Assembly: GCA_035631035.1 (NCBI GenBank) | Contig: DASQJL010000096.1 | Coordinates: forward strand, 1,234-65,233 | DNA: 64,000 bases | From: Candidatus Binatia bacterium | GTDB taxonomy: Bacteria; Eisenbacteria; RBG-16-71-46; SZUA-252 | Direction of reading: 5' to 3' | In this document: positions 1 to 64,000 of the stretch, one piece after another | Layout: each line of letters starts with the position of its first letter | Position numbering within the stretch: the stretch's first letter is position 1 | Notes under the pieces: model-generated | Told to the model about the DNA's origin: nothing | Seen by the model: only the letters and a program-made list of their open reading frames with translations | Database searches by the model: none | Translations under genes and position numbers: made by a program

Positions 1-1170
1 GGCGGTCGGCCCGCTCGGCGGCCTCGCCGCCGGCGAACACGCGATTGAAATCGGAGCTCAGCTCCTGCCGCTCGAACGAGGCGAGGTTCTGCCCGCGCGC
101 GGCGGAGATGTCGAGACAGCGGAGCAGGAGCTCGAGCGCCTCGGAGCGGGTCAGGGCGTCGTCCGACCGTTCCGGGCCCTCCGCCTTCAGGACGGCCGTC
201 CCGGCGGCGCCGAACAGGGAGGCAAGCGCCCGGCAGAAGTCGCCCCGCGTGATCGCGTCGTCGGGTTCGAAGCGGCTCCCCTCGCCCGCCAGGATGCCGT
301 CGCGGCAGGCGGCCAGGGCGTAGCGCGTTTCCCACCCGCGCGGATCCAGGTCCTCGAAGCGGCGGACGTGATGCTCCAGAAACGCGACCGGGTCGACCGT
401 GGCGAGCAGCGCGAAGGTGCGGTCCTGGACGGTCGCGTTCTCCGCTTCCTCGGGGTCGAAGTCGTCGCCGGCCGAGGGGGCGGGCTCGGCGCTTCGGATC
501 TCGAGGTGGAGGTGGGGCGACGAGGCGCGTCCGGTGTTTCCGACCTGCGCGATGACCTGGCCCGCGGCGACCGCGTCGCCCCCGCGGACCCGGATCGAGC
601 CGGACTTCAGGTGGCCGTAGAGCGAATGCACGATCTGTCCGTCGGGGAGCGTGTGGCGGATCACGACGTAGTTGCCCCATCCCGTGCGCCACCGCGTCGT
701 GGTCCGGTACCGCGTCACCCACCGGGTCACCCGCTTCCTCTTCACGACCCGGGTCACCTTGACGTTCTTCGCGCTCCGCTCCCGGATCATCGCCCGCGCA
801 TCGGCCACCACGACGACCCCCGAAGCGACCGCGCGGACGGGCGATCCGCCGTGTCCGCACGAAAGATCCACCCCCTGGTGGGTGCGCTGCCCGTGCTTTC
901 CGTCGCGCACGACGAGATAGGAATCGGAGATGGTGAAGCCCGCGGACTCGCCCGGATGGGCTTGGGTGAAGTCGAGCTCGTCGCCGACGGGGTAGACGAA
1001 GGCGCCGGCGATCGGCTCGGCGCGCGATGCGGCGTTGGAGGAGGCGGCGTGGTCGGCCGCGAGCGCCGCGGGTGGAACGCAGGCAGCGAAGCCGACCGAC
1101 GCGGCGACGAGAATGAGCGCGGCCCGAAGCGTGACCCGCGAGGGCGTCCCGCGCCCCCGGTCACGAGCGG
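1..1170 (-). CDS. M23 family metallopeptidase with C-terminal SLH-like repeats; 3' end runs off the window and the start is uncertain (about 1130-1220)
   Basis: Minus-strand translation gives a lipoprotein-like N-terminus (LRAALILVAASVGFAAC). It contains the M23 motifs HQGVDLS...GWGNYVVIRH...SLYGHL...HLHLEIR. The C-terminal region carries SLH-like repeats (FEDLDPRGWETRYALAACRDGIL...FEPDDAITRGDF). There is no stop before position 1. The ORF track does not list it because it has no in-window stop. Confidence 0.75.
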
Positions 1171-1203
1171 CCGGCGTTCTCGTGCGCCGCGCCGGCGGCA
1201 ACC

Positions 1204-2214
1204 CTATTGGTTCTCCACGGCGGGGTCGAGATCGCGATGGAGCGCGAAGCGGATGGTCCAGTCGAGAATCCGCTTGGCTTCGGCGAACCGAAGGGCGTTG
1301 CTGGGCGCTCCCAAGACGACAGCCGTGATTTCCGTTCCGGTCGGTGCCTGGATATTGGTGGCGAGGCAGTAGCCCGCTTCCTGGATGAACCCGGTCTTGC
1401 CCGCCGTGACGCGCCACTTGCTGCGCAGGAGCCGGTTCGTGTTGATCAGGAGGTGCAGGCGGCGGTTGGACGTGAAGGTGTACTGCTCCTTCTGCATGAT
1501 CGTGCTGACGATCTCATTGCTGGCGGCGGCGCGCAGGAGCTTGGCCACGGCCTGGGCGGTGGCGACGTTCTGCTCGCTCAGTCCCGTGGGCTCGACGAAG
1601 CGCGCGCCGGAAAGGCCGAGAGAGTCGGCCTTCACGTTCATCCGCCGCACGAACTCGCTGCGGTCGAGACCGCAGGTGCGCGCGAGCGCCTTGGCGGCCA
1701 CGTTGTCGGACGACATGAGCATGGCGTGAATCAGGTCGCGCACCGTGATCTCCTCGTGCGGACGGATGTGCGAGCGGCTGGAATTGCGAACGTCTTCCGG
1801 AAGGACCTCGACGACGCGGTCCCAATCGGGCGTGGTATCGAGCAGCACCAGGGCGCTGACCAGCTTGGTCAGGCTGGCGATCGGATAGACCCGTTCGGGA
1901 TTCTTCTGGAAGAGCACCTGGCCGCTGGCGTCCTCGACGTAGGCCGCTTTGACGTGGAGCCGGGGGATGCCGTAGGGGGTGATCGCCGGGAGACGGAGCA
2001 TGGCGACCTGGCGCCGCCGGCGAACCCTCAGCCGGTGGCGGGCCGACCTGGCGGCCGTCGCGCTGATGCGCGCCCGCCGGGAAGACCGCGAGGAGCGGGC
2101 AGCCGCGGAGGCATCACCGGTCTCGGCAACAAGCCCAAAAGCAATTGCGACACAGGCGATTACAGCGATCTTTCGAAGGCGGTGCGGAGAAGTCATAGCT
2201 CGGTCTGCCCTCAT
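1204..2214 (-). CDS. dacC: D-alanyl-D-alanine carboxypeptidase (S11 family low-molecular-weight PBP)
   Basis: SxxK (ASLTK), SxN (SSDN) and KTG (AGKTGF) motifs plus an N-terminal signal/TM segment. Confidence 0.85.
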   Translation of the reverse strand: MRADRAMTSPHRLRKIAVIACVAIAFGLVAETGDASAAARSSRSSRRARISATAARSARHRLRVRRRRQVAMLRLPAITPYGIPRLHVKAAYVEDASGQVLFQKNPERVYPIASLTKLVSALVLLDTTPDWDRVVEVLPEDVRNSSRSHIRPHEEITVRDLIHAMLMSSDNVAAKALARTCGLDRSEFVRRMNVKADSLGLSGARFVEPTGLSEQNVATAQAVAKLLRAAASNEIVSTIMQKEQYTFTSNRRLHLLINTNRLLRSKWRVTAGKTGFIQEAGYCLATNIQAPTGTEITAVVLGAPSNALRFAEAKRILDWTIRFALHRDLDPAVENQ

Positions 2215-2411
2215 CCGTGAGTTACTCCCTGAATGACGGTTGGTGGAGAGACGGGGAAGGCGCCTCTCTCAGGGTTATCGGATGCGGCAGGCAGAACTGA
2301 AGGGGAAGTTCTAGCCTGACGGGCTCGGAAGCCCCTACTGGACAAGATAATAGCATGGGTCCTGCCATCCTGTCTACCGGGCGGTTGCATCGGAGCACGG
2401 AATGAAGAAAC

Positions 2412-2438
2412 GCGGCGCGCGTGGGTGGCGCGCGCCGC
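2412..2438. terminator. GC-rich perfect hairpin (10-bp stem GCGGCGCGCG/CGCGCGCCGC) flanked by T-rich runs on both strands; likely terminator of the PDZ gene
   Basis: Seen in sequence at 2412-2438. It is followed on the minus strand by TTTCTTCATTCC, within a local GC dip. Confidence 0.45.
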
Positions 2439-2495
2439 GTCATTCTCATGCGGTACAGTCCCTTACGGCCCCTCGCGTCTCAGGCCGTTCCGCTC

Positions 2496-3194
2496 CTAAT
2501 CGTCGTCGTCGCTGTCATTGTCCTTCGAGCGGTCGTTGTCATGATCGTCATCGTGCCCGTTCGAACGCTGCAGTTCCTGCCGCAGGGACTGGATCTCCTG
2601 CCGGAGCTCCCGGAGCTGGTCCCGGAGGTCCCGGATCTGCTGCTGAACGTCCCGGTCCTCCATCTGGGGCGGCATCGGGTGGTCGTCGTTGCTCGGGAAC
2701 CGGAGGTTGGGCATGCCCATCCCCGGCATCCCCTGCGGCCGCTCGCCCAGCTGGACGTTGACCGTGCGGAGCGAGCCCGAGCGCCAGAGCGTGATGCGGG
2801 TCCGGCTGCCCGGCGAGAGCCCGCGCACGACCTTGATCAGGTCCTGGGAGCTTTCGATCTTCTCGCGGTCCACTTCCGTGATCACGTCGCCGCGGCGGAC
2901 CCCCGCCCGATCCGCGGGACTGTCCTCCTCGACGCGGCTGACCAGGGCGCCCTCGTCGGTCGGAAGGCTGCGCGCCCGCTGGAGCGCGCGCGTGACGTCC
3001 TGGACCTGCACGCCCAGATAGCCGCCCTGCGCGTCGTCGCCGCCATAGATCCGGACCGTGCCCTGCCGGCCGTTGTCGGTATTGTCGTCGTCGTCGTCAT
3101 CCGCCCGCGCCGCCACCGGGGCGGTCAGGAGGGTGAGCGCCAGGCCGAGAGCCGCGAGGCTCCAGACCGGCCGCATGAACCGAGGCAATCTCAT
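2496..3194 (-). CDS. Secreted PDZ-domain protein with poly-Asp N- and C-terminal tracts and a coiled-coil
   Basis: Signal peptide MRLPRFMRPVWSLAALGLALTLL. PDZ core (GALVSRVEEDSPADRAGVRRGDVITEVDREKI). DDDDDDN and DNDSDDDD tracts. Heptad-like QQQIRDLRDQLRELRQEIQSLRQELQ. Confidence 0.7.
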   Translation of the reverse strand: MRLPRFMRPVWSLAALGLALTLLTAPVAARADDDDDDNTDNGRQGTVRIYGGDDAQGGYLGVQVQDVTRALQRARSLPTDEGALVSRVEEDSPADRAGVRRGDVITEVDREKIESSQDLIKVVRGLSPGSRTRITLWRSGSLRTVNVQLGERPQGMPGMGMPNLRFPSNDDHPMPPQMEDRDVQQQIRDLRDQLRELRQEIQSLRQELQRSNGHDDDHDNDRSKDNDSDDDD

Positions 3195-3297
3195 CGTGTT
3201 CCTCCGTAGCGAAAAATAGGGATGGGGTTGCGCCGCGCCTCACTCCGGTCTACCGCGAGGACCGGCCGAAGTTCCCGCCCTTCCTTGGACGGTGGAA

Positions 3298-4635
3298 CTA
3301 GTTGGCCGGTTGGAGCCGGAATGTCGAGCAGCCCGCCTTTCCGATGAAGGCGCCGATCGGACCACACGGCGCGCGAAGCGCGGGCGACAGGTCGCGGAGG
3401 GCGAAGTTGCCGTGCTCCGCGTCGCAGAAGAGCGGGTCCCCGACCCACGTGTTGACGGAGGGGAGCGCGCCGATGGCCCCTCCGGACGGATCCCAGATGA
3501 GGTTGCAGTCATATCGAGGAGACGTCTGCAGCCCCGTCACGGCGCGCTGACCATGATCCACCACAAAGATGTTTTTGCGCACCTCGGGAGAGACGTCGGT
3601 GAAGAAGAGGGTGGCGCCGTCTCCCTTGACCCTGTTCACGAAGAACGTGTTGCTCTGAAGCACCGGATTGACGTTGTTCATGCCGCGCCCGGCAATCCCC
3701 ATCGCCGCGGAGGCCGAGAGCGCCGAATTCTGGTTGAAGAGGCAGAGTCCCACGTTCATGCGCGAGTGATCGCACTGGATCGCGCCGGCCGTTCCGGCCT
3801 GATTCCTCTCGAACGTCGACCGCGAGACGTTGAACTCCGAGCCGCCCGCGATGCCCATCGCGCCTCCCGCCACGTCGGAGCTGTTCTCCTTGAAGGAGCA
3901 GCTCACGACGGTTCCCTGGCTCGAATCCTCGGCGGCGACGGCGCCGCCGATGGAACCGACCGCCCGGTTCCGCTCGAACACGAGGTTGCGGAGGGGGATG
4001 AGGAGCCGCGTATGGCTGAGCGAGATCGCGCCCCCTTCGTGCCCCTCGTTGTCGTAGAACTTCGATTCGAAGACACCCACCACCGAGTTGTTGGCGTCGA
4101 TGGCGCTCCCCTTGTTCTCCCGCAGGGTGCAATTGCCGATGGCGACCCCTTGCGAGTCCCAGATGGAGACGGCCGACTCCCAGTTGCCCGTGAAGACGCA
4201 GTTGGAAATCTGCACCATGCTGTCGCGAAGGCAGTAGATGCCGCCGCCGCTGTTCGAGTGGCCTCGCCGGATCGTGAAGCCCACGATGCTCATGCCGGTG
4301 ACCCCCTCGACATGCAGGACCCGAACGCTGTCCCTGCCGTCGAGCGTGGTCTTCTCGGCGCCCCCCAATGCGTAGAGCACGATCTTCTTCCTTACGGTGA
4401 ACGGCCCCCGGTAGACGCCGGGAGCGACCCAGACCGTGTCACCCGGCGCCGCCGCGTCGATCGCCGCCTGCAGCGTCTTGTGCTGGCGGGGAACGGGGCG
4501 TCGCTTGGCCGGGGCGTGGCGCGGCGCGGCGGCCGTCAGAACGAGCGCGAGCAGAAGGAGCACGGCGAGCGCGGTCGCGCTCGAGGCGCGGCTCTGGCGG
4601 CGGAGCGGATGCGTCGCACGGCGCCTAAGGGCCAA
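3298..4635 (-). CDS. Right-handed parallel beta-helix repeat protein (NosD/pectate-lyase-like), secreted
   Basis: Signal-like ALAVLLLLALVLTAAAP. Repeated N/G/S-rich beta-helix rungs (GNCTLRENKGSAIDANNSVVG...). Confidence 0.75.
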   Translation of the reverse strand: MALRRRATHPLRRQSRASSATALAVLLLLALVLTAAAPRHAPAKRRPVPRQHKTLQAAIDAAAPGDTVWVAPGVYRGPFTVRKKIVLYALGGAEKTTLDGRDSVRVLHVEGVTGMSIVGFTIRRGHSNSGGGIYCLRDSMVQISNCVFTGNWESAVSIWDSQGVAIGNCTLRENKGSAIDANNSVVGVFESKFYDNEGHEGGAISLSHTRLLIPLRNLVFERNRAVGSIGGAVAAEDSSQGTVVSCSFKENSSDVAGGAMGIAGGSEFNVSRSTFERNQAGTAGAIQCDHSRMNVGLCLFNQNSALSASAAMGIAGRGMNNVNPVLQSNTFFVNRVKGDGATLFFTDVSPEVRKNIFVVDHGQRAVTGLQTSPRYDCNLIWDPSGGAIGALPSVNTWVGDPLFCDAEHGNFALRDLSPALRAPCGPIGAFIGKAGCSTFRLQPAN

Positions 4636-7489
4636 CCGCGCTCCCCGGGGCCGTGACCGACCCCGCCACCACCAGGGCGTAGCCGGAGGCGGGGCGCAGG
4701 TAGGCGCGCGCCGCCGCGGCGGCCGCCTCGCGCGTCACGCCGCGCACGATCGAAGTGTAGCGCTCGATGTAGTCCAGCCCCAATCCATAGACCTCCGCCG
4801 CCACCAGCTGCGAGGCGACGCCGGCGTTGGTCTCGAGACGAACCGGGAACACCCCGGTCAGATAATCCTTCGCGTCCTCCATCTCCGCGTCGGTCGGCCC
4901 CTGCTCCGCCATGCGGCGCACCTGCTCGAGGATGCTCGCGACCGCCCGGTCGGCGTTCGCGGGATTCGTCCCGGCGCGGATCGAGAGCGGCCCCGCGCCG
5001 ATGCCGGCCGCGAACGAGGAATAGACCCCGTACACCAGCCCCTGCTCGTCGCGCAGGCTGTTCATGAGCCGGCTGGAGAGCGAGCCCCCGCCGAGGATGT
5101 AGTTCATCACCATCGCCGCGTCGTAGTCGGGCGCGGTGCGGGGAATGCCGGGCACCGCGTAGACGACGTCGGTCTGCGATTTTCCCCTCATCGGCACGCG
5201 CAGCTCGAGCGTCGTCGCCGGGGCCGCCGCCTTCGGAACCTGGAACGGCGGCACCGGATCGAGCTTGGCCCATCCGCCGAAGGCGGCCCGCACCAGCTCC
5301 AGCGCGCGCTTGGGATCGACGTCGCCGACCAGGACCAGGATCGTGTTGTTGGGGCCGTAGTGGCTTCGGTGGAACGACGCCAGATCCTCGCGCGTGATCG
5401 CGCGGAGCGTGCTGTCGGTGCCCATCGGGTTCACGTGGTAGGGGTGCCCCTCGGGATACAGGAGGCCGTTCGCCCGGCGCGCCGCCACGCTGGCCGTCGA
5501 ATTCTCGGCGACCTGGTAGTCGGTGATCCGCTCCGCGCGGATCTTCTCCATCTTGTCCGCGGGGAAGGCGGGGTGCTGGAGGGCGTCGGCGAGCACGTCG
5601 AGCACCGTCGGGAGATCAGCGGAGAGCATCGTGGCCGAGATCGAAACCGTCTCGGACCCGCCGTCGAACGAGAGGTGGGCGCCCGCGCCCTCGATCGTCT
5701 CGGCGGTCTGGAGCGCCGTGCGCTTCGCCGTGCCCTGATCCAGCATCGCGGCGGTGAATCCGGCCAGCCCGCTCCGATCCGGCGGATCGTAGATGCCGCC
5801 CGCCTTGACGAGGCCCTGGAGGGAGATGGTCGGATTCGCCGGGTTGTTCCGCACGATCAGCGTGAGCCCGTTGGGGAGAACCGTGCGGTCGGGAGCCGCC
5901 CCGTGCATCACGCCGGCCGGCATGGCGGCCGCGCCCGGAGCGGCCGCACCCGTCCCACGCTCGTCCCGAGCCGCGGAGGCGGGAAGGCCGGGGAGCGCGC
6001 CGGCCGCCTCGTCGGGTCGGTAGTGGTCGACCCACCGCGAGGGGCCCGCCGCTCCGGCCGCCTCGGCGGGAGCGCCGTTCCCGGCCTCGGCCTGGTCTTC
6101 CGGCGTCGGGTCGTACCAGCCCACCGTGCGCGAGTTCTCCGTGAGATAGGTGCGCGCCACCCGCATCAGGTCCTCGGCGGTGACCGCGCGGACCCGCTCC
6201 ACATAGGTGTCCAGATAGCGCCAGGAAGCCACGGTGTTGTAGTACCCCAGCTGCTGCGCCAGGCTCCGGATCGAATCCTTGGAGTAGATGAACGAGGCCT
6301 CGACCTGCTTCTTCGCCCGCGCGAGCTCCTGGGGCGTGACCGGCTGGGTCTTGAGCCGATCGACCTCGGCGAGGAGTCCCGCTTCCAGGCGGTCCAGCTC
6401 GACCCCGGGCGCCGCCGTCGCCTGCGCGTTGAAGAGGAGCGGGTCGTGGCCGTTGTCGTTGCTCGCGTCCACCTCGGCCGCGAGCTTCTTCTCCACCAGC
6501 GCCTGGTAGAGGCGCGAGGTCTGGCCGTGGCCCAGGATGATCCCGAGCACGTCGAGGGCGTAGGTGTCGGGATGCGTCACCGCGGGATTTCTCCAGGCCA
6601 CGAGCAGGTAGCGGGTGTCGCCCGGCTTCCGGATCTTGAAGCGGCGCTCACCCATCTGCGGCGGCTCCACCGTGGTGACCGGCGGCGGCTCGGTTCCCTT
6701 CGGGACCGCTCCGAAGTACCGCTTCACCATCGCGAGGGCGGCCGGCGCGCTCACGTCGCCGACGACCACGACCGTCGCGTTGTTCGGCATGTAGTGGCTC
6801 TTGTAGTAGTCGCGGATCTGCTCCGTGCGGATCTGCTCGACGTCGGTGCGCCAGCCGATGGTGGGCCAGTGGTAGGGGTGCGCCTTGAAGGCCTGCGCCA
6901 TCGCTTCGAGATAGAGGGCGCGATGCGGATTGTCCTCGTTCCGCTCCAGCTCGGAGCGGACGACGGTCATCTCCAGGCGGTGCTCCTCGTCGGGGATCGT
7001 CGCGTGAATCATGCGGTCCGCCTCGATCTTCATCGCCATCTCCAGGCGGTCGCTCGCAAGGACCTCGAAGTAGGTCGTGTAGTCGAGCGACGTGCCCGCG
7101 TTGAACGTGGCGCCGTTCTTCTGGAGCAGCCGGGAGATCTCCCCCTTGCCGTAGGTGGGCGTCCCCTTGAACATCATGTGCTCGAGCAGATGGGAGATGC
7201 CGGTGATGCCGGCGCTCTCGTTCCGGGAGCCGACCTTGTACCAGACCATGAAGGCCGCCACCGGCGCCGTGTGAACCTCCTGGATCAACACCGTGAGCCC
7301 GTTGTCGAGGGTCGTCTCGAGCACGGGCGACTTCGCCGCTGGGGCTGTCATGGAACGTTTCCCTTTAGAAGTGGCGCCGGCGGAAGCCGGCGGTGCCTGG
7401 ATCGCCGTGAATGCGAGCAGGGAGAGGAGAAGTCCCGCTCCGCAAAGCCGTGGTGTGGCGCTCGGTCGAACGTTCGAAACCTGCCGCAT
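4625..7489 (-). CDS. M16 (pitrilysin) family zinc peptidase with two tandem M16 units
   Basis: HxxEH zinc motif (HLLEHMMFKG) in the first unit and a second M16-like unit. The start is placed at MRQVSN..., which has a signal peptide and a GGAGGA SD. The upstream 389 codons of the ORF-track entry are Arg/Gly-rich antisense read-through. Confidence 0.8.
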   Translation of the reverse strand: MRQVSNVRPSATPRLCGAGLLLSLLAFTAIQAPPASAGATSKGKRSMTAPAAKSPVLETTLDNGLTVLIQEVHTAPVAAFMVWYKVGSRNESAGITGISHLLEHMMFKGTPTYGKGEISRLLQKNGATFNAGTSLDYTTYFEVLASDRLEMAMKIEADRMIHATIPDEEHRLEMTVVRSELERNEDNPHRALYLEAMAQAFKAHPYHWPTIGWRTDVEQIRTEQIRDYYKSHYMPNNATVVVVGDVSAPAALAMVKRYFGAVPKGTEPPPVTTVEPPQMGERRFKIRKPGDTRYLLVAWRNPAVTHPDTYALDVLGIILGHGQTSRLYQALVEKKLAAEVDASNDNGHDPLLFNAQATAAPGVELDRLEAGLLAEVDRLKTQPVTPQELARAKKQVEASFIYSKDSIRSLAQQLGYYNTVASWRYLDTYVERVRAVTAEDLMRVARTYLTENSRTVGWYDPTPEDQAEAGNGAPAEAAGAAGPSRWVDHYRPDEAAGALPGLPASAARDERGTGAAAPGAAAMPAGVMHGAAPDRTVLPNGLTLIVRNNPANPTISLQGLVKAGGIYDPPDRSGLAGFTAAMLDQGTAKRTALQTAETIEGAGAHLSFDGGSETVSISATMLSADLPTVLDVLADALQHPAFPADKMEKIRAERITDYQVAENSTASVAARRANGLLYPEGHPYHVNPMGTDSTLRAITREDLASFHRSHYGPNNTILVLVGDVDPKRALELVRAAFGGWAKLDPVPPFQVPKAAAPATTLELRVPMRGKSQTDVVYAVPGIPRTAPDYDAAMVMNYILGGGSLSSRLMNSLRDEQGLVYGVYSSFAAGIGAGPLSIRAGTNPANADRAVASILEQVRRMAEQGPTDAEMEDAKDYLTGVFPVRLETNAGVASQLVAAEVYGLGLDYIERYTSIVRGVTREAAAAAARAYLRPASGYALVVAGSVTAPGSAVGP

Positions 7490-7548
7490 TCCATCCTCCC
7501 GGGCGCCGCAGCGCTCAAGCGTAGCATGGGACGGCGCCGCCGCGGGCA

Positions 7549-8967
7549 TCAGACCCGCGCCAGCGCCGCGACGCACTCGATGTGCGCGGTGTGCGGAAAC
7601 ATGTCGACCGGCCGGACCCACGAGAGCCGATACCGTTCTTCGCAGAAGAGCGCGAGATCGCGCCCCAGGGTCGCCGGGTTGCACGAGACGTAGACGAGGC
7701 GCGGCGCGCCCATCTCGATCAGCCGCCGCGCCACGGCGGGATGGAGTCCCGCGCGCGGGGGGTCGACGAGCACCGCGTCCGGGGAGCCGCGCTCCTCGCG
7801 CAGCGCTTCGGCGGCTTCCGCCCGCACGAACCGGACGTTTTCGATCCCGTTCCGTTCGGCGTTTCGCCGCGCGTCGCGCACCGCCGCCTCGGAGGACTCG
7901 ATGCCGACCGCTTCCCGGGCACGGCGCGCGATCGGCAGCGTGAAGGTGCCGGTCCCCGAATAGACGTCGAGCACCCGCTCGTCGCCGCGAAGCTCCAGCC
8001 CCTCCATCGCGGTTTCCAGCAGGCGCTCCCCCTGTTCGGTGTTGGTCTGGAAGAAGGAGGCGGAGGAGATCTCGAAGACGAGATCCCCCAGGCGCTCCTC
8101 GATGCGGTCCCGCCCGGCAAGCACGCGCTCCTCCTCGCCCACCGCGATCTGCGCTTTCCGCCGCGTCAGGTTCAGCACGACGCTGGCGATCGACGGGAAG
8201 CCGGCGGTGATCCGCTCGGCGAATCCCGCGAAGGAGGGGTGCGGCGCCGAGGCGACCAGATTCACCATGACCTGCCCCGTACGGATCCCCTCGCGCACGG
8301 CGAGGAATCGGAGGAGTCCCGTGTGGCGGCGCGTGTCGTAGGGCTCGAGCCCTTCGGAGCGCGCCCAGGCGCGGGTCTCCGCGACGATCTCGCTCGCGAC
8401 CGGCCGGGCGATGTGGCAGCGGCCGAGGTCGAAGCTCCGGTCGAAGAACCCGCGGCGATGCAGCCCCAGCGTGAGCGCGCCGGAGGCGTCGCTGCCGAAG
8501 GAGAACTCCATCTTGTTCCGGTAGTGGAAGCGCTCCGGCGCCGGGACCACGGGGCGCACGGCGGCCGTGAGGCCCCCCAGGTGGGCGAGGCACTCCTCCA
8601 CCTGCCGCTCCTTGTGGCGGAGCTGCTCCGCGTAGTCGAGGTCCTGGAAGCGGCACCCGCCGCAGATCGGCACGTGCTCGCAGCGCGGCGTCACGCGCGC
8701 GGGGGAAGGACGGAGGACCGCCTCGGCCCGCGCCTCGGCGTACTGGCGCTTTCGGCGGAAGACGGTGGCGGCGACGCGGTCCCCCGGCAGCGCGTTCTCG
8801 ACGAAGATCACGAAACCGTCCACCTTCGCGAGCGCCGCTCCTCCGAAGGCGAGCCCGGTCACCTCCAGCTCCAGCCGGTCGCCTCGCCGGACGGTCGCGG
8901 CGGGGCTCGGGCGGGGGCCGGAATCGGCGAATTCCTGTGCCGGGACGGGATCGACTTCGGGGGTCAC
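7549..8967 (-). CDS. rlmD: 23S rRNA (uracil-C5)-methyltransferase RlmD/RumA family (TRAM + 4Fe-4S + SAM MTase)
   Basis: TRAM-like RRGDRLELEVTGLAFGG. Cys cluster CEHVPICGGCRFQ. MTase motifs LDVYSGTGTF and DPPRAG. The start codon (GTG at 8967 or 8991) is uncertain. The upstream part of the 747-aa ORF is antisense of the cupredoxin gene. Confidence 0.8.
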   Translation of the reverse strand: MTPEVDPVPAQEFADSGPRPSPAATVRRGDRLELEVTGLAFGGAALAKVDGFVIFVENALPGDRVAATVFRRKRQYAEARAEAVLRPSPARVTPRCEHVPICGGCRFQDLDYAEQLRHKERQVEECLAHLGGLTAAVRPVVPAPERFHYRNKMEFSFGSDASGALTLGLHRRGFFDRSFDLGRCHIARPVASEIVAETRAWARSEGLEPYDTRRHTGLLRFLAVREGIRTGQVMVNLVASAPHPSFAGFAERITAGFPSIASVVLNLTRRKAQIAVGEEERVLAGRDRIEERLGDLVFEISSASFFQTNTEQGERLLETAMEGLELRGDERVLDVYSGTGTFTLPIARRAREAVGIESSEAAVRDARRNAERNGIENVRFVRAEAAEALREERGSPDAVLVDPPRAGLHPAVARRLIEMGAPRLVYVSCNPATLGRDLALFCEERYRLSWVRPVDMFPHTAHIECVAALARV

Positions 8968-9066
8968 CTGGGAGCCCTCGCGGTGGGTCACGCCGAGGAG
9001 TTTACACCAAGCTCGAAGCCCAAGAACGGGCTTAGGGTAGCCCGTCCGGGGGCCGATAGGAGACGC

Positions 9067-9747
9067 ATGCCAATTCTCCCCCGCCGGACCGCCGCCGCGG
9101 CGCTCCTCCTGGTCCTCGGCTCGGCCTCTCTCGGGCGCGCGGCCACCATCGAGGGCGCCGTGACCCTGACGCCGGCCGATCTCTCCTTCCGCGGCGGGAT
9201 GAAGCCGGGCGCCTACATCGGGCAGCTCAGCGGAAGCATGGCGCGGATGGGAACGTCCGATCCGTCCGATACGACCTACGGCGTCGCCTATCTCGCCGAC
9301 CTCGCCGACACCGCCGGGATCTCGACGAGCCCGGCGCTCCTCGACCAGAAGGGGCAGCGGTTCATCCCGCGGATCCTCGCGGTCGTGGCGGGGCAGGCGG
9401 TGGATTTCCGGAACAGCGACAACATCTTCCACAACGTGTTCTCCTATTCGCCTCCCAAGAAGTTCGACCTTGGCCGTTATCCGCGCGGAAGGTCGAAGCG
9501 GCTGACGTTCCAGAAGCCGGGGCTGGTGCAGGTCTACTGCGACATCCACTCCGACATGCGCGCCGACATCGTCGTCGCGCCCAGCCGCCGGTTCGGCTAC
9601 GTGGACGCCCTGGGGCGGTTCCGCATCGAGGATGTTCCGGAAGGGAAGCACACCGTCGTCGTCTGGCTGCCCCGGCGCGGCGAGCGGAGCAGCGACGTCG
9701 ACGTGCCCGCGAACGGGACCGCCGCCCTGGCGATCGGGGCCGAGTGA
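9067..9747 (+). CDS. Periplasmic cupredoxin-like (type-1 copper fold) protein
   Basis: AGGAG SD, ATG and signal peptide MPILPRRTAAAALLLVLGSASLG. Blue-copper ligand pattern HNVFSY ... YCDIHSDM (Cys-x2-His-x2-Met). Its stop overlaps the start region of the kinase. Confidence 0.6.
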   Translation: MPILPRRTAAAALLLVLGSASLGRAATIEGAVTLTPADLSFRGGMKPGAYIGQLSGSMARMGTSDPSDTTYGVAYLADLADTAGISTSPALLDQKGQRFIPRILAVVAGQAVDFRNSDNIFHNVFSYSPPKKFDLGRYPRGRSKRLTFQKPGLVQVYCDIHSDMRADIVVAPSRRFGYVDALGRFRIEDVPEGKHTVVVWLPRRGERSSDVDVPANGTAALAIGAE

Positions 9748-9764
9748 GCGGAGGCGTTGCCGGA

Positions 9765-11612
9765 ATGAACGTCGACGCCCCGGGCGTGACACCGCGACCG
9801 CGGATCTCGCTGCTCCTCAAGATCACCGTCCTCACCTCCCTTCCGATTCTCGGCATCATGATGGCCGCGCTCCTCCTCGTGAACCATCGCCTGGCGGGAG
9901 AGGTGAACCGGAACGTGGCCGCCGACCTCCAGCGCGCCGCGCTCGCCTTCGAGAACCAGATGGAGCGGGAGGGGGAGAACCTCGAGCGCGTCGGCGTGGT
10001 CGTGGCGCGCGATCCCAAGTTCTTCGCGCTCCTCACGCTTCCGCGCGGAGACCGGAAGGACGCCGACTTCCAGGCCACGCTGCTCGGCGTGGCGCGGGAC
10101 TTCCAGCACGACGCCGAGGCGCCGCTCTTCGACGTGACCGACGAGCACGGGACACTGCTCGCGAGGGCCGGGCAGGGCGACGATGCCGCCGGCAGAGCTC
10201 CCGGCGCGGGCGCCGACCGGTCCCGATGGCCGCTGGTGCGCGAGGCGCTGGCGGGGCGCGCCGCGCGGGGATATCTGGTGGAAGGGGAGCGCGCCTACCG
10301 CGTGGCCGTGGTCCCCATCGTCGTGGATGGCGCGCTCGCTGGCACGCTGACCCTGGGGCGCACCATCGACGCCGCGCTGGCCGAGCGCCTCAAGGCGACC
10401 ACGCGCAGCGACGTGGTCTTCGTCGTGAACGGAACCGCCTCGATCCGCACGACGCTCCGGAGCTCCCTGGCCGGGCGGCTCGCCGCGCTTCCCCAGAGCC
10501 CGGGCGTGGTCCAGGTGGCCGACGGCGAGCATCGCTTCCTCGCGCTCGCCGGCCGGCTGGAAGGGCCGACCGCCGGCGGACGTGTCGGCTTCGCGCTCCT
10601 TCGGTCCCTGGACCAGGAGACCGCGGTCCTCGGACGCGTGGGCCGCGAGCTCACGATCGCGGGCGCGGCGCTCATCGTGGTCGCCCTCCTCGTCGGCATT
10701 CTCGTCTCGACCGGCGTGACGCGGCCCGTCCGGCGGATCGTCGAGGCCGCGAACGCGATGCGCGGCGGAAACTACGACCTTCCCCTCGACATCCGGTCGG
10801 CCGACGAGATGGGGACGCTGGCCGCCCATTTCGAGGCGATGCGCGCGGCGCAGCGCCACGAGATCGAGCGCCTCGAGGAGATCGACCGCATGAAGTCCGA
10901 CTTCATCGCGATCGCCTCCCACGAGATCCTGACCCCGGTCACCACGATCCGGGCGTTCGCCGACCTCATGGGCGAGGGGGCCGCCGCGAACGACACCGAG
11001 CTGCAGCGGGAAGGGTTCCGGGCGATCCGCGAGGCCGCGGGGTCGCTGACGCGGCTGGCGCGCGACCTCACGAACATGTCGCTGATCGACCGCAAGCGCC
11101 TTCCGCTCCGGCTCGCTTCCGCCGACCTGGGCCTCGTCGCCGAGGAGGTGGCGGTGCGGACCATCGCGCTCGCCGCCGAGCGGCGCCAGGCCGTCTCCCT
11201 GTCGATCGAGCCCGAGCTGCTCCATCCCCGCGTGGACGCGGACTACCTGAGGCAGGCGCTGACCAACATCGCCCAGAACGCCGTGCGCTTCACGCGCGAC
11301 GGCGGCTCGATCGAGATCGGTGCCCGCCGGAACGGCGCGGCCATCGAGATCTACGTCGCCGACTCGGGCATCGGGATCTCGAAGGACGACTTCGAGCGCA
11401 TCTTCTCGAAGATCGTGGAGCTGAAGGACGTGAACCTGCACTCCTCGGGAACGACGGAGTTCAACTCCTCGGGACTCGGCCTGGGCCTCTCCATCGCCCG
11501 CGGCATCGTGGAAGCGCACGGCGGCGAGATCCGGGTGGAAAGCGAGCTGGGGCGCGGGAGCACGTTCACGATCTCGATTCCGGCCGAGGGATCGCTGGAC
11601 CAGGCCGCATAG
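9765..11612 (+). CDS. Sensor histidine kinase (two TM segments, large periplasmic domain, HAMP, HisKA, HATPase_c)
   Basis: H-box SHEILTP. N-, G1- and G2-boxes (NAVRFT, DSGIGI, GLGLGLSI). ATG at 9765 with GGAGG SD. No response regulator is adjacent. Confidence 0.85.
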   Translation: MNVDAPGVTPRPRISLLLKITVLTSLPILGIMMAALLLVNHRLAGEVNRNVAADLQRAALAFENQMEREGENLERVGVVVARDPKFFALLTLPRGDRKDADFQATLLGVARDFQHDAEAPLFDVTDEHGTLLARAGQGDDAAGRAPGAGADRSRWPLVREALAGRAARGYLVEGERAYRVAVVPIVVDGALAGTLTLGRTIDAALAERLKATTRSDVVFVVNGTASIRTTLRSSLAGRLAALPQSPGVVQVADGEHRFLALAGRLEGPTAGGRVGFALLRSLDQETAVLGRVGRELTIAGAALIVVALLVGILVSTGVTRPVRRIVEAANAMRGGNYDLPLDIRSADEMGTLAAHFEAMRAAQRHEIERLEEIDRMKSDFIAIASHEILTPVTTIRAFADLMGEGAAANDTELQREGFRAIREAAGSLTRLARDLTNMSLIDRKRLPLRLASADLGLVAEEVAVRTIALAAERRQAVSLSIEPELLHPRVDADYLRQALTNIAQNAVRFTRDGGSIEIGARRNGAAIEIYVADSGIGISKDDFERIFSKIVELKDVNLHSSGTTEFNSSGLGLGLSIARGIVEAHGGEIRVESELGRGSTFTISIPAEGSLDQAA

Positions 11613-11752
11613 GTCAACCGGCCAAGACAGATGTCGTAAATTCTAGACTACACGCCTAATCCGCTGCACTTCCGCAAGATAACGAATCGCTCCCCGAATC
11701 GTCAATTACAGGCGACAGATCCTGGTCCGTAGAGGTACCCGGGGATCTCGTT

Positions 11753-11782
11753 TTGCATGCTCGGCATGTGCCTGGCATATAG
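11753..11782 (+). promoter_or_regulatory. Possible sigma70-like promoter (TTGCAT ... TATAGC) in the AT-rich kinase-lon spacer
   Basis: Weak match only, in the only low-GC stretch of this part of the window. Confidence 0.2.
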
Positions 11783-11791
11783 CAAGTTGTA

Positions 11792-11826
11792 GCCCCAATT
11801 CGACGGGGCCGTGCAAATGGCACGGC
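11792..11826 (+). promoter_or_regulatory. Two adjacent perfect hairpins (GCCCC-8nt-GGGGC and GCCGTGC-aaatg-GCACGGC)
   Basis: Seen in sequence upstream of the tandem small ORFs. Function unknown (structured leader or processing site). Confidence 0.3.
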
Positions 11827-11909
11827 GGCTGCTCAAGCATGTCTCCGTCGAGGCACTCGCAGACCGCGAGCGACGCAAACCGAAAACCCAAACCAACATG
11901 GGGTGTGAG

Positions 11910-11981
11910 ATGGAAGCTCTCCTTCTGATCGCGTTCGTGATTTCGATGTTCGGTGACGGCGGCGGCAAGGCCGGCTGGTAA
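11910..11981 (+). CDS. Small ORF 1, 23 aa: MEALLLIAFVISMFGDGGGKAGW
   Basis: ATG preceded by GGGGTG. Paralogue of ORF 2, sharing identical LLLIAF and GGKAGW* segments encoded with synonymous differences. A GC hairpin follows it. Confidence 0.5.
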   Translation: MEALLLIAFVISMFGDGGGKAGW

Positions 11982-12044
11982 GCAGCTCGATCCCAAGCGC
12001 AGCTCCAACGCAGCGGACCCCAACCCAAGAGAGGAGGTGGAACA

Positions 12045-12116
12045 GTGGCAACTCTCCTTCTGATCGCTTTCATCGTGGCGCTCGGAAACACGGACGGAGG
12101 TAAGGCAGGTTGGTAA
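12045..12116 (+). CDS. Small ORF 2, 23 aa: (M/V)ATLLLIAFIVALGNTDGGKAGW
   Basis: GTG start with a strong SD (GAGGAGGTG) 7 nt upstream. Its C-terminus is identical to ORF 1 at the amino-acid level but with 4 synonymous codon changes. A hairpin AGCGCCGC-aacgt-AGCGGCGC follows it. Confidence 0.5.
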   Translation: MATLLLIAFIVALGNTDGGKAGW

Positions 12117-12378
12117 GCGGTAGCGCCGCAACGTAGCGGCGCCGTCCGCAGGGAAGGGCGAACCCCTGTGGGCGCTTGAGCGGACCGATGGGCCATCGGA
12201 AGTAGCCCCCCTGGTGGCCCGTCGTTTCGCGTTCGGTGGCGGAATGGAATCCAGGGGGGCGGCTGGCCAGCGGCGGGGGCGTATGATACCGTGGCCGGTC
12301 GTCTCCCAGCCACCGAACACGCACCGCGAAAAAGGGGCGCCGCCGTTGAGCAAACGTACCGCAGCCGAAATCGGGCTG

Positions 12379-14925
12379 ATGCTGCAATGCGATGTCCCCT
12401 CCGAAATTCCGGTGCTCCCTCTCATGAGCACCATCGTCTTTCCCCTCGGCGTCACCTCCATCCAGGTCCGGATCGAGCAGTCCAAAGCCCTCCTTCGCGA
12501 CCACTCCGACCCCGACACGCTCGTGGCCCTGGTCTACAGCCCGGCCAAGCGGGAGGAGGAGATCCGGCCGGAAGACCTGAGCCGGGTGGGACTCTCGGCC
12601 CGGGTCATTCGCATTCTCAACCTCCCCGGCGGAAACGTGCAGGTGACGCTGGAGGGATTGCGCCGGGTCGCCGTCGAGGAGTTCCTGCGCGTGGAGCCCT
12701 ACCTGGTCGCCCGAGTCACCTGCCCCGAGGAGCCGGTCCGGGACCCCGAGCAGGTGCACACCCTGATCCAGCGCATCCTGAAAGCGCTGCGGACTCTGTC
12801 TCAGGTGGACTCGGGCTACCCGGCCGAGCTGGACAACATCTTCAGCATGAACCTGGGAGACCCCGGGCTCTTCGCCGACACCGTTGCCTCGATCGTCCGC
12901 TTCCCGCTCGAGACCAAGAAGCGGGTGATCGAGGCGCTCGATGTCCAGGAGCGCCTCTCCCTGGTGGCCGAGGCGATCGACTCCGAGATCGCGCGCCTGA
13001 GCGTGGCCGAGGACGTCGTCCGGCGCACCAGCGCCCAGATGGAGAAGACCCAACGCGAGTTCTTCCTCCGCCAGCAGCTGATGGAGATCCGCCGGCTCCT
13101 GGGCGAGGACGACCCCCAGGAGATGCTGGTCCGCCAGATCCTGGACCGTTCGGACAGCCTGGCGCTCCCCTCCCACGTGCGGTCGGTGGTCCAGGAAGAG
13201 GCGAGCCGTCTCCGCCTCCTGCCTCCCACCGCGCAGGAGTCGGGAGTGATCCGGAACTACGTCGAGTGGGTCCTGTCGCTCCCCTGGACGCGCGACAAGC
13301 CGCACGACATCCGGCTGGAGGACGTGCAGCGCCGGTTGAACGAGGAGCACTTCGGCCTGGAGAAGGTGAAGGAGCGGATCCTCGAGTACTTATCCGTCCT
13401 CAAGCTGAAGAACGACATGCACGGTCCCATCCTCTGCTTCGCGGGACCCCCCGGCACCGGCAAGACCTCCCTCGGCGCCTCGATCGCGCGCGCGATGGGG
13501 CGCTCGTTCGTGCGGATGAGCGTGGGCGGCGTGCGCGATGAGGCCGAGATCCGCGGGCACCGGCGCACCTACGTCGGATCCCGCCCCGGGAAGATCCTCC
13601 GATCCCTTCGCGACGCGCGCTCCTCCAGCCCCGTGTTCATGATCGACGAGATCGACAAGCTGGGGCACGACTCCGACGGCGACCCCGCGTCGGCGCTGCT
13701 CGAGGTGCTGGACCCGGAGCAGAACCAGCACTTCGTGGACCACTTCATCGAGATCCCCTTCGACCTCTCCGATGTCCTCTTCATCACGACGGCCAACGTG
13801 CTCGACTTCATCCCCGGCGCCCTCCTCGACCGGTTGGAAGTGATCACCATCCCCGGCTACATGGAGGAGGAGAAGCTGGAGATCGCGCGGCGCCACCTGG
13901 TGCCCCGGGAATCGAAGGAGCATGGGCTGGCCGCGACCGACATCGCTTTCGACGACGCGGCGCTGATCAAGATCATCCGCGAGTACACGCGCGAGGCGGG
14001 CGTGCGGCAGCTGGAGCGCGCCATCGACACCTTCTGCCGCAAGGCGGCGCGGCAGCGCACGACCGGGTACACCGGCGACTGGCGCTTCTCGGTCGCGGAC
14101 GTCGAGCCGATCCTGGGCCCTCCCTACATCGTTCCCGACGTGGCGGAGGGGCACGCCGAGGTGGGCGTGGCCACCGGCCTCGCCTGGACGGCGACCGGTG
14201 GAGACCTGCTCCTCATCGAGGCGCTCAAGATGCGCGGCGCCGGGCGCGTCATCGTGACCGGACAGCTCGGCGACGTGATGAAAGAGTCGGTGCAGGCCGC
14301 CCACTCCTACGTTCGCGCGCGCGCGGAGCTGCTCGGGATCAACCCGCAGCTGTTCGACGACTACGATCTCCACATCCATTTCCCGGAGGGAGCGGTTCCC
14401 AAGGACGGTCCCTCGGCTGGGATCACGATCGTGATGGCGATCGCTTCGGCGCTGGCCGAGGCGCCGATCCGAAACGACGTGGCGATGACGGGAGAGGTGA
14501 CCCTCCGCGGCAAGGTGCTCGCCGTGGGCGGACTCAAGGAAAAGGTCATGGCCGCCTATCGCGCGGGGATCAAGACGGTCGTCTTCCCCGCGGACAATCA
14601 GAAGGACCTGGTCGAGATTCCCGAGTCGATCCGCTCCAAGCTCACCTTCGTCGCGGTGAGCACCGTGGACGAAGTCTTCCAGCACGCTTTCGCCGGCGTG
14701 GCCGAGCGGATCGCCCAGCTCGAGGCGCGGCGCAAGGCGCGCGAGGCGCTCAAGGCGAGGAAGGGGAAGGCGGCGAAGGAGAAGGCGGCGCGGCGGAGCA
14801 ACGGCAAGGCTCCGCGACGCGCGCGCCTCCCCAAGGCTGCGGGCGCCACGCAGGACGGCAAGCCGGCGCGCGGTAAGAACGGCCGGAACGGACCGGCGTC
14901 GCGCCCGCCTCATCGTTCCCGGTAG
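12379..14925 (+). CDS. lon: ATP-dependent Lon protease (LonA) with an unusual Lys/Arg/Ala-rich C-terminal tail of about 65 aa
   Basis: N-terminal [14 protein letters not shown]. Walker [10 protein letters not shown]. Catalytic Ser-Lys ([14 protein letters not shown]). The start could alternatively be the upstream TTG at 12348. Confidence 0.9.
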
Positions 14926-14989
14926 CTGCCCGCGTTTCACGACGGCCGCGCGCCCGCCGCGCGCCGCCGCCAGGTTCACCGGACCGACG

Positions 14990-15304
14990 TCACCGCGCGG
15001 GCGCCTCCACGGATCGCCCTCCCACCGATTCGAGCACGATCCAGGTCGAGAGGATGACGAAGGTCGCCCGGACGTCCGCGCCGGGCGCCGCCACGAAGAC
15101 CACCCACGCCTGGGCGGCCGCGAGCGCCACGAACGCCGCGGTCCGGAGCGCCGCGGCCCTTCCGTGTCTCAGGGCCGCGACGTAGATCGCGGCGCCGAGG
15201 AGAATGCCGTGGAAGGGCGCGACGCCCCAGGAGCGCGGCGCGGCGAGCGCGAGGGCCAGCCCCAGGGCCGCCGAAATCACGAGCATCGCGACACGCGGGG
15301 CCAT
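14990..15304 (-). CDS. Small hydrophobic membrane protein (104 aa)
   Basis: Three predicted TM helices. Its start is 3 nt downstream of the lipoprotein stop, suggesting an operon. Confidence 0.5.
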   Translation of the reverse strand: MAPRVAMLVISAALGLALALAAPRSWGVAPFHGILLGAAIYVAALRHGRAAALRTAAFVALAAAQAWVVFVAAPGADVRATFVILSTWIVLESVGGRSVEAPAR

Positions 15305-15307
15305 GGG

Positions 15308-16042
15308 TCACTTGTCCCGGAGGAAGTCGGCGACGCAGGAGACGCCGCCGGCGGCCGCGCCGATGCCGCATCCGATCGCCGCGGCGTGGGGCGAGCCGGG
15401 CACCAGCTCTTCGGCGATGGTGGCGCCCGCGGCGCAGCCGGTCGGCATCCGCTGGGCGATGCAGTCGAACAGCTTGGTCCATTGCCGGCGCACCGGCGCC
15501 TGGTGCGCGCCTCCGGCAGGAAGGACCCACGCGTCGCCCGATCGCACCCAGGCGATCTGATTTCCCCACACGACGGAGTGGTATCCGATCTCGTCGGCGT
15601 TGGGCTCGCGGCCCATGATCATCTCCGCGAACTCGGCCGCCTGCTGATCGTTCCCCTCGGCCACGGAAACGAACACGGCGCGCGTCGGGTCGCCGTTCAC
15701 CGCGAAGGGAAGAATGGTGAGTCCGAGCGGCCCCATGTCCTCGACCTCGCCGACGGCGCGCACCGCGAGATCGAATCGGGGCTTGAGTCCCGCGATCGGC
15801 GCCTGGCTCAGCGCGCGCTGAACCAGGGGATTCCTCCCCGCCGCCTGCACCGCGCCGGCGAGCGCGGCGGGCTCCCAGACCCAGCGCGCGCCGCTCACCT
15901 GCGGCGCGTCGGACGGCAGATCCGGCGCCGCGATCCGCCGCTCCCCCTTGTTCGAGCACGCGCTCGTGAGGAGGAGAAGCGGAAGGACCGCGGCCACTCC
16001 CGCGACCAGTCCGCGAGAGACTTCCAGGTGAACCCTTCTCAT
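15308..16042 (-). CDS. Lipoprotein, hypothetical
   Basis: Start MRRVHLEVSRGLVAGVAAVLPLLLLTSAC with a lipobox and a GGAAAGGGG SD. The rest of the 922-aa ORF-track entry is an upstream read-through artefact. Confidence 0.6.
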   Translation of the reverse strand: MRRVHLEVSRGLVAGVAAVLPLLLLTSACSNKGERRIAAPDLPSDAPQVSGARWVWEPAALAGAVQAAGRNPLVQRALSQAPIAGLKPRFDLAVRAVGEVEDMGPLGLTILPFAVNGDPTRAVFVSVAEGNDQQAAEFAEMIMGREPNADEIGYHSVVWGNQIAWVRSGDAWVLPAGGAHQAPVRRQWTKLFDCIAQRMPTGCAAGATIAEELVPGSPHAAAIGCGIGAAAGGVSCVADFLRDK

Positions 16043-16263
16043 ACGGCACCCCTTTCCTGTCGCGCGGCATGCGCGCGGAGTGGCGCCGAAGAGTGAAGAG
16101 GAGACGAGTGCGCGAGAGCAGAAAACGTTCCAGAGGAGGGAGGCGAACACGGACCCGCCCGGCCGGCGCGAGCGCGTGCGTCCTTGAGGTTGTGCCGGCA
16201 GTCGGCGGGAGACGCGGGACGCCGCGCGGGGCACGCGCGTCGGAGCCCTGACGGCGCCGGAGT

Positions 16264-19050
16264 CTAGGGGAGGATCGAGATCCGCTTTCCGAGCGAGACC
16301 TCGACGGCCTCGTCGGTGTCGTGCGTCCCTTCGGGAATGAGCCGCCAGATGCGCTCCACCCGCCCCTGGATGGAAAGGGCGGCATCGCCGAGGCCGGGCA
16401 CGCGCAGGAAGGAGATCTGGAGCCGGCCGCCCGCGCGGTCCTCGCTGCGACCCTGCAGCTCGTAGTCGCGGGAGATGTACGAGAGGAAGGGTGTCACGAG
16501 GAGGCGGCTCGGCGACGCCTCCCAGCGCACTTCGAGGGTTCCCTGGATCGTCATGTCTCTCAAGTGGAGGTCGCGGTTTTCGTCGCGCTCGATGCCGCCC
16601 GAGATCGTGCTCGTCACGCGGCCCGGATGGCGCCGCATCGACACGACGGAGCCCGCGAGCACGCGGCGCTTCACGTTGACGCCCTTCTCGTCGTCGAAGG
16701 TCCCCACGTCGAAGCGCGCGGTCGTCCGTCCGCCCATCGGCTCCGATGCCGTGAATTCGGTGGCGAGCCGGGTCTGGGTGAAGTCGGTCTGCGATCCGGT
16801 CTGCCGGATGCGGATGATCGAGGGCGAGACCCAGCTGTCCTGGTTGAGCGAGAACGTGGCCCCGGCGCTCATCCGCTCGGCCGTGACCGGCGGCGCGCCC
16901 GAGGAGGCGTCTTCGGGGCGCTCGCGCCGATAGTTGGCGAAGGCCTTCCAGCGAAGGACCGGGCGGGCCAGGTCCACCGCGAACCCCTTGCGGTCGGAGA
17001 TGGCGTAGGGGTTCAGGGCGGTGGCCAGCGAGGGCTGGTAGCGGAACGCCTCGGCGCGCGCCTGGAACCGCGCGACGGTCCCCGTGATCTCGCCCCGCGC
17101 CCCGGTGCGCGTGCGTCCGGTCTCCACGCCCGCGATCGTCCGGTGGCGCACGCTGGCGATGTCGGCGAGGAGGCTCCACCGCGCCAGGATCAGCGAGGCC
17201 GAGCCGCCGTAGATCACCCGCGCGTGGGTGGCCGTCTCCGCGCCGCCCGGGGTGGCGTCCTCGTGCGTGTAGCCGCCGTAGAGCGAGGCGCGCAGACGAT
17301 CGGGCAGGAGCACGCGCGTGAGCCGCGCCGCGTAGAGATCGGACCGCGCGTCCCGAAGCGGGCCGCCCGCCGAGCGGGGGTGCGATTCGAGCGCCATGTA
17401 GCCCTCGAACGTGCCGAGGGTGGGGCTGGTGAGCATCGCCTGGGAGGCGCGGCGCGGAACCGGGCTCGCGAGAAGGGGCGCCCCCGAAGCGAGCGCGGGA
17501 GCCAGATCGCCCCATTCCACCGCGGCGTGCGTCGACTGGTACCGCGCCAGGAATTGCTCCGGCGACGCGCTCCCGTTCTGCACGTCGTCGAAGCGGACGC
17601 GGCTCGTCACGCGCGCCTCCAGGCTCTTCGTCGCGGAGAGCCCATAGTGCCCGCGGAAGGACGCCCAGCCGGTGACCGCGCTCCCTTCGTCGCGGAACTC
17701 GGACCGGCCGTCCGCGAGCCACGTGCTCTGCAGGCTGACGCGCGACGTGTCGGGGAGGGCCGCCGGGGGCGCGGGACCGCGAGGCGTGAGCCCGTTCGCG
17801 GGCGGCGCCGAGAGGAACGTGATCGGCTGGGCGGCCACCGTCTGCGGCGACTCGACCACGAACTGCAGACGATGCTCGCCGAACCGCCGGGTAGGAATCG
17901 AGCCGCGGGTCTCCACGACCACCGGCCGCCCCGACTCCATGAACCCCTCCTCGAACGCCACCGCCTCGCCGTCCAGGTAAAAGACCGAGCGGAAGTACCC
18001 CGTCCCGTCGCCGATCACCACGGCGCGCGGCTTCAGCGTGTCGCCCGCGCCGAAAACCGCGCCCGGAAGGGGCCATTCGAGGACGGCCGAGCGGATCACG
18101 GCGTTTCCGGCCAGTGCCGGCGTGAGGGCGACGGTGACCGGGCCGTTGAACGCGTCGAGCGTGGCGGGAACCTGCGTCTCGTCGACTCCGAGATAGGTGA
18201 TGCGGAGCGCGAGCCGGCCGTCGGGTGATTGCCGCGCCACGTCGCCGGGGACGGTGACCGGCACGCTGACGGTCGCGATCCCCTCGCGAGGGATCACGAA
18301 CGCCACGGGCACGGTCACGTCGAGCGCCGGAGCGCCCAACGCATCGGCCGTGGGCCAGATCTCGATATGCGCCGACGTGAGGTTGACCGCGTTGCCGGAC
18401 GTTTCCTGGAAGGTGGTGGTCACCGGGGTCGGCTCGCCGGGGACCAGCGTGAGCGACGTGGGCTGGGAGATCCGCTTCACCACCGCCGGCGGGAAGGTGC
18501 GGAAGTAGACGATCGGCTGGTCTCCCGCGGTGGCCGAATCGGGAGGCGGCCCCACGATCAGATTCACGCGCATGCCGTGCTGGTGTCCGAGCGTCATCGG
18601 CTGGGTCGGCTTGATGAACACGGTGTCGCCCAGCGCCGACCAGGTCGGCGTGTTCAGGTTGAGGAGCACGCCGTTCAGGGAATCGAGATCCGCGACGGAG
18701 AAGATGCCGCGCTTGGAGGTCGCCTGGTCGAAGACGAAGTAGAGGGTCGCGTTGGCGGCGACGTGGTTGTCGCCATCGCGCGGATAGCTGTCGATCATGC
18801 GGGGGGGAAGCGCCGCGCCGGCGCCGGGAAGGGCCGGGGTCTTCGGGAGGAGCGCCGCCGGAGTCCCGAACGGAGTCGCGAACGGCCGCTCCGCACCGAT
18901 ATCCCTGGAGTGATCGCGCGCGGGTGCGGTCACCGCAGGCGCCCTGCCACGGGGCGCCGCGTCCGCTCGCGGCGTCGCGAGCGCCGCCATCGCGAGCAGG
19001 GTCAGGAACGCCGCTCCCTGGAGAGACCGGTGCCGAACGGCGGAACGCAT
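16264..19050 (-). CDS. Large exported protein: N-terminal Ig-like domain plus C-terminal beta-barrel-like domain (putative outer-membrane protein)
   Basis: Signal peptide MRSAVRHRSLQGAAFLTLLAMAALATPRADA. SbsA-Ig-like segment (MIDSYPRDGDNHVAANATLYFVFDQ). The C-terminal 450 aa show alternating hydrophobic beta-strand periodicity rich in R/Y/T/S. Confidence 0.65.
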   Translation of the reverse strand: MRSAVRHRSLQGAAFLTLLAMAALATPRADAAPRGRAPAVTAPARDHSRDIGAERPFATPFGTPAALLPKTPALPGAGAALPPRMIDSYPRDGDNHVAANATLYFVFDQATSKRGIFSVADLDSLNGVLLNLNTPTWSALGDTVFIKPTQPMTLGHQHGMRVNLIVGPPPDSATAGDQPIVYFRTFPPAVVKRISQPTSLTLVPGEPTPVTTTFQETSGNAVNLTSAHIEIWPTADALGAPALDVTVPVAFVIPREGIATVSVPVTVPGDVARQSPDGRLALRITYLGVDETQVPATLDAFNGPVTVALTPALAGNAVIRSAVLEWPLPGAVFGAGDTLKPRAVVIGDGTGYFRSVFYLDGEAVAFEEGFMESGRPVVVETRGSIPTRRFGEHRLQFVVESPQTVAAQPITFLSAPPANGLTPRGPAPPAALPDTSRVSLQSTWLADGRSEFRDEGSAVTGWASFRGHYGLSATKSLEARVTSRVRFDDVQNGSASPEQFLARYQSTHAAVEWGDLAPALASGAPLLASPVPRRASQAMLTSPTLGTFEGYMALESHPRSAGGPLRDARSDLYAARLTRVLLPDRLRASLYGGYTHEDATPGGAETATHARVIYGGSASLILARWSLLADIASVRHRTIAGVETGRTRTGARGEITGTVARFQARAEAFRYQPSLATALNPYAISDRKGFAVDLARPVLRWKAFANYRRERPEDASSGAPPVTAERMSAGATFSLNQDSWVSPSIIRIRQTGSQTDFTQTRLATEFTASEPMGGRTTARFDVGTFDDEKGVNVKRRVLAGSVVSMRRHPGRVTSTISGGIERDENRDLHLRDMTIQGTLEVRWEASPSRLLVTPFLSYISRDYELQGRSEDRAGGRLQISFLRVPGLGDAALSIQGRVERIWRLIPEGTHDTDEAVEVSLGKRISILP

Positions 19051-19132
19051 ACGGATCAGGAGCGTCGTCTCCTCAGAGGCGCCGGGAATGGGGTTGCGGG
19101 ACCAGAGCGGCCAACCGTATCATGGAGGGTCT

Positions 19133-20272
19133 ATGGTGGCAAGAAAACGAACTGCGGCAACGACTTCGAGGCGCAAGGCGGCCGTTCGCAAGAAGCCGCT
19201 CTCCAGGCCCTTGGCGCGTCGGGGCGCTCCCTCGAAGCGCATTCCGGTCGCCGTGCTCGGCGCCACCGGAACGGTAGGGCAGCGCTTCATCCAGCTTCTC
19301 GAAAACCACCCCTGGTTCGAGCTGGCCGAGGTCATGGCCTCCGACCAGAGCGCCGGAAAGCGCTACGAAGAGGCGGCCGGAAGCCGCTGGAAGCTGCCGA
19401 CCGCGATTCCCGCCGCGGCGCGCGCCCTTCGGGTGAAGGGACCGCGCGAGCGCCTGACCTCGCACCTCCTCTTTTCCGCCTTGGACGCCTCGGTCGCCGG
19501 AGAGCTGGAGGAGCAATTCGCCCGCGCCGGACACCTGGTCTCCTCCAACGCGCGGAACCACCGGATGGATCCGCTCGTCCCGCTCGTCATCCCCGAGATC
19601 AACCGGGACCATCTGGAGATCCTCGACCGCCAGCCCTACGGCGACGGCGGCATCGTCACCAATCCGAATTGCTCCACGATCGTGCTCGCTCTCGCCCTGG
19701 CGCCGCTCCACCGCCGCTTCGGTGTCGAAGCGGTGATCGTGACCACGTTCCAGGCCACCAGCGGCGCCGGCTATCCCGGCGTGCCCTCGCTCGACATCCT
19801 TGGGAACGTCGTCCCGTTCGTTTCGGGGGAAGAGCCGAAGATGGAGAGCGAGACGCAGAAGATCCTGGGCAGCCTGAACGGACGCGGCTTCGAGCCGGCC
19901 ACGTTCGCGGTGAGCGCGCAGTGCCATCGCGTGCCCGTGATCGACGGCCACCTCGAAGCGGTGAGCCTGCGCCTCTCCGGCAGTCCCAGCAGGAAGCAGG
20001 TCGCCGAGACCCTGGCCGCCTTCCGCCCGCTCGCCAAGCTGGACCTGCCGAGCGCGCCCGCGGAGCCGATCGTGATTCGTACCGAGGAGGACCGTCCCCA
20101 GCCGCGCCTGGACGCCGACCGCGCGGGCGGCATGGGGGTCACCGTCGGCCGGCTCCGTCCCTGCCCGGTGCTTCAATGGAAATTCGAAGCGCTTGCGCAC
20201 AACACGATCCGCGGCGCCGCCGGCGCGGCGATCCTGAATGCGGAAATCCTGGTCCGTGACGGCCGTCTCTGA
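19133..20272 (+). CDS. asd: Aspartate-semialdehyde dehydrogenase with a roughly 45-aa basic N-terminal extension
   Basis: GGAGGG SD. NAD-binding VAVLGATGTVGQ. Active-site NPNCSTI. The extension reads MVARKRTAATTSRRKAAVRKKPLSRPLARRGAPSKR. Confidence 0.85.
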   Translation: MVARKRTAATTSRRKAAVRKKPLSRPLARRGAPSKRIPVAVLGATGTVGQRFIQLLENHPWFELAEVMASDQSAGKRYEEAAGSRWKLPTAIPAAARALRVKGPRERLTSHLLFSALDASVAGELEEQFARAGHLVSSNARNHRMDPLVPLVIPEINRDHLEILDRQPYGDGGIVTNPNCSTIVLALALAPLHRRFGVEAVIVTTFQATSGAGYPGVPSLDILGNVVPFVSGEEPKMESETQKILGSLNGRGFEPATFAVSAQCHRVPVIDGHLEAVSLRLSGSPSRKQVAETLAAFRPLAKLDLPSAPAEPIVIRTEEDRPQPRLDADRAGGMGVTVGRLRPCPVLQWKFEALAHNTIRGAAGAAILNAEILVRDGRL

Positions 20273-20870
20273 GGCGCGTACGACGACCGCCGGCCGCGAC
20301 ATCGTGTTCGTGCGCCACGGCGAGACCGACTGGAATCGCGAGCGGCGGGTCCAGGGGTCCGAGGGTCCCGCGCTGAACGACGCCGGGCGGGACCAGGCCA
20401 AGGCGCTGGCGCGCTCCCTCTGGGAAGTTCCGCTGGCCGCCGTCTACACGAGCGCGCTTCCGCGCGCCCAGGAGACCGCCGCGTACGTGGCCGGGCCGCA
20501 CTCGCTCAACATCCACGTGGATCCCCGCCTGAACGAGATCCATCACGGCGCGTGGGAGGGACTCGCGGAAGAGGAGCTGCCCGACCTGGCGCTGTACCGC
20601 CGCTGGCGCGACGATCCGACCTCCTGCACCCTCCCCGGAGCCGAGCCGCTCGAGGCCGTGCACGAGCGCGCGGTCCTTGCGATGAAGGAGATCGTGGCGA
20701 AGCACCCCGGCAAAGAGGGGCTCATCGCCGTCGTAAGCCATCAGGTGGTGCTCGCGCTGCTCAAGTGCTACGTCCTGGACCAGCCCTGGAGCCGGATCCG
20801 GAAGAACGCGCTCGGCGTCGCGTCCTACGAAGTGCTGACCGTGGGCGAGGGGTTCCAGCCCCGGTCCTGA
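20256..20870 (+). CDS. Histidine phosphatase family protein (phosphoglycerate-mutase-like)
   Basis: RHGETDWN catalytic motif. It overlaps the asd 3' end. The start is ambiguous (ATG 20238, GTG 20256, or a later GTG). Confidence 0.7.
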   Translation: MTAVSEARTTTAGRDIVFVRHGETDWNRERRVQGSEGPALNDAGRDQAKALARSLWEVPLAAVYTSALPRAQETAAYVAGPHSLNIHVDPRLNEIHHGAWEGLAEEELPDLALYRRWRDDPTSCTLPGAEPLEAVHERAVLAMKEIVAKHPGKEGLIAVVSHQVVLALLKCYVLDQPWSRIRKNALGVASYEVLTVGEGFQPRS

Positions 20871-20884
20871 CGAGGAGGAAAGCC

Positions 20885-21967
20885 GTGCGTTACCAAGAAT
20901 GGGTTTCCAGGGTCCTGATCGGGTGCGCCCCGCTCCTGCTCGCCGCCGTGCTCGGATGTCCCGCGCGGGCCACGCCTCCCGCGGCGGCCGCAGGCGACAG
21001 CATCGCATGCGTGCCGGTGATGGCCGACACCGGAATCGTCGACACCGATCCCACGCCCTCGCCCGACGGCAAGTGGCTCGCCTATACGAGCGGCCAGGAT
21101 TCCCTTCGCCAGATCTGGGTCAAGCCGATCGACGGCGCCGACCGCGGCCGCCAGATCACGCACGATCCCGCTTCGGCGCGCGCCATGACGCCGACCTGGG
21201 CGCCCGACTCGAAATCGCTCCTCTTCATCTCGACCCGCACGAAGGACTACAACATCTACAGCGCTCCCGTGGAGGGCGGCGAGGCACGCGCCATGTCGGA
21301 TGCGCGCGCGAGCAATCGCTTCGCGGTCTACGCCCCCGACGGAAAAGAGATCGTCTTCCCCTCCAATCGCCAGAAGCCGGGGCAGATCTGGGGCTTCGAC
21401 CTCTACGTGATGGACGCGGCGGGGGAGAAGGCGAAGGAGCGCCCGGCGCGGCGGCTGACGAGCAACAACGGCAGCCCCGGGCATCCGACCTGGTCTCCCG
21501 ACGGCAAGTGGATCGCCTACGTCGCGAAGCCGATCGATACGACGAAGGTCGTGCAGGTGGGGCCGGGCATGACGATGCAGCAAGGGCCGATGTTCACCGC
21601 GTACCACCTCTGGAAGATGCCCGCGGGGGGCGGCGCCGAGCAGCAGCTCACCGGCATAGGCACCGAGTCGCAGCCGACCGAGGAGATCTGGCCGACCTGG
21701 TCGCCCGACGGGAAGTGGATCGCGGTGCAGCGCCGCGTGGGGCCTACCGACGACGTCTGGGTCTACGAAGTGGCGACCGGCACGTTCTACCCGGTCACCT
21801 CCTTCGGCAACGCGGGAAAACCGACCTGGTCGCCGGACGGCAAATCGATCTGGTTCGTCCGCGTGAACGGGAAGGATCACGACATCTGGCTGGCGAAGAA
21901 CGTCACCGCCGCGACCCTTCGCGCCAAGGCGAAACGGGACCCGCGGACGGCGACCGCCGTCCGCTAG
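20885..21967 (+). CDS. TolB-like periplasmic beta-propeller (PD40/WD40-like repeat) protein
   Basis: GAGGAGGAAAG SD plus GTG start. Signal/lipobox VLIGCAPLLLAAVLGC. Repeated SPDGKW/SPDGKS and APDGKE motifs. Confidence 0.75.
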   Translation: MRYQEWVSRVLIGCAPLLLAAVLGCPARATPPAAAAGDSIACVPVMADTGIVDTDPTPSPDGKWLAYTSGQDSLRQIWVKPIDGADRGRQITHDPASARAMTPTWAPDSKSLLFISTRTKDYNIYSAPVEGGEARAMSDARASNRFAVYAPDGKEIVFPSNRQKPGQIWGFDLYVMDAAGEKAKERPARRLTSNNGSPGHPTWSPDGKWIAYVAKPIDTTKVVQVGPGMTMQQGPMFTAYHLWKMPAGGGAEQQLTGIGTESQPTEEIWPTWSPDGKWIAVQRRVGPTDDVWVYEVATGTFYPVTSFGNAGKPTWSPDGKSIWFVRVNGKDHDIWLAKNVTAATLRAKAKRDPRTATAVR

Positions 21968-22401
21968 CGCACCACGATCGTTCCGGTCATCCCCTTCTTC
22001 ATGTGGCTGTCCACGCCGCAGTAGAAGTCGTATTCCCCCGGCTTCGTCGGCGTGAAGCGCACGTGCTTCGTGTGGTTGAACGAGATGATCCCGACGCTCC
22101 GGTCGATGTCGATGCCGGCGTCGCGCGCGTCGCACGTCATGTTGTGCGGGGTGAAGAGCGGCTTGAAGTGGAGCGTCAGTTCGACCGGCTTCCCCGCTTC
22201 GACCGTGATGCGGTTGGGATCGAAATAGAACGAGTGGACGTTCACGTCCACGCGCTGCACGCCGTCGGCATCCGCGCGGGCGGTCGCTTCCCGCACGCCG
22301 ATCTTGGCTCCGGACGTACCGCACCCGGCTAGCGCCGCGGTCAGGGCCAGGGCGACCGTGGCCACGCTCCCCATTCCCCTGAAACGCTTCGATGGCTTCA
22401 T
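21964..22401 (-). CDS. Cupredoxin-like (type-1 copper) lipoprotein
   Basis: Lipobox LTAALAGCG. Ligand pattern HNMTC ... FYCGVDSHMKKGM. Its stop overlaps the TolB-like stop within the palindrome GCTAGC. Confidence 0.65.
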   Translation of the reverse strand: MKPSKRFRGMGSVATVALALTAALAGCGTSGAKIGVREATARADADGVQRVDVNVHSFYFDPNRITVEAGKPVELTLHFKPLFTPHNMTCDARDAGIDIDRSVGIISFNHTKHVRFTPTKPGEYDFYCGVDSHMKKGMTGTIVVR

Positions 22402-22423
22402 GGTTTCCCCTGTGAGCCCGCTC

Positions 22424-23686
22424 CTACGGAGCGCGGAAAATGAGGCACGCGTTGGTGCCTCCGAACCCGAACGAATTGGAGATCACGGTTCGAATCGTCT
22501 CATTCCGCCCGCCCCCGGCAACGTAATCCAGGTCACAGTCCGGATCGGGGACCCGGAGATTCACGGTGCGGGGAAGGTACCCCTCCGCCAGCGAGAGGGA
22601 GGCGATGGCGGCCTCGAACGCGCCCGACGCGCCGAGGGCGTGGGCATGCATCCCCTTGGTGCCGCTCACCGGGATGCGGCGGGCCCGGTCGCCGAAGACT
22701 TCCTTGATCGCAATCGTCTCGACCCGGTCGTTCATCGGCGTGGAGGAGCCGTGCGCGTTCACGTGCTCGATCTCCTCGGGCGACAGCCGCGCGTCCCGGA
22801 GTGCCAGGCGCATCGCGCGGATGGCGTCCCGCCCTTCGGGGTGTGGCGCCGTCATGTGATACGCGTCGTTGGTCGTGCCGAATCCGGCCACCTCGGCATA
22901 GATGCGCGTCCCCCGCGCCAGGGCGTGGCCCATCTCCTCGAGCACGAGAACCGCGGCGCCCTCGGCCATCACGAATCCGTCCCGCCGGGCGTCGAAGGGG
23001 CGCGAGGCCTCCGGGGGCTCGTCGTTCGAGGTCGACATCGCGCGGATCACCGCGAACGCCGTGAAGGTGAGGGGCGCGAGCGGCGCCTCGACGCCTCCGG
23101 CGAGGACCACCTTGGCCAGTCCGTCGCGGATCAGCCGAAGCCCCTCGCCGATCGCGATCGAGCCGGAGGCGCACGAGTTCGAGTTGCCGATGGCGGGGCC
23201 GCGCGAGCCGATCTCGATCGCCACCTGGCAGGCGCCGGCGCCGGCGAAGACGCGGAGCGCCAGGCTGGGCGGCACCGATCGCGGTCCCGCCTGGAGGAAC
23301 TGGGCGTGGTCGGCCTCGGCGGAGGGGACACCCCCCAGAGCGGAACCGATCGCGACGGCCGCGTCTTCGGGGTGCACCGCCCCGCGCCCGGTCCCGACGG
23401 CGATCCCCGCGTCGTCGAGGGCCATGCGGGAGGCGGCCACGGAGAACTGCGCGAACCGGTCCAGGCGGTGCCGTCGCTTTCCTTCGAAATGGGCGCCGGG
23501 ATCGAAGTCGGGCACCTCGCCCGCGATGCGCGTCCGGAGCGGCGAGGCGTCGAAGCGGGTGATCGGTCCGACGCCGCGGCGGCCCTCGCGGATCCCCTGC
23601 CAGAAGGCGGGCCGCCCCGTGCCGATCGGCGTGATCAGGCCGAAGCCGGTCACGGCGCAGCGATGGGCCGGCGGAGGGGCGATCAT
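22424..23686 (-). CDS. fabF: Beta-ketoacyl-ACP synthase II-like condensing enzyme (FabF/KAS family)
   Basis: Active-site Cys in GNSNSCASGS. His-His motifs (YHMTAPH, HGSSTPMND). C-terminal SNSFGFGGTNACLIF. There is a 4-nt ATGA overlap with the SRPBCC gene. Confidence 0.8.
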   Translation of the reverse strand: MIAPPPAHRCAVTGFGLITPIGTGRPAFWQGIREGRRGVGPITRFDASPLRTRIAGEVPDFDPGAHFEGKRRHRLDRFAQFSVAASRMALDDAGIAVGTGRGAVHPEDAAVAIGSALGGVPSAEADHAQFLQAGPRSVPPSLALRVFAGAGACQVAIEIGSRGPAIGNSNSCASGSIAIGEGLRLIRDGLAKVVLAGGVEAPLAPLTFTAFAVIRAMSTSNDEPPEASRPFDARRDGFVMAEGAAVLVLEEMGHALARGTRIYAEVAGFGTTNDAYHMTAPHPEGRDAIRAMRLALRDARLSPEEIEHVNAHGSSTPMNDRVETIAIKEVFGDRARRIPVSGTKGMHAHALGASGAFEAAIASLSLAEGYLPRTVNLRVPDPDCDLDYVAGGGRNETIRTVISNSFGFGGTNACLIFRAP

Positions 23687-24186
23687 GCGGGCGCCTGGGC
23701 GTCCGCCGGAAGCGCGCCCCGGCCCGTCTCCGGCGCCTCGGCGAGCGACTTGAAGCGGCGGAGCGTCGCGCCCGCGATCGGCTCGATGAACTGCGGGGCG
23801 AGGACGCGCTCGGCGAGAAAACGGCCCATCGGCCGGGGGCCGAAGCGGAATTCGAGATCGTGCGTGATCGTCGCGCGGGTTCCTTCCCGCGCGCCGTCGC
23901 GCTCGGGCTGGAACGTCCAGAGGACGTCCATGCCGCGGGTCACGCCGCCCACGTGCCGGAAGCGGATCGTGCGGGAAGCGGCGTCGGGAGTCTGCTCCGC
24001 CTCCCAGAAGACCGGGATCGGGCCGCGGCGCGCGCTCATGCGCGCCCGCACGACGCTGCCGCTGCGCCCCGTCACCCGGACGTAGCGGTAGTGGGGGAGG
24101 AGCATCGGCCAGCGGTCGAGAGCGGCGACCAGCGGGAACACGCGGTCGGGGGGTGCCGCGATCCAGATGGAAACCGACGAGTGCAT
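23683..24186 (-). CDS. SRPBCC-superfamily protein (polyketide cyclase/dehydrase, Bet v1-like)
   Basis: Size and pattern typical of the PF10604/PF03364 fold. It is translationally coupled to the KAS gene. Confidence 0.65.
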   Translation of the reverse strand: MHSSVSIWIAAPPDRVFPLVAALDRWPMLLPHYRYVRVTGRSGSVVRARMSARRGPIPVFWEAEQTPDAASRTIRFRHVGGVTRGMDVLWTFQPERDGAREGTRATITHDLEFRFGPRPMGRFLAERVLAPQFIEPIAGATLRRFKSLAEAPETGRGALPADAQAPA

Positions 24187-24204
24187 CGGATGACGTCCTT
24201 GCGT

Positions 24205-24639
24205 CTAGCGAACCCGGCGGGGAGGCTCGTTCCGGCGCATCCGCGAAGCCACGGCGTCGATCGAGACGCCGACCTGCTTCGCGATCGCCTTCCAGTCCTG
24301 GCCATCGCGGCGCATCTCCACGATCTGGTCGGGAAGCGTGGCCGACTGGCGTCTCGAGGCGCGCGCGAACCCGTACACCATGGCGATCTCGCCGTAGCCC
24401 AGCGCCCAGCCGTCGTGCCTCGCCCGCAGCGTGTCCTCGGGCATGGCGAGCTGGGCGGCCAGCTGTTTCACCACCCTGGCCTCGCCCTCGGGGGTCGATG
24501 CCTCGCGGTCGATGCGCGCCACGGAGCGCTGGATGCGCTGCAGGGCGGTCTCCTTGGTCGCGACGCCGGCGGCGGCCTGCGCGGGGAGCGCCGTGGCCAG
24601 GAGGAGCAGCGCGGCGATCACGTGCGAGCGAACGGGCAT
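24205..24639 (-). CDS. Secreted hypothetical protein (144 aa)
   Basis: Signal peptide MPVRSHVIAALLLLATALPAQAAAG. No recognisable domain. Confidence 0.5.
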   Translation of the reverse strand: MPVRSHVIAALLLLATALPAQAAAGVATKETALQRIQRSVARIDREASTPEGEARVVKQLAAQLAMPEDTLRARHDGWALGYGEIAMVYGFARASRRQSATLPDQIVEMRRDGQDWKAIAKQVGVSIDAVASRMRRNEPPRRVR

Positions 24640-24682
24640 GTCGAGATCCTCCCTGGAAGTGGAACGGCTCGGTCCCGGGACT

Positions 24683-26422
24683 CTAACGCAGGAACGCGAC
24701 TTTGCGGACCGCCGACCCTTCGGGCGTGGAGAGACGCATCCAGTAGACGCCGCTCGCGGCGGGCGAGCCGCCCTGGCCGCGTCCGTCCCAGGTGAGCGCG
24801 TGGGTGCCCGGCTCGGAGATCCGCTGCTCGATGGTGCGCACCAGCGCTCCGCGCGCGTCGAAGACCTGGACCCGGACCGGGCCGCTCGTTCGGGTCGTGA
24901 AGGCGATGCTCGCCGCGCCGCGCGCCGGATTTCCGGAAGCGATGCGGGCCGCGAGGGGGCCGCCGTCGATCGCGGCCGCGAGGCCGGTCGGTCCCACCGG
25001 GTGGCGCACGGCCTGGTCCAGCTGGATCAACCCGTTCCCATAGAGCGGGTCGAAGGCCCGGGTCGTCTGGAACCGGTTCACCGCCGTGGCCCGGAGCGTC
25101 TGCTCGATCGCGCCCTGGTCGCGGAGCCCCAGCGAGCGGAGGAGCGCCACCGCACCCGAAACGTGCGGTGCCGCGTTCGACGTGCCGAACTGCACGAAGA
25201 CGTCGAACGAATCGGGATTCGCGAGGGACCCGGCCGAGCGGTAGGGCTTGATGCTCAGCACGAAGATGCCGTCCTGGACATGGTCGCCGTTCACGTCGCC
25301 GAAATCGCCTCCGGGGGCCATGAAGTCGACGTCGGGCCCGTACGAGGAGTAGGCCGCGCGCGTGTCGTCGGGGCCCGTGGCGCCGACGGCGATGACGCCC
25401 GGGTATCCGGCGGGCAGGCTCACTTCCGGCGCGCCGAAATTGCCGGTGGCGGCCACGAGGATCGTGCCGCGGCGCTGCGCGTAGGTCACCGCGTCCTGCA
25501 GCGGGTTGAACATGTGCGCCAGGAAGCTCTCCCGGTATCCGAGAGCCCGGAACAGGCGCACCGGCGGGAAGCCGAGGCTCAGGTTGGCGATGTCGGCGCC
25601 CTGGTCGGCCGCGAGGCGGATCCCCTTGATGATCCACTCCATGTCCGAGTCGTTCCGGTAATCGATCACCTTGATCGGCAGGATCGTCACGCCGAAGGCG
25701 ATCCCCGCGCTGCCGGCCGTGTTGTTGGCCGCGCCCGCGGCGATCGTGGTGATGAACGTGCCGTGCCCGTTGTCGTCGTTGGGGTGGGCGTCCTCATGCA
25801 CGAAGTCCCAGCCGGGGAGGAAGGGCCCCGGAAGCTCAGGCGAGCGGCGGTACATGGTCACGCCCGGCTTGACGAAGGGGCGCTCGTATTCGGGAATCTC
25901 GTGATCTTCGTACGCCACGCCGGTGTCGATGATGGCGAGAACGACGTCGGGATGTCCGGTCACGACGTCCCAGGCGTCATAGGCGTGCACCGCGCGCAGG
26001 TTCCAGGCGAGATCGAAATGCGCGATGGTCGTGTCGTTGGGCGTGAAGAAGCCGCGCGCGTAGAGGTTCGGGGCCGCGTAGTCCACGTCGGCACGCGCGT
26101 TCCAGTGGTCCAGCATGTCGTCGACGGTCTGCCCCGGGGCGAGCCGGATCTTCACGAGACCGTCCGGCGTCACGTCGCTCGCCAGCTGGGCGCCCTCGGA
26201 CGCGGCTGCCGCCTGCCGCTGTGCGGCCGTGACCGATCCCTTGAACTGCACGAGCAGCTCGCCGGGGACGTATCCGGGTTGGTGGAATCCGGGCTCGAGC
26301 CCGACCGGGATCTCCCAGAGCCACGACTGCGCGACGGCGGGGGCAGGAGCAAGGAGGGAGAGCGCCGCGACGATCAGGACGGCGGTCGAGAGGCTGTCTG
26401 CAATCCACCGGAACCGGATCAT
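24683..26422 (-). CDS. Secreted subtilisin-like S8 serine protease with a C-terminal Ig-like (FlgD-Ig / sorting-type) domain
   Basis: Start at MIRFRW... with a GGAGGA SD and signal peptide. Catalytic D (IDTGV), H (HGTFI) and S (GTSNAAPHVSG). C-terminal GVYWMRLSTPEGSAVRKVAFLR. Confidence 0.85.
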   Translation of the reverse strand: MIRFRWIADSLSTAVLIVAALSLLAPAPAVAQSWLWEIPVGLEPGFHQPGYVPGELLVQFKGSVTAAQRQAAAASEGAQLASDVTPDGLVKIRLAPGQTVDDMLDHWNARADVDYAAPNLYARGFFTPNDTTIAHFDLAWNLRAVHAYDAWDVVTGHPDVVLAIIDTGVAYEDHEIPEYERPFVKPGVTMYRRSPELPGPFLPGWDFVHEDAHPNDDNGHGTFITTIAAGAANNTAGSAGIAFGVTILPIKVIDYRNDSDMEWIIKGIRLAADQGADIANLSLGFPPVRLFRALGYRESFLAHMFNPLQDAVTYAQRRGTILVAATGNFGAPEVSLPAGYPGVIAVGATGPDDTRAAYSSYGPDVDFMAPGGDFGDVNGDHVQDGIFVLSIKPYRSAGSLANPDSFDVFVQFGTSNAAPHVSGAVALLRSLGLRDQGAIEQTLRATAVNRFQTTRAFDPLYGNGLIQLDQAVRHPVGPTGLAAAIDGGPLAARIASGNPARGAASIAFTTRTSGPVRVQVFDARGALVRTIEQRISEPGTHALTWDGRGQGGSPAASGVYWMRLSTPEGSAVRKVAFLR

Positions 26423-26567
26423 GCGTCCTCCGCGGAAGGTCGGGGCGCGTTGCGGGCCCGCTGCGGTGTGCGATCCGGGGGGACGGCGGCACTCGGCGCG
26501 GAACGAGATGTCCATCAATTCTAGCATACGTGCGCCGCACGCCGACGCGACGGGAAAACGCTCCGGG

Positions 26568-27635
26568 CTAGGCCAGCCGCTCCCCCGACTCGGGATCGAA
26601 GAGGACAGCACGGGAGGCATCGGGACGAAGCCGGATCGCCGCCCCCGGCGCCGGGGCGCTTTCGGAGGGCGGAATCCGGATCACCATCCTCCCCCAGTCG
26701 CCGCCCGCGTGGAGGAGGGACTCCCCGCCCAGGTGCTCCACCCGCTCCACGCGCGCCGCCATGTCCCCGCCGGACAGCGCGACCCCTTCGGGGCGGAGGC
26801 CGAGCAGAGCGCGCCCGGCCCGCGGACGCGCGGCCGCTCCCAGGTCCAGGCGCCAGCCGCTCGCCTGAAACGAGGCGCCGCCCGCGCCGCGCACCACCTC
26901 GCCCTCGATGAGGTTGATCGGCGGCTCCCCCACGAAGCGCGCGACGAAGAGGTCGCGCGGGTCGCGATAGACCGACTGCGGCGCCCCGATCTGCCGGACC
27001 TGCCCCGCGCGCATGACGGCGACCTGGTCGCCCAGCGACAGCGCCTCCTTCTGGTCATGGGTGACGTAGATCGACGTGGTGCGCGTCAGCCGGTGGAGGC
27101 GCGCCAGCTCCTCGCGGAGCTCCTGGCGGAGCTGGGCGTCCAGGCTGGAGAGCGGCTCGTCGAAGAGGTAGAGCCTGGGGCGGCGCACCAGCGCGCGGCC
27201 CACCGCGACCCGCTGGCGCTCGCCGCCGGAGAGCTCGCGGGGACGCTTCTGGAGATAGCGCGTGAGCCCCAGCGTCTCCGCCGCTTCCTTCACCCGGCGA
27301 TCGGTCTCCGCCTCCGGCGTCTTCCGCGCGCGGAGCCCCAGCCCCAGGTTCTCGGCGACCGTCATGTGCGGGTAGAGCGCGAGCCCCTGGAACACCATCG
27401 CCACGTCGCGGTCCTTGGGTTCGAGGCGGGTCACGTCGGACCCGTCCATGCGGATCGAGCCGGACGTGGGCATCTCCAGACCCGCGATGAGTCGAAGGAG
27501 GCTAGACTTGCCGCACCCGGAGGGACCGAGGATCGCGAGGAACGCGCCGTCCTCGAGCGCGAGGTCCACGCCATCCACGGCGCGGGTGCCGTTGGGATAG
27601 GTCAGCGTGAGCGCGGCGAGCGTGAGGGAAGCCAT
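26568..27635 (-). CDS. ABC transporter ATP-binding protein, MalK/UgpC-like (orphan, no adjacent permease)
   Basis: Walker A GPSGCGKSS. Signature LSGGERQRV. Walker B LYLFDEPLS. C-terminal MalK-type regulatory domain. Confidence 0.85.
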   Translation of the reverse strand: MASLTLAALTLTYPNGTRAVDGVDLALEDGAFLAILGPSGCGKSSLLRLIAGLEMPTSGSIRMDGSDVTRLEPKDRDVAMVFQGLALYPHMTVAENLGLGLRARKTPEAETDRRVKEAAETLGLTRYLQKRPRELSGGERQRVAVGRALVRRPRLYLFDEPLSSLDAQLRQELREELARLHRLTRTTSIYVTHDQKEALSLGDQVAVMRAGQVRQIGAPQSVYRDPRDLFVARFVGEPPINLIEGEVVRGAGGASFQASGWRLDLGAAARPRAGRALLGLRPEGVALSGGDMAARVERVEHLGGESLLHAGGDWGRMVIRIPPSESAPAPGAAIRLRPDASRAVLFDPESGERLA

Positions 27636-27718
27636 GCGCGGCTACGGTAGCAGGCGATCGGGGGCCGTGCCAGCGTCCGCACGGCCCTTCTGCGAGGAAG
27701 GCACCCGGGGTGCGGCCG

Positions 27719-28228
27719 CTAGATCCTCCGCGAGTCGTACGCCCAGTGGAGCAGCGCCTGCCGCTGCCGGGGGCGGCAGGAGAGGTCCCTGCGGCGGCAG
27801 TTCTTCTCGATCTGCGCGGCGTGCCGGCGCACCGCGCGCCAGCGCCGGATCTGCCGCTCGTCGTCGGGGCAGCGACGCCCCGAGTAGTAGCGGCAGTACC
27901 ACTGGAACCAGCCGCGCGGATCCTCGCGGTAGATCCACCCCTTCTTCCTCCAGACCGAGAGCGGCTGCGACGCGTTCACGCCGAAGTAGTTGAGCGCCGG
28001 ATCGTGCCGCTCGGGACAGAGCTTGGCGAACCGGAACCAGTCGGCGGGGAATTCCGCGAGACAGTCGGTCATGTAGCGTCCGCCGAAGACGCCCAGCCGA
28101 AGGAGCTGCTTGGGGGTCAGCTCCGGGCGGAACTCGGGATGGAAGTTCCGCCCCATCGGCTCGGTGCGATGGTAGGCGTATCCTCGCTGCATCCGGTCGT
28201 TCACGACGATCCGCGCGCCGCGGGTCAT
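27719..28228 (-). CDS. Conserved hypothetical protein (about 170 aa, Trp/Arg/Cys-rich)
   Basis: Start MTRGARIVVNDRMQRGYAYHR.... Conserved-looking blocks NYFGVNASQPLSVWRKKGWIYREDPRGWFQWYCRYYSGRR. The upstream 136 codons of the ORF-track entry are an artefact. Confidence 0.5.
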   Translation of the reverse strand: MTRGARIVVNDRMQRGYAYHRTEPMGRNFHPEFRPELTPKQLLRLGVFGGRYMTDCLAEFPADWFRFAKLCPERHDPALNYFGVNASQPLSVWRKKGWIYREDPRGWFQWYCRYYSGRRCPDDERQIRRWRAVRRHAAQIEKNCRRRDLSCRPRQRQALLHWAYDSRRI

Positions 28229-28241
28229 GATGACGCGCCAG

Positions 28242-29810
28242 TCAAGCGCGCGGCGACGGGGCCGGCTCGGCGCGACGGCCCAGCCGGGAAGCGAGGTCGC
28301 GCTCCCGGGACGCTGCCGAGGCATAGCCCTCGTGCTCCAGCACCAGGGCCTCGGCGCGATGGCTCCCCTCGTAGGCGGCGTCCACGCGCAGCATCGCCTC
28401 GGCGGCGTCGGAGGCGACCTCCCACGCTCCGGCCTCGCGCGCGAGGCGGCCCGCCCACTCCAGCTCGAAGAGCGTGAGCGCGCGCGCCGGATCGCCGCGT
28501 GAGGGCGCGCCGGCGGCCGCGTCCCGAACGGCCTGCTCCAGGGCGTCGGCGCGCGGCACGGTCGCGCCCGTCGCCGCGGGGATCGCCAGCGCTTCGCGAC
28601 GCGCGGCCTCGATCTCGCCCCGCATCTCCTCGTCACGCCGCAGGGCGCGCAGCGCCCAGGCGGCGCGGACGTGTCCCGCGACCCGGGTTGCCGAGGAGGG
28701 ATCGCGGGTCATCGCGCGGGCCAGCCGGAGCGCTTCGGCCCAGCGCCCGGCGGCGATCAGGTCGCCCGGCAGCTCGAGCGATTCGCGCGCGAGGAGCGTG
28801 GAGACCACCCCGTCCGGCGCATCCGGCCGCGCTCGTGGTGGCACCGTCCGACGTCCCTCGTCCTGGGCCACCGCGGCCATGAGATTCAGATTGTGGCTGT
28901 GGTGCCAGTCGTAGCGGGGCTCGATGCCTTCGTTCCGGTAGTAGGCGCGCTCCATGGCGTCGGCCCTCCGGAACTGCGCGACGGCTTCGGCGATCCGTCC
29001 CGCGCGCCGAAGCGCGTGCCCCCACATGTGCGCGGCATGCGGGATCGACGGCGCGAGGCGCGCGTATTCCGCGCCGTGAGCCAGCGCGCTGTCGGCGATC
29101 CCCAGCCCCTCGTAGGTGTGCGTCAGGAAATGGTGGGCCGAGGCGTGGTCGGGGATCAGCCGGAGCACGTGCCGGTAATAGGAGATCGAGGCCTCGGTCC
29201 CCAGCTGGCCGCGACCGGCCGGGCTCGGCTCCTCGGCGTTCCCGCGCAAGAGGAGGAGTCCGATGTCGTCGGGATCCGATGCGAGCGCCTCATCCAGGGC
29301 CTTCTTGTACGCGCGGAACTTCCGTTCGTTCTTGGGATCGTCCATGGCCTCGAGCTGCTTCGCGCGGATCGCGATGCGCCGCCGTTCGCGCGGGCTCGCC
29401 TCCGACTGCAGCGTCCGGGCGGCCGCCAGCTCCTGCTTCGCGGCCGAGGCGTCCTCCAGCCCCGTGAACGAGCGGCTCAGGCCGATGTGCGCCATGGCGA
29501 GGCGAGGATCGAGCCGGAGCGCCTGGTGGAACGATCGCGCGGCCTCCACCCAGACGTACGACTCCAGGTAGTCCAGCCCCTGATCGTAGAGGGCCTGGGC
29601 CTCCGAGGACGTCGTGGTGACCGGCTCATGCGAGTTGCCGATGCCGGAACGCAGCCCGACGGGGCGCTCGAGGATGGAATCGGGGACGCCCCCGTGCGCC
29701 CGGGCATCGGCGGGCGACGCCGGGGCCGCGCCGGCCGGAATCGCCGCGATCCAGAGGACGCAAACGGCGCCGATGCGGCGAAGGCAGCGATCGAGGGCAT
29801 TCGGGAACAT
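28242..29810 (-). CDS. Secreted TPR-repeat protein
   Basis: Start MFPNALDRCLRRIGAVCVLWIAAIPAGAAPA (signal). Multiple TPR-like helical repeats (AQALYDQGLDYLESYVWVEAARSFHQALRLDP...). Confidence 0.7.
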   Translation of the reverse strand: MFPNALDRCLRRIGAVCVLWIAAIPAGAAPASPADARAHGGVPDSILERPVGLRSGIGNSHEPVTTTSSEAQALYDQGLDYLESYVWVEAARSFHQALRLDPRLAMAHIGLSRSFTGLEDASAAKQELAAARTLQSEASPRERRRIAIRAKQLEAMDDPKNERKFRAYKKALDEALASDPDDIGLLLLRGNAEEPSPAGRGQLGTEASISYYRHVLRLIPDHASAHHFLTHTYEGLGIADSALAHGAEYARLAPSIPHAAHMWGHALRRAGRIAEAVAQFRRADAMERAYYRNEGIEPRYDWHHSHNLNLMAAVAQDEGRRTVPPRARPDAPDGVVSTLLARESLELPGDLIAAGRWAEALRLARAMTRDPSSATRVAGHVRAAWALRALRRDEEMRGEIEAARREALAIPAATGATVPRADALEQAVRDAAAGAPSRGDPARALTLFELEWAGRLAREAGAWEVASDAAEAMLRVDAAYEGSHRAEALVLEHEGYASAASRERDLASRLGRRAEPAPSPRA

Positions 29811-29926
29811 GCGAGAGACCACCGATGGACAGGTTCGGAACCGGGCGGGCGCGTGGCCCAACCTGTTTGGATGGAATCGCGACCGGGCGCGATTCAGCGA
29901 TTCCGAGGCCCTAAATGAGTGCGGGG

Positions 29927-31048
29927 CTATTTCTTCCGCGGCTCCTCCAGCCCCTCGTCCGGCCGCCGGTAGGTTCCGCTCCGGATCTGCCGCACCATCG
30001 CGACCAGCTCCTTCGCGGCGTGCCGCGTCTCCTCCTGGAATGCCGCGTCGCGGTCCAGGTCGTCGTGGCTGGTGGCGTAGGGCTCGTAGTAGCCGACGTA
30101 GCGATCGATTCCCGCGACGGGCCCGGCCGGGATCATCTCGAGATCGGTCATCCAGTCCACGAGAATCCGGCGCAGGTTCTCCGCGCCGGCCGCGTCCGCG
30201 TGCACGACCACCGAGAACGCGCGCCCGGCCAGATGCTTCGGGTAGGGCCACCCGGCCAGCTCGATCGCTTTCGCCCTGGCGGCATCCTTCCCGCGGGTCG
30301 TCGTCGGATCGGGATTCCCTCCGTCGGCGCAGACCAGGCGATCGATCATCAGCTTGAGCACGCTGGGCGACTGGTACCAGTTCACCGGCGTCACGATCAT
30401 CACGCCGTGCGCGGCGATCCACATCGGGTAGATGTCCGCCATCCAGTCGTTCACCTGGCCCAGCGCGTGGTTCGGGTAGCAGGAGCACGGCCAGTGGCAG
30501 AGCGGCTGCGCCGTCGAGACGCATGCCTTGCAGGGATAGATCACCAGATGCGCCTCGGCGGTGAGGCGGCTCAGATCCAGGAAGTCCACCTCCACGCCCG
30601 GCTCGCCGGCGATCGCCTCGCGCGCGATCTTCGTCAGGCGATAGGTCTTCGAGATCTCGCCGGGGCAGGTCTGGTCGGTGCGCGCCGAGGCGTTGATGAC
30701 GAGGATGCGCGAAGCGCCGGCGGGGTCGTCGTGCCGTTTCTGAGCCTCGAGGACGCGGCGCCGCGCATCGAGCCACTCCACGGGAAGGGGAAAGCTCGGG
30801 TCGGCGAACTCCGGGCCGGCCGGCTTCGTGCGCGGGCTCTTGCGATACTCGTGGTAGGCCTGCCACGCCACGTCGATGACGCGCTCCAGCTCGCCCGGGA
30901 TCTTCTCGAACGCGGGGTCGTAGGCGCGCGCCAGGATGCGCGCCCGGAAGGTCTCGCGATCCAGGTCGAACTTCTGGTCGCCCTTCACGACCCTTGGCTC
31001 CGGAGCGTCTCCGGCGCCGGCCGCCCTGCCGCTTTCGTCGCCCGTCAT
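29927..31048 (-). CDS. Flavodoxin-like NAD(P)H-dependent FMN reductase / iron-sulfur flavoprotein family
   Basis: ILVINASART nucleotide-binding start. Cys cluster YPCKACVSTAQPLCHWPCSC. Confidence 0.7.
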   Translation of the reverse strand: MTGDESGRAAGAGDAPEPRVVKGDQKFDLDRETFRARILARAYDPAFEKIPGELERVIDVAWQAYHEYRKSPRTKPAGPEFADPSFPLPVEWLDARRRVLEAQKRHDDPAGASRILVINASARTDQTCPGEISKTYRLTKIAREAIAGEPGVEVDFLDLSRLTAEAHLVIYPCKACVSTAQPLCHWPCSCYPNHALGQVNDWMADIYPMWIAAHGVMIVTPVNWYQSPSVLKLMIDRLVCADGGNPDPTTTRGKDAARAKAIELAGWPYPKHLAGRAFSVVVHADAAGAENLRRILVDWMTDLEMIPAGPVAGIDRYVGYYEPYATSHDDLDRDAAFQEETRHAAKELVAMVRQIRSGTYRRPDEGLEEPRKK

Positions 31049-31052
31049 GGGG

Positions 31053-32573
31053 TCAGCTCTCCAGGGGTCTCGGGAAGGTCGTTGCGGCCGGAATGAGCTC
31101 CGCGTCGGGTCCCGGGTCGCGGCGGAGCAGCGTCGCGATCGCGATGCCGAACGAGAGCGCCTGGCCGACCAGCCCCACCATGAGGTCGGCTCGATCCGGC
31201 AGCGGGGGCGCCCCCACGATCAACGCCCACGCCAGCGCGAAGGCGATCACCAGCGGAACGCGGCCGCGAATGCCTCCCGCCAGGTACGTCAGCAGCCAGA
31301 GCGCCGTGACGGTGACGTAGGAGGAGGGGGCGAACGGCGCCCGCAACGAGGCGATCGTCAGGAGCGCGAGCCAGGTGCGCGCCTCGCCCACACGGCTCCG
31401 GAATCCGCGAGCGGCCCTCTGATTGAGCGCGAGGATCGCCAGGGTGAAGAGCCAGACCAACGCGAGGCCCACCCCCCGGCTCATCCCCGGCAGGCCGAGA
31501 AGGGCCAGCTTCGGGACCACGCTCGCGATCGAGAAGTTCCGCGACAGGAAGAAGACAGGCACGCCGGGCCGGTTCACGAAGGAGAACGCCTCGCCGGTGA
31601 CGATGCGCGGCACCTGGAACGTGAAGAAGTCCAGGAGCGGCTTCCACCCCACGACCGGGATCGAGAGGAGCGTGAACCCGGCGAGGAAGGCGACGCTCCA
31701 CCCGGCCGCCGGCCACTGGCGGCGCAGCGCCAGGTAGAGAAGGAACATCGCCGGAAAGACTTTCCCGAGGATCGCGAACGCGAGCAGGGCTCCGCCCAGT
31801 GCCGCGCGCCGCTCCTCGAACGCGATCATCGCCACCACGGTGAGGCCGACCGCCATCATGTGGAACTGCCCGAACTGGAGATCGAACATCGTCGGGATCG
31901 AGGCGAAGAGCAGGGGCAAAAGCAGCCCCGCCGTCAGCCCGTAGCGTCCGCCGACCCACGCGGCGAGGAGGAGAACGGCCGCCATCAGCGACACGGTCTG
32001 GAGCGCGAACCACGCGGCGCGAATCGCGTCGAAGGAGTTCGTGGCCGCGAGCGCCGCGCGCGGCAGCAGCAGGAAGGGCGACGGGTACTCGTACGGGTCC
32101 TCGATCCAGCGGCTCAGCCCCGCGACCGGAGAGGGAAATCCCGGCGCGCTGTCGACCGGCGCCGTGAAGGCGGGATACCAGCGCGGGTCGTAGATGTTCT
32201 CCTCGCCCCGGCGCGCGAGATCGGCGGCGTGCACGTAGGCGGACAGGCACTGGTGGTTCGAGACGAGCGGGTCGGGAATCGTGGAGCCCCAGAGCCTCGA
32301 GGAGTCGGCCATGAAGGCGGAGAGGCGGCCCATCTGCGCGATCGCCACGAGCGCGAGGAGAAGCCAGGCCGCGGCCACGAGCGGGCGCCGCCGGATGGCT
32401 CCGCGCAGCGATCCCGGAAGACGGCGGGCGCCCCACGGGAGGGCGGCGAAGCAGGCGATCAGGGCCGCGACGGCCAGCGGGACCGATGCCCGTGCCGCGA
32501 TCGGGACGATCACGGCGGCCGCGAGCGCGGAACCGAAGAAGGCGACGGTCCACTGCTCGAGGCTGGGGCGCAT
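31053..32573 (-). CDS. Integral membrane glycosyltransferase family 87 / DUF2029 protein
   Basis: About 12 TM helices. Start MRPSLEQW... overlaps the NUDIX stop by 1 nt. Alpha-mannosyltransferase-like pattern. Confidence 0.7.
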   Translation of the reverse strand: MRPSLEQWTVAFFGSALAAAVIVPIAARASVPLAVAALIACFAALPWGARRLPGSLRGAIRRRPLVAAAWLLLALVAIAQMGRLSAFMADSSRLWGSTIPDPLVSNHQCLSAYVHAADLARRGEENIYDPRWYPAFTAPVDSAPGFPSPVAGLSRWIEDPYEYPSPFLLLPRAALAATNSFDAIRAAWFALQTVSLMAAVLLLAAWVGGRYGLTAGLLLPLLFASIPTMFDLQFGQFHMMAVGLTVVAMIAFEERRAALGGALLAFAILGKVFPAMFLLYLALRRQWPAAGWSVAFLAGFTLLSIPVVGWKPLLDFFTFQVPRIVTGEAFSFVNRPGVPVFFLSRNFSIASVVPKLALLGLPGMSRGVGLALVWLFTLAILALNQRAARGFRSRVGEARTWLALLTIASLRAPFAPSSYVTVTALWLLTYLAGGIRGRVPLVIAFALAWALIVGAPPLPDRADLMVGLVGQALSFGIAIATLLRRDPGPDAELIPAATTFPRPLES

Positions 32574-33061
32574 CAGAATCCGGTCTCGATCGGCTCCGAC
32601 GGCAACCCTCCTTCGATCAGGTCCGCGACCAGCGATCCCAGCCGCATCGGGGCGAATTCCTTCGATTCGGCCGGGAGCTCCGCGAGGGGCCACCAGCGGA
32701 GCTCGGCCATCGCCTCCCGCTCGGACGGCACCGGATTGCGCGAGGTGTCGGGCTCGAACCGATCGGCGCGGACCAGGTAGAAGTGCTCGCGCTCATTCAC
32801 CCACTGGCCGGCCCAGCGGTAGCGGCCGTGACGGACCCAGACCTGGGCGCCGATGTCGAGATCGCCTCGTCCCAGCTCTTCCTCCAGCTCCCGGCGCAGC
32901 GCTTCGCGGTGCGTCTCGCCGGGGGCGATGCCCCCTCCCGGCGTGATCCAGAGCCTCCGGTCCGGAACGACGAGGTGGATCAGGAGCAGCGCGGGATCGG
33001 GCGTCAGGATCAGCGCGCGCACGCACTCACGCAAGCGAAACGTCGGAGCGAACGCGGTCAT
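32573..33061 (-). CDS. NUDIX hydrolase
   Basis: Nudix box GGGIAPGETHREALRRELEEELG. Confidence 0.8.
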   Translation of the reverse strand: MTAFAPTFRLRECVRALILTPDPALLLIHLVVPDRRLWITPGGGIAPGETHREALRRELEEELGRGDLDIGAQVWVRHGRYRWAGQWVNEREHFYLVRADRFEPDTSRNPVPSEREAMAELRWWPLAELPAESKEFAPMRLGSLVADLIEGGLPSEPIETGF

Positions 33062-33071
33062 GCGATGGCGT

Positions 33072-33860
33072 TCAGGGCCGCTTGCGGGCTTTCCAGACTT
33101 CCTCCGACGGCCACTGTCGCGCCCATTCCGCCGTGACGAAGGGATGGCGCGTGGTCGCGCCTTCCGGCGGGCGCACCTCGACGAGGTCCTCCACTTCGAA
33201 TCCGGCACCGCGCAGGATCCGGAACCATTCGCCGTGGCTCTTGTGGAACTCGACGCCCGAATCGCCGGGCCAGGCGATCCGCCCCATCCCGAACGCGGGG
33301 CGAAGAAGTCGCTCGCCGGCCGCCTCGGTTTCATCCTCCGGCATGCAGAGCATCAGGAGGAACGCGTTGGTCAGGAAGTGGAGCCGCCCGCCGGGTCGGA
33401 GGAGTCGCGCGGCCTCCGGCACCCATTGCTCCGGATCGGCCCAGAGACACGCCCCGTATTCGGAGATCGCGAAGTCGAACGATGCGTCCGGATAGGGGAC
33501 CGACTCCGCGTTGCCATGGACCAGCGGAAATTCGAGGCCGTGCTCGCGCTGAAGCCGGCGCGCGGTTTCGAGCTGCGTCTCGGAATTGTCGATGCCGACG
33601 ACGCGGGCGCCGCGGCGCGCGAGCCAGGAGGAAACGTACGCCGTGCCGCATCCCAGCTCGATCGCGTCGCGGCCCGAGAGGTCGTCCGGAAGCATTCCGA
33701 TCTCTCGCTCGGGAATGTTCCAGATGCCCCAGGTCGGCTCGCGCGCCGCCCAGTGGCGCTCGCCCGAGGCGACGTAATCGCTCGCTTTCTGGTCCCAGTA
33801 CGTCCGGTTGTGGAGGACGTGCTCCGGAAGCTCCGTCACACGCTTCCCGGTTACATCCAC
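33072..33860 (-). CDS. Class I SAM-dependent methyltransferase
   Basis: Motif I IELGCGTAY. Post-I acidic residue. Confidence 0.75.
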   Translation of the reverse strand: MDVTGKRVTELPEHVLHNRTYWDQKASDYVASGERHWAAREPTWGIWNIPEREIGMLPDDLSGRDAIELGCGTAYVSSWLARRGARVVGIDNSETQLETARRLQREHGLEFPLVHGNAESVPYPDASFDFAISEYGACLWADPEQWVPEAARLLRPGGRLHFLTNAFLLMLCMPEDETEAAGERLLRPAFGMGRIAWPGDSGVEFHKSHGEWFRILRGAGFEVEDLVEVRPPEGATTRHPFVTAEWARQWPSEEVWKARKRP

Positions 33861-34363
33861 GGCTCGTCCGCGGTCGGTCCATAGATCGAGGGCACCTTGC
33901 CTCCCGCCATGCGGAGGTAGATGGAGAACTGCCCTCGATGGTGGATCTGATCGTGGAGCAGGAACCAGCAGACGTTCATGCGCGGGATGTCGCCCATCTG
34001 TTTCGGGCCGACGAAGAAGCGGACCGTCTCTTGAAGTTTCTCCTCCGGCATCGACCGGATCAGGTTGCCGAACTCGCGATGGGCGTCCTCGACGGCCTCG
34101 ATCAGCTCGAACCAGGAGCTGGGCGCGGGCGGAGGGTTGCCCGAGGGGGCGCTGCTCGCAAACGCGTCGTTCATGAGCATCACGCCCAGGCCGCGTTCCA
34201 GCTTGAAGACCCAGGCCAGCTCGCGCGCGGTCTTCGACATGGCGTGGGGCCGGAGATCCAGCTTGTCCTCGGGGTAGGCGTGGAGGATACGCATGGTGCG
34301 CTGGTGCTCGTCTTCGTAGACGGCCAGGAACTGCTCTTTATGGGAATGGGTGATGGTCGCCAT
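33851..34363 (-). CDS. DinB family (damage-inducible, four-helix-bundle metal-binding) protein
   Basis: HDQIHHRGQ signature. Confidence 0.8.
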   Translation of the reverse strand: MATITHSHKEQFLAVYEDEHQRTMRILHAYPEDKLDLRPHAMSKTARELAWVFKLERGLGVMLMNDAFASSAPSGNPPPAPSSWFELIEAVEDAHREFGNLIRSMPEEKLQETVRFFVGPKQMGDIPRMNVCWFLLHDQIHHRGQFSIYLRMAGGKVPSIYGPTADEPWM

Positions 34364-34476
34364 GGGGCAGGCTCCTAACGCCGCGCCCGGGGCGCGGACG
34401 GGAAGAGACTAGTTCGCGATCGATCGGAGCCGGGGGCTGCTCCCGGGTCGGAATCGGATCGTAACTCGATTGTCGC

Positions 34477-35061
34477 CTATGGGCGGGGCGGCTTGGAAGC
34501 GGGATAGAGGGTGCCCACCTGGCGCTCCCGATGGGCCGCGAACAGCGTTCGTTCGACCGCTCGCGCCGTGACGTCGAGCTCCGCCGCCACGCCCCGAAGC
34601 ACGTGGAGGAACTGGAACCACTGATCGAGGGTGAGCCCGGCGCCCCGGGCATTGCCCCGCACGGCGCCCATCGCGTGCAGCAGCTGCCACACGCGAATGT
34701 CGATCACGCCGTAGCGCCCGGGCTCGAGCATAGTGAGCACCGCGGAGGCCGAGGGGGCGGAGACGCCCCTCAGCGAGAGCAGGCGCTCGAAGCGCTCCCG
34801 CTCCTCCACGCTCCGGATCGCCGCTTCCGTGGCGGTGCGGACGCGGCGCGCGCCGTTTTCGCGGACGAGTCCCGTGGATCGCGGGGATTTCCAGCGGCAG
34901 ATCCGGATCAGCTCCCCCCTCGTGAGGTAGCCGCGGACGTTCGCGGGACGCACCGCTTCGATCAGGGAGGAAGTCGCCGGGTCCTCGACGGCGATCATCC
35001 GCTCCCGCACGAGCGCGATCAGGGAAGGTTCGGGGCGCGAGCCTGCGATCACGCCCCGCAT
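34477..35061 (-). CDS. Hypothetical protein with a helix-hairpin-helix-like motif
   Basis: LLSLRGVSAPSASAVL resembles the HhH LxxLxGVGxxTA motif. Its start is 6 nt after the DUF3037 stop. Confidence 0.5.
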   Translation of the reverse strand: MRGVIAGSRPEPSLIALVRERMIAVEDPATSSLIEAVRPANVRGYLTRGELIRICRWKSPRSTGLVRENGARRVRTATEAAIRSVEERERFERLLSLRGVSAPSASAVLTMLEPGRYGVIDIRVWQLLHAMGAVRGNARGAGLTLDQWFQFLHVLRGVAAELDVTARAVERTLFAAHRERQVGTLYPASKPPRP

Positions 35062-35067
35062 CCGCGG

Positions 35068-35466
35068 TCAGCTTCGCCGCGGCGTCCGGACCATCGTCTC
35101 GAGCAGGTGCTCGAGGAGTGCGGCCGGGTCCGTGCAGGCGCCGGTGTGGACGGCCGAGGTCTGGATGACCGTGCTGCGCGGCGCGGTGAGCCAGCGGAAG
35201 CGCTCCCGCTTCGAGAGGGCCCCGATCGGTCCCGCGGAGGGGCCGCCCGCGCAGATCGCGGGGAGGGTCGCCAAGTGGGCGCGGATCGTCGCAAGGTCGG
35301 CGCCGGGGTCCAGCGCGAGCAGCCGGCCCTCGTCCAGCTCGATGCGGGCCTCCAGGAAGTCGCTCGCCGGGCAGGAGACGATCGCTCCGGCATTGATGAA
35401 CTCCTCCCGCTCCACCTTCGGGACCACGCGGACGATGGCGTAATCGTACGGGCTAGGCTCGGGCAC
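35068..35466 (-). CDS. DUF3037 domain protein
   Basis: N-terminal YDYAIVRVVPKVEREEFINAGAIV matches the DUF3037 signature (Y.Y.V.R.VP...R.EF.N.G.I). It overlaps the kinase-like gene by 14 nt. Confidence 0.7.
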   Translation of the reverse strand: MPEPSPYDYAIVRVVPKVEREEFINAGAIVSCPASDFLEARIELDEGRLLALDPGADLATIRAHLATLPAICAGGPSAGPIGALSKRERFRWLTAPRSTVIQTSAVHTGACTDPAALLEHLLETMVRTPRRS

Positions 35467-36217
35467 GGATCGCCTCTTCCAGGAAGGGCCGCGGCGTCTC
35501 CAGGCGGCGCGCCAGATACTTCACGTAGGCATCGCGATGCTCGGCGGCCGTCGCGAAGGGTGCGTCGACCAGCCAGGTGTCGGGGACCAGCGAGACGATG
35601 CGCCGCAGCTCGTCCGGAGTGACCCGCTTGTCCAGCGCGGCATCGGCTTCCTCCATCCGGGAGGCCGCGGGAAGGAGCACGTGGTCGCGAATCATCGGGA
35701 AGGGATCGCGGCTCCGCTCCAGCCAGTGCTCCCACGTGTGGTGGAAGTAGAGCGCCGATCCGTGGTCGATGAGCCACGTGCGCCGGTGCCACACGAGCAG
35801 GTTGGTATTGCGTGGCGTCCGGTCGATGTTCGTGACGAAGGCGTCGAACCAGACCACCAGGGATGCGAACCCCGGATCCGGCTTCTCCGCCACGGGATCG
35901 AACATGATCGAGCCCGGCAGGTAGTCGAGCGCCAGGTTCAGCCCGCCGCTCGCGCGGATCAGGTCCTGGATCTCCGGGTCGGGTTCCGTGCGCGCGAGGT
36001 CGGGGTCCAGCTCCACGAACACGATCTCCGGAACGGGAAGCCCGGCGGCGCGCGCGATCTCGCCGCACACGAGCTCCGCGATCAGCGCCTTGGCGCCATG
36101 TCCCGCGCCGCGGAACTTGAGCACGTACATGCCGTCGTCGTCGGCTTCGACGATCGCGGGCAGCGAGCCTCCCTCGCGGAGCGGGGTCACGTAGCGCGTG
36201 GCCGCGACCGTGCGCAT
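35453..36217 (-). CDS. HipA-like / PI3-4-kinase-like putative Ser/Thr kinase
   Basis: Gly-rich loop region. Catalytic-loop-like NIDRTPRNTN (DRxxxN). IDHGSA (DFG-like). Fixed pairing with DUF3037. Confidence 0.6.
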   Translation of the reverse strand: MRTVAATRYVTPLREGGSLPAIVEADDDGMYVLKFRGAGHGAKALIAELVCGEIARAAGLPVPEIVFVELDPDLARTEPDPEIQDLIRASGGLNLALDYLPGSIMFDPVAEKPDPGFASLVVWFDAFVTNIDRTPRNTNLLVWHRRTWLIDHGSALYFHHTWEHWLERSRDPFPMIRDHVLLPAASRMEEADAALDKRVTPDELRRIVSLVPDTWLVDAPFATAAEHRDAYVKYLARRLETPRPFLEEAIRARA

Positions 36218-36234
36218 CTAGAGGGCGCGCCGCG

Positions 36235-36666
36235 TCATCGGCCCAGGAACCTGTCGATCTGCCGGCGGTGCCGCAGCACGTGCACGATCGCGTGCTCGAA
36301 GAGCTGCTCGAAGTCATAGATCGGTCCCCAGCGAACGGTCATCTTCATCTCGGTGCATTCCTGGTCCGTCATCTCCCAGTGGCCCTCGAGGGTCTCGGCC
36401 ATGTAGGCGAGCGTCTTCCGCATCTCGGCCGGCGTATCGGCGCGGCGGACCGGTTCGTCCCACCGGACCACGGGCTCCTTCTTCCAGTGCGTCCGCATGT
36501 AGTTCGCGTAGCCGTACCCGGCTCGGACCACGTGCCTCATGATGGTCTGGATCGAGCGGCAATCCTCGTCCTGGGTCGTGGTGTCGCGGACCCGATCGAA
36601 CTCCTCATCCGAGATCCCCTCCAGAATCCGGATCAGCTCCGCCGAGGCGCGCTCGTACTCGTCCAT
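36235..36666 (-). CDS. DinB/YfiT-like (DinB_2 family) protein
   Basis: His triad candidates (IMRHVV, EGHWEM, HAIVHVLRHRRQ). The start could instead be the upstream GTG near 36705. Confidence 0.6.
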   Translation of the reverse strand: MDEYERASAELIRILEGISDEEFDRVRDTTTQDEDCRSIQTIMRHVVRAGYGYANYMRTHWKKEPVVRWDEPVRRADTPAEMRKTLAYMAETLEGHWEMTDQECTEMKMTVRWGPIYDFEQLFEHAIVHVLRHRRQIDRFLGR

Positions 36667-36901
36667 CAACGCGCCGACGGGTCCCTTCCTGTAGGTCTTG
36701 GCCACGGCTCCTCCGCAAGGTGGTGTGTGGGCGGCGATTCTGGCCCAGGAACCGGCCGGAAGCCAAGGGCTGCTTCCAGCCATGGCCCTTCCCGGCGGTG
36801 AAGAATTCTCTGAGCGCGCCGATACCTTGGTAGCGCGCCGGGGGCCGGGGCTCCGCGTGGCGCGCCCTCGCCGCGACCCACCCTGCAACCGGAGCGAAAC
36901 C

Positions 36902-38173
36902 GTGGGCAAGAAGCACCGCTCGTTCAGGATATCGCTGCCCCCCGCCGTGGGCCGGATCGCGAAGGGGGCCCTCAAGAGCAAGCTCCTCATGGTGCTCGTG
37001 GGACTCTTCGTGCTCGGGTTCATCGCGGGAAAGCAGTCCGAGCCCGATCCCACCGGCGCGCCGTTCGAGGAGTTGTTCGAGAACCTGAGCGTCGTATCCT
37101 ACCGCGACTCTCCCTCGGACTCGGCCTCGCACTTCATGGTCGAGCTGTCCGCGCGCGGCAAGGTCTTCCGCGAGTACGACGTGGACGAGCAGCGTTTCGT
37201 GGAGCCCGCCCGCGGCCGCGACTACCGGCGCATGATCGGCGCCACTCGCTATGAGCCGCTCGTCGTGCGCGGCCACGTGGACCGCGGCTTCTGGCTGGAG
37301 CTGTCCAACCAGAAGAGCCCCGAGATCCTGCCCGACCAGTTCCAGGAGATGTACCAGACCACGCTGGACTACGTGAAACCGGTGTCGGTCATCGCCTCGA
37401 TCGCGGGGACGCTCTCCGGCTATTCCGTCGGATACCGCGCCGGCACGTGGGGCACCTCGCTCGCCAATCCCGCCGTGCAGAAGCGGGTGCTGTCGACCGC
37501 GGGCGTCGGGCGGATGATCACGCGCGAGGCCTGGCGCCGCGTGCTCCTGGAGCCCGTGGTGATGGGGCACGAGAGCGACCCCGAGCGGTTCGCCGCGGCG
37601 CGCGAGACCCAGCGGATCTACACGAACTTCTTCCGGCTCGCGCTGGCCGACAGCAACGACTTCATCCATGACGAGGCCCGGCGGCTCGACGCCGCGGGCT
37701 ACACGCGCGAGGCGATCGCCATGCTGGAGTTCACCTACTCGGCGCTGCGAGCGGCCGACGACACCGTGCACCTCGAGAGCGCCGATTTCCGGGCCGTCGA
37801 GGAATGGGCCAGCCTGATCGCGCACCGCGGCCACTGGGCGCCCACGTCGATCCCCGCATCGGGCGAGGCGCGCGTGCGCTACCTGGGGACCCTGGCCTAC
37901 TACGGCCTGACGCCGGTCGCCGACGACGCGCATCGGGTCTGGGTCGGGCCGCGCGTGCTGGTGAAGGATGGCGAGGAGGAGGGGTTCGTGGCGGACGAGA
38001 TCCCCTCGATCCGCGCCGCGTGTCCCTTGACGTGGCAGGACTGGCTGCGCCACGACACCACCGGGATGAGCAGCAACGAGTGGACGGCGCAGTGGATGAG
38101 GGAATCGAAGCAGCTCGCGCAGATGGTGAGTTTCGGAAAGCAGGTCGTGCGGCAGATGCAGCCCGCGCGGTAG
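36902..38173 (+). CDS. Membrane-anchored hypothetical protein (423 aa)
   Basis: GTG start after GGAG. A single N-terminal TM (LLMVLVGLFVLGFIAG) followed by a soluble domain with no recognisable motif. Confidence 0.55.
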   Translation: MGKKHRSFRISLPPAVGRIAKGALKSKLLMVLVGLFVLGFIAGKQSEPDPTGAPFEELFENLSVVSYRDSPSDSASHFMVELSARGKVFREYDVDEQRFVEPARGRDYRRMIGATRYEPLVVRGHVDRGFWLELSNQKSPEILPDQFQEMYQTTLDYVKPVSVIASIAGTLSGYSVGYRAGTWGTSLANPAVQKRVLSTAGVGRMITREAWRRVLLEPVVMGHESDPERFAAARETQRIYTNFFRLALADSNDFIHDEARRLDAAGYTREAIAMLEFTYSALRAADDTVHLESADFRAVEEWASLIAHRGHWAPTSIPASGEARVRYLGTLAYYGLTPVADDAHRVWVGPRVLVKDGEEEGFVADEIPSIRAACPLTWQDWLRHDTTGMSSNEWTAQWMRESKQLAQMVSFGKQVVRQMQPAR

Positions 38174-38184
38174 GGCCCCGTCCG

Positions 38185-38568
38185 CTACGCGTCGCCCGTG
38201 GGAATGATCCCACGTCGCTCCACCATCAAGATCACGGTGCGCTCCGGGGCGCGCGTCCGGTGCACCACGCCCCTGGGCACCACGAATCCCTGCTGCGGCG
38301 ACAGCTCCACCGTGCGGCTCTCCAGGTCGATCAGCAGCCGGCCCTCCACCACGAAGAAGAACTCGTCCTCCTCGTCATGCTTGTGCCAGTGGTATTCCCC
38401 TCGGATCACGCCGAGTCGCACGACCGAATCGTTCACCTGGCAGAGGGTCTGGTTGTACCAGGGATGGGTGCAGGCGGCGGCGAGCGCGGAAACGTCGATC
38501 AGCTCCAAGGGCTCATAGCGCACGTCCATGTGCGTGTCGTAAGGGTAGTTCTTGGGGTCGTCGGCCAT
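38185..38568 (-). CDS. Cupin-domain protein
   Basis: Start MADDPKNYPYDTHMDV with a GGAG SD. Cupin motifs (HWHKHDEEDEFFFVVEGR ... GVVHR). Divergent from lexA and shares the LexA-box region. Confidence 0.75.
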   Translation of the reverse strand: MADDPKNYPYDTHMDVRYEPLELIDVSALAAACTHPWYNQTLCQVNDSVVRLGVIRGEYHWHKHDEEDEFFFVVEGRLLIDLESRTVELSPQQGFVVPRGVVHRTRAPERTVILMVERRGIIPTGDA

Positions 38569-38629
38569 GCTCCACTCCTCGGGAAAAGGACAAGAACGGC
38601 TGAGGATACTCCTCGGCTGAGCCGCCCCC

Positions 38630-38658
38630 TTGACAACTGCACAAACGTTCACTATCTT
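38630..38658 (+). promoter_or_regulatory. lexA promoter (TTGACA-17-TATCTT) with an embedded LexA box TGCACAAACGTTCA (38638-38651)
   Basis: The operator sits between the -35 and -10 elements. It is near-identical to the dinB cassette. It matches the Fibrobacter-type consensus TGCNCN4GTGCA with one half-site variant (GTTCA). Confidence 0.6.
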
Positions 38659-38669
38659 CCTTTTCAGCC

Positions 38670-39428
38670 ATGAAGAAGAAGCCCAACCCCAGCGGGGCCC
38701 GGGGAAAGCGGCCCCCCACGCGCACGCCCTCTCCCGAGGCGATCCTCTCCTACATCGAGGAGTCGCTTCGCGATACGGGCCGCCCGCCCACGATTCGGGA
38801 AATCGGAGCCGTCTTCGGGATCGCCTCCACCAATGGAGTCCGCTACCACCTCGATAAGCTGGAGCGGGAAGGCAGGATCCGGCGGGATCGATTCACCAGT
38901 CGAGGCATCGAAGTACAGTTGGCCGGCGGGCGCGGCGCGACGCATATGGACACCTTGCCCTCCATGTCGCCCGCGTTTCGCCGAGCCAACGTTCCTCGAG
39001 GGACTGTGGCTGGCGTCCCCGGTGGCCTTGAACGGGATCTCCTTGAAGTCCCCCTCCTGGGCCACGTCGCCGCCGGCGCGCCCCTCCTCGCCGAAGAGCA
39101 CATCGAGGACACCCTGACCCTCGACCCGGCGATGGTGCGGCCCGGCGGCAAGCACTTCGCCCTGCGGGTGCGCGGCGACAGCATGAAGAACGCCGGGATC
39201 CTGGACGGCGACGTGGTCATCGTCCGGCACGACACTCCCGTGAAGAGCGGCGAGATCGCCGTCGTGCTGATCGGCGACGAAGCCACCGTGAAGCGCTTCT
39301 TTCCGCGGCGCGACAAGCTCCTGCTATTTCCTGAAAACGAAGACTACGAACCGATCGAAGTGCGTCCGGCCGATCCCGACGTGCGGGTGGCGGGCAAGGT
39401 GGTGGGTGTATTTCGGAGGCTCGGCTGA
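38670..39428 (+). CDS. lexA: LexA repressor (HTH + S24 autopeptidase) with a Lys/Arg/Pro-rich N-terminal extension
   Basis: PTIREIGAVFGIASTNGVRYHL HTH. Cleavage-site region VAAG. Catalytic S (VRGDSMKNAGILDGD) and K (ATVKRF). Confidence 0.9.
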   Translation: MKKKPNPSGARGKRPPTRTPSPEAILSYIEESLRDTGRPPTIREIGAVFGIASTNGVRYHLDKLEREGRIRRDRFTSRGIEVQLAGGRGATHMDTLPSMSPAFRRANVPRGTVAGVPGGLERDLLEVPLLGHVAAGAPLLAEEHIEDTLTLDPAMVRPGGKHFALRVRGDSMKNAGILDGDVVIVRHDTPVKSGEIAVVLIGDEATVKRFFPRRDKLLLFPENEDYEPIEVRPADPDVRVAGKVVGVFRRLG

Positions 39429-39724
39429 TGCTCCATGCGCGATCGTTTCCATCCGAGAGAGACGGCTACTTCATGATCGAGTCCATCCACGACCCCATCG
39501 AGGTCATCACCATGTTCTCCGGCGGAACGATGAAGCCGATCCGCTTCCGCTGGAAGAACAAGACCGTGCGCATCGCCAAGGTGACGGGGGACTGGGTCCG
39601 GCACGAGGGGGAGAACAAGGTCCACTACTTCGCGCTTCTCGCCGACAACGCGGACTACTACGAGATCCGCTACGACGCGCGCGAGATGACCTGGCAGCTC
39701 ACGCGGGTGTGGATGGAGGGGTAG
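39428..39724 (+). CDS. Small protein (98 aa) translationally coupled to lexA (stop/start overlap TGATG)
   Basis: GGAGG SD 8 nt upstream of the ATG that overlaps the lexA stop. The sequence KPIRFRWKNKTVRIAKVTGDWVRHEGENKVHYFALLADNADYYEIRYDAREMTWQL is beta-rich and has no known motif. Confidence 0.5.
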   Translation: MLHARSFPSERDGYFMIESIHDPIEVITMFSGGTMKPIRFRWKNKTVRIAKVTGDWVRHEGENKVHYFALLADNADYYEIRYDAREMTWQLTRVWMEG

Positions 39725-40193
39725 CCCCGCTCCACGTCCACGAGCCGAGCAGGCGCTCACGCCGGCGCCCGGGCCAGCGGCGGAACTCCTCGGACGGAAC
39801 GAACCCGAGCAGGCTGTCGCAGTCCTGGCGCCGGATGAAGCGGACCCACCCCGACAGCGGTTCCCGAACGAGAACGACACGGCCGGCGAAGATCTCCTCC
39901 AGCGCTCCGATGACGGCGCCGAGGATGGCTCCATCGGACGCCGCGCCCCAGACCAGGATCTTCTCGGCGGGACCGGGAGGGACGCCGTCGTCGTAGGCGA
40001 TCGTCGCCCCCTCCTCGTAGAGGTCGGCGCGAAGCTCATGTCCGGGGCGGCCCGGCACCGGCAGACGGACCGACATGTGGACCGTCATGGAATCCACGCT
40101 CGGGTCCAGCTCCGGATGAAGGGCCCGTAGACGCGCGGCCAGGAGCGTCGCGACCCGGCGGGTCTGCTCGGTCAGGGTGAGCGCGTGCTTCAA
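39699..40193 (-). CDS. Hypothetical protein (about 165 aa)
   Basis: TTG start overlapping the HAD stop (TTGA). It converges on the small lexA-linked ORF with a 26-nt overlap. The gene boundary is uncertain. Confidence 0.4.
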   Translation of the reverse strand: MKHALTLTEQTRRVATLLAARLRALHPELDPSVDSMTVHMSVRLPVPGRPGHELRADLYEEGATIAYDDGVPPGPAEKILVWGAASDGAILGAVIGALEEIFAGRVVLVREPLSGWVRFIRRQDCDSLLGFVPSEEFRRWPGRRRERLLGSWTWSGATPPSTPA

Positions 40194-40939
40194 GGGATCG
40201 CGCCCTCGTCGACATGCCCCGGGGCATGTCGCAGCTCGGACAGGCTGCGCACGATGCGATCGGGGCGTACGTCGCTGCCCGATGGGATCCCCGCGCCTCC
40301 TCGGTCGATCCAGATGGCGTAGATCCCGAGGCGCTGCGGGGCGGCGACGTCCCATTCGAGATTGTCCCCGGCCATCCAGGTCTCGTGCGGCGCGGCCTGC
40401 AGCTCGTCCAGCGCGATCCGGTACACGCGCGGATCGGGCTTGCCGTAACCCAGCTCCCCCTCGATCAGAACCAAATCGAAGAGCTCGGCCAGCTGAAAGC
40501 GCACCACCTTGCTCCTCTGGGCAGCCGCGGCGCCGTTCGTGAGGAGGGCCAGCCTGCGGCCGCTCTGCTTGAACCAGCGCACGGTCTCGATCGCATCCTC
40601 CAGCGGCTGGAGGCCCAGGTGCCGCTGGGCGCGATAGTGCTCCGCGATCTTCTCGGCCAGCTCCGGCGACTCGAGCCCGATCTCCACGAGCGAAGCGCGT
40701 ACGACCTCCCGCCGCGCGGCATCCAGGTCCAGGCGCCCCTCCCGATGGCGCTCGGGATCGGACCAGAACCACGCGCGCGTTTTCTCGATGACGGCGTGGA
40801 GCGCGGAGGGATCGACCGCGCCCAGCTCGTCGCGGTGGGCGCGGCAGGCCTCCAACCAGCAGTGGGAGACGTTGCCGCTGTCGTCGAGGATCGTGTCGTC
40901 GAGATCGAGGAGGACGGCCTTGGGAAGGGCTCCGGTCAC
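40190..40939 (-). CDS. HAD-superfamily hydrolase
   Basis: Motif I LLDLDDTILD. Motifs II and III (LLTNG, GDNLEWD). Confidence 0.8.
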   Translation of the reverse strand: MTGALPKAVLLDLDDTILDDSGNVSHCWLEACRAHRDELGAVDPSALHAVIEKTRAWFWSDPERHREGRLDLDAARREVVRASLVEIGLESPELAEKIAEHYRAQRHLGLQPLEDAIETVRWFKQSGRRLALLTNGAAAAQRSKVVRFQLAELFDLVLIEGELGYGKPDPRVYRIALDELQAAPHETWMAGDNLEWDVAAPQRLGIYAIWIDRGGAGIPSGSDVRPDRIVRSLSELRHAPGHVDEGAIP

Positions 40940-40949
40940 GGGCGCCGTC

Positions 40950-41750
40950 TCAAGCCCTGCTCCCGCGCACGGCCCACGCGCGCGCGATCAGGTGGATCGA
41001 GCCGTCCGCCTCGACCGGCAGCCGCGAGCGGATTCGGTCCCGCAGCGCGCCCCGGCGCGCCTCTTCCAGCGACATGGCGTAGCCCGGCGCGGGGCCCTGG
41101 CCGCCGAGGAAGGGGGACCAGTAGTCGTCGAAATCGCGAAACACGGTCGGGACGTCGATCGCACGCGTCCGGACGTCGCTCAGGTGCCCTCCGGAAAATA
41201 CATCGGCGAGCGCCTCGGGGTGGCAGAGCGGGAATCGGGTCCCTTCGTCCAGCTCGCGGGCCGCGGGATCGAGGGCGATGGCGGCGTCCCAGAAATGCCG
41301 GAGCAGCTCCATGCGCCCCGAGTAGTCCCAGACATAGGCCGCGGCGACGCCTCCGGGGCGGAGCGCGCGAGACATCTCGCCCACGGCGAGTGCCGGCTCC
41401 GGAACGAAGTTGAGGAGCAGGGCGGAAACCGCTGCGTCCACCGAGGCGTCCTCGACCGGAAGCGATCGGGCGTCGCCCACCTCGAACGTCGCGACCGTGC
41501 GCTCCCCGATGCGCGCACGGGCGTAGTCGACGTACGCGGGGGAGGCGTCGATGCTCCGCACCGACCGGGGGCTGGAGCGATCGAGAAGGGTCTGGGTCAA
41601 GGCACCGGTGCCGCACCCGACGTCGAGCCAGGCCCTGCCCGGCGGCACGTCGAGCCACGCGAGGAATTCGGGGGCCACGCGACGGCTCCATCGGCCGACG
41701 AAGGGCTCGTAGAGGTCGCCCGCGGCCCAGACGTCTTCGGGGGTCATCAC
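40950..41750 (-). CDS. Class I SAM-dependent methyltransferase
   Basis: Motif I LDVGCGTGALT. Divergent from dinB. Confidence 0.8.
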   Translation of the reverse strand: MMTPEDVWAAGDLYEPFVGRWSRRVAPEFLAWLDVPPGRAWLDVGCGTGALTQTLLDRSSPRSVRSIDASPAYVDYARARIGERTVATFEVGDARSLPVEDASVDAAVSALLLNFVPEPALAVGEMSRALRPGGVAAAYVWDYSGRMELLRHFWDAAIALDPAARELDEGTRFPLCHPEALADVFSGGHLSDVRTRAIDVPTVFRDFDDYWSPFLGGQGPAPGYAMSLEEARRGALRDRIRSRLPVEADGSIHLIARAWAVRGSRA

Positions 41751-41781
41751 GACAGTTTACTTGCCCCTTGCGGGCGCCATC

Positions 41782-41810
41782 TTGACAACTGCACAAATGT
41801 GCAATATCGT
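41782..41810 (+). promoter_or_regulatory. dinB operon promoter (TTGACA-17-TATCGT) with a perfect palindromic LexA box TGCACAAATGTGCA (41790-41803)
   Basis: Same cassette architecture as at lexA. It matches TGCNCN4GTGCA exactly. Confidence 0.65.
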
Positions 41811-41882
41811 AGTCGTGTGACCTGCTTGAGGCGCCTCGCCAGTCCTCGATCGTGGAACGCAGAGCCCTGGGAGTGACCTTCC

Positions 41883-43154
41883 GTGCGGATCGTGGCGCAC
41901 ATCGACATGGATGCCTTTTTCGCCTCGGTCGAGGAGAAGCTGAACCCGCGGCTCGCGGGAAAGCCGCTGGTCGTGGGAGGGTCCAGGGACAGCCGCGGGG
42001 TCGTCTCGGCGGCCAACTACGCGGCGCGTCCGTACGGGATCCACGCCGGCATGCCGATTGCCGAGGCGGTGCGCCTCTGTCCTGAAGCGGCCTTCATCGA
42101 AGGCGACCCCAGGAAGTACGTTCACATCTCTCTCCAGATCCTCGACACGCTGAAAGACTTCACCCCCATCGTCGAGCCGTTCAGCATCGACGAGGCGTTC
42201 CTCGACCTGACCGCGGTGGAGCGTCTTCGTCCTCGAACGGAAGACGGCGACCACGAGACCTGCCTGAACGCGGCGATCCCGCTCGCCCAGGCGATCCAGC
42301 GCGCGGTGCATCGGCGCGTGGGGCTGACGGCCTCGATCGGGATCGCCCCCAACAAGTACGTCGCCAAGATGGGGAGCGGCCTCCGGAAGCCGAACGGGCT
42401 CACGGTGCTCTCGATCCGCCGCTTTCGCGAGATCTTCGAATCGAAGCCGGTCAACGAGCTGTGGGGGATCGGAGAGAAGACGGCGGCTTCGCTCGCCACA
42501 CTCGGCATCCGCACGGCGGGGCAGCTCGCCCGCTTTCCCCGGGAGTTCCTGACCTATCATTTCGGGCTGAGCGGCGATCACATGCAGGATGCCGCGCGGG
42601 GCGACGACGAATCCGAGGTGGTGCCCTACTTCGAAGGGGTGCCGGTCAAGTCGATGGGGCACGAGTACACGCTGCCGGAGGACGTGTCGGATCGCGAGCG
42701 CATCCGCGCGCACCTCCTCCGCCTGAGCGATCAGGTGGGCCGACGCCTTCGCGTCGACGGATACCTGGGCCGTGTGATCGCGGTGAAGTTCCGCAATGCG
42801 CGCTTCAAGACCACCATCCGCCAGCGCGCGCTGGCCGAGGTGACCGACGACGAGAACGTCATCTATGGCACCGCGTGCATCCTCCTCGACGAGAACTGGG
42901 ACGGAAAGCCGCTGCGCCTGGTCGGCGTCTCGGTGTCGGACCTCGTCTCGGCGCAGGGATTCCATCAGCACGATCTCTTCTCCACCGACGAGCGCCGGCG
43001 AAGAATGACCGAGGCTGCGGATTCGCTGCGGAACAAGTTCGGGGACGCGGTCCTGGTGCGGGCGGGAGCGCTGGATCATGGCGACACGCAGCGCCTCTCT
43101 CGTGAGGGAGCCAGTCGGAGTCTCGTCCGGGTCCTCGCCGACGAGCGACGATGA
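41883..43154 (+). CDS. dinB: DNA polymerase IV (Y-family, DinB)
   Basis: N-terminal IVAHIDMDAFFASVEE and SIDEAFLDLT catalytic motifs. Confidence 0.9.
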   Translation: MRIVAHIDMDAFFASVEEKLNPRLAGKPLVVGGSRDSRGVVSAANYAARPYGIHAGMPIAEAVRLCPEAAFIEGDPRKYVHISLQILDTLKDFTPIVEPFSIDEAFLDLTAVERLRPRTEDGDHETCLNAAIPLAQAIQRAVHRRVGLTASIGIAPNKYVAKMGSGLRKPNGLTVLSIRRFREIFESKPVNELWGIGEKTAASLATLGIRTAGQLARFPREFLTYHFGLSGDHMQDAARGDDESEVVPYFEGVPVKSMGHEYTLPEDVSDRERIRAHLLRLSDQVGRRLRVDGYLGRVIAVKFRNARFKTTIRQRALAEVTDDENVIYGTACILLDENWDGKPLRLVGVSVSDLVSAQGFHQHDLFSTDERRRRMTEAADSLRNKFGDAVLVRAGALDHGDTQRLSREGASRSLVRVLADERR

Positions 43155-44143
43155 GCGACCGACCCAAGATCGTGCTCGGCACCTCGGGATGGTCCTTCAA
43201 GGACTGGGTGGGGCCCTTCTATCCGCCCGGCACGAATCGGGCGCACATGCTGGACTACTACGCGGGCGAGTTCCAGGCGGTCGAGGTGAACTCCACCTAT
43301 TACCGGATTCCGCACTGGCGCACGTTCGAGGCGATCGCGAAGAAGACGCCTCCCGGGTTCGAGATCGTCGTGAAGACGCACCACGACATGACGCACCTGC
43401 GCTCCCGCGAGCCCGATCTCTACCGGGACTTCGAGCGCTCCATCCAGCCGCTGCTCGAGGCGGGGAAGCTCACGGGGATCCTCGCGCAATTCCCCTACGC
43501 GTTCCGGCGCACGCGTGAAAACGAGGAGTTTCTTCACGCCCTGCCCGACCTCCTCGGCCGATGGGTACCGCTCTTCGTGGAGTTCCGCCACCGGTCCTGG
43601 GTGGACGACGCCGTCTTTCAGGATCTCCAGAAGGAGGGCCTTGGCTACGTCAGCGTGGACGAGCCGGACCTTCCGGGCCTGGTCCCGCCGATCGCGCGCC
43701 GCACGGGGCCGATCGGGTACGTCCGCTTTCATGGCCGGAACAAGGAGAAGTGGTGGGGGGCCGAGTCGCGCGATCGAGGGGCGCCCGACGGGCCGGGAGT
43801 GAAGCGGGATGCCGCGAAGAGCGCAACGCCCGATGACAGGGGCAAGGCCCGCACGCGAGTCCGCGCCGGTGCGGACTTGGGCCCGCTCTTCAGCGGCACT
43901 CCCGACCATCCCGCCGAGGCGCCACCCTTGCCGGCTCCGCCCGCCTCCGAGCCGCGCACGTCCAGCACGCGCTACGACTGGTCCTACACCGAAGAGGAGC
44001 TGCGCGAGTGGATGGACAAGATCCGTGAGATGACGCAGCAGGCCAAGAAGACGTTCGTCTTCTTCAACAACTGCCACGTGGGGCAGGCGGCGACCAGCGC
44101 CAAGCTGATGCGGAAGCTGCTCGAGGGGGAGGGGATGCTGTGA
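43151..44143 (+). CDS. DUF72 (YecE/TM1631-like TIM-barrel) protein with an inserted low-complexity segment
   Basis: N-terminal IVLGTSGWSFKDWVGPFYP and C-terminal FVFFNNCHVGQAATSA, typical of DUF72. ATGA overlap with dinB. Confidence 0.8.
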   Translation: MSDRPKIVLGTSGWSFKDWVGPFYPPGTNRAHMLDYYAGEFQAVEVNSTYYRIPHWRTFEAIAKKTPPGFEIVVKTHHDMTHLRSREPDLYRDFERSIQPLLEAGKLTGILAQFPYAFRRTRENEEFLHALPDLLGRWVPLFVEFRHRSWVDDAVFQDLQKEGLGYVSVDEPDLPGLVPPIARRTGPIGYVRFHGRNKEKWWGAESRDRGAPDGPGVKRDAAKSATPDDRGKARTRVRAGADLGPLFSGTPDHPAEAPPLPAPPASEPRTSSTRYDWSYTEEELREWMDKIREMTQQAKKTFVFFNNCHVGQAATSAKLMRKLLEGEGML

Positions 44144-44168
44144 GCCGGGGCGCGAGCGGAGCGGGGAC

Positions 44169-46676
44169 ATGACGGGCGGGGGTGTCGCGGGGGGAAGCGA
44201 TTTCGTCCACGGGCCGGGACTCTTCGACGCCGAGCGCGGCGAGCGCGGGCCGCGTTCCGGCGCTCCCGAGACCCTGGACGAGTACGAGGCGCTCCTGCAG
44301 GCGCTCACCTCGCGGGACCGTCGATTTGTCCACGGTCCCTACGGGCTCCGCCGCCGTCCGAACGAGCTGGTGCACCTGGAGCGCCTCCCGGCCCGGCCCG
44401 CCGTGTACGGCGACCTCGCCGAGCCTCTGCCGCAAGCGCTCCAGGGCGTGCTACGCGAGGCGGGCATCGAACGCCTCTACACCCACCAGGCCCAGGCGGT
44501 GGATCTCGCGCGCTCCGGCGCGAACGTCGCCGTCGCAACGGGCACCGCGTCGGGGAAGTCGCTCGCCTATCACCTGCCGATCCTCGAGCGGCTCCTCCTC
44601 CAGCCGGGCGCCACCGCGCTCTACCTGTTTCCGACCAAGGCCCTCGCCCAGGACCAGCTGCGCGGCCTCCTGCGCTTCGCCGCGGCGTCTCCAGCGCTCG
44701 GGCGCGCGCTCGCGACCGGCACCTACGACGGAGACACTCCCGGCGAGTCGCGCCGCAAGCTCCGCGAGCGCGCCAACGCGATCCTCACGAACCCCGACAT
44801 GCTCCACCAGGGGATCCTCCCGTACCACTCCCGATGGAGCCGGATCTTCTCCAACCTGCGCTACGTCGTGGTGGACGAGATGCATACCTATCGCGGCGTG
44901 TTCGGGTCCCACGTCGCCAACGTGCTCCGACGGCTGAAGCGGATCGCGCGCCACTACGGCGCCGATCCCCGCTTTCTTCTGAGCTCCGCCACCATTCGAA
45001 ATCCGCGCGAGCTGGCGGAGTCGCTGGTCGGGGAGCCGGTCCGTGTCGTGGACGAGGATGGCGCGCCCCGCGGACCCAAGCTCTTCGCGTTCTGGAATCC
45101 CAGACATGCCGGTCCCGAGCAGGCGGGCGCGCGAACCTCCACGTCGATCGAAGCCGAGCGCATCCTGGTCTCGCTCATCCGGCGGCAGGTCGCCTCGATC
45201 GCGTTCACGCGGTCGCGCGTCTCCGCCGAGCTGATCTACCGCTACGCGCGCGAGCAGCTGGAGGAGCGGGGGCGCCGCCGCGCCGAGAAGGCCGAGGGCG
45301 GGGCGGTCCCGCTCGCCGACCGGCTGAGTCCCTACCGCGGCGGCTACCTTCCCGAGGAACGGCGCGCCATCGAGCGCCGCCTCTTCGACGGGGACCTCCT
45401 CGGCGTCATCTCGACGAACGCGCTCGAGCTGGGGATCGATGTCGGGTCGCTGGACGCGGCCGTGCTCGTCGGCTTCCCCAACACCATCGCGAGCACCTGG
45501 CAGCAGGCGGGGCGCGCGGGCCGCTCGCAGGCGCCGTCGCTCGCGATCGTCGTCGCCTACGACGATCCGATCGATCAGTACCTGATGCGCCACCCCGAGT
45601 ACTTCTTCGCGCAATCGCCGGAGAGCGCCGTCGTGGATCCTTCCAACCCCTACGTGCTCGCGTCGCACCTCGCCTGCGCCGCGCACGAGCTGCCGCTCTC
45701 GCGCGCCGACGAGGTCTGGTTCGGGCCGAGGGCCGAGGCGCTCGGGCGCCTGCTGGAAGAGGAAGGCACCGTCAAGTCGCTCGACGGCCTCCGTTACTGG
45801 TCTTCGTCCGAATATCCGGCGGGGCGGGTCAACCTGCGCACCATCTCCGACGACACCTACACCATCCTCGAGCGGAAGCCCGGCGCTCCGGAAGCGGAGG
45901 CGAGGACCCTGGCCACGGTGGACGCGATCAGCGCGCCGGAGCTGATCTACCCCGAGGCGATCTATCTGCACGAGGGAGACACCTGGTTCGTGCGCGAGCT
46001 GGACCTGCAGCAGAAGGTCGCCTACGTCGAGCGGCAGGAGGTGGACTACTACACGCAGCCGGTGCTGGACACGCGGCTGCGGCTGACCGAGACCCGCGAA
46101 ACGAAGCGCTGCGGCGAGTGCGAGGTGGGCCTGGGGACAGCGAACGTCTCCTGGGCCACCGTCGCCTTCAAGAAGATCCGCTTTCGGAGTCTCGATGCCA
46201 TCGGCTATCACCCGCTCGATCTCCCCCGCCTGAACCTGGACACGGTGGCGCTCTGGATCCGCCCCGACGAGTCGGCGCGCGCGGCGGTGCGCGTGAAGGG
46301 GATGAATCCCGCCGAGGGGATGTCGGGACTCCGCAATCTGCTCGTCACGCTGCTTCCGCTTCACGCCATGTGCGACCGGCCGGACCTGGGAGGCGTCCTC
46401 GACAGCGCGAACCTCGGCGAGCAGGCGATCTTCCTCTACGACCGCTACCCGGGCGGGCTGGGCTACGCGGAGCGCGGCTACGCCATCGTGGACGACCTCC
46501 TGCGCGCGACGCTCCGCATGATCGAGGACTGCCCCTGCGAGATCGGGTGTCCCTCGTGCGTCGGCCTCCCGGTCCTCCGCCCCGCGCAGCAGCAGGACTA
46601 CGACCTGCACGGCGGCTGGCCCATCCCGAACAAGGCCGCCACGGAGGCGCTGCTCCGGCGCCTTCTCGGGGCCTGA
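44169..46676 (+). CDS. mrfA: MrfA-like DEAD/DEAH-box helicase with C-terminal DUF1998 zinc-binding domain
   Basis: Walker A ATGTASGKS. DEMH box (VVVDEMHTY). Helicase C motifs. C-terminal CPCEIGCPSCV cluster (DUF1998). Confidence 0.85.
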   Translation: MTGGGVAGGSDFVHGPGLFDAERGERGPRSGAPETLDEYEALLQALTSRDRRFVHGPYGLRRRPNELVHLERLPARPAVYGDLAEPLPQALQGVLREAGIERLYTHQAQAVDLARSGANVAVATGTASGKSLAYHLPILERLLLQPGATALYLFPTKALAQDQLRGLLRFAAASPALGRALATGTYDGDTPGESRRKLRERANAILTNPDMLHQGILPYHSRWSRIFSNLRYVVVDEMHTYRGVFGSHVANVLRRLKRIARHYGADPRFLLSSATIRNPRELAESLVGEPVRVVDEDGAPRGPKLFAFWNPRHAGPEQAGARTSTSIEAERILVSLIRRQVASIAFTRSRVSAELIYRYAREQLEERGRRRAEKAEGGAVPLADRLSPYRGGYLPEERRAIERRLFDGDLLGVISTNALELGIDVGSLDAAVLVGFPNTIASTWQQAGRAGRSQAPSLAIVVAYDDPIDQYLMRHPEYFFAQSPESAVVDPSNPYVLASHLACAAHELPLSRADEVWFGPRAEALGRLLEEEGTVKSLDGLRYWSSSEYPAGRVNLRTISDDTYTILERKPGAPEAEARTLATVDAISAPELIYPEAIYLHEGDTWFVRELDLQQKVAYVERQEVDYYTQPVLDTRLRLTETRETKRCGECEVGLGTANVSWATVAFKKIRFRSLDAIGYHPLDLPRLNLDTVALWIRPDESARAAVRVKGMNPAEGMSGLRNLLVTLLPLHAMCDRPDLGGVLDSANLGEQAIFLYDRYPGGLGYAERGYAIVDDLLRATLRMIEDCPCEIGCPSCVGLPVLRPAQQQDYDLHGGWPIPNKAATEALLRRLLGA

Positions 46677-46709
46677 CGCGCGCCGCGCCGCGCGCCGGAG
46701 ACAGGCCCG

Positions 46710-47714
46710 ATGCTCTCCAAGACACTCCGGGACAGGATCGGGGGGCTGCTCCGGCAAGGCGCTCTGGACATTCCGGTCCCGCACGGGAACGGAGATTCGA
46801 ATGGCCATGCGGCCGCGCCCCCGCTGTTCACCCCCGAGCCGCGTCGCCACTTCGTCGCGACGGGGATCGAGGAGATCCTTCCCGGCGGCGTGATCGAGAC
46901 CGCGCAGGGGACCGTCTTCGCGCATGAGCGGCTCTACACCGATCTGGGAGAGCGTCCCGTACCCCTCCTCCGCCGGCTGGCCGAGCTCTGCGCCTACCCC
47001 GGGTGCGCGCCGGAGCGCCATGGAACGGGTCCACACTGGGTCGAGATCCCCGGCGTCGACTGCCCCTATCCCGCGCTCCCGGAACGCGCGCGCGCGCGCC
47101 GGCGCCGGCCGCGGGATCTGGCGGAGGCGACGGGCCTTCACGACCCTCCGGAGCAGGGGATGTTTCGCCGGTTCGGATACCGGCGCGTGCTCTACTTGGA
47201 CATCGAAACGTGCGGGCTCTCGGCGGCGCCGGTGTTCCTGGTCGGGCTCTGCATGGTGGGGGAGCGGAATCTCATCCTGCGCCAGCTCTTCGCGCGGGAC
47301 TACGCCGAGGAGCGGGCGCTCCTGGTGGAGCTCAAGCGCCTGGCCGGGGAGCACGACTTCCTCGTGACCTTCAACGGCAAGGCGTTCGACGTGCCCTTTC
47401 TTCGCGACCGCGCCGTGCATCACCGCCTCGATCCGCCGATCGCGATGCCCCACCTGGACCTGCTCTGGATGGCGCGCCGGCGCTGGAAGGATCTCCTTCC
47501 GGACTGCAAGCTGAAGACGATCGAATGGCGGGTGCTCCGGCGGAGGCGCGCGGGCGACGTGGGAGGATCGGAGATCCCCGGGCTCTACCACGACTACGTG
47601 AAGCGGGGCGAGGCCCACCGGCTGCTTCCGGTGTTCCATCACAACCTGCTCGACGTGGTCGCGATGGTGGAGCTGACGCCGGTCATCTTCGACCCGGATG
47701 TCGGGATCTACTAG
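46710..47714 (+). CDS. mrfB: MrfB-like RNase H-fold (DEDDh) 3'-5' exonuclease
   Basis: Exo I motif YLDIETCGL. Exo II FNGKAFDVPFL. Exo III H..D (HHNLLDVVAM). Confidence 0.75.
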   Translation: MLSKTLRDRIGGLLRQGALDIPVPHGNGDSNGHAAAPPLFTPEPRRHFVATGIEEILPGGVIETAQGTVFAHERLYTDLGERPVPLLRRLAELCAYPGCAPERHGTGPHWVEIPGVDCPYPALPERARARRRRPRDLAEATGLHDPPEQGMFRRFGYRRVLYLDIETCGLSAAPVFLVGLCMVGERNLILRQLFARDYAEERALLVELKRLAGEHDFLVTFNGKAFDVPFLRDRAVHHRLDPPIAMPHLDLLWMARRRWKDLLPDCKLKTIEWRVLRRRRAGDVGGSEIPGLYHDYVKRGEAHRLLPVFHHNLLDVVAMVELTPVIFDPDVGIY

Positions 47715-47769
47715 AGAGCGGCGACGCGAGCGAGTGATCGAGGAGCGGGAGAGGAGCGGGACGGGGTCC

Positions 47770-48342
47770 CTAGGAGGAGCTTCGCGCGCCCCACATCTCG
47801 CGCGTGAGCTCGAAGCGGAGCGAGCCGGGATCGGACGGGGCCTCGTTCGCCCGCACGAAGCCGTTCTTCTCGAGGACCCGCTGGGAAGGGCGCCCCTCCG
47901 GCAGCGTCTCGGCGACGACGCGGCGTACGCGCGGGTCGCTAAAGGCCCACGCCAGCGTGGCCCCCACCGCCTCCGTGGCCAGCCCTCTCCCGTAGTACTC
48001 CTCCACGATGGAGTACCCGATCTCGATCGTCCCGCGGGGGTCGGGCGGTCCCTTGAAGCCGCCCCCTCCGATCAGGAGCGGCCGCCGCTCCGGCGCGCCC
48101 GCCTGGGGCCGCACCAGCCAGGACCAGCCCAGGAACCCGACCGCCTCGGGGTGCTCCTCCAGCCGGCGGCAGAGGAAGTCGCGCCCCTCCTGGTCGTTCT
48201 CCCCGGGGGGCCAGGCCCCGTGGATCTCGGCCCCCAGCAGACGGGCCAGCTCGGCGCGGTCGGCCGCCTCCGCCCGGGCGATGGCCGGGGTGGAGGCGAT
48301 CAGGAAGAGGCGCTCGGTTTGGAGTTGGATCGACTCGGTCAC
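47770..48342 (-). CDS. GNAT family N-acetyltransferase (RimJ/RimL-like)
   Basis: Acetyl-CoA-binding motif region YGRGLATEAVGATLAWAF. Confidence 0.8.
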   Translation of the reverse strand: MTESIQLQTERLFLIASTPAIARAEAADRAELARLLGAEIHGAWPPGENDQEGRDFLCRRLEEHPEAVGFLGWSWLVRPQAGAPERRPLLIGGGGFKGPPDPRGTIEIGYSIVEEYYGRGLATEAVGATLAWAFSDPRVRRVVAETLPEGRPSQRVLEKNGFVRANEAPSDPGSLRFELTREMWGARSSS

Positions 48343-48453
48343 GACATTATCCTTTCATGCGTACCGAATCTCGGCAACCCAGGAACCACGGCAGGTCCTC
48401 GTTCCATCGAAGTACGATCGCGTCACCCCACAACCCGGAAGGAGTCTTCCCCC

Positions 48454-48990
48454 ATGAAACGCCATCTGCTTGCATTGGGAGTCCTCGCTCTCGCCATGTC
48501 GGCGGCCCCCGCGCTGGCCGACGACGCCGCCACCCCGGCCCAGCCGGACAACGCAGCCCAGATGGCCCAGCCGGCCGCGGCCCAGCACGTGGTCTACGCC
48601 GCCAAGGACCTCAAGTGGATGGATGGCCCCCCGGGTCTCCCCGCGGGCGCCAAGTTCACGGTTCTCGCCGGAAACCCGATGGCGCCGGGGATCTACACGA
48701 TTCGCGCGATGTTCCCCGCCGGCTACAAGATCCCGGCGCACTTCCACGCCGCCGATGAGAACGTCACCGTGATCGCCGGCGAGTTTGGGATCGGCATGGG
48801 CGACGCCCTGGACATGGCGAAGGGCGATGTCATGAGCTCGGGCGGCTTCACGTCGCTTCCGGCCGGCATGCACCACTTCGCCTGGACCAAGAAGGGCGCC
48901 ACGGTCCAGATCCACGGCATGGGGCCGTTCTCGATCACCTACCTGAATCCTTCCGAGGATCCGCGGAACGCCAAGGAAGCCGCCAAGTAA
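48454..48990 (+). CDS. Secreted cupin-domain protein
   Basis: GGAAGGAG SD. Signal peptide MKRHLLALGVLALAMSAAPALA. Cupin His motifs (PAHFHAADENV ... GMHHFAW). Confidence 0.7.
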   Translation: MKRHLLALGVLALAMSAAPALADDAATPAQPDNAAQMAQPAAAQHVVYAAKDLKWMDGPPGLPAGAKFTVLAGNPMAPGIYTIRAMFPAGYKIPAHFHAADENVTVIAGEFGIGMGDALDMAKGDVMSSGGFTSLPAGMHHFAWTKKGATVQIHGMGPFSITYLNPSEDPRNAKEAAK

Positions 48991-49019
48991 CCGTATCCGT
49001 CCGTTGACGCCGAAGCGGC

Positions 49020-49077
49020 GGGGCCGACGTCGTCGAAGGTTCGACTCGACGTCGGGACCCCGCCGTCTTCGTTTCTC
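49020..49077 (+). terminator. Intrinsic terminator of the cupin gene (16-bp stem plus TCTTCGTTTCTC)
   Basis: GGGGCCGACGTCGTCG...CGACTCGACGTCGGGACCCC followed by a T-rich run. Confidence 0.5.
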
Positions 49078-49455
49078 CCGCTAAACCCTGCCGCTACCTT
49101 GTACCGCCACTGGCCCGTCGATTGCTTTCCGTCCCGCTCGCTCCGTCGCCACGACGCGCCCCTGCTTGCGCGTACGGCACGGCGCGACCCGCCGGAACGG
49201 CGGCATCGCGGCTTGGATTGGGGAAGCGGCTCGCGTCGCAAGGGATCGCGCGCCGCAACCGGGAGGCTCTGCCGAGGGACGGAGGCTCGCGGGATGGGTT
49301 TGCCCTGCCGCCTTGCGCCGAGGGAGTCCGCGCGGGGGCAGCGCGCGGCGAGGGTCCGGTCCCACCTTCCACCAGCCATCACGCCTGGGCCCCGCCGCGA
49401 TCAAATCCGGGATCAGCGGCTCACGCCCGCTTCCGCGGCCTTTGGCCGCGGTGGA

Positions 49456-51525
49456 TCAGTACACGCGCACCGGCAGGATCACCATCGCCAGTCCGTGGAA
49501 CGCGAGACGCCGCTGGAGGGCGACGCAGGTCTGGTTGTGGAGCCAGCGAACGATGCTCCCCTCCTTCTGGAACACGAGCTGGCCGGCGAAGGTGACGCTG
49601 CGCGGGAACTGCTCCTGGACCTGGATGCAGAGCTGCTCCAGCTCGTCCACGATGTCGGTGCCGAGCGCCAGGCGCTGCTCGGCGGGGATGCCCAGCTTCC
49701 GCGCGAACTCGACGTACTTCCGGAGCTCCGCCTCCGTGCTGGCGCGAAGCGCCTCGATCTCCTCGGCGCCCTTGAACTGGCCGGAATCGATGGCGCCGAC
49801 CGAGATGAAGATCACCTGCTTGAACTGCCCTGGGAAGACCCGGAACAGGTTCAGGAGCGTGTGAATCCCCAGCCCGCCGAACGAGGTCACGGTGAGCACC
49901 GCGGTGTTCGCGTTCTTCTTCAGCGGCGCCTGCGTGGGCTCGCTCGCGGGCAGCGGCACGGTCGTGAGCGCCTGGTCCAGCCGGTGCAGGCTCTGGTTCG
50001 TACGGACGTAGTGGCGGCGGATCAGGACGCACCCCATGGCCAGAATCGCCGTGGTGAGCAGCGTGGCCCAGCCGCCCTCGGTGAACTTGAAGTAAACGGT
50101 GCCGCACAGGAGGAGCCCGGTCACCGCGAAGCCCAGCGAGCTGATGAAGAGGGCGCGCTTCCACGACTGCCCCTCGCGCCGGAGATTCAGGGCGTCCCGG
50201 CACATGCCGAGCTGCGCGAGCGAGAAGGTCAGGAAGACGTTGATCGAGTAGAGCACGACCAGCAGGTGGACCGCCCCCTGGGTCGCGGCCAGCACGATCG
50301 CGGCGGAGATGGCCATGAAGAGCACGCCGTTCGAGGTGACCAGCCGCTCGGAGAGGCTGGAGAACCGCGAGGGTACCCACCGGTCGAACGCCATGTAGAC
50401 CAGGACGCGCGGCCCGCCCAGGAAGCCGGTCTGCGCCGCGACGAAGAGGAGCGCGCCCGAGGAGATCAGCGTGATCGCGACCAGCGCATGGCCCAGGCTG
50501 CTCCCCGGCGGGAAGACCTGGCCCGAGATCGCGGCGAAGAGAACCGCATTGAGGGTTCGGCCCGGCACCGGCCGCACCTGGTAGAGCAGGTAGCCGAACA
50601 GGATCCCGCCCGCGATGAGCGCGAGCGAGACCGCCATGTAGCGCATCGTGATCTTCGCGGTCTCGACCTTGGGATCGCGCAGCATCGGCACGCCGTTCGA
50701 GACCGCCTCGATCCCCGTGTACGTGCCGCCGCCCAGGGTGAAGGCGCGGAAGAGGATCATGAGAAGACCCACCCAGCCGATCTGCTGGACCGCCACCGAG
50801 GACTGCTCGTGGAGGTGGTTCCACTCGATCGGCACCTGGTGCGCGCTCGAGACGATCCCCGTCACCAGACCCGCGGCGTGGGTCACGATGAAGAGGAGGA
50901 AGATCGGCGAGATCAGCGACACCGACTCCCGGACGCCGCGCAGGTTCAGGAGCGTGAGCGCGCCGAGGAGCAGGAACGTGAAGGGAAGCTTCACGAACTG
51001 GTACTGGGTGGGGAGCACGCTGAAGAGCTGGTCGCTGCAGCTGGCCAGCGAGATCGCCACGGTGAGCACGTAATCCACGAGGAGCGCGCTTCCGGAGGCG
51101 AGCCCGGCCCCCGGTCCGAGCAGCTTGGTCGCGACCACGTAGCCGCCGCCGCCGGCGGGGAAGCGCTCGATGATCCGCTGGTAGCTGGCCGCGATCACGA
51201 AGACGGTGAACGCGGTGAGCAGCGCCAGGGGGATCGCCAGGAAGACATTCCCCTCCAGCGCGAGCCACGCCGCCTCGGGGCCATACGCCGACGACGAGAG
51301 GCCGTCCGCGCCCAGTCCGACCCAGGCGAGGAAGGCGGCAAGGGAGATCTTGTGGAACAGCGCCGGGTCGGTGAACGCGCGCGCGGGTCCGATGATGGCC
51401 GCGAAGAAGCGCTTGGCGAAACGGATGGGCGCCGGCTCGACGATCGTGCCGACCGGAGGCTCAGGCGGCAGCGCGGGGATCTGGTGTCCCGGGTCCGGTT
51501 CTTCCTGGTGGGGTTGCTCGGGCAT
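49456..51525 (-). CDS. kimA: KimA-like K+/H+ symporter (APC superfamily, with C-terminal cytoplasmic domain)
   Basis: Extended similarity to the Bacillus KimA N-terminal half, e.g. SYQRIIERFPAGGGGYVVATKLLG and LLVDYVLTVAISLAS (KimA: SYRQIIYAYPQGGGAYIV, LLVDYILTVAVSISA). Confidence 0.8.
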   Translation of the reverse strand: MPEQPHQEEPDPGHQIPALPPEPPVGTIVEPAPIRFAKRFFAAIIGPARAFTDPALFHKISLAAFLAWVGLGADGLSSSAYGPEAAWLALEGNVFLAIPLALLTAFTVFVIAASYQRIIERFPAGGGGYVVATKLLGPGAGLASGSALLVDYVLTVAISLASCSDQLFSVLPTQYQFVKLPFTFLLLGALTLLNLRGVRESVSLISPIFLLFIVTHAAGLVTGIVSSAHQVPIEWNHLHEQSSVAVQQIGWVGLLMILFRAFTLGGGTYTGIEAVSNGVPMLRDPKVETAKITMRYMAVSLALIAGGILFGYLLYQVRPVPGRTLNAVLFAAISGQVFPPGSSLGHALVAITLISSGALLFVAAQTGFLGGPRVLVYMAFDRWVPSRFSSLSERLVTSNGVLFMAISAAIVLAATQGAVHLLVVLYSINVFLTFSLAQLGMCRDALNLRREGQSWKRALFISSLGFAVTGLLLCGTVYFKFTEGGWATLLTTAILAMGCVLIRRHYVRTNQSLHRLDQALTTVPLPASEPTQAPLKKNANTAVLTVTSFGGLGIHTLLNLFRVFPGQFKQVIFISVGAIDSGQFKGAEEIEALRASTEAELRKYVEFARKLGIPAEQRLALGTDIVDELEQLCIQVQEQFPRSVTFAGQLVFQKEGSIVRWLHNQTCVALQRRLAFHGLAMVILPVRVY

Positions 51526-51558
51526 ATATAAGCGGCGAATCCTACACCCGCCGGGCTC

Positions 51559-51594
51559 ATAAAAACACGCCCCGGCGCTACCCGCGTCGGGGCG
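51559..51594 (-). terminator. Intrinsic terminator of csp (hairpin CGCCCCGGCG/GCGTCGGGGCG plus UUUUUAU on the minus strand)
   Basis: Seen in sequence immediately downstream of the csp stop. Confidence 0.5.
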
Positions 51595-51617
51595 TCAGGT
51601 TACAGGGGGCGTTCGGC

Positions 51618-51821
51618 TCAGACCGGAGTCACGTTGGCGGCCTGCTTTCCCTTGGGCCCCTCCACGATCTCGAACTCCACCACCTGCCCCTCGGACAGGG
51701 TCTTGAAGCCCTCACCCTGGATCGCCGAGTAGTGGACGAAGACGTCCTCGCCGCCGGCCTGCTGGATGAATCCGAATCCCTTGGCCTCGTTGAACCACTT
51801 CACCGTTCCCCGCTTGCGCAT
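51618..51821 (-). CDS. cspA: Cold-shock protein (CspA family)
   Basis: [15 protein letters not shown] (RNP1) and VFVHYSAI (RNP2). Confidence 0.9.
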
Positions 51822-52198
51822 CGAGCGTTCACCTCCCTCCGAGGGACGCGGAAGCGCCCCTTGCGCCGCGCCGAATACGCCAGGAGCCGTCGCGGGGCAC
51901 AGCCGTATCCCCCCGCGACGGCTCCGGACCGTCGGCCAGCCTAGTCGTCTTCGGTGCGTCCTTCGGATTTCGCTTCAGCGTTCGTGCACCGGGTCGTGCT
52001 TTGAATCGTGCCGCGTGCCAGCGCTGAAGCCGGATGACGAGTGCGAGGCAACACTGATGCAGGATTTCAAAGCGTTGTCCTGCCGGGCCGCGCCAAGGGC
52101 CCGGACGCGACGGACCGTAGACCCGCCCTCCGGGGCTGTCAAACCGAAAGTTTCGACTTCGAGCGGACCCACCGGCGCGCGCGTATCGCGATGCGTCT
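51822..52198 (-). promoter_or_regulatory. Long (about 300-370 nt) csp upstream region / 5' leader
   Basis: A TTGACA-17-TACGGT candidate lies near 52120-52160 on the minus strand. The length is typical of cold-shock leaders. Confidence 0.3.
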
Positions 52199-53893
52199 TC
52201 AACGCGTCTGGAGGGAGCGCAGACCGCGGGCGGCGCCCTCCCACGCGATGCGCCCGTCGGTGCGGAACTGGTAGCGCGGATGGCGGCGCAGGAAGGAAAC
52301 CGCGGCCTCGTTCTGGAAGACCCCCGTGGGTTCTGCGGGACCCGCCTTCCGGAAGAGGGTATAGCCGGCGCCCCCTTCGTAGAGGAAGTCGATCGTGGCG
52401 ACCCGGTAGATGCGGTCGTCGTCGAGCGGATGGCCGTTCACGCGGATGTCCGACGCGTAGTCGCCGCTGATCGAGAACCGCACGCCGCTCACCTGGGCGA
52501 AGTCGCTCTTGCCCAGGCGCCGCGCCGCGAAATCCAGGAGCCGCCGGAGGTCGTCGCCGCGCATCGGCACGACGACGATCGTGTTGTCGAAGGGGAACGT
52601 GGAGTAGACGTCCGCCACGGTGACCGGCCCCCGCGGAATCGGAGCGCGGATCCCGCCCGTGTTCATGATGCCGACCTCGGCGCCCGCCGTCTCGCGAAGG
52701 ACCTCGGCCGCGAAGTTCCCGATCGCGGTCTCCACGTCGTCGCGCTGCGGGGTCGGCACCCGCACGCTCGATTCGTACACCGTGGCCCCCATCGCCACGG
52801 TCACCGAGTCGGCCACCGGCCGGAGGAGCGCCGCGATTGTGGAATCCTCGCCATCCTGGGGCCGCACCCGCAGGAGCTCGTAGGAGAACCCGGCGGGCCG
52901 CCCCTGGGCGAGGTAGAGGACGCTTCGTCCGACACGATCGCCCCAGGCCCCGGTCTGCACGATCGGCACGCCCGCGAGTCCGGGAGCCGTTCCGTTCCCG
53001 GCGAAGAGCGGCTCGTCGAGGCGCGTGTGGCTGTGCCCCCCCACGATGAGGTCGATGCCGGGGACGCGCCGCGCGAGCTCCTGGTCGGCGTCCACGCCGA
53101 GGTGCGTCAGGGCGATCACGTAGTCCGCCTGCCCGCGAAGGAGGGGCACGAACCATCGCGCGGCCTCGATCGGATCGGAGACGGCGACGCCCCGGTTGGC
53201 GCTGATGCGCACGATGTTGACGAGGCTCCCCGTGGTGAGGCCGAGGATCGCGATCCGCTTCCCGCGCCACGAGCGGATGAGGTAGGGCTTGGCCAGGAAC
53301 CGGAGCGACGCCGTGCTCGACACGGGCGCGCCCCCGATCCAGCGCGCGCCCCGGCGGACCTCGGGGGGCGGAGCGTCTCCCAGGCTCGACGCCCAGCTGC
53401 TGTCCGCCGCGGCGAACACGTTCGCGCTCAGGACCGGATACTCGGCGAGCGGGCGCAGGGCGAGCCACGCCGCGGGGCCGTCGTCGAGGTCGTGATTGCC
53501 GAGGGCGACCGCGTCGTAGCGCATTGCGGACATCGCGCGGGTGTCGGGGACGCCGCGGAACAGGTTATAGGCGGGCGTCCCCTGGACGATGTCGCCCGCG
53601 TCCAGCAGGAGCAGGTCCGGGTCGCGCATCCGCTCGCGCTCGATCAGCGCCGCGCGCGCGGCCGCTCCGCCGACCAGCGTCGCCTCGCTGCGATGGAAGG
53701 GGAGCAGATGGGAGTGCACGTCGTTCGAATGGAGCACGACGAGCGAGTCCGCGATGGGGCGCGGGGGGGATTCCGGCAAGGCCGCGCCCGGCGCTGCCGC
53801 GGCAATCAGGGCCGCGGCGGTCAGCGCAAACCCGAAAATTAAGCAGCGATACGGAGTTCCGGCTGCGGGCAAACGCCTCAAATGGCTTGACAC
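52199..53893 (-). CDS. Secreted bifunctional metallophosphatase / 5'-nucleotidase (UshA-like)
   Basis: Metallophos motifs (LHSNDVHSH, LDAGD, GNHD, GGHSH) and a C-terminal 5'-nucleotidase domain. Confidence 0.8.
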   Translation of the reverse strand: MSSHLRRLPAAGTPYRCLIFGFALTAAALIAAAAPGAALPESPPRPIADSLVVLHSNDVHSHLLPFHRSEATLVGGAAARAALIERERMRDPDLLLLDAGDIVQGTPAYNLFRGVPDTRAMSAMRYDAVALGNHDLDDGPAAWLALRPLAEYPVLSANVFAAADSSWASSLGDAPPPEVRRGARWIGGAPVSSTASLRFLAKPYLIRSWRGKRIAILGLTTGSLVNIVRISANRGVAVSDPIEAARWFVPLLRGQADYVIALTHLGVDADQELARRVPGIDLIVGGHSHTRLDEPLFAGNGTAPGLAGVPIVQTGAWGDRVGRSVLYLAQGRPAGFSYELLRVRPQDGEDSTIAALLRPVADSVTVAMGATVYESSVRVPTPQRDDVETAIGNFAAEVLRETAGAEVGIMNTGGIRAPIPRGPVTVADVYSTFPFDNTIVVVPMRGDDLRRLLDFAARRLGKSDFAQVSGVRFSISGDYASDIRVNGHPLDDDRIYRVATIDFLYEGGAGYTLFRKAGPAEPTGVFQNEAAVSFLRRHPRYQFRTDGRIAWEGAARGLRSLQTR

Positions 53894-53915
53894 AAGTCGC
53901 GCCTCTCCCTATAGT
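53887..53915 (+). promoter_or_regulatory. Strong sigma70-type promoter TTGACA-17nt-TATAGT
   Basis: Consensus -35 and a near-consensus -10 with 17-nt spacing. It drives the zinc-ribbon/csp operon and is divergent from the 5'-nucleotidase gene. Confidence 0.55.
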
Positions 53916-54040
53916 TACAGTTGGCAAGGCTCAGTCGGTCCGTGCTCGGCGGAGTATCGGCAGCTACGAGTGACAATGCAGTCATCTCCCCAACTCCCGT
54001 CATGCTTCCGTACGCCAAAAGCCCACGGTTCCCGCAGGAG

Positions 54041-54079
54041 GCCCCCACGGTACTCACCCGGTGGGGGCGTTTTTGTTTC
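54041..54079 (+). terminator. Intrinsic-terminator-like hairpin (GCCCCCAC...GTGGGGGC) plus GTTTTTGTTTC inside the 5' leader, 30 nt before the start codon
   Basis: Seen in sequence. The orientation is + only. Candidate attenuator or 3' end of a leader-derived sRNA of about 150 nt. Confidence 0.5.
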
Positions 54080-54109
54080 ATCCAGCAGTGAGTGCGTCTC
54101 GGAGGCTTC

Positions 54110-54436
54110 ATGGCTGACGTGGACAAGGTAATCAAATGTCGCGACTGTGGTGAAGAGTTCGTCTTCACGGTTGGGGAGCAGAACTTCTACAAGGATCGTG
54201 GCTTTCAGCACGAACCCACGCGGTGCCGCCGCTGCCGGGACGAGAAGAAGCGCGCCTCCGGCGGTCCGGTATCGGCTGCCCCGGTGTCGAACGCGGCCCC
54301 TCGGGAGTTCCACGAGGCCGTCTGCTCGTCCTGCGGCCAGATGACGCAGGTTCCATTCCGTCCCACCCCGGGAAAGCCGGTATACTGCAGGGACTGCTTT
54401 CAGAACGTCCGGTCCACGCGAGGCATGAACGTCTAG
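54110..54436 (+). CDS. Zinc-ribbon protein with two CxxC-x17/18-CxxC clusters
   Basis: [15 protein letters not shown]...CRRCRDE and CSSCGQM...CRDCFQN. Confidence 0.7.
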
Positions 54437-54506
54437 GCGAACGACCTTTCACCCACGTCATACCCTCATCCCGATCGTTTTCACGCCGAAAGGAGGGGCC
54501 CCGAAC

Positions 54507-54719
54507 TTGAGACACCGCGGCTCAGTCAAGTGGTTCAGCGAGTCCAAGGGTTACGGGTTCATTCAGGAGGATTCGGGAGAAGAGTTCTTCGTCCATCATT
54601 CCGCGATCGTCGCCGACGGCTTCCGCACGCTGAACGAGGGAGAGGTCGTCGAGTTCGACCCGACGGAGGATCAGAACCGAGGCAAGCAGGCCACCAACGT
54701 GGTCCGCGTGCAGCACTAG
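54507..54719 (+). CDS. cspA: Cold-shock protein (CspA family), probable TTG start
   Basis: [23 protein letters not shown] and FFVHHSAI. Confidence 0.85.
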
Positions 54720-54859
54720 AAGGCCGGCGGGGGAAGCCCCGCCGCACGACGACGATGGTCCAGGACCCCGGCGCGCTCCCGCCGGGGTTCGTTTTTTGGC
54801 GCGGATAGAGTAGAGTTTTCGGGTACCCCCAACCATCTCGCCGGAGGATTCGAAACCGA

Positions 54860-57625
54860 ATGCGCTTTGCTCCCATCGCCCTGACCACGGCTGCCGTCCT
54901 GATCGCGACCGCCGCCCTGGGACCCGCCGGTCCCGCCGTCGCCGCGCCGAACCTGATCCGCACCCTTCCCAACAAGATGACGGTCATCGTCCGGGAGAAC
55001 CGTTCGCGCCCGCTCGCCACGGTCCAGGTCTGGATCGACGCGGGAAGCCGCGACGAGACCCGCAGCGAGCGGGGGGCCGCCTCGGTGCTCTCGTATCTTC
55101 CGTACGAGGAGACCTCCGCCCGGAAGCGCGGCGAAGTCCACAAGGAAGCGGAGTCCTTCGGCGGCACCCTGGGAAGCGAGTCGGGCTACTCCAGCATCAT
55201 CTACAACATGACGGTGCCCGCGCGGTACCTGAGCCGGGCGGTCGATATCCTGAGCGACGCCGTCCTCCATCCCTCCTTCAACCAGTACACGCTGGAGCAG
55301 TCGGTGGCCAAGGCGCGCCGGGAGTCCCGCGGCGTCCTGAGCGCGGCCGGCGGCGTCAGCCTGAACACGCTCCGGGAGTCGCTCTACGGCGACACGCCTC
55401 CCGGGACGCCGCTCCATGCGCCCGAGCTGGAGGTGGCGGCGCTCACGCTCCCGATCGTCCAGCGCTACTACAAGGAGAACTTCGTCGCCGACAGGATCAC
55501 GGTGGTCGTGGTCGGCGACATCGAGGCCGAACCCGTGGCCGATCAGATCGCGGCGGCCTTCAAGGACGTGCCCACCGGCAAGTCGCGCCCGCACCCGCGC
55601 GTCGCCCCGCCCAAGGAGCTCAAGGATCCCATCGTGCGCTCGGTGCCCAACCCGCCCGACGCCGACGGCTCGGTCGTGGCCGCGGGATTCCGCGCACCGC
55701 TCTGGGGCACCGCCGACGCAACCGCGCTCGACGTCCTGCTCGCCGTGCTCGTCGACGCTCCCGGCTCGCGGCTCGAGCGCCGGCTGCGCGAGGGGGGCAA
55801 CGACTTCGGAGCGGCCGCGGCCCAGCGCTCGTTCGGACCCGATCCGGGGTCGGTGGCCCTGGTCCTCTCGGCAGACCCCGCGCGGATGCCCGATGCGGAG
55901 GGGATCCTGGTTCAGGAGATCGAGAAGATTCGCGCGCAGCCGGTCACGGCCGAGGAGTGCCAGGCCGCCATCCGCTCCATTCTCACGCGCGAGCTGATGT
56001 CGCGCTCGGAGCTCTGGGGACTGGGGCGCGCCACCGCGCTCGCCTATTACCAGGGGCGTCCCGGCGCCGACGAGGTGTACGCGCAGCGCGTGAGCGCGGT
56101 GCGGCCCGAGGACCTGTCCGGAGTCGCGCGCAAGTATCTCGACTGGAAGAACGGCGCCGTCGTCGAGATGATGTCTCGGCGCACGGCCGACAGCCTCGGC
56201 ATCGCCAAGGAGTTCCCGAAACGGTTCCAGGAGAAGCTCTCGCTGTACCAGGGCACCTACCGCAGCGGCCCGCTCGCCACGGCGAGCACCGATGAGGAGC
56301 GCCGCGCGCGCATCGACCAGCCGCTCGCTTCGATCTCCCGGGATCCCTTCGATGCGGGGCGCGGCCGCGTGGAGCGCGCCAGGCTCGCGGGCGGCATCCG
56401 GCTCCTGACCGGCCAGGACCGAAGCGCCCCCGGCGTGACGGTGGCGGTCTATCTGAACGGCGGCGTGCGCTGGGAGAACGACAAGAACAACGGCATCACC
56501 TCGCTCGTCCGCGAGACGCTCTTCAATACGAACGACCCCAAGCGGAACGGCCTCGCCTACCGGCAGTCGCTCTCCCTCCTGGGATCGTTCACGCCCTACC
56601 AGGATCGGGACATGTGGGGGGTCTCGCTCGCGGTGCCCTCGTCCGACTGGAAGGAAGCGCTCAACCGGATCGGCGCGATGATGTCCCACCCGGACCTGGA
56701 CTCGGTGACGGTGGATGCCACGCGGATCCTGCTCCTCACCGCCCTCGACAAGTGGATGGAAGACGACGCGGCCCAGCGGCAGCGGCTCATCTTCGCGACG
56801 AAGTACCAGGTGAGCGGCTACCGGCTTCCCGGCGTGGGGAACAAGGTGAACCTCATCTCGCTTCCGACGTCGGCGATCGCGGCCTATTACCGGAAGTTCG
56901 TGGTGAAGCCGAACCTGTTCGTCGCGGTCTTCGGCGACGTGAACCCCTCCGAGGTCGGTCCCGCGGTGGAGGAGGCGTTCCGCGACGTGAGCGCGGGACC
57001 CTTCAACCCGGGCGAGCCGCCCATGGATCTGCCGTTCCCCGGCTTCCGCGAGAAGTGGGAGCTGGGCGCGGGCTCGCTCACCACCATTCAGCTCGCCTTC
57101 AACGGCCCCCCGGCAAACAGCCCGGACATGCCCATTTTCTACGTCGTGAACTCGCTGCTCTCGGGACCGTACGGCTGGTTCCAGAAGTACGTCATGGCCG
57201 AGCCGACGGCGCAGAGCGCGAACTCGATCGTGGCGCAGGCGATCGACGAGTCTCCGATCATCGCCTCGCTCACCATCGGCGGCTCGGTGGAGGAGGAGGC
57301 GATGGTCAAGCTGCTCTTCCGGCAGTTCAAGAAGGTCGCCGGGATGGAGCTGATCGGCCCCGATCTGGATCAGGACCTCCGGAACGCGAAGACGCACGCC
57401 ATCGGCAGCTTCTACGGAACGTTCACGACGAATACGTCCCGCGCCTTCCAGTGGGCTCGCGCCGACCTGTTCGGGCTTCCGCCCGACGACCTGCTGGCGC
57501 TCCCCTCCAAGATGGACGCGGTGACTCCGGGCGATCTCCTGCGGGTCGGGACGCGCTACTTCCAGCGCGGAGACTGGGAGAAGGCGCCGTACGCCATCGC
57601 GGAGACGCGGCCCGGCGGCTGGTAG
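54860..57625 (+). CDS. Secreted M16-family (insulinase-like) protein with two M16 units, both lacking the HxxEH zinc site
   Basis: Signal peptide. M16 fold pattern, but GAASVLSYLPYEET and the second unit have no His-x-x-Glu-His. Predicted non-catalytic. Confidence 0.75.
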   Translation: MRFAPIALTTAAVLIATAALGPAGPAVAAPNLIRTLPNKMTVIVRENRSRPLATVQVWIDAGSRDETRSERGAASVLSYLPYEETSARKRGEVHKEAESFGGTLGSESGYSSIIYNMTVPARYLSRAVDILSDAVLHPSFNQYTLEQSVAKARRESRGVLSAAGGVSLNTLRESLYGDTPPGTPLHAPELEVAALTLPIVQRYYKENFVADRITVVVVGDIEAEPVADQIAAAFKDVPTGKSRPHPRVAPPKELKDPIVRSVPNPPDADGSVVAAGFRAPLWGTADATALDVLLAVLVDAPGSRLERRLREGGNDFGAAAAQRSFGPDPGSVALVLSADPARMPDAEGILVQEIEKIRAQPVTAEECQAAIRSILTRELMSRSELWGLGRATALAYYQGRPGADEVYAQRVSAVRPEDLSGVARKYLDWKNGAVVEMMSRRTADSLGIAKEFPKRFQEKLSLYQGTYRSGPLATASTDEERRARIDQPLASISRDPFDAGRGRVERARLAGGIRLLTGQDRSAPGVTVAVYLNGGVRWENDKNNGITSLVRETLFNTNDPKRNGLAYRQSLSLLGSFTPYQDRDMWGVSLAVPSSDWKEALNRIGAMMSHPDLDSVTVDATRILLLTALDKWMEDDAAQRQRLIFATKYQVSGYRLPGVGNKVNLISLPTSAIAAYYRKFVVKPNLFVAVFGDVNPSEVGPAVEEAFRDVSAGPFNPGEPPMDLPFPGFREKWELGAGSLTTIQLAFNGPPANSPDMPIFYVVNSLLSGPYGWFQKYVMAEPTAQSANSIVAQAIDESPIIASLTIGGSVEEEAMVKLLFRQFKKVAGMELIGPDLDQDLRNAKTHAIGSFYGTFTTNTSRAFQWARADLFGLPPDDLLALPSKMDAVTPGDLLRVGTRYFQRGDWEKAPYAIAETRPGGW

Positions 57626-57627
57626 GC

Positions 57628-58578
57628 TTGATCCCACAGCCTGTCGCCCTGATCGTCACGGTGCGAAACGAGGAGGCGTCGATCGACGCGCTCCTCGATT
57701 CGCTTCTGGGCGGATCGCGCCCTCCCGACGAGATCGTCGTCGCCGACGGCGGCTCGACCGACCGGACCGTGGAGCGGCTCCGCGCTCGCGCGGCCTCGGA
57801 TCCCCGCGTGCGCTTCCTCGTGGCGCCGGGAAACCGCTCGGTGGGACGGAACGCCGCGGTCCGCGCCGCCCAGGCGTCGATCATCGCGTGCACCGACGCG
57901 GGCGTGCGGGTGGAGCCCGACTGGCTGGAGCGGATCACGGCGCCCTTCGCCGATCCCGGCGTCGACGTGGTCGCCGGCTTCTACCGCTCCGCCGGAGAGA
58001 CCTGGTTCGAGCGCGCCGCCGGCGTGGTCTCCGCGCCGCGCCTCGAGGAGGTGGACCGGGAGCGCTTCCTCCCCTCCACCCGCTCCGTCGCCTTCCGCCG
58101 CGCCGCGTGGGAGCGCGTTCACGGCTTCGACGAGCGCTGGGATCACAACGAGGACACCCCGTTCGCCCTCGCCCTGAAGCGGGACGGCTGCCGCTTCGCG
58201 TTCGCTCCCGATGCCGTCGTGCACTGGCGGCCGCGGGGCGACCTTCGGAGCTTCTGGCGCCAGCACCGGCGCTTCGGCTACGGCGACGGGGAGTCGGGCG
58301 TGCAGGGGTCGTTCTACGGTAGGATCGCCGCGAAGTACGTCCTGGCCCTGGCGTTGCTCGTGGCCGGGGCCTGGTTCCGCCCGGCGTGGTGGGCCCTGGG
58401 AGCGGGCGCGCTCCTGTTCGTGCTGGGGCAGGGCCATCGCGGGCGGGGTCGCCTGCCGGCGCCCGCCGCGCTCGTCCTCGTGCCCGCGCTCAAGACGGTG
58501 TACGACGCCGCCTATCTCTGGGGATACGCGCGCGGGATCGCGAGTCGTCGCGGCCCGGGCGCGATGAAGCCGGCGTAG
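57628..58578 (+). CDS. Glycosyltransferase family 2
   Basis: ALIVTVRNEEASI. DxD-like VVADGGS. C-terminal TM helices. Confidence 0.7.
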   Translation: MIPQPVALIVTVRNEEASIDALLDSLLGGSRPPDEIVVADGGSTDRTVERLRARAASDPRVRFLVAPGNRSVGRNAAVRAAQASIIACTDAGVRVEPDWLERITAPFADPGVDVVAGFYRSAGETWFERAAGVVSAPRLEEVDRERFLPSTRSVAFRRAAWERVHGFDERWDHNEDTPFALALKRDGCRFAFAPDAVVHWRPRGDLRSFWRQHRRFGYGDGESGVQGSFYGRIAAKYVLALALLVAGAWFRPAWWALGAGALLFVLGQGHRGRGRLPAPAALVLVPALKTVYDAAYLWGYARGIASRRGPGAMKPA

Positions 58579-58608
58579 CGCGCCGCGGATCGAGGGGGAG
58601 GAACGCCC

Positions 58609-58962
58609 GTGTATGAACCTCGCCACAAGAAACCGATCTCCCGCCGGCAGTTCGCCTTGCGCGTTCTGCACAGCGCGGGGCTCGCGCTTCCCCTCGTGCT
58701 TCTCTCGCTGGCCGGCGGGATGGCGGGCTACATGCTGCTGGAGAAGCTCTCCTGGGCCGACGCCTTCCTGAACGCGGCGATGCTCCTCGGAGGGATGGGG
58801 CCGGTGGCACCGTTGCGCACCGAAGCGGGGAAGATCTTCGCGGGCGTCTACGCGCTCTACGCGGGACTCATCTTCCTCATCGCCGCAGGCCTCGTGCTCG
58901 CCCCCTTCTTCCATCGCGTGCTCCACCGCTTCCACTGGGAACAGGACCGGGGGCGGTCGTGA
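58609..58962 (+). CDS. Small two-TM ion-channel-like membrane protein (degenerate pore-loop)
   Basis: GTG start after GGGGGAGGAAC. The TM1-pore-helix-TM2 layout resembles Ion_trans_2. LGGMGPV replaces the K+ selectivity filter. Confidence 0.5.
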   Translation: MYEPRHKKPISRRQFALRVLHSAGLALPLVLLSLAGGMAGYMLLEKLSWADAFLNAAMLLGGMGPVAPLRTEAGKIFAGVYALYAGLIFLIAAGLVLAPFFHRVLHRFHWEQDRGRS

Positions 58963-59513
58963 TGAGCGGCGGCACCGCGACCGGGGCGCCGGATCGCCTG
59001 GAGATCCCCATGGCGAAAGGCACGCTGGTGCGATTTTTCCTGACCTCCCTCCTGGCGGTCGCCGGATGCATCGCCATGCTGCTCCTGACCCAAAACCGTC
59101 CCTCGCTGACCCACTCCATCTTCCGGGTCGTCGCGTTCGTCGGGATCGTCTTCTTTGGGGTGACGGCTCTCTACGCGGGGAAGCGCCTCTTCGATCCGAC
59201 CCCGGGTCTGATCCTCGACCCGGAGGGGCTCGTGGATCATTCGAACGCCGTCGGCGCCGGGCGCGTCCGCTGGGCCGAGATCCGGGAGATCCGGGTCACC
59301 CAGTCCGTGCGGCAGCGTTTCCTGACCGTGATCGTGGACGATCCCGAACGTTTCCTCCGGCGCGGCAACGCCATGACGCGAAAAGTGGCGGCGGCGAATC
59401 ACCGGCTGGCGGGAAGCCCGATCAACATCACGGCGCGCACGCTCGCGATCCCTTTCGACGAGCTCGTCACCCGCACCTCCGAGTTCTATCGGCACTACGG
59501 AAAGCGGGCGTGA
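58959..59513 (+). CDS. Membrane protein with two N-terminal TM helices and a bPH-like cytoplasmic domain (hypothetical)
   Basis: ATGA overlap with the upstream gene. Confidence 0.5.
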   Translation: MMSGGTATGAPDRLEIPMAKGTLVRFFLTSLLAVAGCIAMLLLTQNRPSLTHSIFRVVAFVGIVFFGVTALYAGKRLFDPTPGLILDPEGLVDHSNAVGAGRVRWAEIREIRVTQSVRQRFLTVIVDDPERFLRRGNAMTRKVAAANHRLAGSPINITARTLAIPFDELVTRTSEFYRHYGKRA

Positions 59514-59538
59514 CGGAGCCCGACCGGAGGCGGCGGCG

Positions 59539-59946
59539 ATGAGCGGGCCCGCCCCGCACGTCGACCGGATTCTGGAGACGGCGCTCTACGTCGAGGATCC
59601 GGACCGATCGGCGCGCTTCTATCAGGAGCTGTTTGGGTTCGAGGCGGTCTACGCGGGTCCCCGGCTCACGGCGCTCGCCGTGCCGGGACATCAGATCCTC
59701 CTCCTCTTCAAGAAGGGCGCGTCGTCCGGCCTCTCCAAGATCCCGCACGACGGATCGGGGGAGCTGCACGTCGCGTTCGCGATCGCGGCGCCATCGCTCG
59801 AGGCGTGGGAGGCGCGCCTGCACGAGAAGAAGATCCCGATCGTGGAGAAGACGGAGTGGGAGCGTGGAGGCACCAGCCTCTACTTCCGCGATCCCGACGG
59901 CCACCTGATCGAGCTGGCGACCCCGGGGCTCTGGACGAACTACTGA
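59539..59946 (+). CDS. VOC family (glyoxalase/bleomycin-resistance fold) protein
   Basis: ETALYVEDPDRSARFYQELFGFE and C-terminal YFRDPDGHLIEL. Confidence 0.8.
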   Translation: MSGPAPHVDRILETALYVEDPDRSARFYQELFGFEAVYAGPRLTALAVPGHQILLLFKKGASSGLSKIPHDGSGELHVAFAIAAPSLEAWEARLHEKKIPIVEKTEWERGGTSLYFRDPDGHLIELATPGLWTNY

Positions 59947-59971
59947 TCCTGTCCTGAGGCTTCGGGACCCG

Positions 59972-60769
59972 TCACGCCTCCTGCGTCGTGACTTCCTCGG
60001 GCTCGGGGGTCTCGTCGGGGCGGGGGTTGAAGATCGCGGCCAGCTCGCCCCGGAGCTGCCCCTCGTCCAGGTTCCACTTGAGCTCGCCCTTGTGCGCGAT
60101 CGAGATCGCGCCGGTCTCCTCGCTCACCACGATCACCGCGGCATCGGTCTCCTCGGCCAGGCCGAGGGCGGCCCGGTGGCGCGTGCCCAGGAGGGGCGAG
60201 AGCCCGCGCGTCTGGCTCAGCGGGAGGATGCAGCTCGCCGCGACGATGGCGTCGCCCCGGATCACGACGGCCCCGTCGTGCAGCGGCGAGTGGGGCGTGA
60301 AGATCGTCTCCAAGAGCTCGGCGCTCACCGAGGCGTCGATCTTGGTGCCGGTCTCCACGTAGTCGCGCAATCCCATGTCCCGCTCGAAAACGATGATCGC
60401 GCCCCGCCGCTCCTTCCCCATCTCCTCCACCGCCTTGATCGTCTCGGCGACCACGCCGTACTCCTCGACGCGGATGAGCGCCCGGACCAGGCGGTTCTGG
60501 CCGATGTGGGTGAGGAGCGCCCGCAGCTCGGGCTGGAAGAGGATCACGAAGAGGATCACCCAGACCGTCTTCAGGCTGCCGATGATCCAGTTGAGCGCGT
60601 TCAGGCGGAACCACTGCGCCACGATGGAGGCGAACACGATGATGATGAGCCCCACGAACATCTGCGACGCGCGCGTCCCCTTGATCATGATGAAGAGGCG
60701 ATAGAAGAGGAACGCGACGATCAGGACGTCGAGCGCGTCGACGAGGAACTGGGGCTTGAGATCGATCAT
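59972..60769 (-). CDS. cdaA: Diadenylate cyclase CdaA (c-di-AMP synthase), with three N-terminal TM helices
   Basis: DAC-domain motifs DGAVVI and GTRHRAALG. ATGA overlap with folP. Confidence 0.85.
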   Translation of the reverse strand: MIDLKPQFLVDALDVLIVAFLFYRLFIMIKGTRASQMFVGLIIIVFASIVAQWFRLNALNWIIGSLKTVWVILFVILFQPELRALLTHIGQNRLVRALIRVEEYGVVAETIKAVEEMGKERRGAIIVFERDMGLRDYVETGTKIDASVSAELLETIFTPHSPLHDGAVVIRGDAIVAASCILPLSQTRGLSPLLGTRHRAALGLAEETDAAVIVVSEETGAISIAHKGELKWNLDEGQLRGELAAIFNPRPDETPEPEEVTTQEA

Positions 60770-61707
60770 GATCGGGCTTCGGCCTGGATCGGCGCGTCTC
60801 CGGCGGGAGCCTCCTCCCGGAGGCGCGCCCTGGGATCGAGAATCGCTTCGGCGCTACGGATCGCGTCCACCGTCTCCCGGACGTCATGGGTGCGGACGAT
60901 CCGCGCCCCGAGCGCGAGCGCGGCCACCGTGGCGCCCAGCCCCGCGCCCAGCCGCTCCTCGATCGGGATGGAGCGGCCGGTGACGCGGCCGAGGAACGAT
61001 TTCCGCGATACACCGATGTACAGGGGCCGCCCGAGCGAGGTCAAGCTCGGAAGTCCCTGGAGCACGCGCAGGCTCTGCGGCGCGCGCTTCGAGAAGCCGA
61101 TCCCGGGGTCCAGCGCGATCCGCTCCTCCGTAATTCCCGCAGAAACGGCGGCCTTCATCTGGCGCTCCAGGAAGCGTCGCACGTCCAGGACCTCGTCCTC
61201 GTACGCGACCGGCTCGTGCATGCGGTCGGGGGCGCCCAGGGCGTGCATCAGCACGAGGCCGGCGCCCGCGGACGCCACGATACCGGCCAGCTCCGGCTGG
61301 GCGGTGAGCCCCGTCACGTCGTTCACGATGGCGGCCCCCTCGTCCAGCGCGCGGCGCGCCACCTCGGCGCTCCAGGTGTCCACCGACACCGGAAGACCCA
61401 GGCGGACCACCGCCGGAAGCACGGGGCGAAGCCGCGCCCATTCCTCCTCGGCGCCGATCGGCGGGTCGCCGCCGGGGCGGGTCGACTGCGCTCCGATGTC
61501 GATCGCGTCGGCGCCCTCGCCGGCCATCGCCTGGGCGCGCGCGAGGGCCCGCGCCGGATCGAGCCAGCGGCCGCCGTCGTAGAAGCTGTCGGGGGTGAGG
61601 TTGAGGATTCCGGCCACTCGGGCCCGCTCGCTGAGATTCCACGAGCCGGCCCGGTGGCGGAAGATCAGGGGTGCGTCGGAGGCGGGTCCGGTCTGGTTCC
61701 GCAGCAC
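60766..61707 (-). CDS. folP: Dihydropteroate synthase
   Basis: GILNLTPDSFYDGG, IDIGAQSTRPG, DPGIGFSK. Confidence 0.85.
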   Translation of the reverse strand: MLRNQTGPASDAPLIFRHRAGSWNLSERARVAGILNLTPDSFYDGGRWLDPARALARAQAMAGEGADAIDIGAQSTRPGGDPPIGAEEEWARLRPVLPAVVRLGLPVSVDTWSAEVARRALDEGAAIVNDVTGLTAQPELAGIVASAGAGLVLMHALGAPDRMHEPVAYEDEVLDVRRFLERQMKAAVSAGITEERIALDPGIGFSKRAPQSLRVLQGLPSLTSLGRPLYIGVSRKSFLGRVTGRSIPIEERLGAGLGATVAALALGARIVRTHDVRETVDAIRSAEAILDPRARLREEAPAGDAPIQAEARS

Positions 61708-61711
61708 GTCA

Positions 61712-63817
<2,106 letters not shown>

Positions 63818-64000
63818 TCGGCTGGACTTCCTTTCCTGGAATCGGCAGGGTTGCCGGATGTCTCTAGTGTTGGATGGAAGTTGCTTCCGGCCGGTTCTCC
63901 TTTCCGGCCATCAGGATGATGCGCCCTCGCTCCCTGCGAACCTGTACGCCCATCGGGAAATCGGCCGAGCGGCCGCGGCGGTCGTTCGCGAGGGAATGCA

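Follow-up and report, generated by a model that had tools for sequence, protein, structure and literature searches.

The closest described counterparts of the locus analysed here are the MrfAB (YprAB) pair of Bacillus subtilis and the translesion cassettes that are linked to lexA. In B. subtilis, mrfAB is described as a two-gene operon with no mention of LexA. The published model of MrfAB action has no need for an additional enzyme that incises the DNA (bioRxiv 10.1101/426304). Less is established about DUF72, a large and widely distributed family of TIM-barrel proteins (more than 5,700 relatives at E ≤ 1e-10 among 8,000 candidates that we examined) with three crystal structures. The solved structures contain no active-site metal, DUF72 was proposed computationally to be a repair enzyme in 2013, and Konc et al. 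predicted residues N44, K72, Q114, R145 and R191 of the member TM1631 to hold a DNA phosphate (PMC3828134). Furthermore, DUF72 genes were reported in 2025 to be enriched near lexA-linked polB2 translesion operons (PMC11791011). The initial annotation of the present locus had framed a repair role of DUF72 as new, and to that extent it was preceded by these two studies; the literature that we searched contained no report of an experimental function or activity of DUF72.

Gene content and organisation of the dinB-DUF72-mrfA-mrfB operon

We analysed a stretch of 64,000 nucleotides (the window; all positions are counted from its first letter), in which the following features were defined:

38630-38658, plus strand: lexA promoter with operator, built like the dinB promoter: TTGACA (-35), ac, TGCACAAACGTTCA (38638-38651), c, TATCTT (-10)
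38670-39428, plus strand: lexA (252 aa), cleavable repressor (Pfam LexA_DNA_bind and Peptidase_S24)
39428-39724, plus strand: DUF6504 gene (98 aa), whose start overlaps the lexA stop; second gene of the ancestral operon (PF20114, 26.7 bits, cut-off 24.2)
39699-41750, minus strand: three inserted genes, for a 164-aa protein, a HAD hydrolase (40190-40939) and a SAM methyltransferase (40950-41750)
41782-41810, plus strand: dinB promoter, TTGACA (-35, 41782-41787), 17-nt spacer, TATCGT (-10, 41805-41810); 10 of 12 consensus positions match
41790-41803, plus strand: candidate LexA operator TGCACAAATGTGCA (TGCAC-AAAT-GTGCA) within the dinB promoter spacer
41883-43154, plus strand: dinB (Pol IV, 423 aa, GTG start; Pfam IMS, IMS_C and IMS_HHH)
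43151-44143, plus strand: gene for a DUF72 TIM-barrel protein (330 aa; PF01904, E=2.7e-58, match split over two stretches)
43757-43969, plus strand: disordered low-complexity insert of DUF72 (about residues 203-273)
44169-46676, plus strand: mrfA/yprA-type DExH helicase gene (835 aa; DEAD, Helicase_C, WHD_HRQ1 and MZB, formerly DUF1998)
46710-47714, plus strand: mrfB-type DEDDh 3'-5' exonuclease gene (334 aa; RNase_H_2 type)
47770-48342, minus strand: convergent GNAT acetyltransferase gene that delimits the operon (gene calls on identical contigs)

The four plus-strand genes from dinB to mrfB that the initial annotation had named are all present where it placed them, with matching Pfam domains, and the junctions are as it described: an ATGA overlap of 4 nt between dinB and DUF72, a gap of 25 nt between DUF72 and mrfA and one of 33 nt between mrfA and mrfB. 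Its operon assignment is likewise supported, both by these tight junctions and by the recurrence of the cluster in relatives, where DUF72 and mrfA abut or overlap by 4 nt. A scan of 10.2 kb for sigma-70-like sites returned only two, one before dinB and one before lexA (shuffled sequence yielded a mean of 0.4), and no internal promoter-like site within dinB-DUF72-mrfA-mrfB. We also considered an ORF at 47698-48990, which overlaps the end of mrfB, as a fifth operon gene and rejected it, as its Pfam matches cover residues 290-412 only and the gene calls on identical contigs show the minus-strand GNAT gene and the start of a cupin gene at 48454 instead.

The assignments of the helicase and the exonuclease to MrfA and MrfB were upheld by structure- and family-level matches. 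MrfA matches B. subtilis YprA/MrfA (6znp) with E=4.3e-187 over residues 67-802 and TIGR03817 with 3.7e-228, and it carries motif I (ATGTASGKS), motif II (DEMH), the zinc cluster CPCEIGCPSC, the winged helix and the four-cysteine MZB domain. MrfB matches its B. subtilis namesake (8un9) with E=6e-18 and keeps the DEDDh motifs (DIET, NGKAFD and HHNLLD) within an exonuclease core at residues 156-322, preceded by some 155 N-terminal residues that are specific to the clade; no match to a TPR domain was found in this protein, which ends 12 residues past the core. DinB scores 307.9 bits against NF002677 (cut-off 256), with the catalytic motifs DMDAFF and SIDE present, and has a beta-clamp-type motif, QHDLF (residues 362-366, nt 42966-42980), whose QxxLF form is kept in 70 of the 72 DinB homologues from the loci. 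A GPGLF motif, conserved in relatives, lies in the N-terminal tail of MrfA (residues 15-19, nt 44211-44225). A PPLF sequence in the N-terminal region of MrfB was rejected as a third motif of the GPLF type because it is not conserved in 23 homologues.

The candidate LexA operator and the split lexA cluster

Of the 17 nucleotides that separate TTGACA from TATCGT, the box TGCACAAATGTGCA takes up 14, and it overlaps the core promoter, so that bound LexA would block RNA polymerase. The initial annotation had called it a perfect palindrome, which is accurate for the 5+5 inverted repeat TGCAC/GTGCA and not for the 14-mer as a whole, its 4-nt spacer being non-palindromic. Three kb upstream of the dinB operon lies a lexA gene that had been overlooked, whose product (TIGR00498, 182.7 bits versus a cut-off of 110.95) has the features of self-cleavage: a VAAG site, the GDSM serine and the VKR lysine (Ser/Lys dyad). 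In relatives, the lexA promoters contain TGCACAAATGTGCA exactly.

We then counted the motif in 80 GTDB Eisenbacteria loci (1.096 Mb) and found 53 exact TGCAC-N4-GTGCA sites versus about 1.2 expected by composition. All 53 are located just upstream of lexA (16), DUF6504 (21) or dinB (16), and none elsewhere in the sampled loci. No locus with a lexA gene lacks the motif in front of it (16 GTDB loci and 34 metagenome contigs), a pattern to be expected if LexA regulates its own gene, and this holds even for LexA homologues that are only 35-45% identical. In the metagenome contigs the cassette is found before Hel308-like helicase operons and before the gene for an HD-domain protein, besides lexA, dinB and DUF6504. 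The Eisenbacteria consensus, (C)TGCAC-RAAT-GTGCA(G/C), is embedded in a fixed TTGACA-N2-box-N-TAT promoter. Taken together, these comparisons strongly support reading the inverted repeat as a probable LexA box, and the LexA control proposed in the initial annotation finds support in the window's own lexA with the same promoter and operator design and in the phylum-wide conservation of the motif before lexA, DUF6504 and dinB.

Gene order in relatives suggests how the operon and its regulator came apart. A contiguous lexA-DUF6504-dinB-DUF72-mrfA-mrfB cluster occurs in relatives that share 55-60% identity with the window in DUF72, with DUF6504 situated between lexA and dinB; the three minus-strand genes are absent from the contiguous clusters of loci L003, L005, L006, L012, L016 and others. 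Judging from these gene orders, the ancestral unit is lexA-DUF6504-dinB-DUF72-mrfA-mrfB and the window holds a split version of it with the promoter and operator duplicated, an arrangement that the initial annotation had not noticed. Where operons are broken, every piece retains its own copy of the cassette, as in L014 with three copies. Lower-GC lineages with the same operator have lexA-DUF6504 or DUF6504-dinB and no DUF72. DUF6504 itself stands out for its strong conservation as a companion of lexA and dinB, being 80-98% identical in the relatives whose DUF72 is only 55-60% identical; a word-indexed homologue search returned 19 close relatives only.

The DUF72 protein and alternative readings of the operon

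The DUF72 protein scores above the PF01904 gathering threshold and folds like the solved members of the family. The low-complexity insert that had been placed at about residues 190-270 is real and spans residues ~203-273, of which 209-275 have a pLDDT below 50 in the AlphaFold model. It carries a conserved DLGPLFS sequence (GPLF at residues 244-247, nt 43880-43891), whereas DUF72 proteins that have no mrfA neighbour have a baseline loop of ~11 aa at this position. The GPLF-bearing insert is confined to the mrfA-linked clade; among the 33 loci with mrfA after DUF72, 26 have GPLF and 7 lack it. A strict correlation of the insert with mrfA adjacency is broken by P0117/L208 (mrfA adjacent, no insert) and again by a subclade made up of L032-L036, L052 and L054 (insert, no GPLF). 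The xxLF motifs of DUF72 and MrfA do not have the glutamine of canonical clamp-binding motifs. The phosphate-holding residues predicted in TM1631 correspond to N47, K75, Q113, R146 and R192 of the window protein, and all five, as well as a Tyr-Tyr pair, are invariant (35-sequence alignment for the five). Against NCBIfam NF007637, an equivalog named 'hypothetical protein' that we take to be the E. coli YecE family, DUF72 scores only 26 bits.

The neighbourhood of the gene is the second line of evidence. The proposal that DUF72 would be found beside dinB or mrfA in relatives was confirmed, with dinB immediately upstream in 62 of 76 informative Eisenbacteria loci and mrfA downstream in 29 of 68, all of the latter within one clade; the underlying genome scan for DUF72 neighbourhoods returned almost only Eisenbacteria. 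One Eisenbacteria DUF72 clade has neither repair neighbours nor an operator nearby. The nuclease-like role that the initial annotation had assigned to DUF72 is not established by these data, given this clade and a fold match to endonuclease IV that is no better than that to sugar isomerases: the closest structures outside the family are MbnB/DUF692, xylose-isomerase-like sugar isomerases and epimerases, and glycoside hydrolases, all of which score at least as high as AP endonucleases.

The same structural ranking feeds the most serious competing interpretation, in which the SOS operon is as described and DUF72 is a small-molecule TIM-barrel enzyme, acting on a damaged nucleotide or sugar-phosphate, a genotoxin or a by-product, that is co-expressed for the same stress. 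The lack of a catalytic metal in solved structures (PMC3828134), the solo DUF72 genes outside repair contexts in the same phylum and the 26-bit match to NF007637 would all suit such an enzyme. However, the gene is tightly coupled to dinB and mrfA, which it overlaps or abuts, the disordered linear-motif insert was gained in exactly the mrfA-linked clade (exceptions being P0117 and the 7 of 33 loci mentioned above), none of the predicted phosphate-binding residues varies, nor does the Tyr-Tyr pair, and DUF72 is independently associated with lexA and PolB2, a different translesion polymerase (PMC11791011). We consider a small-molecule substrate unlikely, though by no means negligible.

Two further interpretations would take the operon out of the SOS response or out of repair. 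The inverted repeat could be the operator of another regulator or a mere conserved promoter element, as it is unlike the LexA boxes of Gram-positive bacteria and E. coli and as a paper giving a Fibrobacter-type box was not found in the literature searched; but its presence before lexA itself wherever lexA occurs, the absence of any other regulator gene conserved nearby, the nature of the genes behind it (the DNA-damage genes dinB, mrfAB and the Hel308-like helicase) and the intact DNA-binding domain and cleavage residues of the window's LexA make this quite improbable. Helicase, nuclease and DUF72 could also form a YprA-family anti-phage defence system like DISARM, Druantia or Dpd, to which the partial PADLOC matches of the helicase (SngC, 2.6e-38; BrxH, 2.1e-35) might point. 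Yet these matches cover the generic helicase core only, while the full-length matches are to B. subtilis MrfA (E=4e-187) and TIGR03817; the PADLOC search gave no match for the other five proteins, DUF72, MrfB, DinB and DUF6504 included, and did not reveal the system-specific partners of YprA-family systems. Moreover, a published survey puts MrfB-associated helicases in the repair branch, and the control by LexA, the presence of a translesion polymerase in the operon and a chromosomal gene order that is stable throughout the phylum are all in keeping with repair, leaving a defence function highly improbable.

Proposed mechanism and comparison with known systems

The reading that we prefer, and hold with slightly more confidence than doubt, is that LexA represses this SOS operon in an uncultured bacterium of the Candidatus Eisenbacteria, that the four genes are the distal part of a split ancestral operon, and that they would serve the tolerance and excision of guanine adducts with DUF72 acting on damaged DNA. 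The data show which genes these are, how the operon is built and where the conserved operator lies, whereas LexA binding, transcription as one unit, the biochemistry of DUF72 and the part played by the motifs are inferred. Three unrelated genes were inserted after DUF6504 and the promoter and operator duplicated before dinB, a duplication that preserves LexA control. TGCAC-N4-GTGCA is most likely bound by the product of the lexA gene 3 kb upstream, and upon DNA damage RecA-stimulated self-cleavage of LexA would allow dinB, DUF72, mrfA and mrfB to be transcribed as one message. N2-guanine adducts are the speciality of Pol IV, and guanine N2 is the position alkylated by mitomycin C, the known substrate of MrfAB. 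The module may serve both to tolerate and to excise bulky or minor-groove guanine adducts: Pol IV would bypass the lesion or fill the resulting gaps, MrfA (a 3'-5' helicase) and MrfB (a 3'-5' exonuclease) would strip the damaged strand, and DUF72 would act on the damaged DNA before MrfAB, most likely by lesion recognition or by an incision that provides a free 3' end for MrfB. The disordered GPLF loop that DUF72 gained in the mrfAB-containing clade resembles the xxLF of the DinB clamp-binding site and of the MrfA tail, and these motifs may tether DinB, DUF72 and MrfA to a common partner, be it the beta clamp or each other.

In a more specific version of this scheme, excision would be SOS-inducible and independent of UvrABC, and DUF72 would be the enzyme that recognises or incises the lesion. 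It would open the DNA for MrfA and MrfB before Pol IV fills the gap, while the xxLF motifs, located in disordered segments of DinB, DUF72 and MrfA, would assemble the three on the beta clamp. We offer it tentatively and deem it rather unlikely to hold in full. If DUF72 does prove to be a lesion enzyme, this would be the first function for a family with crystal structures since 2004 and members that include E. coli YecE.

On the more general question, a DNA-damage role of DUF72 is supported by its conservation behind a LexA-type operator, by its translational coupling to a translesion polymerase and, in one clade, by its coupling to MrfAB. This support from the operon is independent of, and stronger than, that from the earlier docking study and neighbourhood note; it names concrete partners (MrfA, MrfB, Pol IV and the clamp) as well as concrete substrates (mitomycin C and N2-guanine adducts), and as the arrangement recurs across the phylum, the role is directly testable. 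The locus represents a genuine SOS operon whose gene content is new, offers a useful lead on DUF72 and defines the likely SOS box and core SOS operon for the candidate phylum Eisenbacteria. Neither the combination of DUF6504, DUF72, MrfAB and Pol IV nor an Eisenbacteria SOS box was found described in the literature searched, which yielded no work on SOS in this phylum.

Set against known systems, the window pair resembles the mitomycin C pathway of B. subtilis MrfAB (YprAB) in that a full-length homologue of the helicase precedes a DEDDh exonuclease that is homologous to the core of MrfB. The pair differs in being placed behind a LexA-type operator and joined with dinB and DUF72, which indicates that a LexA regulon can include MrfAB. 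There are also differences within the proteins: the window MrfA has the N-terminal GPGLF tail motif, and the window MrfB has the clade-specific N-terminus of ~155 aa and lacks the C-terminal TPR domain of B. subtilis MrfB (bioRxiv 10.1101/426304).

Compared with the solved DUF72 structures, TM1631 (1vpq) and EF0366 (1vpy/1ztv), the window protein is distinguished by the ~70-aa disordered GPLF insert between the HGRN and RYDY motifs and by its position within a putatively operator-controlled repair operon. The prediction of TM1631 as a DNA-repair endonuclease was purely computational (PMC3828134, PMC4939058). DUF72 has its TIM-barrel fold in common with endonuclease IV and UVDE (AP_endonuc_2, xylose-isomerase-like TIM barrels), and a damage-specific incision role for DUF72 is conceivable.

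With the lexA-linked translesion cassettes (lexA-dinB, imuA-imuB-dnaE2, umuDC and polB2 with lexA), the locus shares an autoregulated repressor and an error-prone polymerase that is co-transcribed or under the same box, whereas here DUF6504, DUF72 and MrfAB accompany the Y-family Pol IV. The LexA box of Fibrobacter succinogenes is reportedly TGCNCN4GTGCA, a pattern that TGC-A-C-AAAT-GTGCA fits exactly as TGCNC-N4-GTGCA; relative to it, the Eisenbacteria consensus is more constrained and sits in a fixed promoter.

Promoters and genes of the dinB operon

Pfam searches bore out the four plus-strand genes that the initial annotation had named dinB (Pol IV), DUF72, mrfA and mrfB, and the junctions are as it had stated, an ATGA overlap followed by gaps of 25 and 33 nt. 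Two metagenome contigs encode the identical DUF72 protein in an unchanged gene order, and mrfB is the last gene of the operon. An ORF at 47698-48990 was ruled out as a gene from its 5' end by the convergent GNAT gene and the later cupin start.

Features of the operon and its surroundings (window positions)
lexA, 252 aa: starts 19 nt downstream of its promoter; LexA_DNA_bind and Peptidase_S24
39428-39724, +: DUF6504 gene, 98 aa; start overlaps the lexA stop
41782-41810: dinB promoter, TTGACA, 17 nt, TATCGT (consensus scan)
41883-43154, +: dinB, DNA polymerase IV; Pfam IMS, IMS_HHH, IMS_C
43151-44143, +: DUF72 protein; two-part match to PF01904, E=2.7e-58
44169-46676, +: mrfA helicase; Pfam DEAD, Helicase_C, WHD_HRQ1, MZB (formerly DUF1998)
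46710-47714, +: mrfB exonuclease; Pfam RNase_H_2 type
47770-48342, minus (convergent): GNAT gene (gene calls on identical contigs)
48454: start of a cupin gene (gene calls on identical contigs)

Scanning 10.2 kb with the promoter consensus gave only two sigma-70-like sites (versus a mean of 0.4 in shuffled sequence), the dinB and lexA promoters. The former is the TTGACA promoter in whose spacer a perfect palindrome had been described: at 41790-41803 the arms TGCAC and GTGCA do form a perfect 5+5 inverted repeat around a 4-nt spacer, but the 14-mer as a whole is not a perfect palindrome. A near-copy of this repeat, TGCACAAACGTTCA, lies at 38638-38651 within the lexA promoter. This promoter (cTTGACAacTGCACAAACGTTCAcTATCTT), identical in design to that of dinB, stands 19 nt before a 252-aa ORF that is LexA (TIGR00498, 182.7 bits versus a cut-off of 110.95) with a VAAG cleavage site and Ser/Lys dyad. 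A repressor whose own promoter bears this box at the matching position is a textbook sign of LexA autoregulation. Upstream of lexA, on the minus strand at about 33851-36705 (701-3555 of L001, one of the surveyed loci), lie two DinB/DinB_2 (YfiT-like) genes, unrelated to Pol IV despite their name, and a HipA_2-DUF3037 pair; no operator was found near them.

The candidate operator and its downstream genes across genomes

We counted the motif in 80 GTDB species-representative loci (1.096 Mb in all), which hold 53 exact TGCAC-N4-GTGCA sites where base composition predicts about 1.2. The immediate downstream gene is lexA at 16 sites, DUF6504 at 21 and dinB at 16, and no exact site in these loci lies away from these three genes. 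The cassette consensus here is C-TTGACA-AC-TGCAC-RAAT-GTGCA-(G/C)-TAT; in the more distant clade the -35 and -10 are partly degenerate and the box arms invariant. The box pattern equals the LexA box reported for Fibrobacter succinogenes, TGCNCN4GTGCA. Together with the lexA of the window and its promoter, the placement of the sites backs the proposed LexA control of the dinB operon, and we consider the evidence for regulation and synteny strong. A literature search found no paper mentioning Eisenbacteria together with LexA.

Scanning metagenome contigs for the full cassette gave at least 123 occurrences on at least 120 contigs, followed by lexA in at least 34 matches (including homologues only 35-45% identical from low-GC organisms), by dinB in at least 10 and by DUF6504 in at least 7. 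In at least 17-20 matches it is followed by an operon for a small, zinc-ribbon-like protein and a Hel308/Ski2-like helicase, and in at least 6 by an HD-domain protein gene; these sets are likely further regulon members in related, partly low-GC organisms. Altogether, the genes downstream of the cassette form the set that one would expect of an SOS regulon. Examples with the form TTGACA-N2-TGCAC-N4-GTGCA-N-TAT are the contigs L197 (912-aa helicase), L093/L145 (small protein) and L120 (437-aa HD-domain protein). The helicase carries an HhH domain, and the small protein, without a Pfam hit, has C-terminal Cys pairs that look zinc-ribbon-like by eye.

Synteny and history of the operon

Named homologues and the 80 GTDB loci come almost all from MAGs of Candidatus Eisenbacteria (candidate phylum Eiseniibacteriota in NCBI). 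For the neighbour survey, tblastn searches with the six cluster proteins of the window covered 87 loci: those from GTDB and L001-L007, two of which are contigs identical to the window. The DUF72 proteins were also placed in a neighbour-joining tree. The proposed check on whether DUF72 neighbours dinB or mrfA in this lineage came out positive: dinB lies directly upstream in 62 of the 76 loci with sufficient upstream sequence and mrfA downstream in 29 of the 68 with sufficient downstream sequence, counts that refer to loci, almost all from Eisenbacteria, picked by similarity to the query and not to other phyla. The tree holds three Eisenbacteria clades, namely dinB-DUF72-mrfA-mrfB, DUF6504-dinB-DUF72 without mrfAB (box present) and solo DUF72 (box absent nearby); therefore the deep core is DUF6504-dinB-DUF72, which mrfAB joined in one clade.

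Relatives with a DUF72 55-60% identical carry an unbroken lexA, DUF6504, dinB, DUF72, mrfA, mrfB cluster, in which DUF72 and mrfA either share 4 nt or directly adjoin. In the window, in its close relatives L009-L011 and in the more distant L014, L017, L023 and L026, the cluster is interrupted by unrelated genes inserted behind DUF6504 or lexA, and each split-off piece, whether lexA, DUF6504 or dinB onward, comes with a separate, nearly identical copy of the promoter-operator cassette (three copies in L014, at 1222, 5130 and 8696). Because each separated piece has its own copy, we read the dinB promoter of the window as a duplicated lexA promoter; the whole cassette was evidently duplicated repeatedly, and box control is preserved at every break of the operon.

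Within the cluster DUF6504 is the best conserved protein, at 80-98% identity where DUF72 shows 55-60%. Low-GC lineages (GC 0.40-0.53) have divergent copies (25-37% identical) behind the same operator, either after lexA or before dinB, and these lexA-DUF6504 or DUF6504-dinB arrangements come without DUF72. A fold search was uninformative and a literature search found no paper mentioning DUF6504, which may serve LexA or Pol IV as a conserved accessory factor. The gene was also seen at L092, L096, L104, L105, L119, L121, L147 and L164.

Some contigs with the cluster (L008, L010, L011, L015, L020, L059, L085; DUF72 identity 51-93%) are labelled Omnitrophota, Bacteroidota, Limnocylindrales, Hyphomicrobiales, Acidobacteriota, Binatia or Udaeobacter, and are probably mis-binned Eisenbacteria rather than cases of horizontal transfer. 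At L043 (CAVUEC010000011.1, 10001-13370) the DUF72 alignment falls into two frames or pieces and that of mrfA is limited to residues 15-224 and 536-828, which could reflect pseudogenisation or assembly errors; the MAG has the cluster on another contig, L027, as well.

The operon proteins and a possible role of DUF72

The MrfA-like and MrfB-like assignments proved sound, and the MrfAB pair is genuine. MrfA matches B. subtilis YprA/MrfA (6znp) across residues 67-802 (E=4.3e-187) with the motifs ATGTASGKS and DEMH and the zinc cluster CPCEIGCPSC, and for MrfB the match is to the core of B. subtilis MrfB (8un9, E=6e-18), with DIET, NGKAFD and HHNLLD intact. Unlike the B. subtilis protein, MrfB of the window is without the C-terminal TPR domain and has instead a clade-specific N-terminal region (residues 1-155, 46710-47174; no Pfam match) with a conserved block GIEEILPGGV...G..FVHERLYTDLGERP and then a linker that varies, and DPPERGLFRRFGHRR, likewise conserved, directly precedes the exonuclease core. 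PADLOC matches are confined to the helicase core of MrfA, with none for the other operon or cluster proteins.

In DinB the catalytic motifs are present and residues 362-366 read QHDLF, a canonical clamp-binding site whose QxxLF is kept at the canonical beta-clamp motif position in 70 of 72 homologues. The low-complexity insert noted earlier in DUF72 is indeed a long loop between HGRN and RYDY, predicted disordered, of 30-77 aa in the mrfA-linked clade, where most DUF72 proteins without an mrfA neighbour have about 11 aa (xxxWWGRGGGD); in P0117 the insert is absent despite mrfA directly downstream. An invariant [D/E/A][L/Y/F]GPLF[S/A] lies in the loop at 26 of 33 mrfA-linked loci, and GPLF is missing from the inserts of a subclade in which a 406-aa ORF separates DUF72 from mrfA. 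In the mrfA-linked clade the MrfA N-terminal tails carry a similar G-[P/L/S]-x-L-F-[E/D] (GPGLFD, residues 15-20, in the window). Thus xxLF occurs in a disordered segment of three of the four operon proteins, in DUF72 and MrfA without the usual glutamine, and it is an attractive hypothesis that these proteins would share a docking partner, the beta clamp or one another. The 406-aa ORF (L033:10919-12139, +; equivalent gaps in L032, L034-L036, L052 and L054) has no match in Pfam, NCBIfam or PADLOC and, by eye, a C-terminal HNH-like signature (EFDHV...CRAHN); it may have entered the operon as a selfish endonuclease gene.

The reported endonuclease-IV-like fold of DUF72 and its place in the operon had been taken to argue for a nuclease-like role, which we keep as a conjecture. 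A profile built from 35 clade members matched the DUF72 structures TM1631 (1vpq, E=2e-69) and EF0366 (1vpy, 2.6e-35); the best matches outside the family, many glycoside hydrolases among them, score at least as well as AP endonucleases and UVDE is absent from the top 60, and therefore the fold singles out no nuclease. The main rival to a repair function has DUF72 act on a small molecule and share only its regulation with the repair genes. Docking and molecular dynamics by Konc et al. predict that TM1631 binds damaged DNA, with N44, K72, Q114, R145 and R191 holding the phosphate and Y47/Y48 intercalating (PMC3828134). The counterparts in the window (N47, K75, Q113, R146, R192, Y50/Y51) are invariant in our alignment, which would fit any conserved active site and is no proof of a DNA substrate. 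A 2025 survey found DUF72 enriched near polB2 translesion operons, themselves enriched for lexA (PMC11791011), an independent association with a different translesion polymerase. A literature search found no experimental study of DUF72.

In the most likely mechanism, LexA would occupy the promoter spacer and repress, and its damage-induced cleavage would release a single transcript for Pol IV, DUF72, MrfA and MrfB, steps that we regard as well supported. Minor-groove adducts at guanine N2 are the lesions in which Pol IV specialises, and mitomycin C, the MrfAB substrate in B. subtilis, alkylates this same position; the known components therefore converge on one lesion class. MrfB is a 3'-5' exonuclease that showed only slight activity on nicked plasmid in the first study (bioRxiv 10.1101/426304) and degraded nicked and gapped duplexes in a later one. 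Logically, some step must expose a 3' end at the lesion, yet the published model does not assign it; speculatively, DUF72 would expose this end or recognise the lesion.

The idea of a DNA-repair role for DUF72 goes back to work of 2013 and 2025 (PMC3828134, PMC11791011), and the combination of dinB, DUF72, DUF6504 and MrfAB under a Fibrobacter-type box was not found in the literature searched. An old, large DUF family thereby gains a concrete, testable hypothesis, its biochemistry being hypothetical and the host uncultured. As modelled here, the operon works like other SOS translesion cassettes.

Follow-up and report, generated by a model that had tools for sequence, protein, structure and literature searches.

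A conserved, structured 5′ leader RNA probably controls a zinc-ribbon/cold-shock operon in Candidatus Eisenbacteria

Introduction

What is a hairpin that resembles an intrinsic terminator doing between a consensus promoter and the genes which that promoter has to serve? The question is raised by one locus in the window – the name used here for the whole 64-kb stretch of DNA that was analysed – at which a leader of about 190 nt precedes an operon for a zinc-ribbon protein and a cold-shock domain (CSD) protein. The preliminary description of the locus proposed that transcription into the operon is conditionally attenuated, by a thermosensor or by antitermination, or else that a separate small RNA of about 150 nt is produced.

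The comparative analysis set out below leads to a different emphasis. The hairpin is more aptly seen as a module within a larger conserved leader, and on the best reading of the evidence this leader is a previously uncatalogued, Candidatus Eisenbacteria-specific cis-regulatory RNA of the zinc-ribbon/csp operon, which probably controls the amount of the zinc-ribbon/cold-shock pair that is made.

The operon and its promoter

The promoter, the genes and their neighbour of the cold-shock family are arranged as follows (zf denotes the zinc-ribbon gene, csp a cold-shock gene and SD the Shine–Dalgarno sequence).

51621–51821, minus strand: first csp of the window
53886–53897, plus strand: extended −35 block CTTGACACAAGT, with the hexamer TTGACA at 53887–53892
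53910–53915, plus strand: −10 hexamer TATAGT (promoter score 11/12, spacer 17 nt)
53921–54109, plus strand: structured 5′ leader RNA of the zf–csp operon, an unclassified motif (covariance model R1)
54101–54112, plus strand: SD GGAGG (54101–54105) and ATG (54110–54112) of the zf gene, invariant in all leaders
54110–54436, plus strand: zinc-ribbon protein with zf_Tbcl and zf_Tbcl_2 (CxxC-x17-CxxC), 108 aa
54507–54719, plus strand: CSD protein, 70 aa, second gene of the operon
54763–54800, plus strand: intrinsic terminator at the operon end, an 11-bp stem followed by GUUUUUUGG

The promoter named in the preliminary description, TTGACA-17-TATAGT at 53887–53915, is borne out: with 11/12 it is the sole sigma-70 site scoring at least 11/12 on either strand of the 64-kb window, and its geometry would place the start of transcription at about 53921–53923. 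The 12-mer CTTGACACAAGT recurs in nearly all related leaders at an equal distance, with a spacer that varies. What had been described downstream of the hairpin – an SD (GGAGG, 54101–54105) and start codon (54110) of a zinc-ribbon gene some 30 nt past the tail, and then a second csp – is likewise found. The upstream neighbour of the leader, a 5′-nucleotidase gene, is divergent, and the leader of the first csp (51621–51821) is unrelated to that of the zf–csp operon.

In every Eisenbacteria locus for which the fetched sequence reaches past zf, csp is the very next gene; the proteins compared across the leader-bearing loci are only 65–75% identical. The encoded Csps are closest to CspE-type antiterminator models, at scores below the equivalog cut-off. 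Methanosarcina homologues of the zf_Tbcl protein bind zinc (PMC12704099); a sequence search found no relative of solved structure, and the literature found concerns archaeal homologues only.

An RNA family confined to Eisenbacteria

Covariance model R1 matches 53921–54112 with 119 bits (E = 8e-28), in a single copy; neither the −35 block nor the conserved box discussed below nor R1 itself, used as queries, revealed a further copy of the leader in the window. Altogether 49 distinct leader sequences are available, all from Candidatus Eisenbacteria-type loci: that of the window, 28 from Eisenbacteria-type genome loci, 14 obtained by scanning metagenomes for a pattern and 6 by looking up contigs. 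The scan relied on a degenerate 20-mer, and among the matches listed, at least about 120, 16 were true leaders and most were due to chance. The leader adjoins the 5′ end of the zf gene in 49/49 cases, csp coming next wherever the fetched locus extends past zf, and the element never stands away from a zf gene in any of the genome loci or in the true metagenome leaders among the matches listed. Each Eisenbacteria locus gives a single R1 match, whereas the 52 zf loci of other phyla give none (0/52).

An Rfam scan, proposed in the preliminary description, was negative. No Rfam 15 family reaches its gathering score anywhere in the window, RF01766, the cspA thermoregulator, falling short of its threshold as well; at E ≤10 in 53000–55500, the sole match inside the leader is that of hairpin P4 (see below) to sR084, with 17.7 bits where 95 would be required.

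Conservation begins at the −35 element and reaches to the start codon inclusive, with peaks at the box, a CUUCCG element, the hairpin and the stretch from GGYGAG to the SD, and it includes long invariant stretches, GCAACGAG and AAUGCAGUGA, that the helices identified do not account for. In alignment A4, 86% of cells are paired, compared with 43–52% when the partners are slid. The folding energy of the whole leader is ordinary (z = −0.19), RNAalifold recovers only a fragmentary structure from the full MAFFT alignment, and the minimum-free-energy folds of individual leaders are mutually discordant; the significance of the region derives from its rarity in the window and its conservation, not from fold energy.

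The hairpin and its U-rich tail

54041–54068, plus strand: P4, GC-rich terminator-like hairpin, stem of 8+2 bp, loop UACUCAC
54069–54079, plus strand: P4 tail G-UUUUU-G-UUU-C, a U-tract if P4 terminates and otherwise pseudoknot linker L3

The stem of P4 is formed by GCCCCCAC pairing with GUGGGGGC, plus GG/CC, with G54060 bulged, and its folding energy with flanks is −19.9 kcal/mol (G54041–C54068). The two sequence hallmarks of intrinsic terminators, a stable GC stem-loop and a U-tract that begins no more than about 2 nt beyond the stem, are both present in the window, where hairpins of −12 kcal/mol or better with an immediate T-tract occur at just two sites (64 kb, 70% GC, both strands). The second is the 3′ terminator of the zf–csp operon itself (54763–54800), which the U5GU3 tail of P4 resembles. 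The hairpin with U-tract reported for 54041–54079 thus stands as one of those two sites, and so does the remark that it is terminator-like on the plus strand only, beside a divergent neighbour: read on the minus strand, it has no U-tail.

Covariation analysis of the leader had been suggested as a check, and lack of conservation of the hairpin in relatives as grounds for dismissing the idea. P4 is in fact the best-supported helix of the leader. It is kept in 49/49 leaders, with 90% of cells paired, compensatory changes at 4 pairs and z = −5.9 in a self-versus-cross duplex permutation test, which ignores phylogeny, as do the same tests of the pseudoknot, P2 and anti-SD pairings. Its distance to the ATG is almost constant at 36–45 nt, with one exception of 52 nt (L146).

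The tail is another matter. Relatives carry a mean of 5.2 U per 10 nt after P4 (background 0.23 per base) and 29/41 have at least 5, yet six sequences, from the lineages L007, L013, L021, L134, L152 and L160, retain P4 with a tail of only 2–3 U per 10 nt. Family-wide, the U-tract is inconsistent: well formed in the window's lineage, it is missing from some others.

These observations bear directly on the idea of a classical conditional attenuator, in which the conserved job of the hairpin is intrinsic termination, temperature or Csp switches read-through and the other parts of the leader are of secondary importance. The window's hairpin, followed at once by GUUUUUGUUU much as in the operon's 3′ terminator, fits that idea, as does the U-enrichment common among relatives. 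Csp proteins, moreover, reduce termination at intrinsic terminators, as described for CspD on the SgrS terminator (PMC9765468) and for B. subtilis CspB/CspD (PMC8307031). Against it stand the lineages with the poor tail and the lack of a conserved alternative to P4: when candidate pairings were compared across leaders by permutation, no segment co-evolved with either P4 arm. The 5′ end of the leader even gave z = +2.9 with the 5′ arm, its own pairs being weaker than mismatched ones, and its remaining combinations with the P4 arms were not significant. In a nascent-transcript model, P4 reaches a probability of about 1.0 once its 3′ arm has been transcribed; in the window, the model has the 5′ end pairing weakly with the CCCCC arm, a pairing unconserved in relatives.

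Nor was a conserved ORF for a leader peptide found in the leaders: seven have no ORF of at least 8 codons, in the others positions and lengths vary, and the alignment contains numerous indels whose lengths are not divisible by three. A mini-ORF, AUG-CAG-UGA, inside the conserved box was rejected as unconserved in the alignment. Of the conditional attenuation first proposed, a leaky terminator in the window's lineage remains plausible; the loss of the U-tract elsewhere and the lack of antiterminator and leader peptide speak against the remainder, and a classical attenuator is in our view unlikely.

A predicted pseudoknot beside the ribosome-binding site

54051–54057, plus strand: P4 loop UACUCAC, pseudoknot 5′ strand, pairing with 54088–54094
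54088–54094, plus strand: GUGAGUG, pseudoknot 3′ strand, ending 6 nt before the SD

From sequence, an H-type pseudoknot is predicted between the hairpin loop and the GGYGAG motif just 5′ of the SD. In the window, the two strands can form six Watson–Crick pairs and one G–U pair (54051–54057 with 54088–54094). Across the family, the pairing CUCRCC:GGYGAG is present in 97% of cells, one of its positions being GU in 20 cases, GC in 16 and AU in 12, with A–C never observed; the permutation test, which takes no account of phylogeny, gives p = 0.0014. In the L005/L209 lineage, the hairpin loop differs and the complementarity is shifted or unclear. As the loop's covarying partner lies 3′ of the U-tract, it cannot sway the termination decision, which is a further point against a classical attenuator.

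The same evidence weighs on the proposal of a separate RNA, according to which the main product would be an independent trans-acting sRNA of about 155 nt, from promoter to hairpin, and zf–csp would be expressed by incidental read-through only. A consensus promoter and a terminator-like hairpin do bound a unit of some 150–158 nt, and other bacteria are known to make sRNAs from 5′ UTRs through premature termination. However, conservation and covariation do not stop at the supposed 3′ end but run on to the SD, the hairpin loop co-varying with GGYGAG downstream; the 30 nt between tail and ATG leave no space for a second promoter; the element always accompanies the zf gene, in the genome loci as in the true metagenome leaders among the matches listed; and several lineages have no U-tract. 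The sRNA of about 150 nt as the main product is consequently the part of the preliminary description that we set aside: it is poorly supported, and we hold it to be very highly improbable.

The conserved box and the long-range helix P2

53959–53985, plus strand: box GGCAGCUACGAGUGACAAUGCAGUCAU, a conservation peak and, in the window, a degenerate P2 5′ strand
54022–54033, plus strand: CCCACGGUUCCC, P2 3′-strand remnant (consensus CCCUCGnUUGCU, by alignment)

In most relatives, the 5′ strand of P2 reads GGnAGCAACGAGnGGAA, and the helix is paired in 81% of cells (z = −2.8, p = 0.0024 in the self-versus-cross permutation, again blind to phylogeny). The window's version contains many non-canonical pairs, with a duplex energy of −7.8 kcal/mol compared with about −20 kcal/mol in other lineages. 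Most lineages thus retain this long-range helix, which has decayed in the window's own.

The conserved unpaired box, the long-range helix and the pseudoknot might together form a binding site – for the operon's zinc-ribbon protein or Csp (as autoregulation of the kind seen in ribosomal-protein leaders) or for a small molecule (as a riboswitch) – with binding deciding the availability of the SD or the terminator. The long invariant stretches not explained by helices, and an architecture of several helices plus a pseudoknot, would suit such a site. Rokubacteria zf_Tbcl genes also carry a conserved leader, of about 220 nt, different from this one and without a csp partner, which suggests that the zf gene itself is a target of regulation. 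Yet no riboswitch or protein-binding leader of Rfam matches, the zf and csp gene content is unlike that of typical riboswitch regulons, and a strict pocket would not easily tolerate the loss of P2 in the window's lineage; taken together, a protein- or ligand-binding leader looks quite improbable. The broader notion of a new class of RNA sensor, in which the pseudoknotted Eisenbacteria element would sense temperature or bind the zinc-ribbon protein, Csp or a ligand, controlling both premature termination and translation initiation, strikes us as decidedly doubtful; were it true, it would reveal what zf_Tbcl proteins do.

The CUUCCG element and the Shine–Dalgarno sequence

54004–54015, plus strand: GCUUCCG-U-ACGC, anti-SD-like, complementary to CGGAGGC (54100–54106) and GCGU (54094–54097)

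At its CC and G positions, the anti-SD-like element varies hardly or not at all. CUUCCG can pair with CGGAGG in 84% of cells, the outer pair being GC in 12 cases and AU in 7, and the window's minimum-free-energy fold joins GCUUCCG to CGGAGGC. The permutation test found no covariation or co-evolution signal for this pairing. Predicted SD masking does not stand out statistically, the SD being unpaired at 0.09 compared with 0.14 in shuffled C-rich leaders, which hide it nearly as well; an extension of the anti-SD helix into its flanks was rejected (−8.79 kcal/mol with own flanks, −8.78 with those of other leaders). In nested-fold models, which ignore the pseudoknot and folding kinetics, predicted masking stays the same over 5–45 °C. 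With the SD forced single-stranded, the anti-SD element finds no consistent alternative partner. Nor was co-evolution found for the arms of hairpin P1, for GGAG(1) with the anti-SD element, for the P4 5′ arm with the SD, or for the GGAA or AGUGA of the box with the anti-SD region.

Such results might be expected of a leader without any switch, in which a 5′ stem-loop would simply protect an abundant mRNA from RNases, or the structures would offer ribosomes a U-rich standby site. Predicted SD masking that is no better than in shuffled sequences and insensitive to temperature agrees with this, as do the absence of covariation-supported alternative conformations and the strong promoter, which suggests constitutive high expression. 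Nevertheless, some 190 nt of conservation, a pseudoknot beside the SD and a fixed hairpin–ATG distance, at 65–75% protein identity, exceed what is usual for mRNA stabilisers, and a leader pays a price for a terminator-like element that it does not use. A non-regulatory leader is accordingly considered highly improbable.

A proposed mechanism

The explanation that we favour, a cis-regulatory leader driven by the promoter and combining a fold adjacent to the ribosome-binding site with a leaky terminator under temperature or Csp input, is given a probability of roughly 55% as a whole. The promoter would drive a structured 5′ leader of about 190 nt ahead of the zinc-ribbon/csp operon, and the fold near the ribosome-binding site, together with the SD-pairing CUUCCG element, would set the translation level of the mRNA. 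In the window's lineage, where P2 has decayed, the hairpin and U5GU3 most likely also halt a fraction of transcripts, and such leaky termination would yield, as a by-product, an RNA of about 155 nt. Temperature is a likely input, and/or the level of Csp-type RNA chaperones, which melt such structures – a suggestion made because of the analogy with cspA-type leaders and Csp antitermination. The putative link to cold shock comes solely from the CSD gene, and many Csp paralogues are not cold-induced.

Related systems and significance

The nearest counterpart is the enterobacterial cspA 5′ UTR (RF01766), a thermosensor that also responds to CspA (PMC6386945, PMC9947658). Both leaders are long (about 160–190 nt), conserved and structured, with a strong promoter and a CSD gene downstream; for each of them, it is supposed that the folding close to the SD sets the level of translation and that Csp proteins could act as inputs in trans. 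Unlike the cspA leader, to which it shows no similarity of sequence or structure and no Rfam match at E ≤10, the present one has the zinc-ribbon gene first and csp second, carries a terminator-like GC hairpin whose loop takes part in a predicted pseudoknot, and is predicted by nested-fold models to show no temperature response.

A second comparison is with Csp antitermination, known at intrinsic terminators for E. coli CspA, CspC and CspE. Here too, a GC hairpin and U-tract lie upstream of genes and the host encodes Csps, but the known Csps act on the terminators of other genes. A terminator in the leader of a csp operon would be autoregulatory and amount to a putative positive feedback, with a U-tract that is not family-wide.

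Leaders that join a terminator to SD masking, or that place pseudoknots next to the ribosome-binding site, are exemplified by the SAM-II and preQ1-II riboswitches and the S15 leader. The resemblance lies in a hairpin loop that pairs just 5′ of the SD, in several helices and in invariant unpaired nucleotides; the difference is that no catalogued class matches and that zf_Tbcl plus csp is unlike known riboswitch regulons.

Cold-shock leaders are best understood in enterobacteria, and the leader described here adds a well-conserved one of unrelated sequence, from a soil phylum that is uncultivated. With a defined promoter, a covarying hairpin and a predicted pseudoknot by the ribosome-binding site, it lends itself to probing and to reporter tests. 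For the zf_Tbcl (CxxC-x17-CxxC) family, the tie to a cold-shock protein in one operon is a first functional lead. Finally, the make-up of the leader shifts within a single phylum, the window's lineage having lost P2 and gained a proper U-tract, which may represent a shift from translational toward transcriptional control.

A conserved leader upstream of the zf–csp operon

The best-supported reading of the region 5′ of the zf–csp operon is that it encodes a new, lineage-specific cis-regulatory RNA element, in which a GC-rich hairpin would be the structural core and would form a pseudoknot adjoining the ribosome-binding site; in the lineage of the window, this hairpin is probably also a leaky intrinsic terminator.

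Features of the operon, its leader and the first csp gene
51621-51821, − strand: first csp gene
53886-53897: 12-mer CTTGACACAAGT, which forms an inverted repeat (CTTG-ACA-CAAG) and takes in the −35 hexamer
53887-53892, + strand: −35 element TTGACA, 17-nt spacer to the −10
53910-53915, + strand: −10 element TATAGT
54041-54068, + strand: P4, the GC hairpin, stem GCCCCCAC/GUGGGGGC plus GG/CC, G54060 bulged, loop UACUCAC
directly after P4, to 54079, + strand: tail G-UUUUU-G-UUU-C
54051-54057 with 54088-54094, + strand: pseudoknot UACUCAC:GUGAGUG
54101-54105, + strand: SD GGAGG, upstream of the zf start
ATG at 54110, + strand: zf gene, zf_Tbcl + zf_Tbcl_2 protein of 108 aa
54507-54719, + strand: second csp, cold-shock-domain protein of 70 aa, downstream of zf
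54763-54800, + strand: strong terminator closing the operon

This layout agrees with the preliminary description, which had proposed a TTGACA-17-TATAGT promoter, a strong hairpin with a U-rich tail at 54041-54079, the SD and ATG of a zinc-ribbon gene followed by a second csp, and a divergent upstream neighbour. The promoter matches 11 of the 12 sigma-70 consensus positions, and the neighbour is a 5′-nucleotidase gene. Despite an unremarkable fold energy for the whole leader (z = −0.19), these features are not due to chance, since no other promoter match of at least 11/12 occurs on either strand of the 64-kb, 70% GC window, and a hairpin of −12 kcal/mol or lower directly followed by a T-tract is found on its two strands at just two sites, 54041-54079 and 54763-54800. 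Intrinsic terminators of the canonical kind thus seem rare in this genome and concentrated on the zf–csp operon, where both sites lie.

The 12-mer is identical in nearly all of the 49 leaders collected, although the promoter spacer varies, and the five conserved bases 3′ of the −35 hexamer hint at either an operator or a promoter element of extended type. The 5′-nucleotidase ORF starts at a GTG within the same hexamer (53893, − strand), and an SD-like GGGAGAGG lies on the opposite strand inside the spacer, which makes for a very compact control region common to both divergent genes; the 5′-nucleotidase promoter must be located antisense within the leader DNA.

Distribution

Homologues of the zf protein number in the hundreds; those from archaea bind zinc (PMC12704099), and no solved structure is related to it by sequence. 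A scan of species-representative genomes gave 80 loci, of which the top 28 are of Candidatus Eisenbacteria type – two with a zf protein 99–100% identical to that of the window – and 52 belong to other phyla (Rokubacteria, Bacillota, Chloroflexota). Five Eisenbacteria-type loci (L004, L005, L006, L008, L022) stand in records labelled Omnitrophota, Hyphomicrobiales, Binatia, Dormiibacterota and Acidobacteriota, one with a zf protein 100% identical to the window's; these are probably mis-binned MAG contigs.

All 28 Eisenbacteria-type loci carry 225–245 nt 5′ of the zf start that are clearly homologous to the window and share the CTTGACACAAGT block, a variable spacer, a TATAgT-like −10, the box GGCAGCAACGAGYGGAAUGCAGUGA, a CUUCCG-like element, the GC hairpin singled out in the preliminary description, a U-rich linker and GGYGAG, then CGGAGG and ATG. 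The order 5′-nucleotidase (divergent), leader, zf, csp, M16 peptidase is kept across the phylum (L001–L028 and metagenome loci), with csp 50–80 nt 3′ of zf in every Eisenbacteria locus and at none of the 52 zf loci of other phyla. Scanning metagenome contigs for a DNA pattern gave chance matches for the most part, and at least 16 true leaders, each 5′ of a zf gene (16/16 among the matches listed), and looking up close protein relatives added six distinct leaders. With R1, a covariance model derived from these leaders (49 in all), each Eisenbacteria locus yields a single copy, which in the window spans 53921-54112 (E = 8e-28); the 52 other zf loci yield none.

The Rfam scan suggested at the outset gave no match in the window at gathering thresholds (Rfam 15), and only noise when E was relaxed to 10 over 53000-55500. 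The leader is likened in its working to known cold-shock leaders and to terminator/SD expression platforms, but falls outside every catalogued family. As a candidate new RNA family it is solid, and as a putative regulatory element it can be put to the test.

Structure and covariation

Four candidate helices were mapped onto the 49-sequence alignment and pairs counted per cell: 86% are standard, vs 43–52% with partners slid by 1–3 columns. P4 is paired in 90% of cells, with compensatory changes at four positions; the pseudoknot (loop CUCRCC with GGYGAG) in 97%, one position being G-U (20), G-C (16) or A-U (12) and never A-C; the long-range helix P2 (GGnAGCAACGAGnGGAA with UUCCCUCGnUUGCUnCC) in 81%; and P3 (the CUUCCG-like element with CGGAGG) in 84%, its outer pair being G-C (12) or A-U (7). 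In an alignment-independent test that makes no correction for phylogeny, comparing duplex energies of a leader's own strands with strands mixed between leaders, own strands pair better for P4 (z = −5.9), the pseudoknot (p = 0.0014) and P2 (p = 0.0024); P3 core, P3 flanks, P1 and nine further candidate pairings gain no advantage.

Conservation and covariation cross the supposed 3′ end of the separate leader sRNA that the preliminary description had offered as an option, and the element is never found without the zf gene; a stand-alone sRNA is therefore the weakest of the rival readings, and a most improbable one.

P2 has decayed in the window's sub-lineage (window, L001, L004, L201, L204), where the covariance model finds most pairs non-canonical and duplex energy is −7.8 kcal/mol, vs about −20 elsewhere. 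The best U-tract occurs in this sub-lineage, where P2 (window 53959-54033) is lost. An intermediate relative, L146 (2047-2254, − strand), keeps the consensus box and has the U-rich tract duplicated after the hairpin (CATTTTTGTTTCGTCATTTTGTTTCGTCC).

Termination and SD masking

That the leader is purely an attenuator, as also proposed initially, would fit a window hairpin equal in quality to the operon's own 3′ terminator and a family-wide U enrichment in the 10 nt 3′ of the stem (mean 5.2 U, where the background is 0.23 per base; at least 5 U in 29/41 leaders). We consider it unlikely: six sequences have the hairpin but a tail of just 2–3 U, the hairpin-to-ATG distance is nearly fixed at 36–45 nt (lone exception L146, 52 nt), the loop's covarying partner is transcribed after the U-tract, and the leaders show neither a conserved antiterminator helix among the pairings tested nor a conserved leader peptide. 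Canonical U-tracts occur mainly in the P2-less lineage, suggesting that this lineage added termination to a structural module that predates it.

In thermodynamic models, the SD is paired in nearly all leaders, mostly with the CUUCCG element (median unpaired probability ~0.02). As dinucleotide-shuffled leaders mask it nearly as well (0.14 vs 0.09) and predicted pairing is unchanged from 5 to 45 °C, the role of the conserved CUUCCG as a candidate anti-SD is suggestive only.

Of the candidate inputs to the cis-regulatory element, temperature and Csp-type RNA chaperones are the most likely. The analogies are the cspA mRNA, a thermosensor on which CspA itself acts (PMC6386945, PMC9947658), and the influence of Csps on intrinsic terminators (PMC9765468, PMC8307031). 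Binding of the leader by a protein or ligand is improbable, and a non-regulatory stabiliser still more so.

Other leaders

Rokubacteria/Methylomirabilota zf_Tbcl genes (L029–L043), which have no csp downstream and no R1 match, carry a different conserved leader of ~220 nt, ~230 nt upstream of position 3001, with blocks CACACGCCGCTGAGCGAGCCGCTCG, GGGAGGTGAGACCGC and GTCAAAGGAGACGCACGGACCATG; GGGAGGTGAGACCGC holds an extended, perfect SD-like GGAGGUGA that lies ~75 nt upstream of the true start and is followed by no start codon. Within 51621-52150 (− strand), the first csp has its own upstream region of ~300 nt, unrelated in sequence to the zf–csp leader. A TTGACA lies in it near 52143, and at ~51927-51880 there is a perfect 17-bp GC inverted repeat without a following U-tract; this region may be another csp leader, of a different kind.
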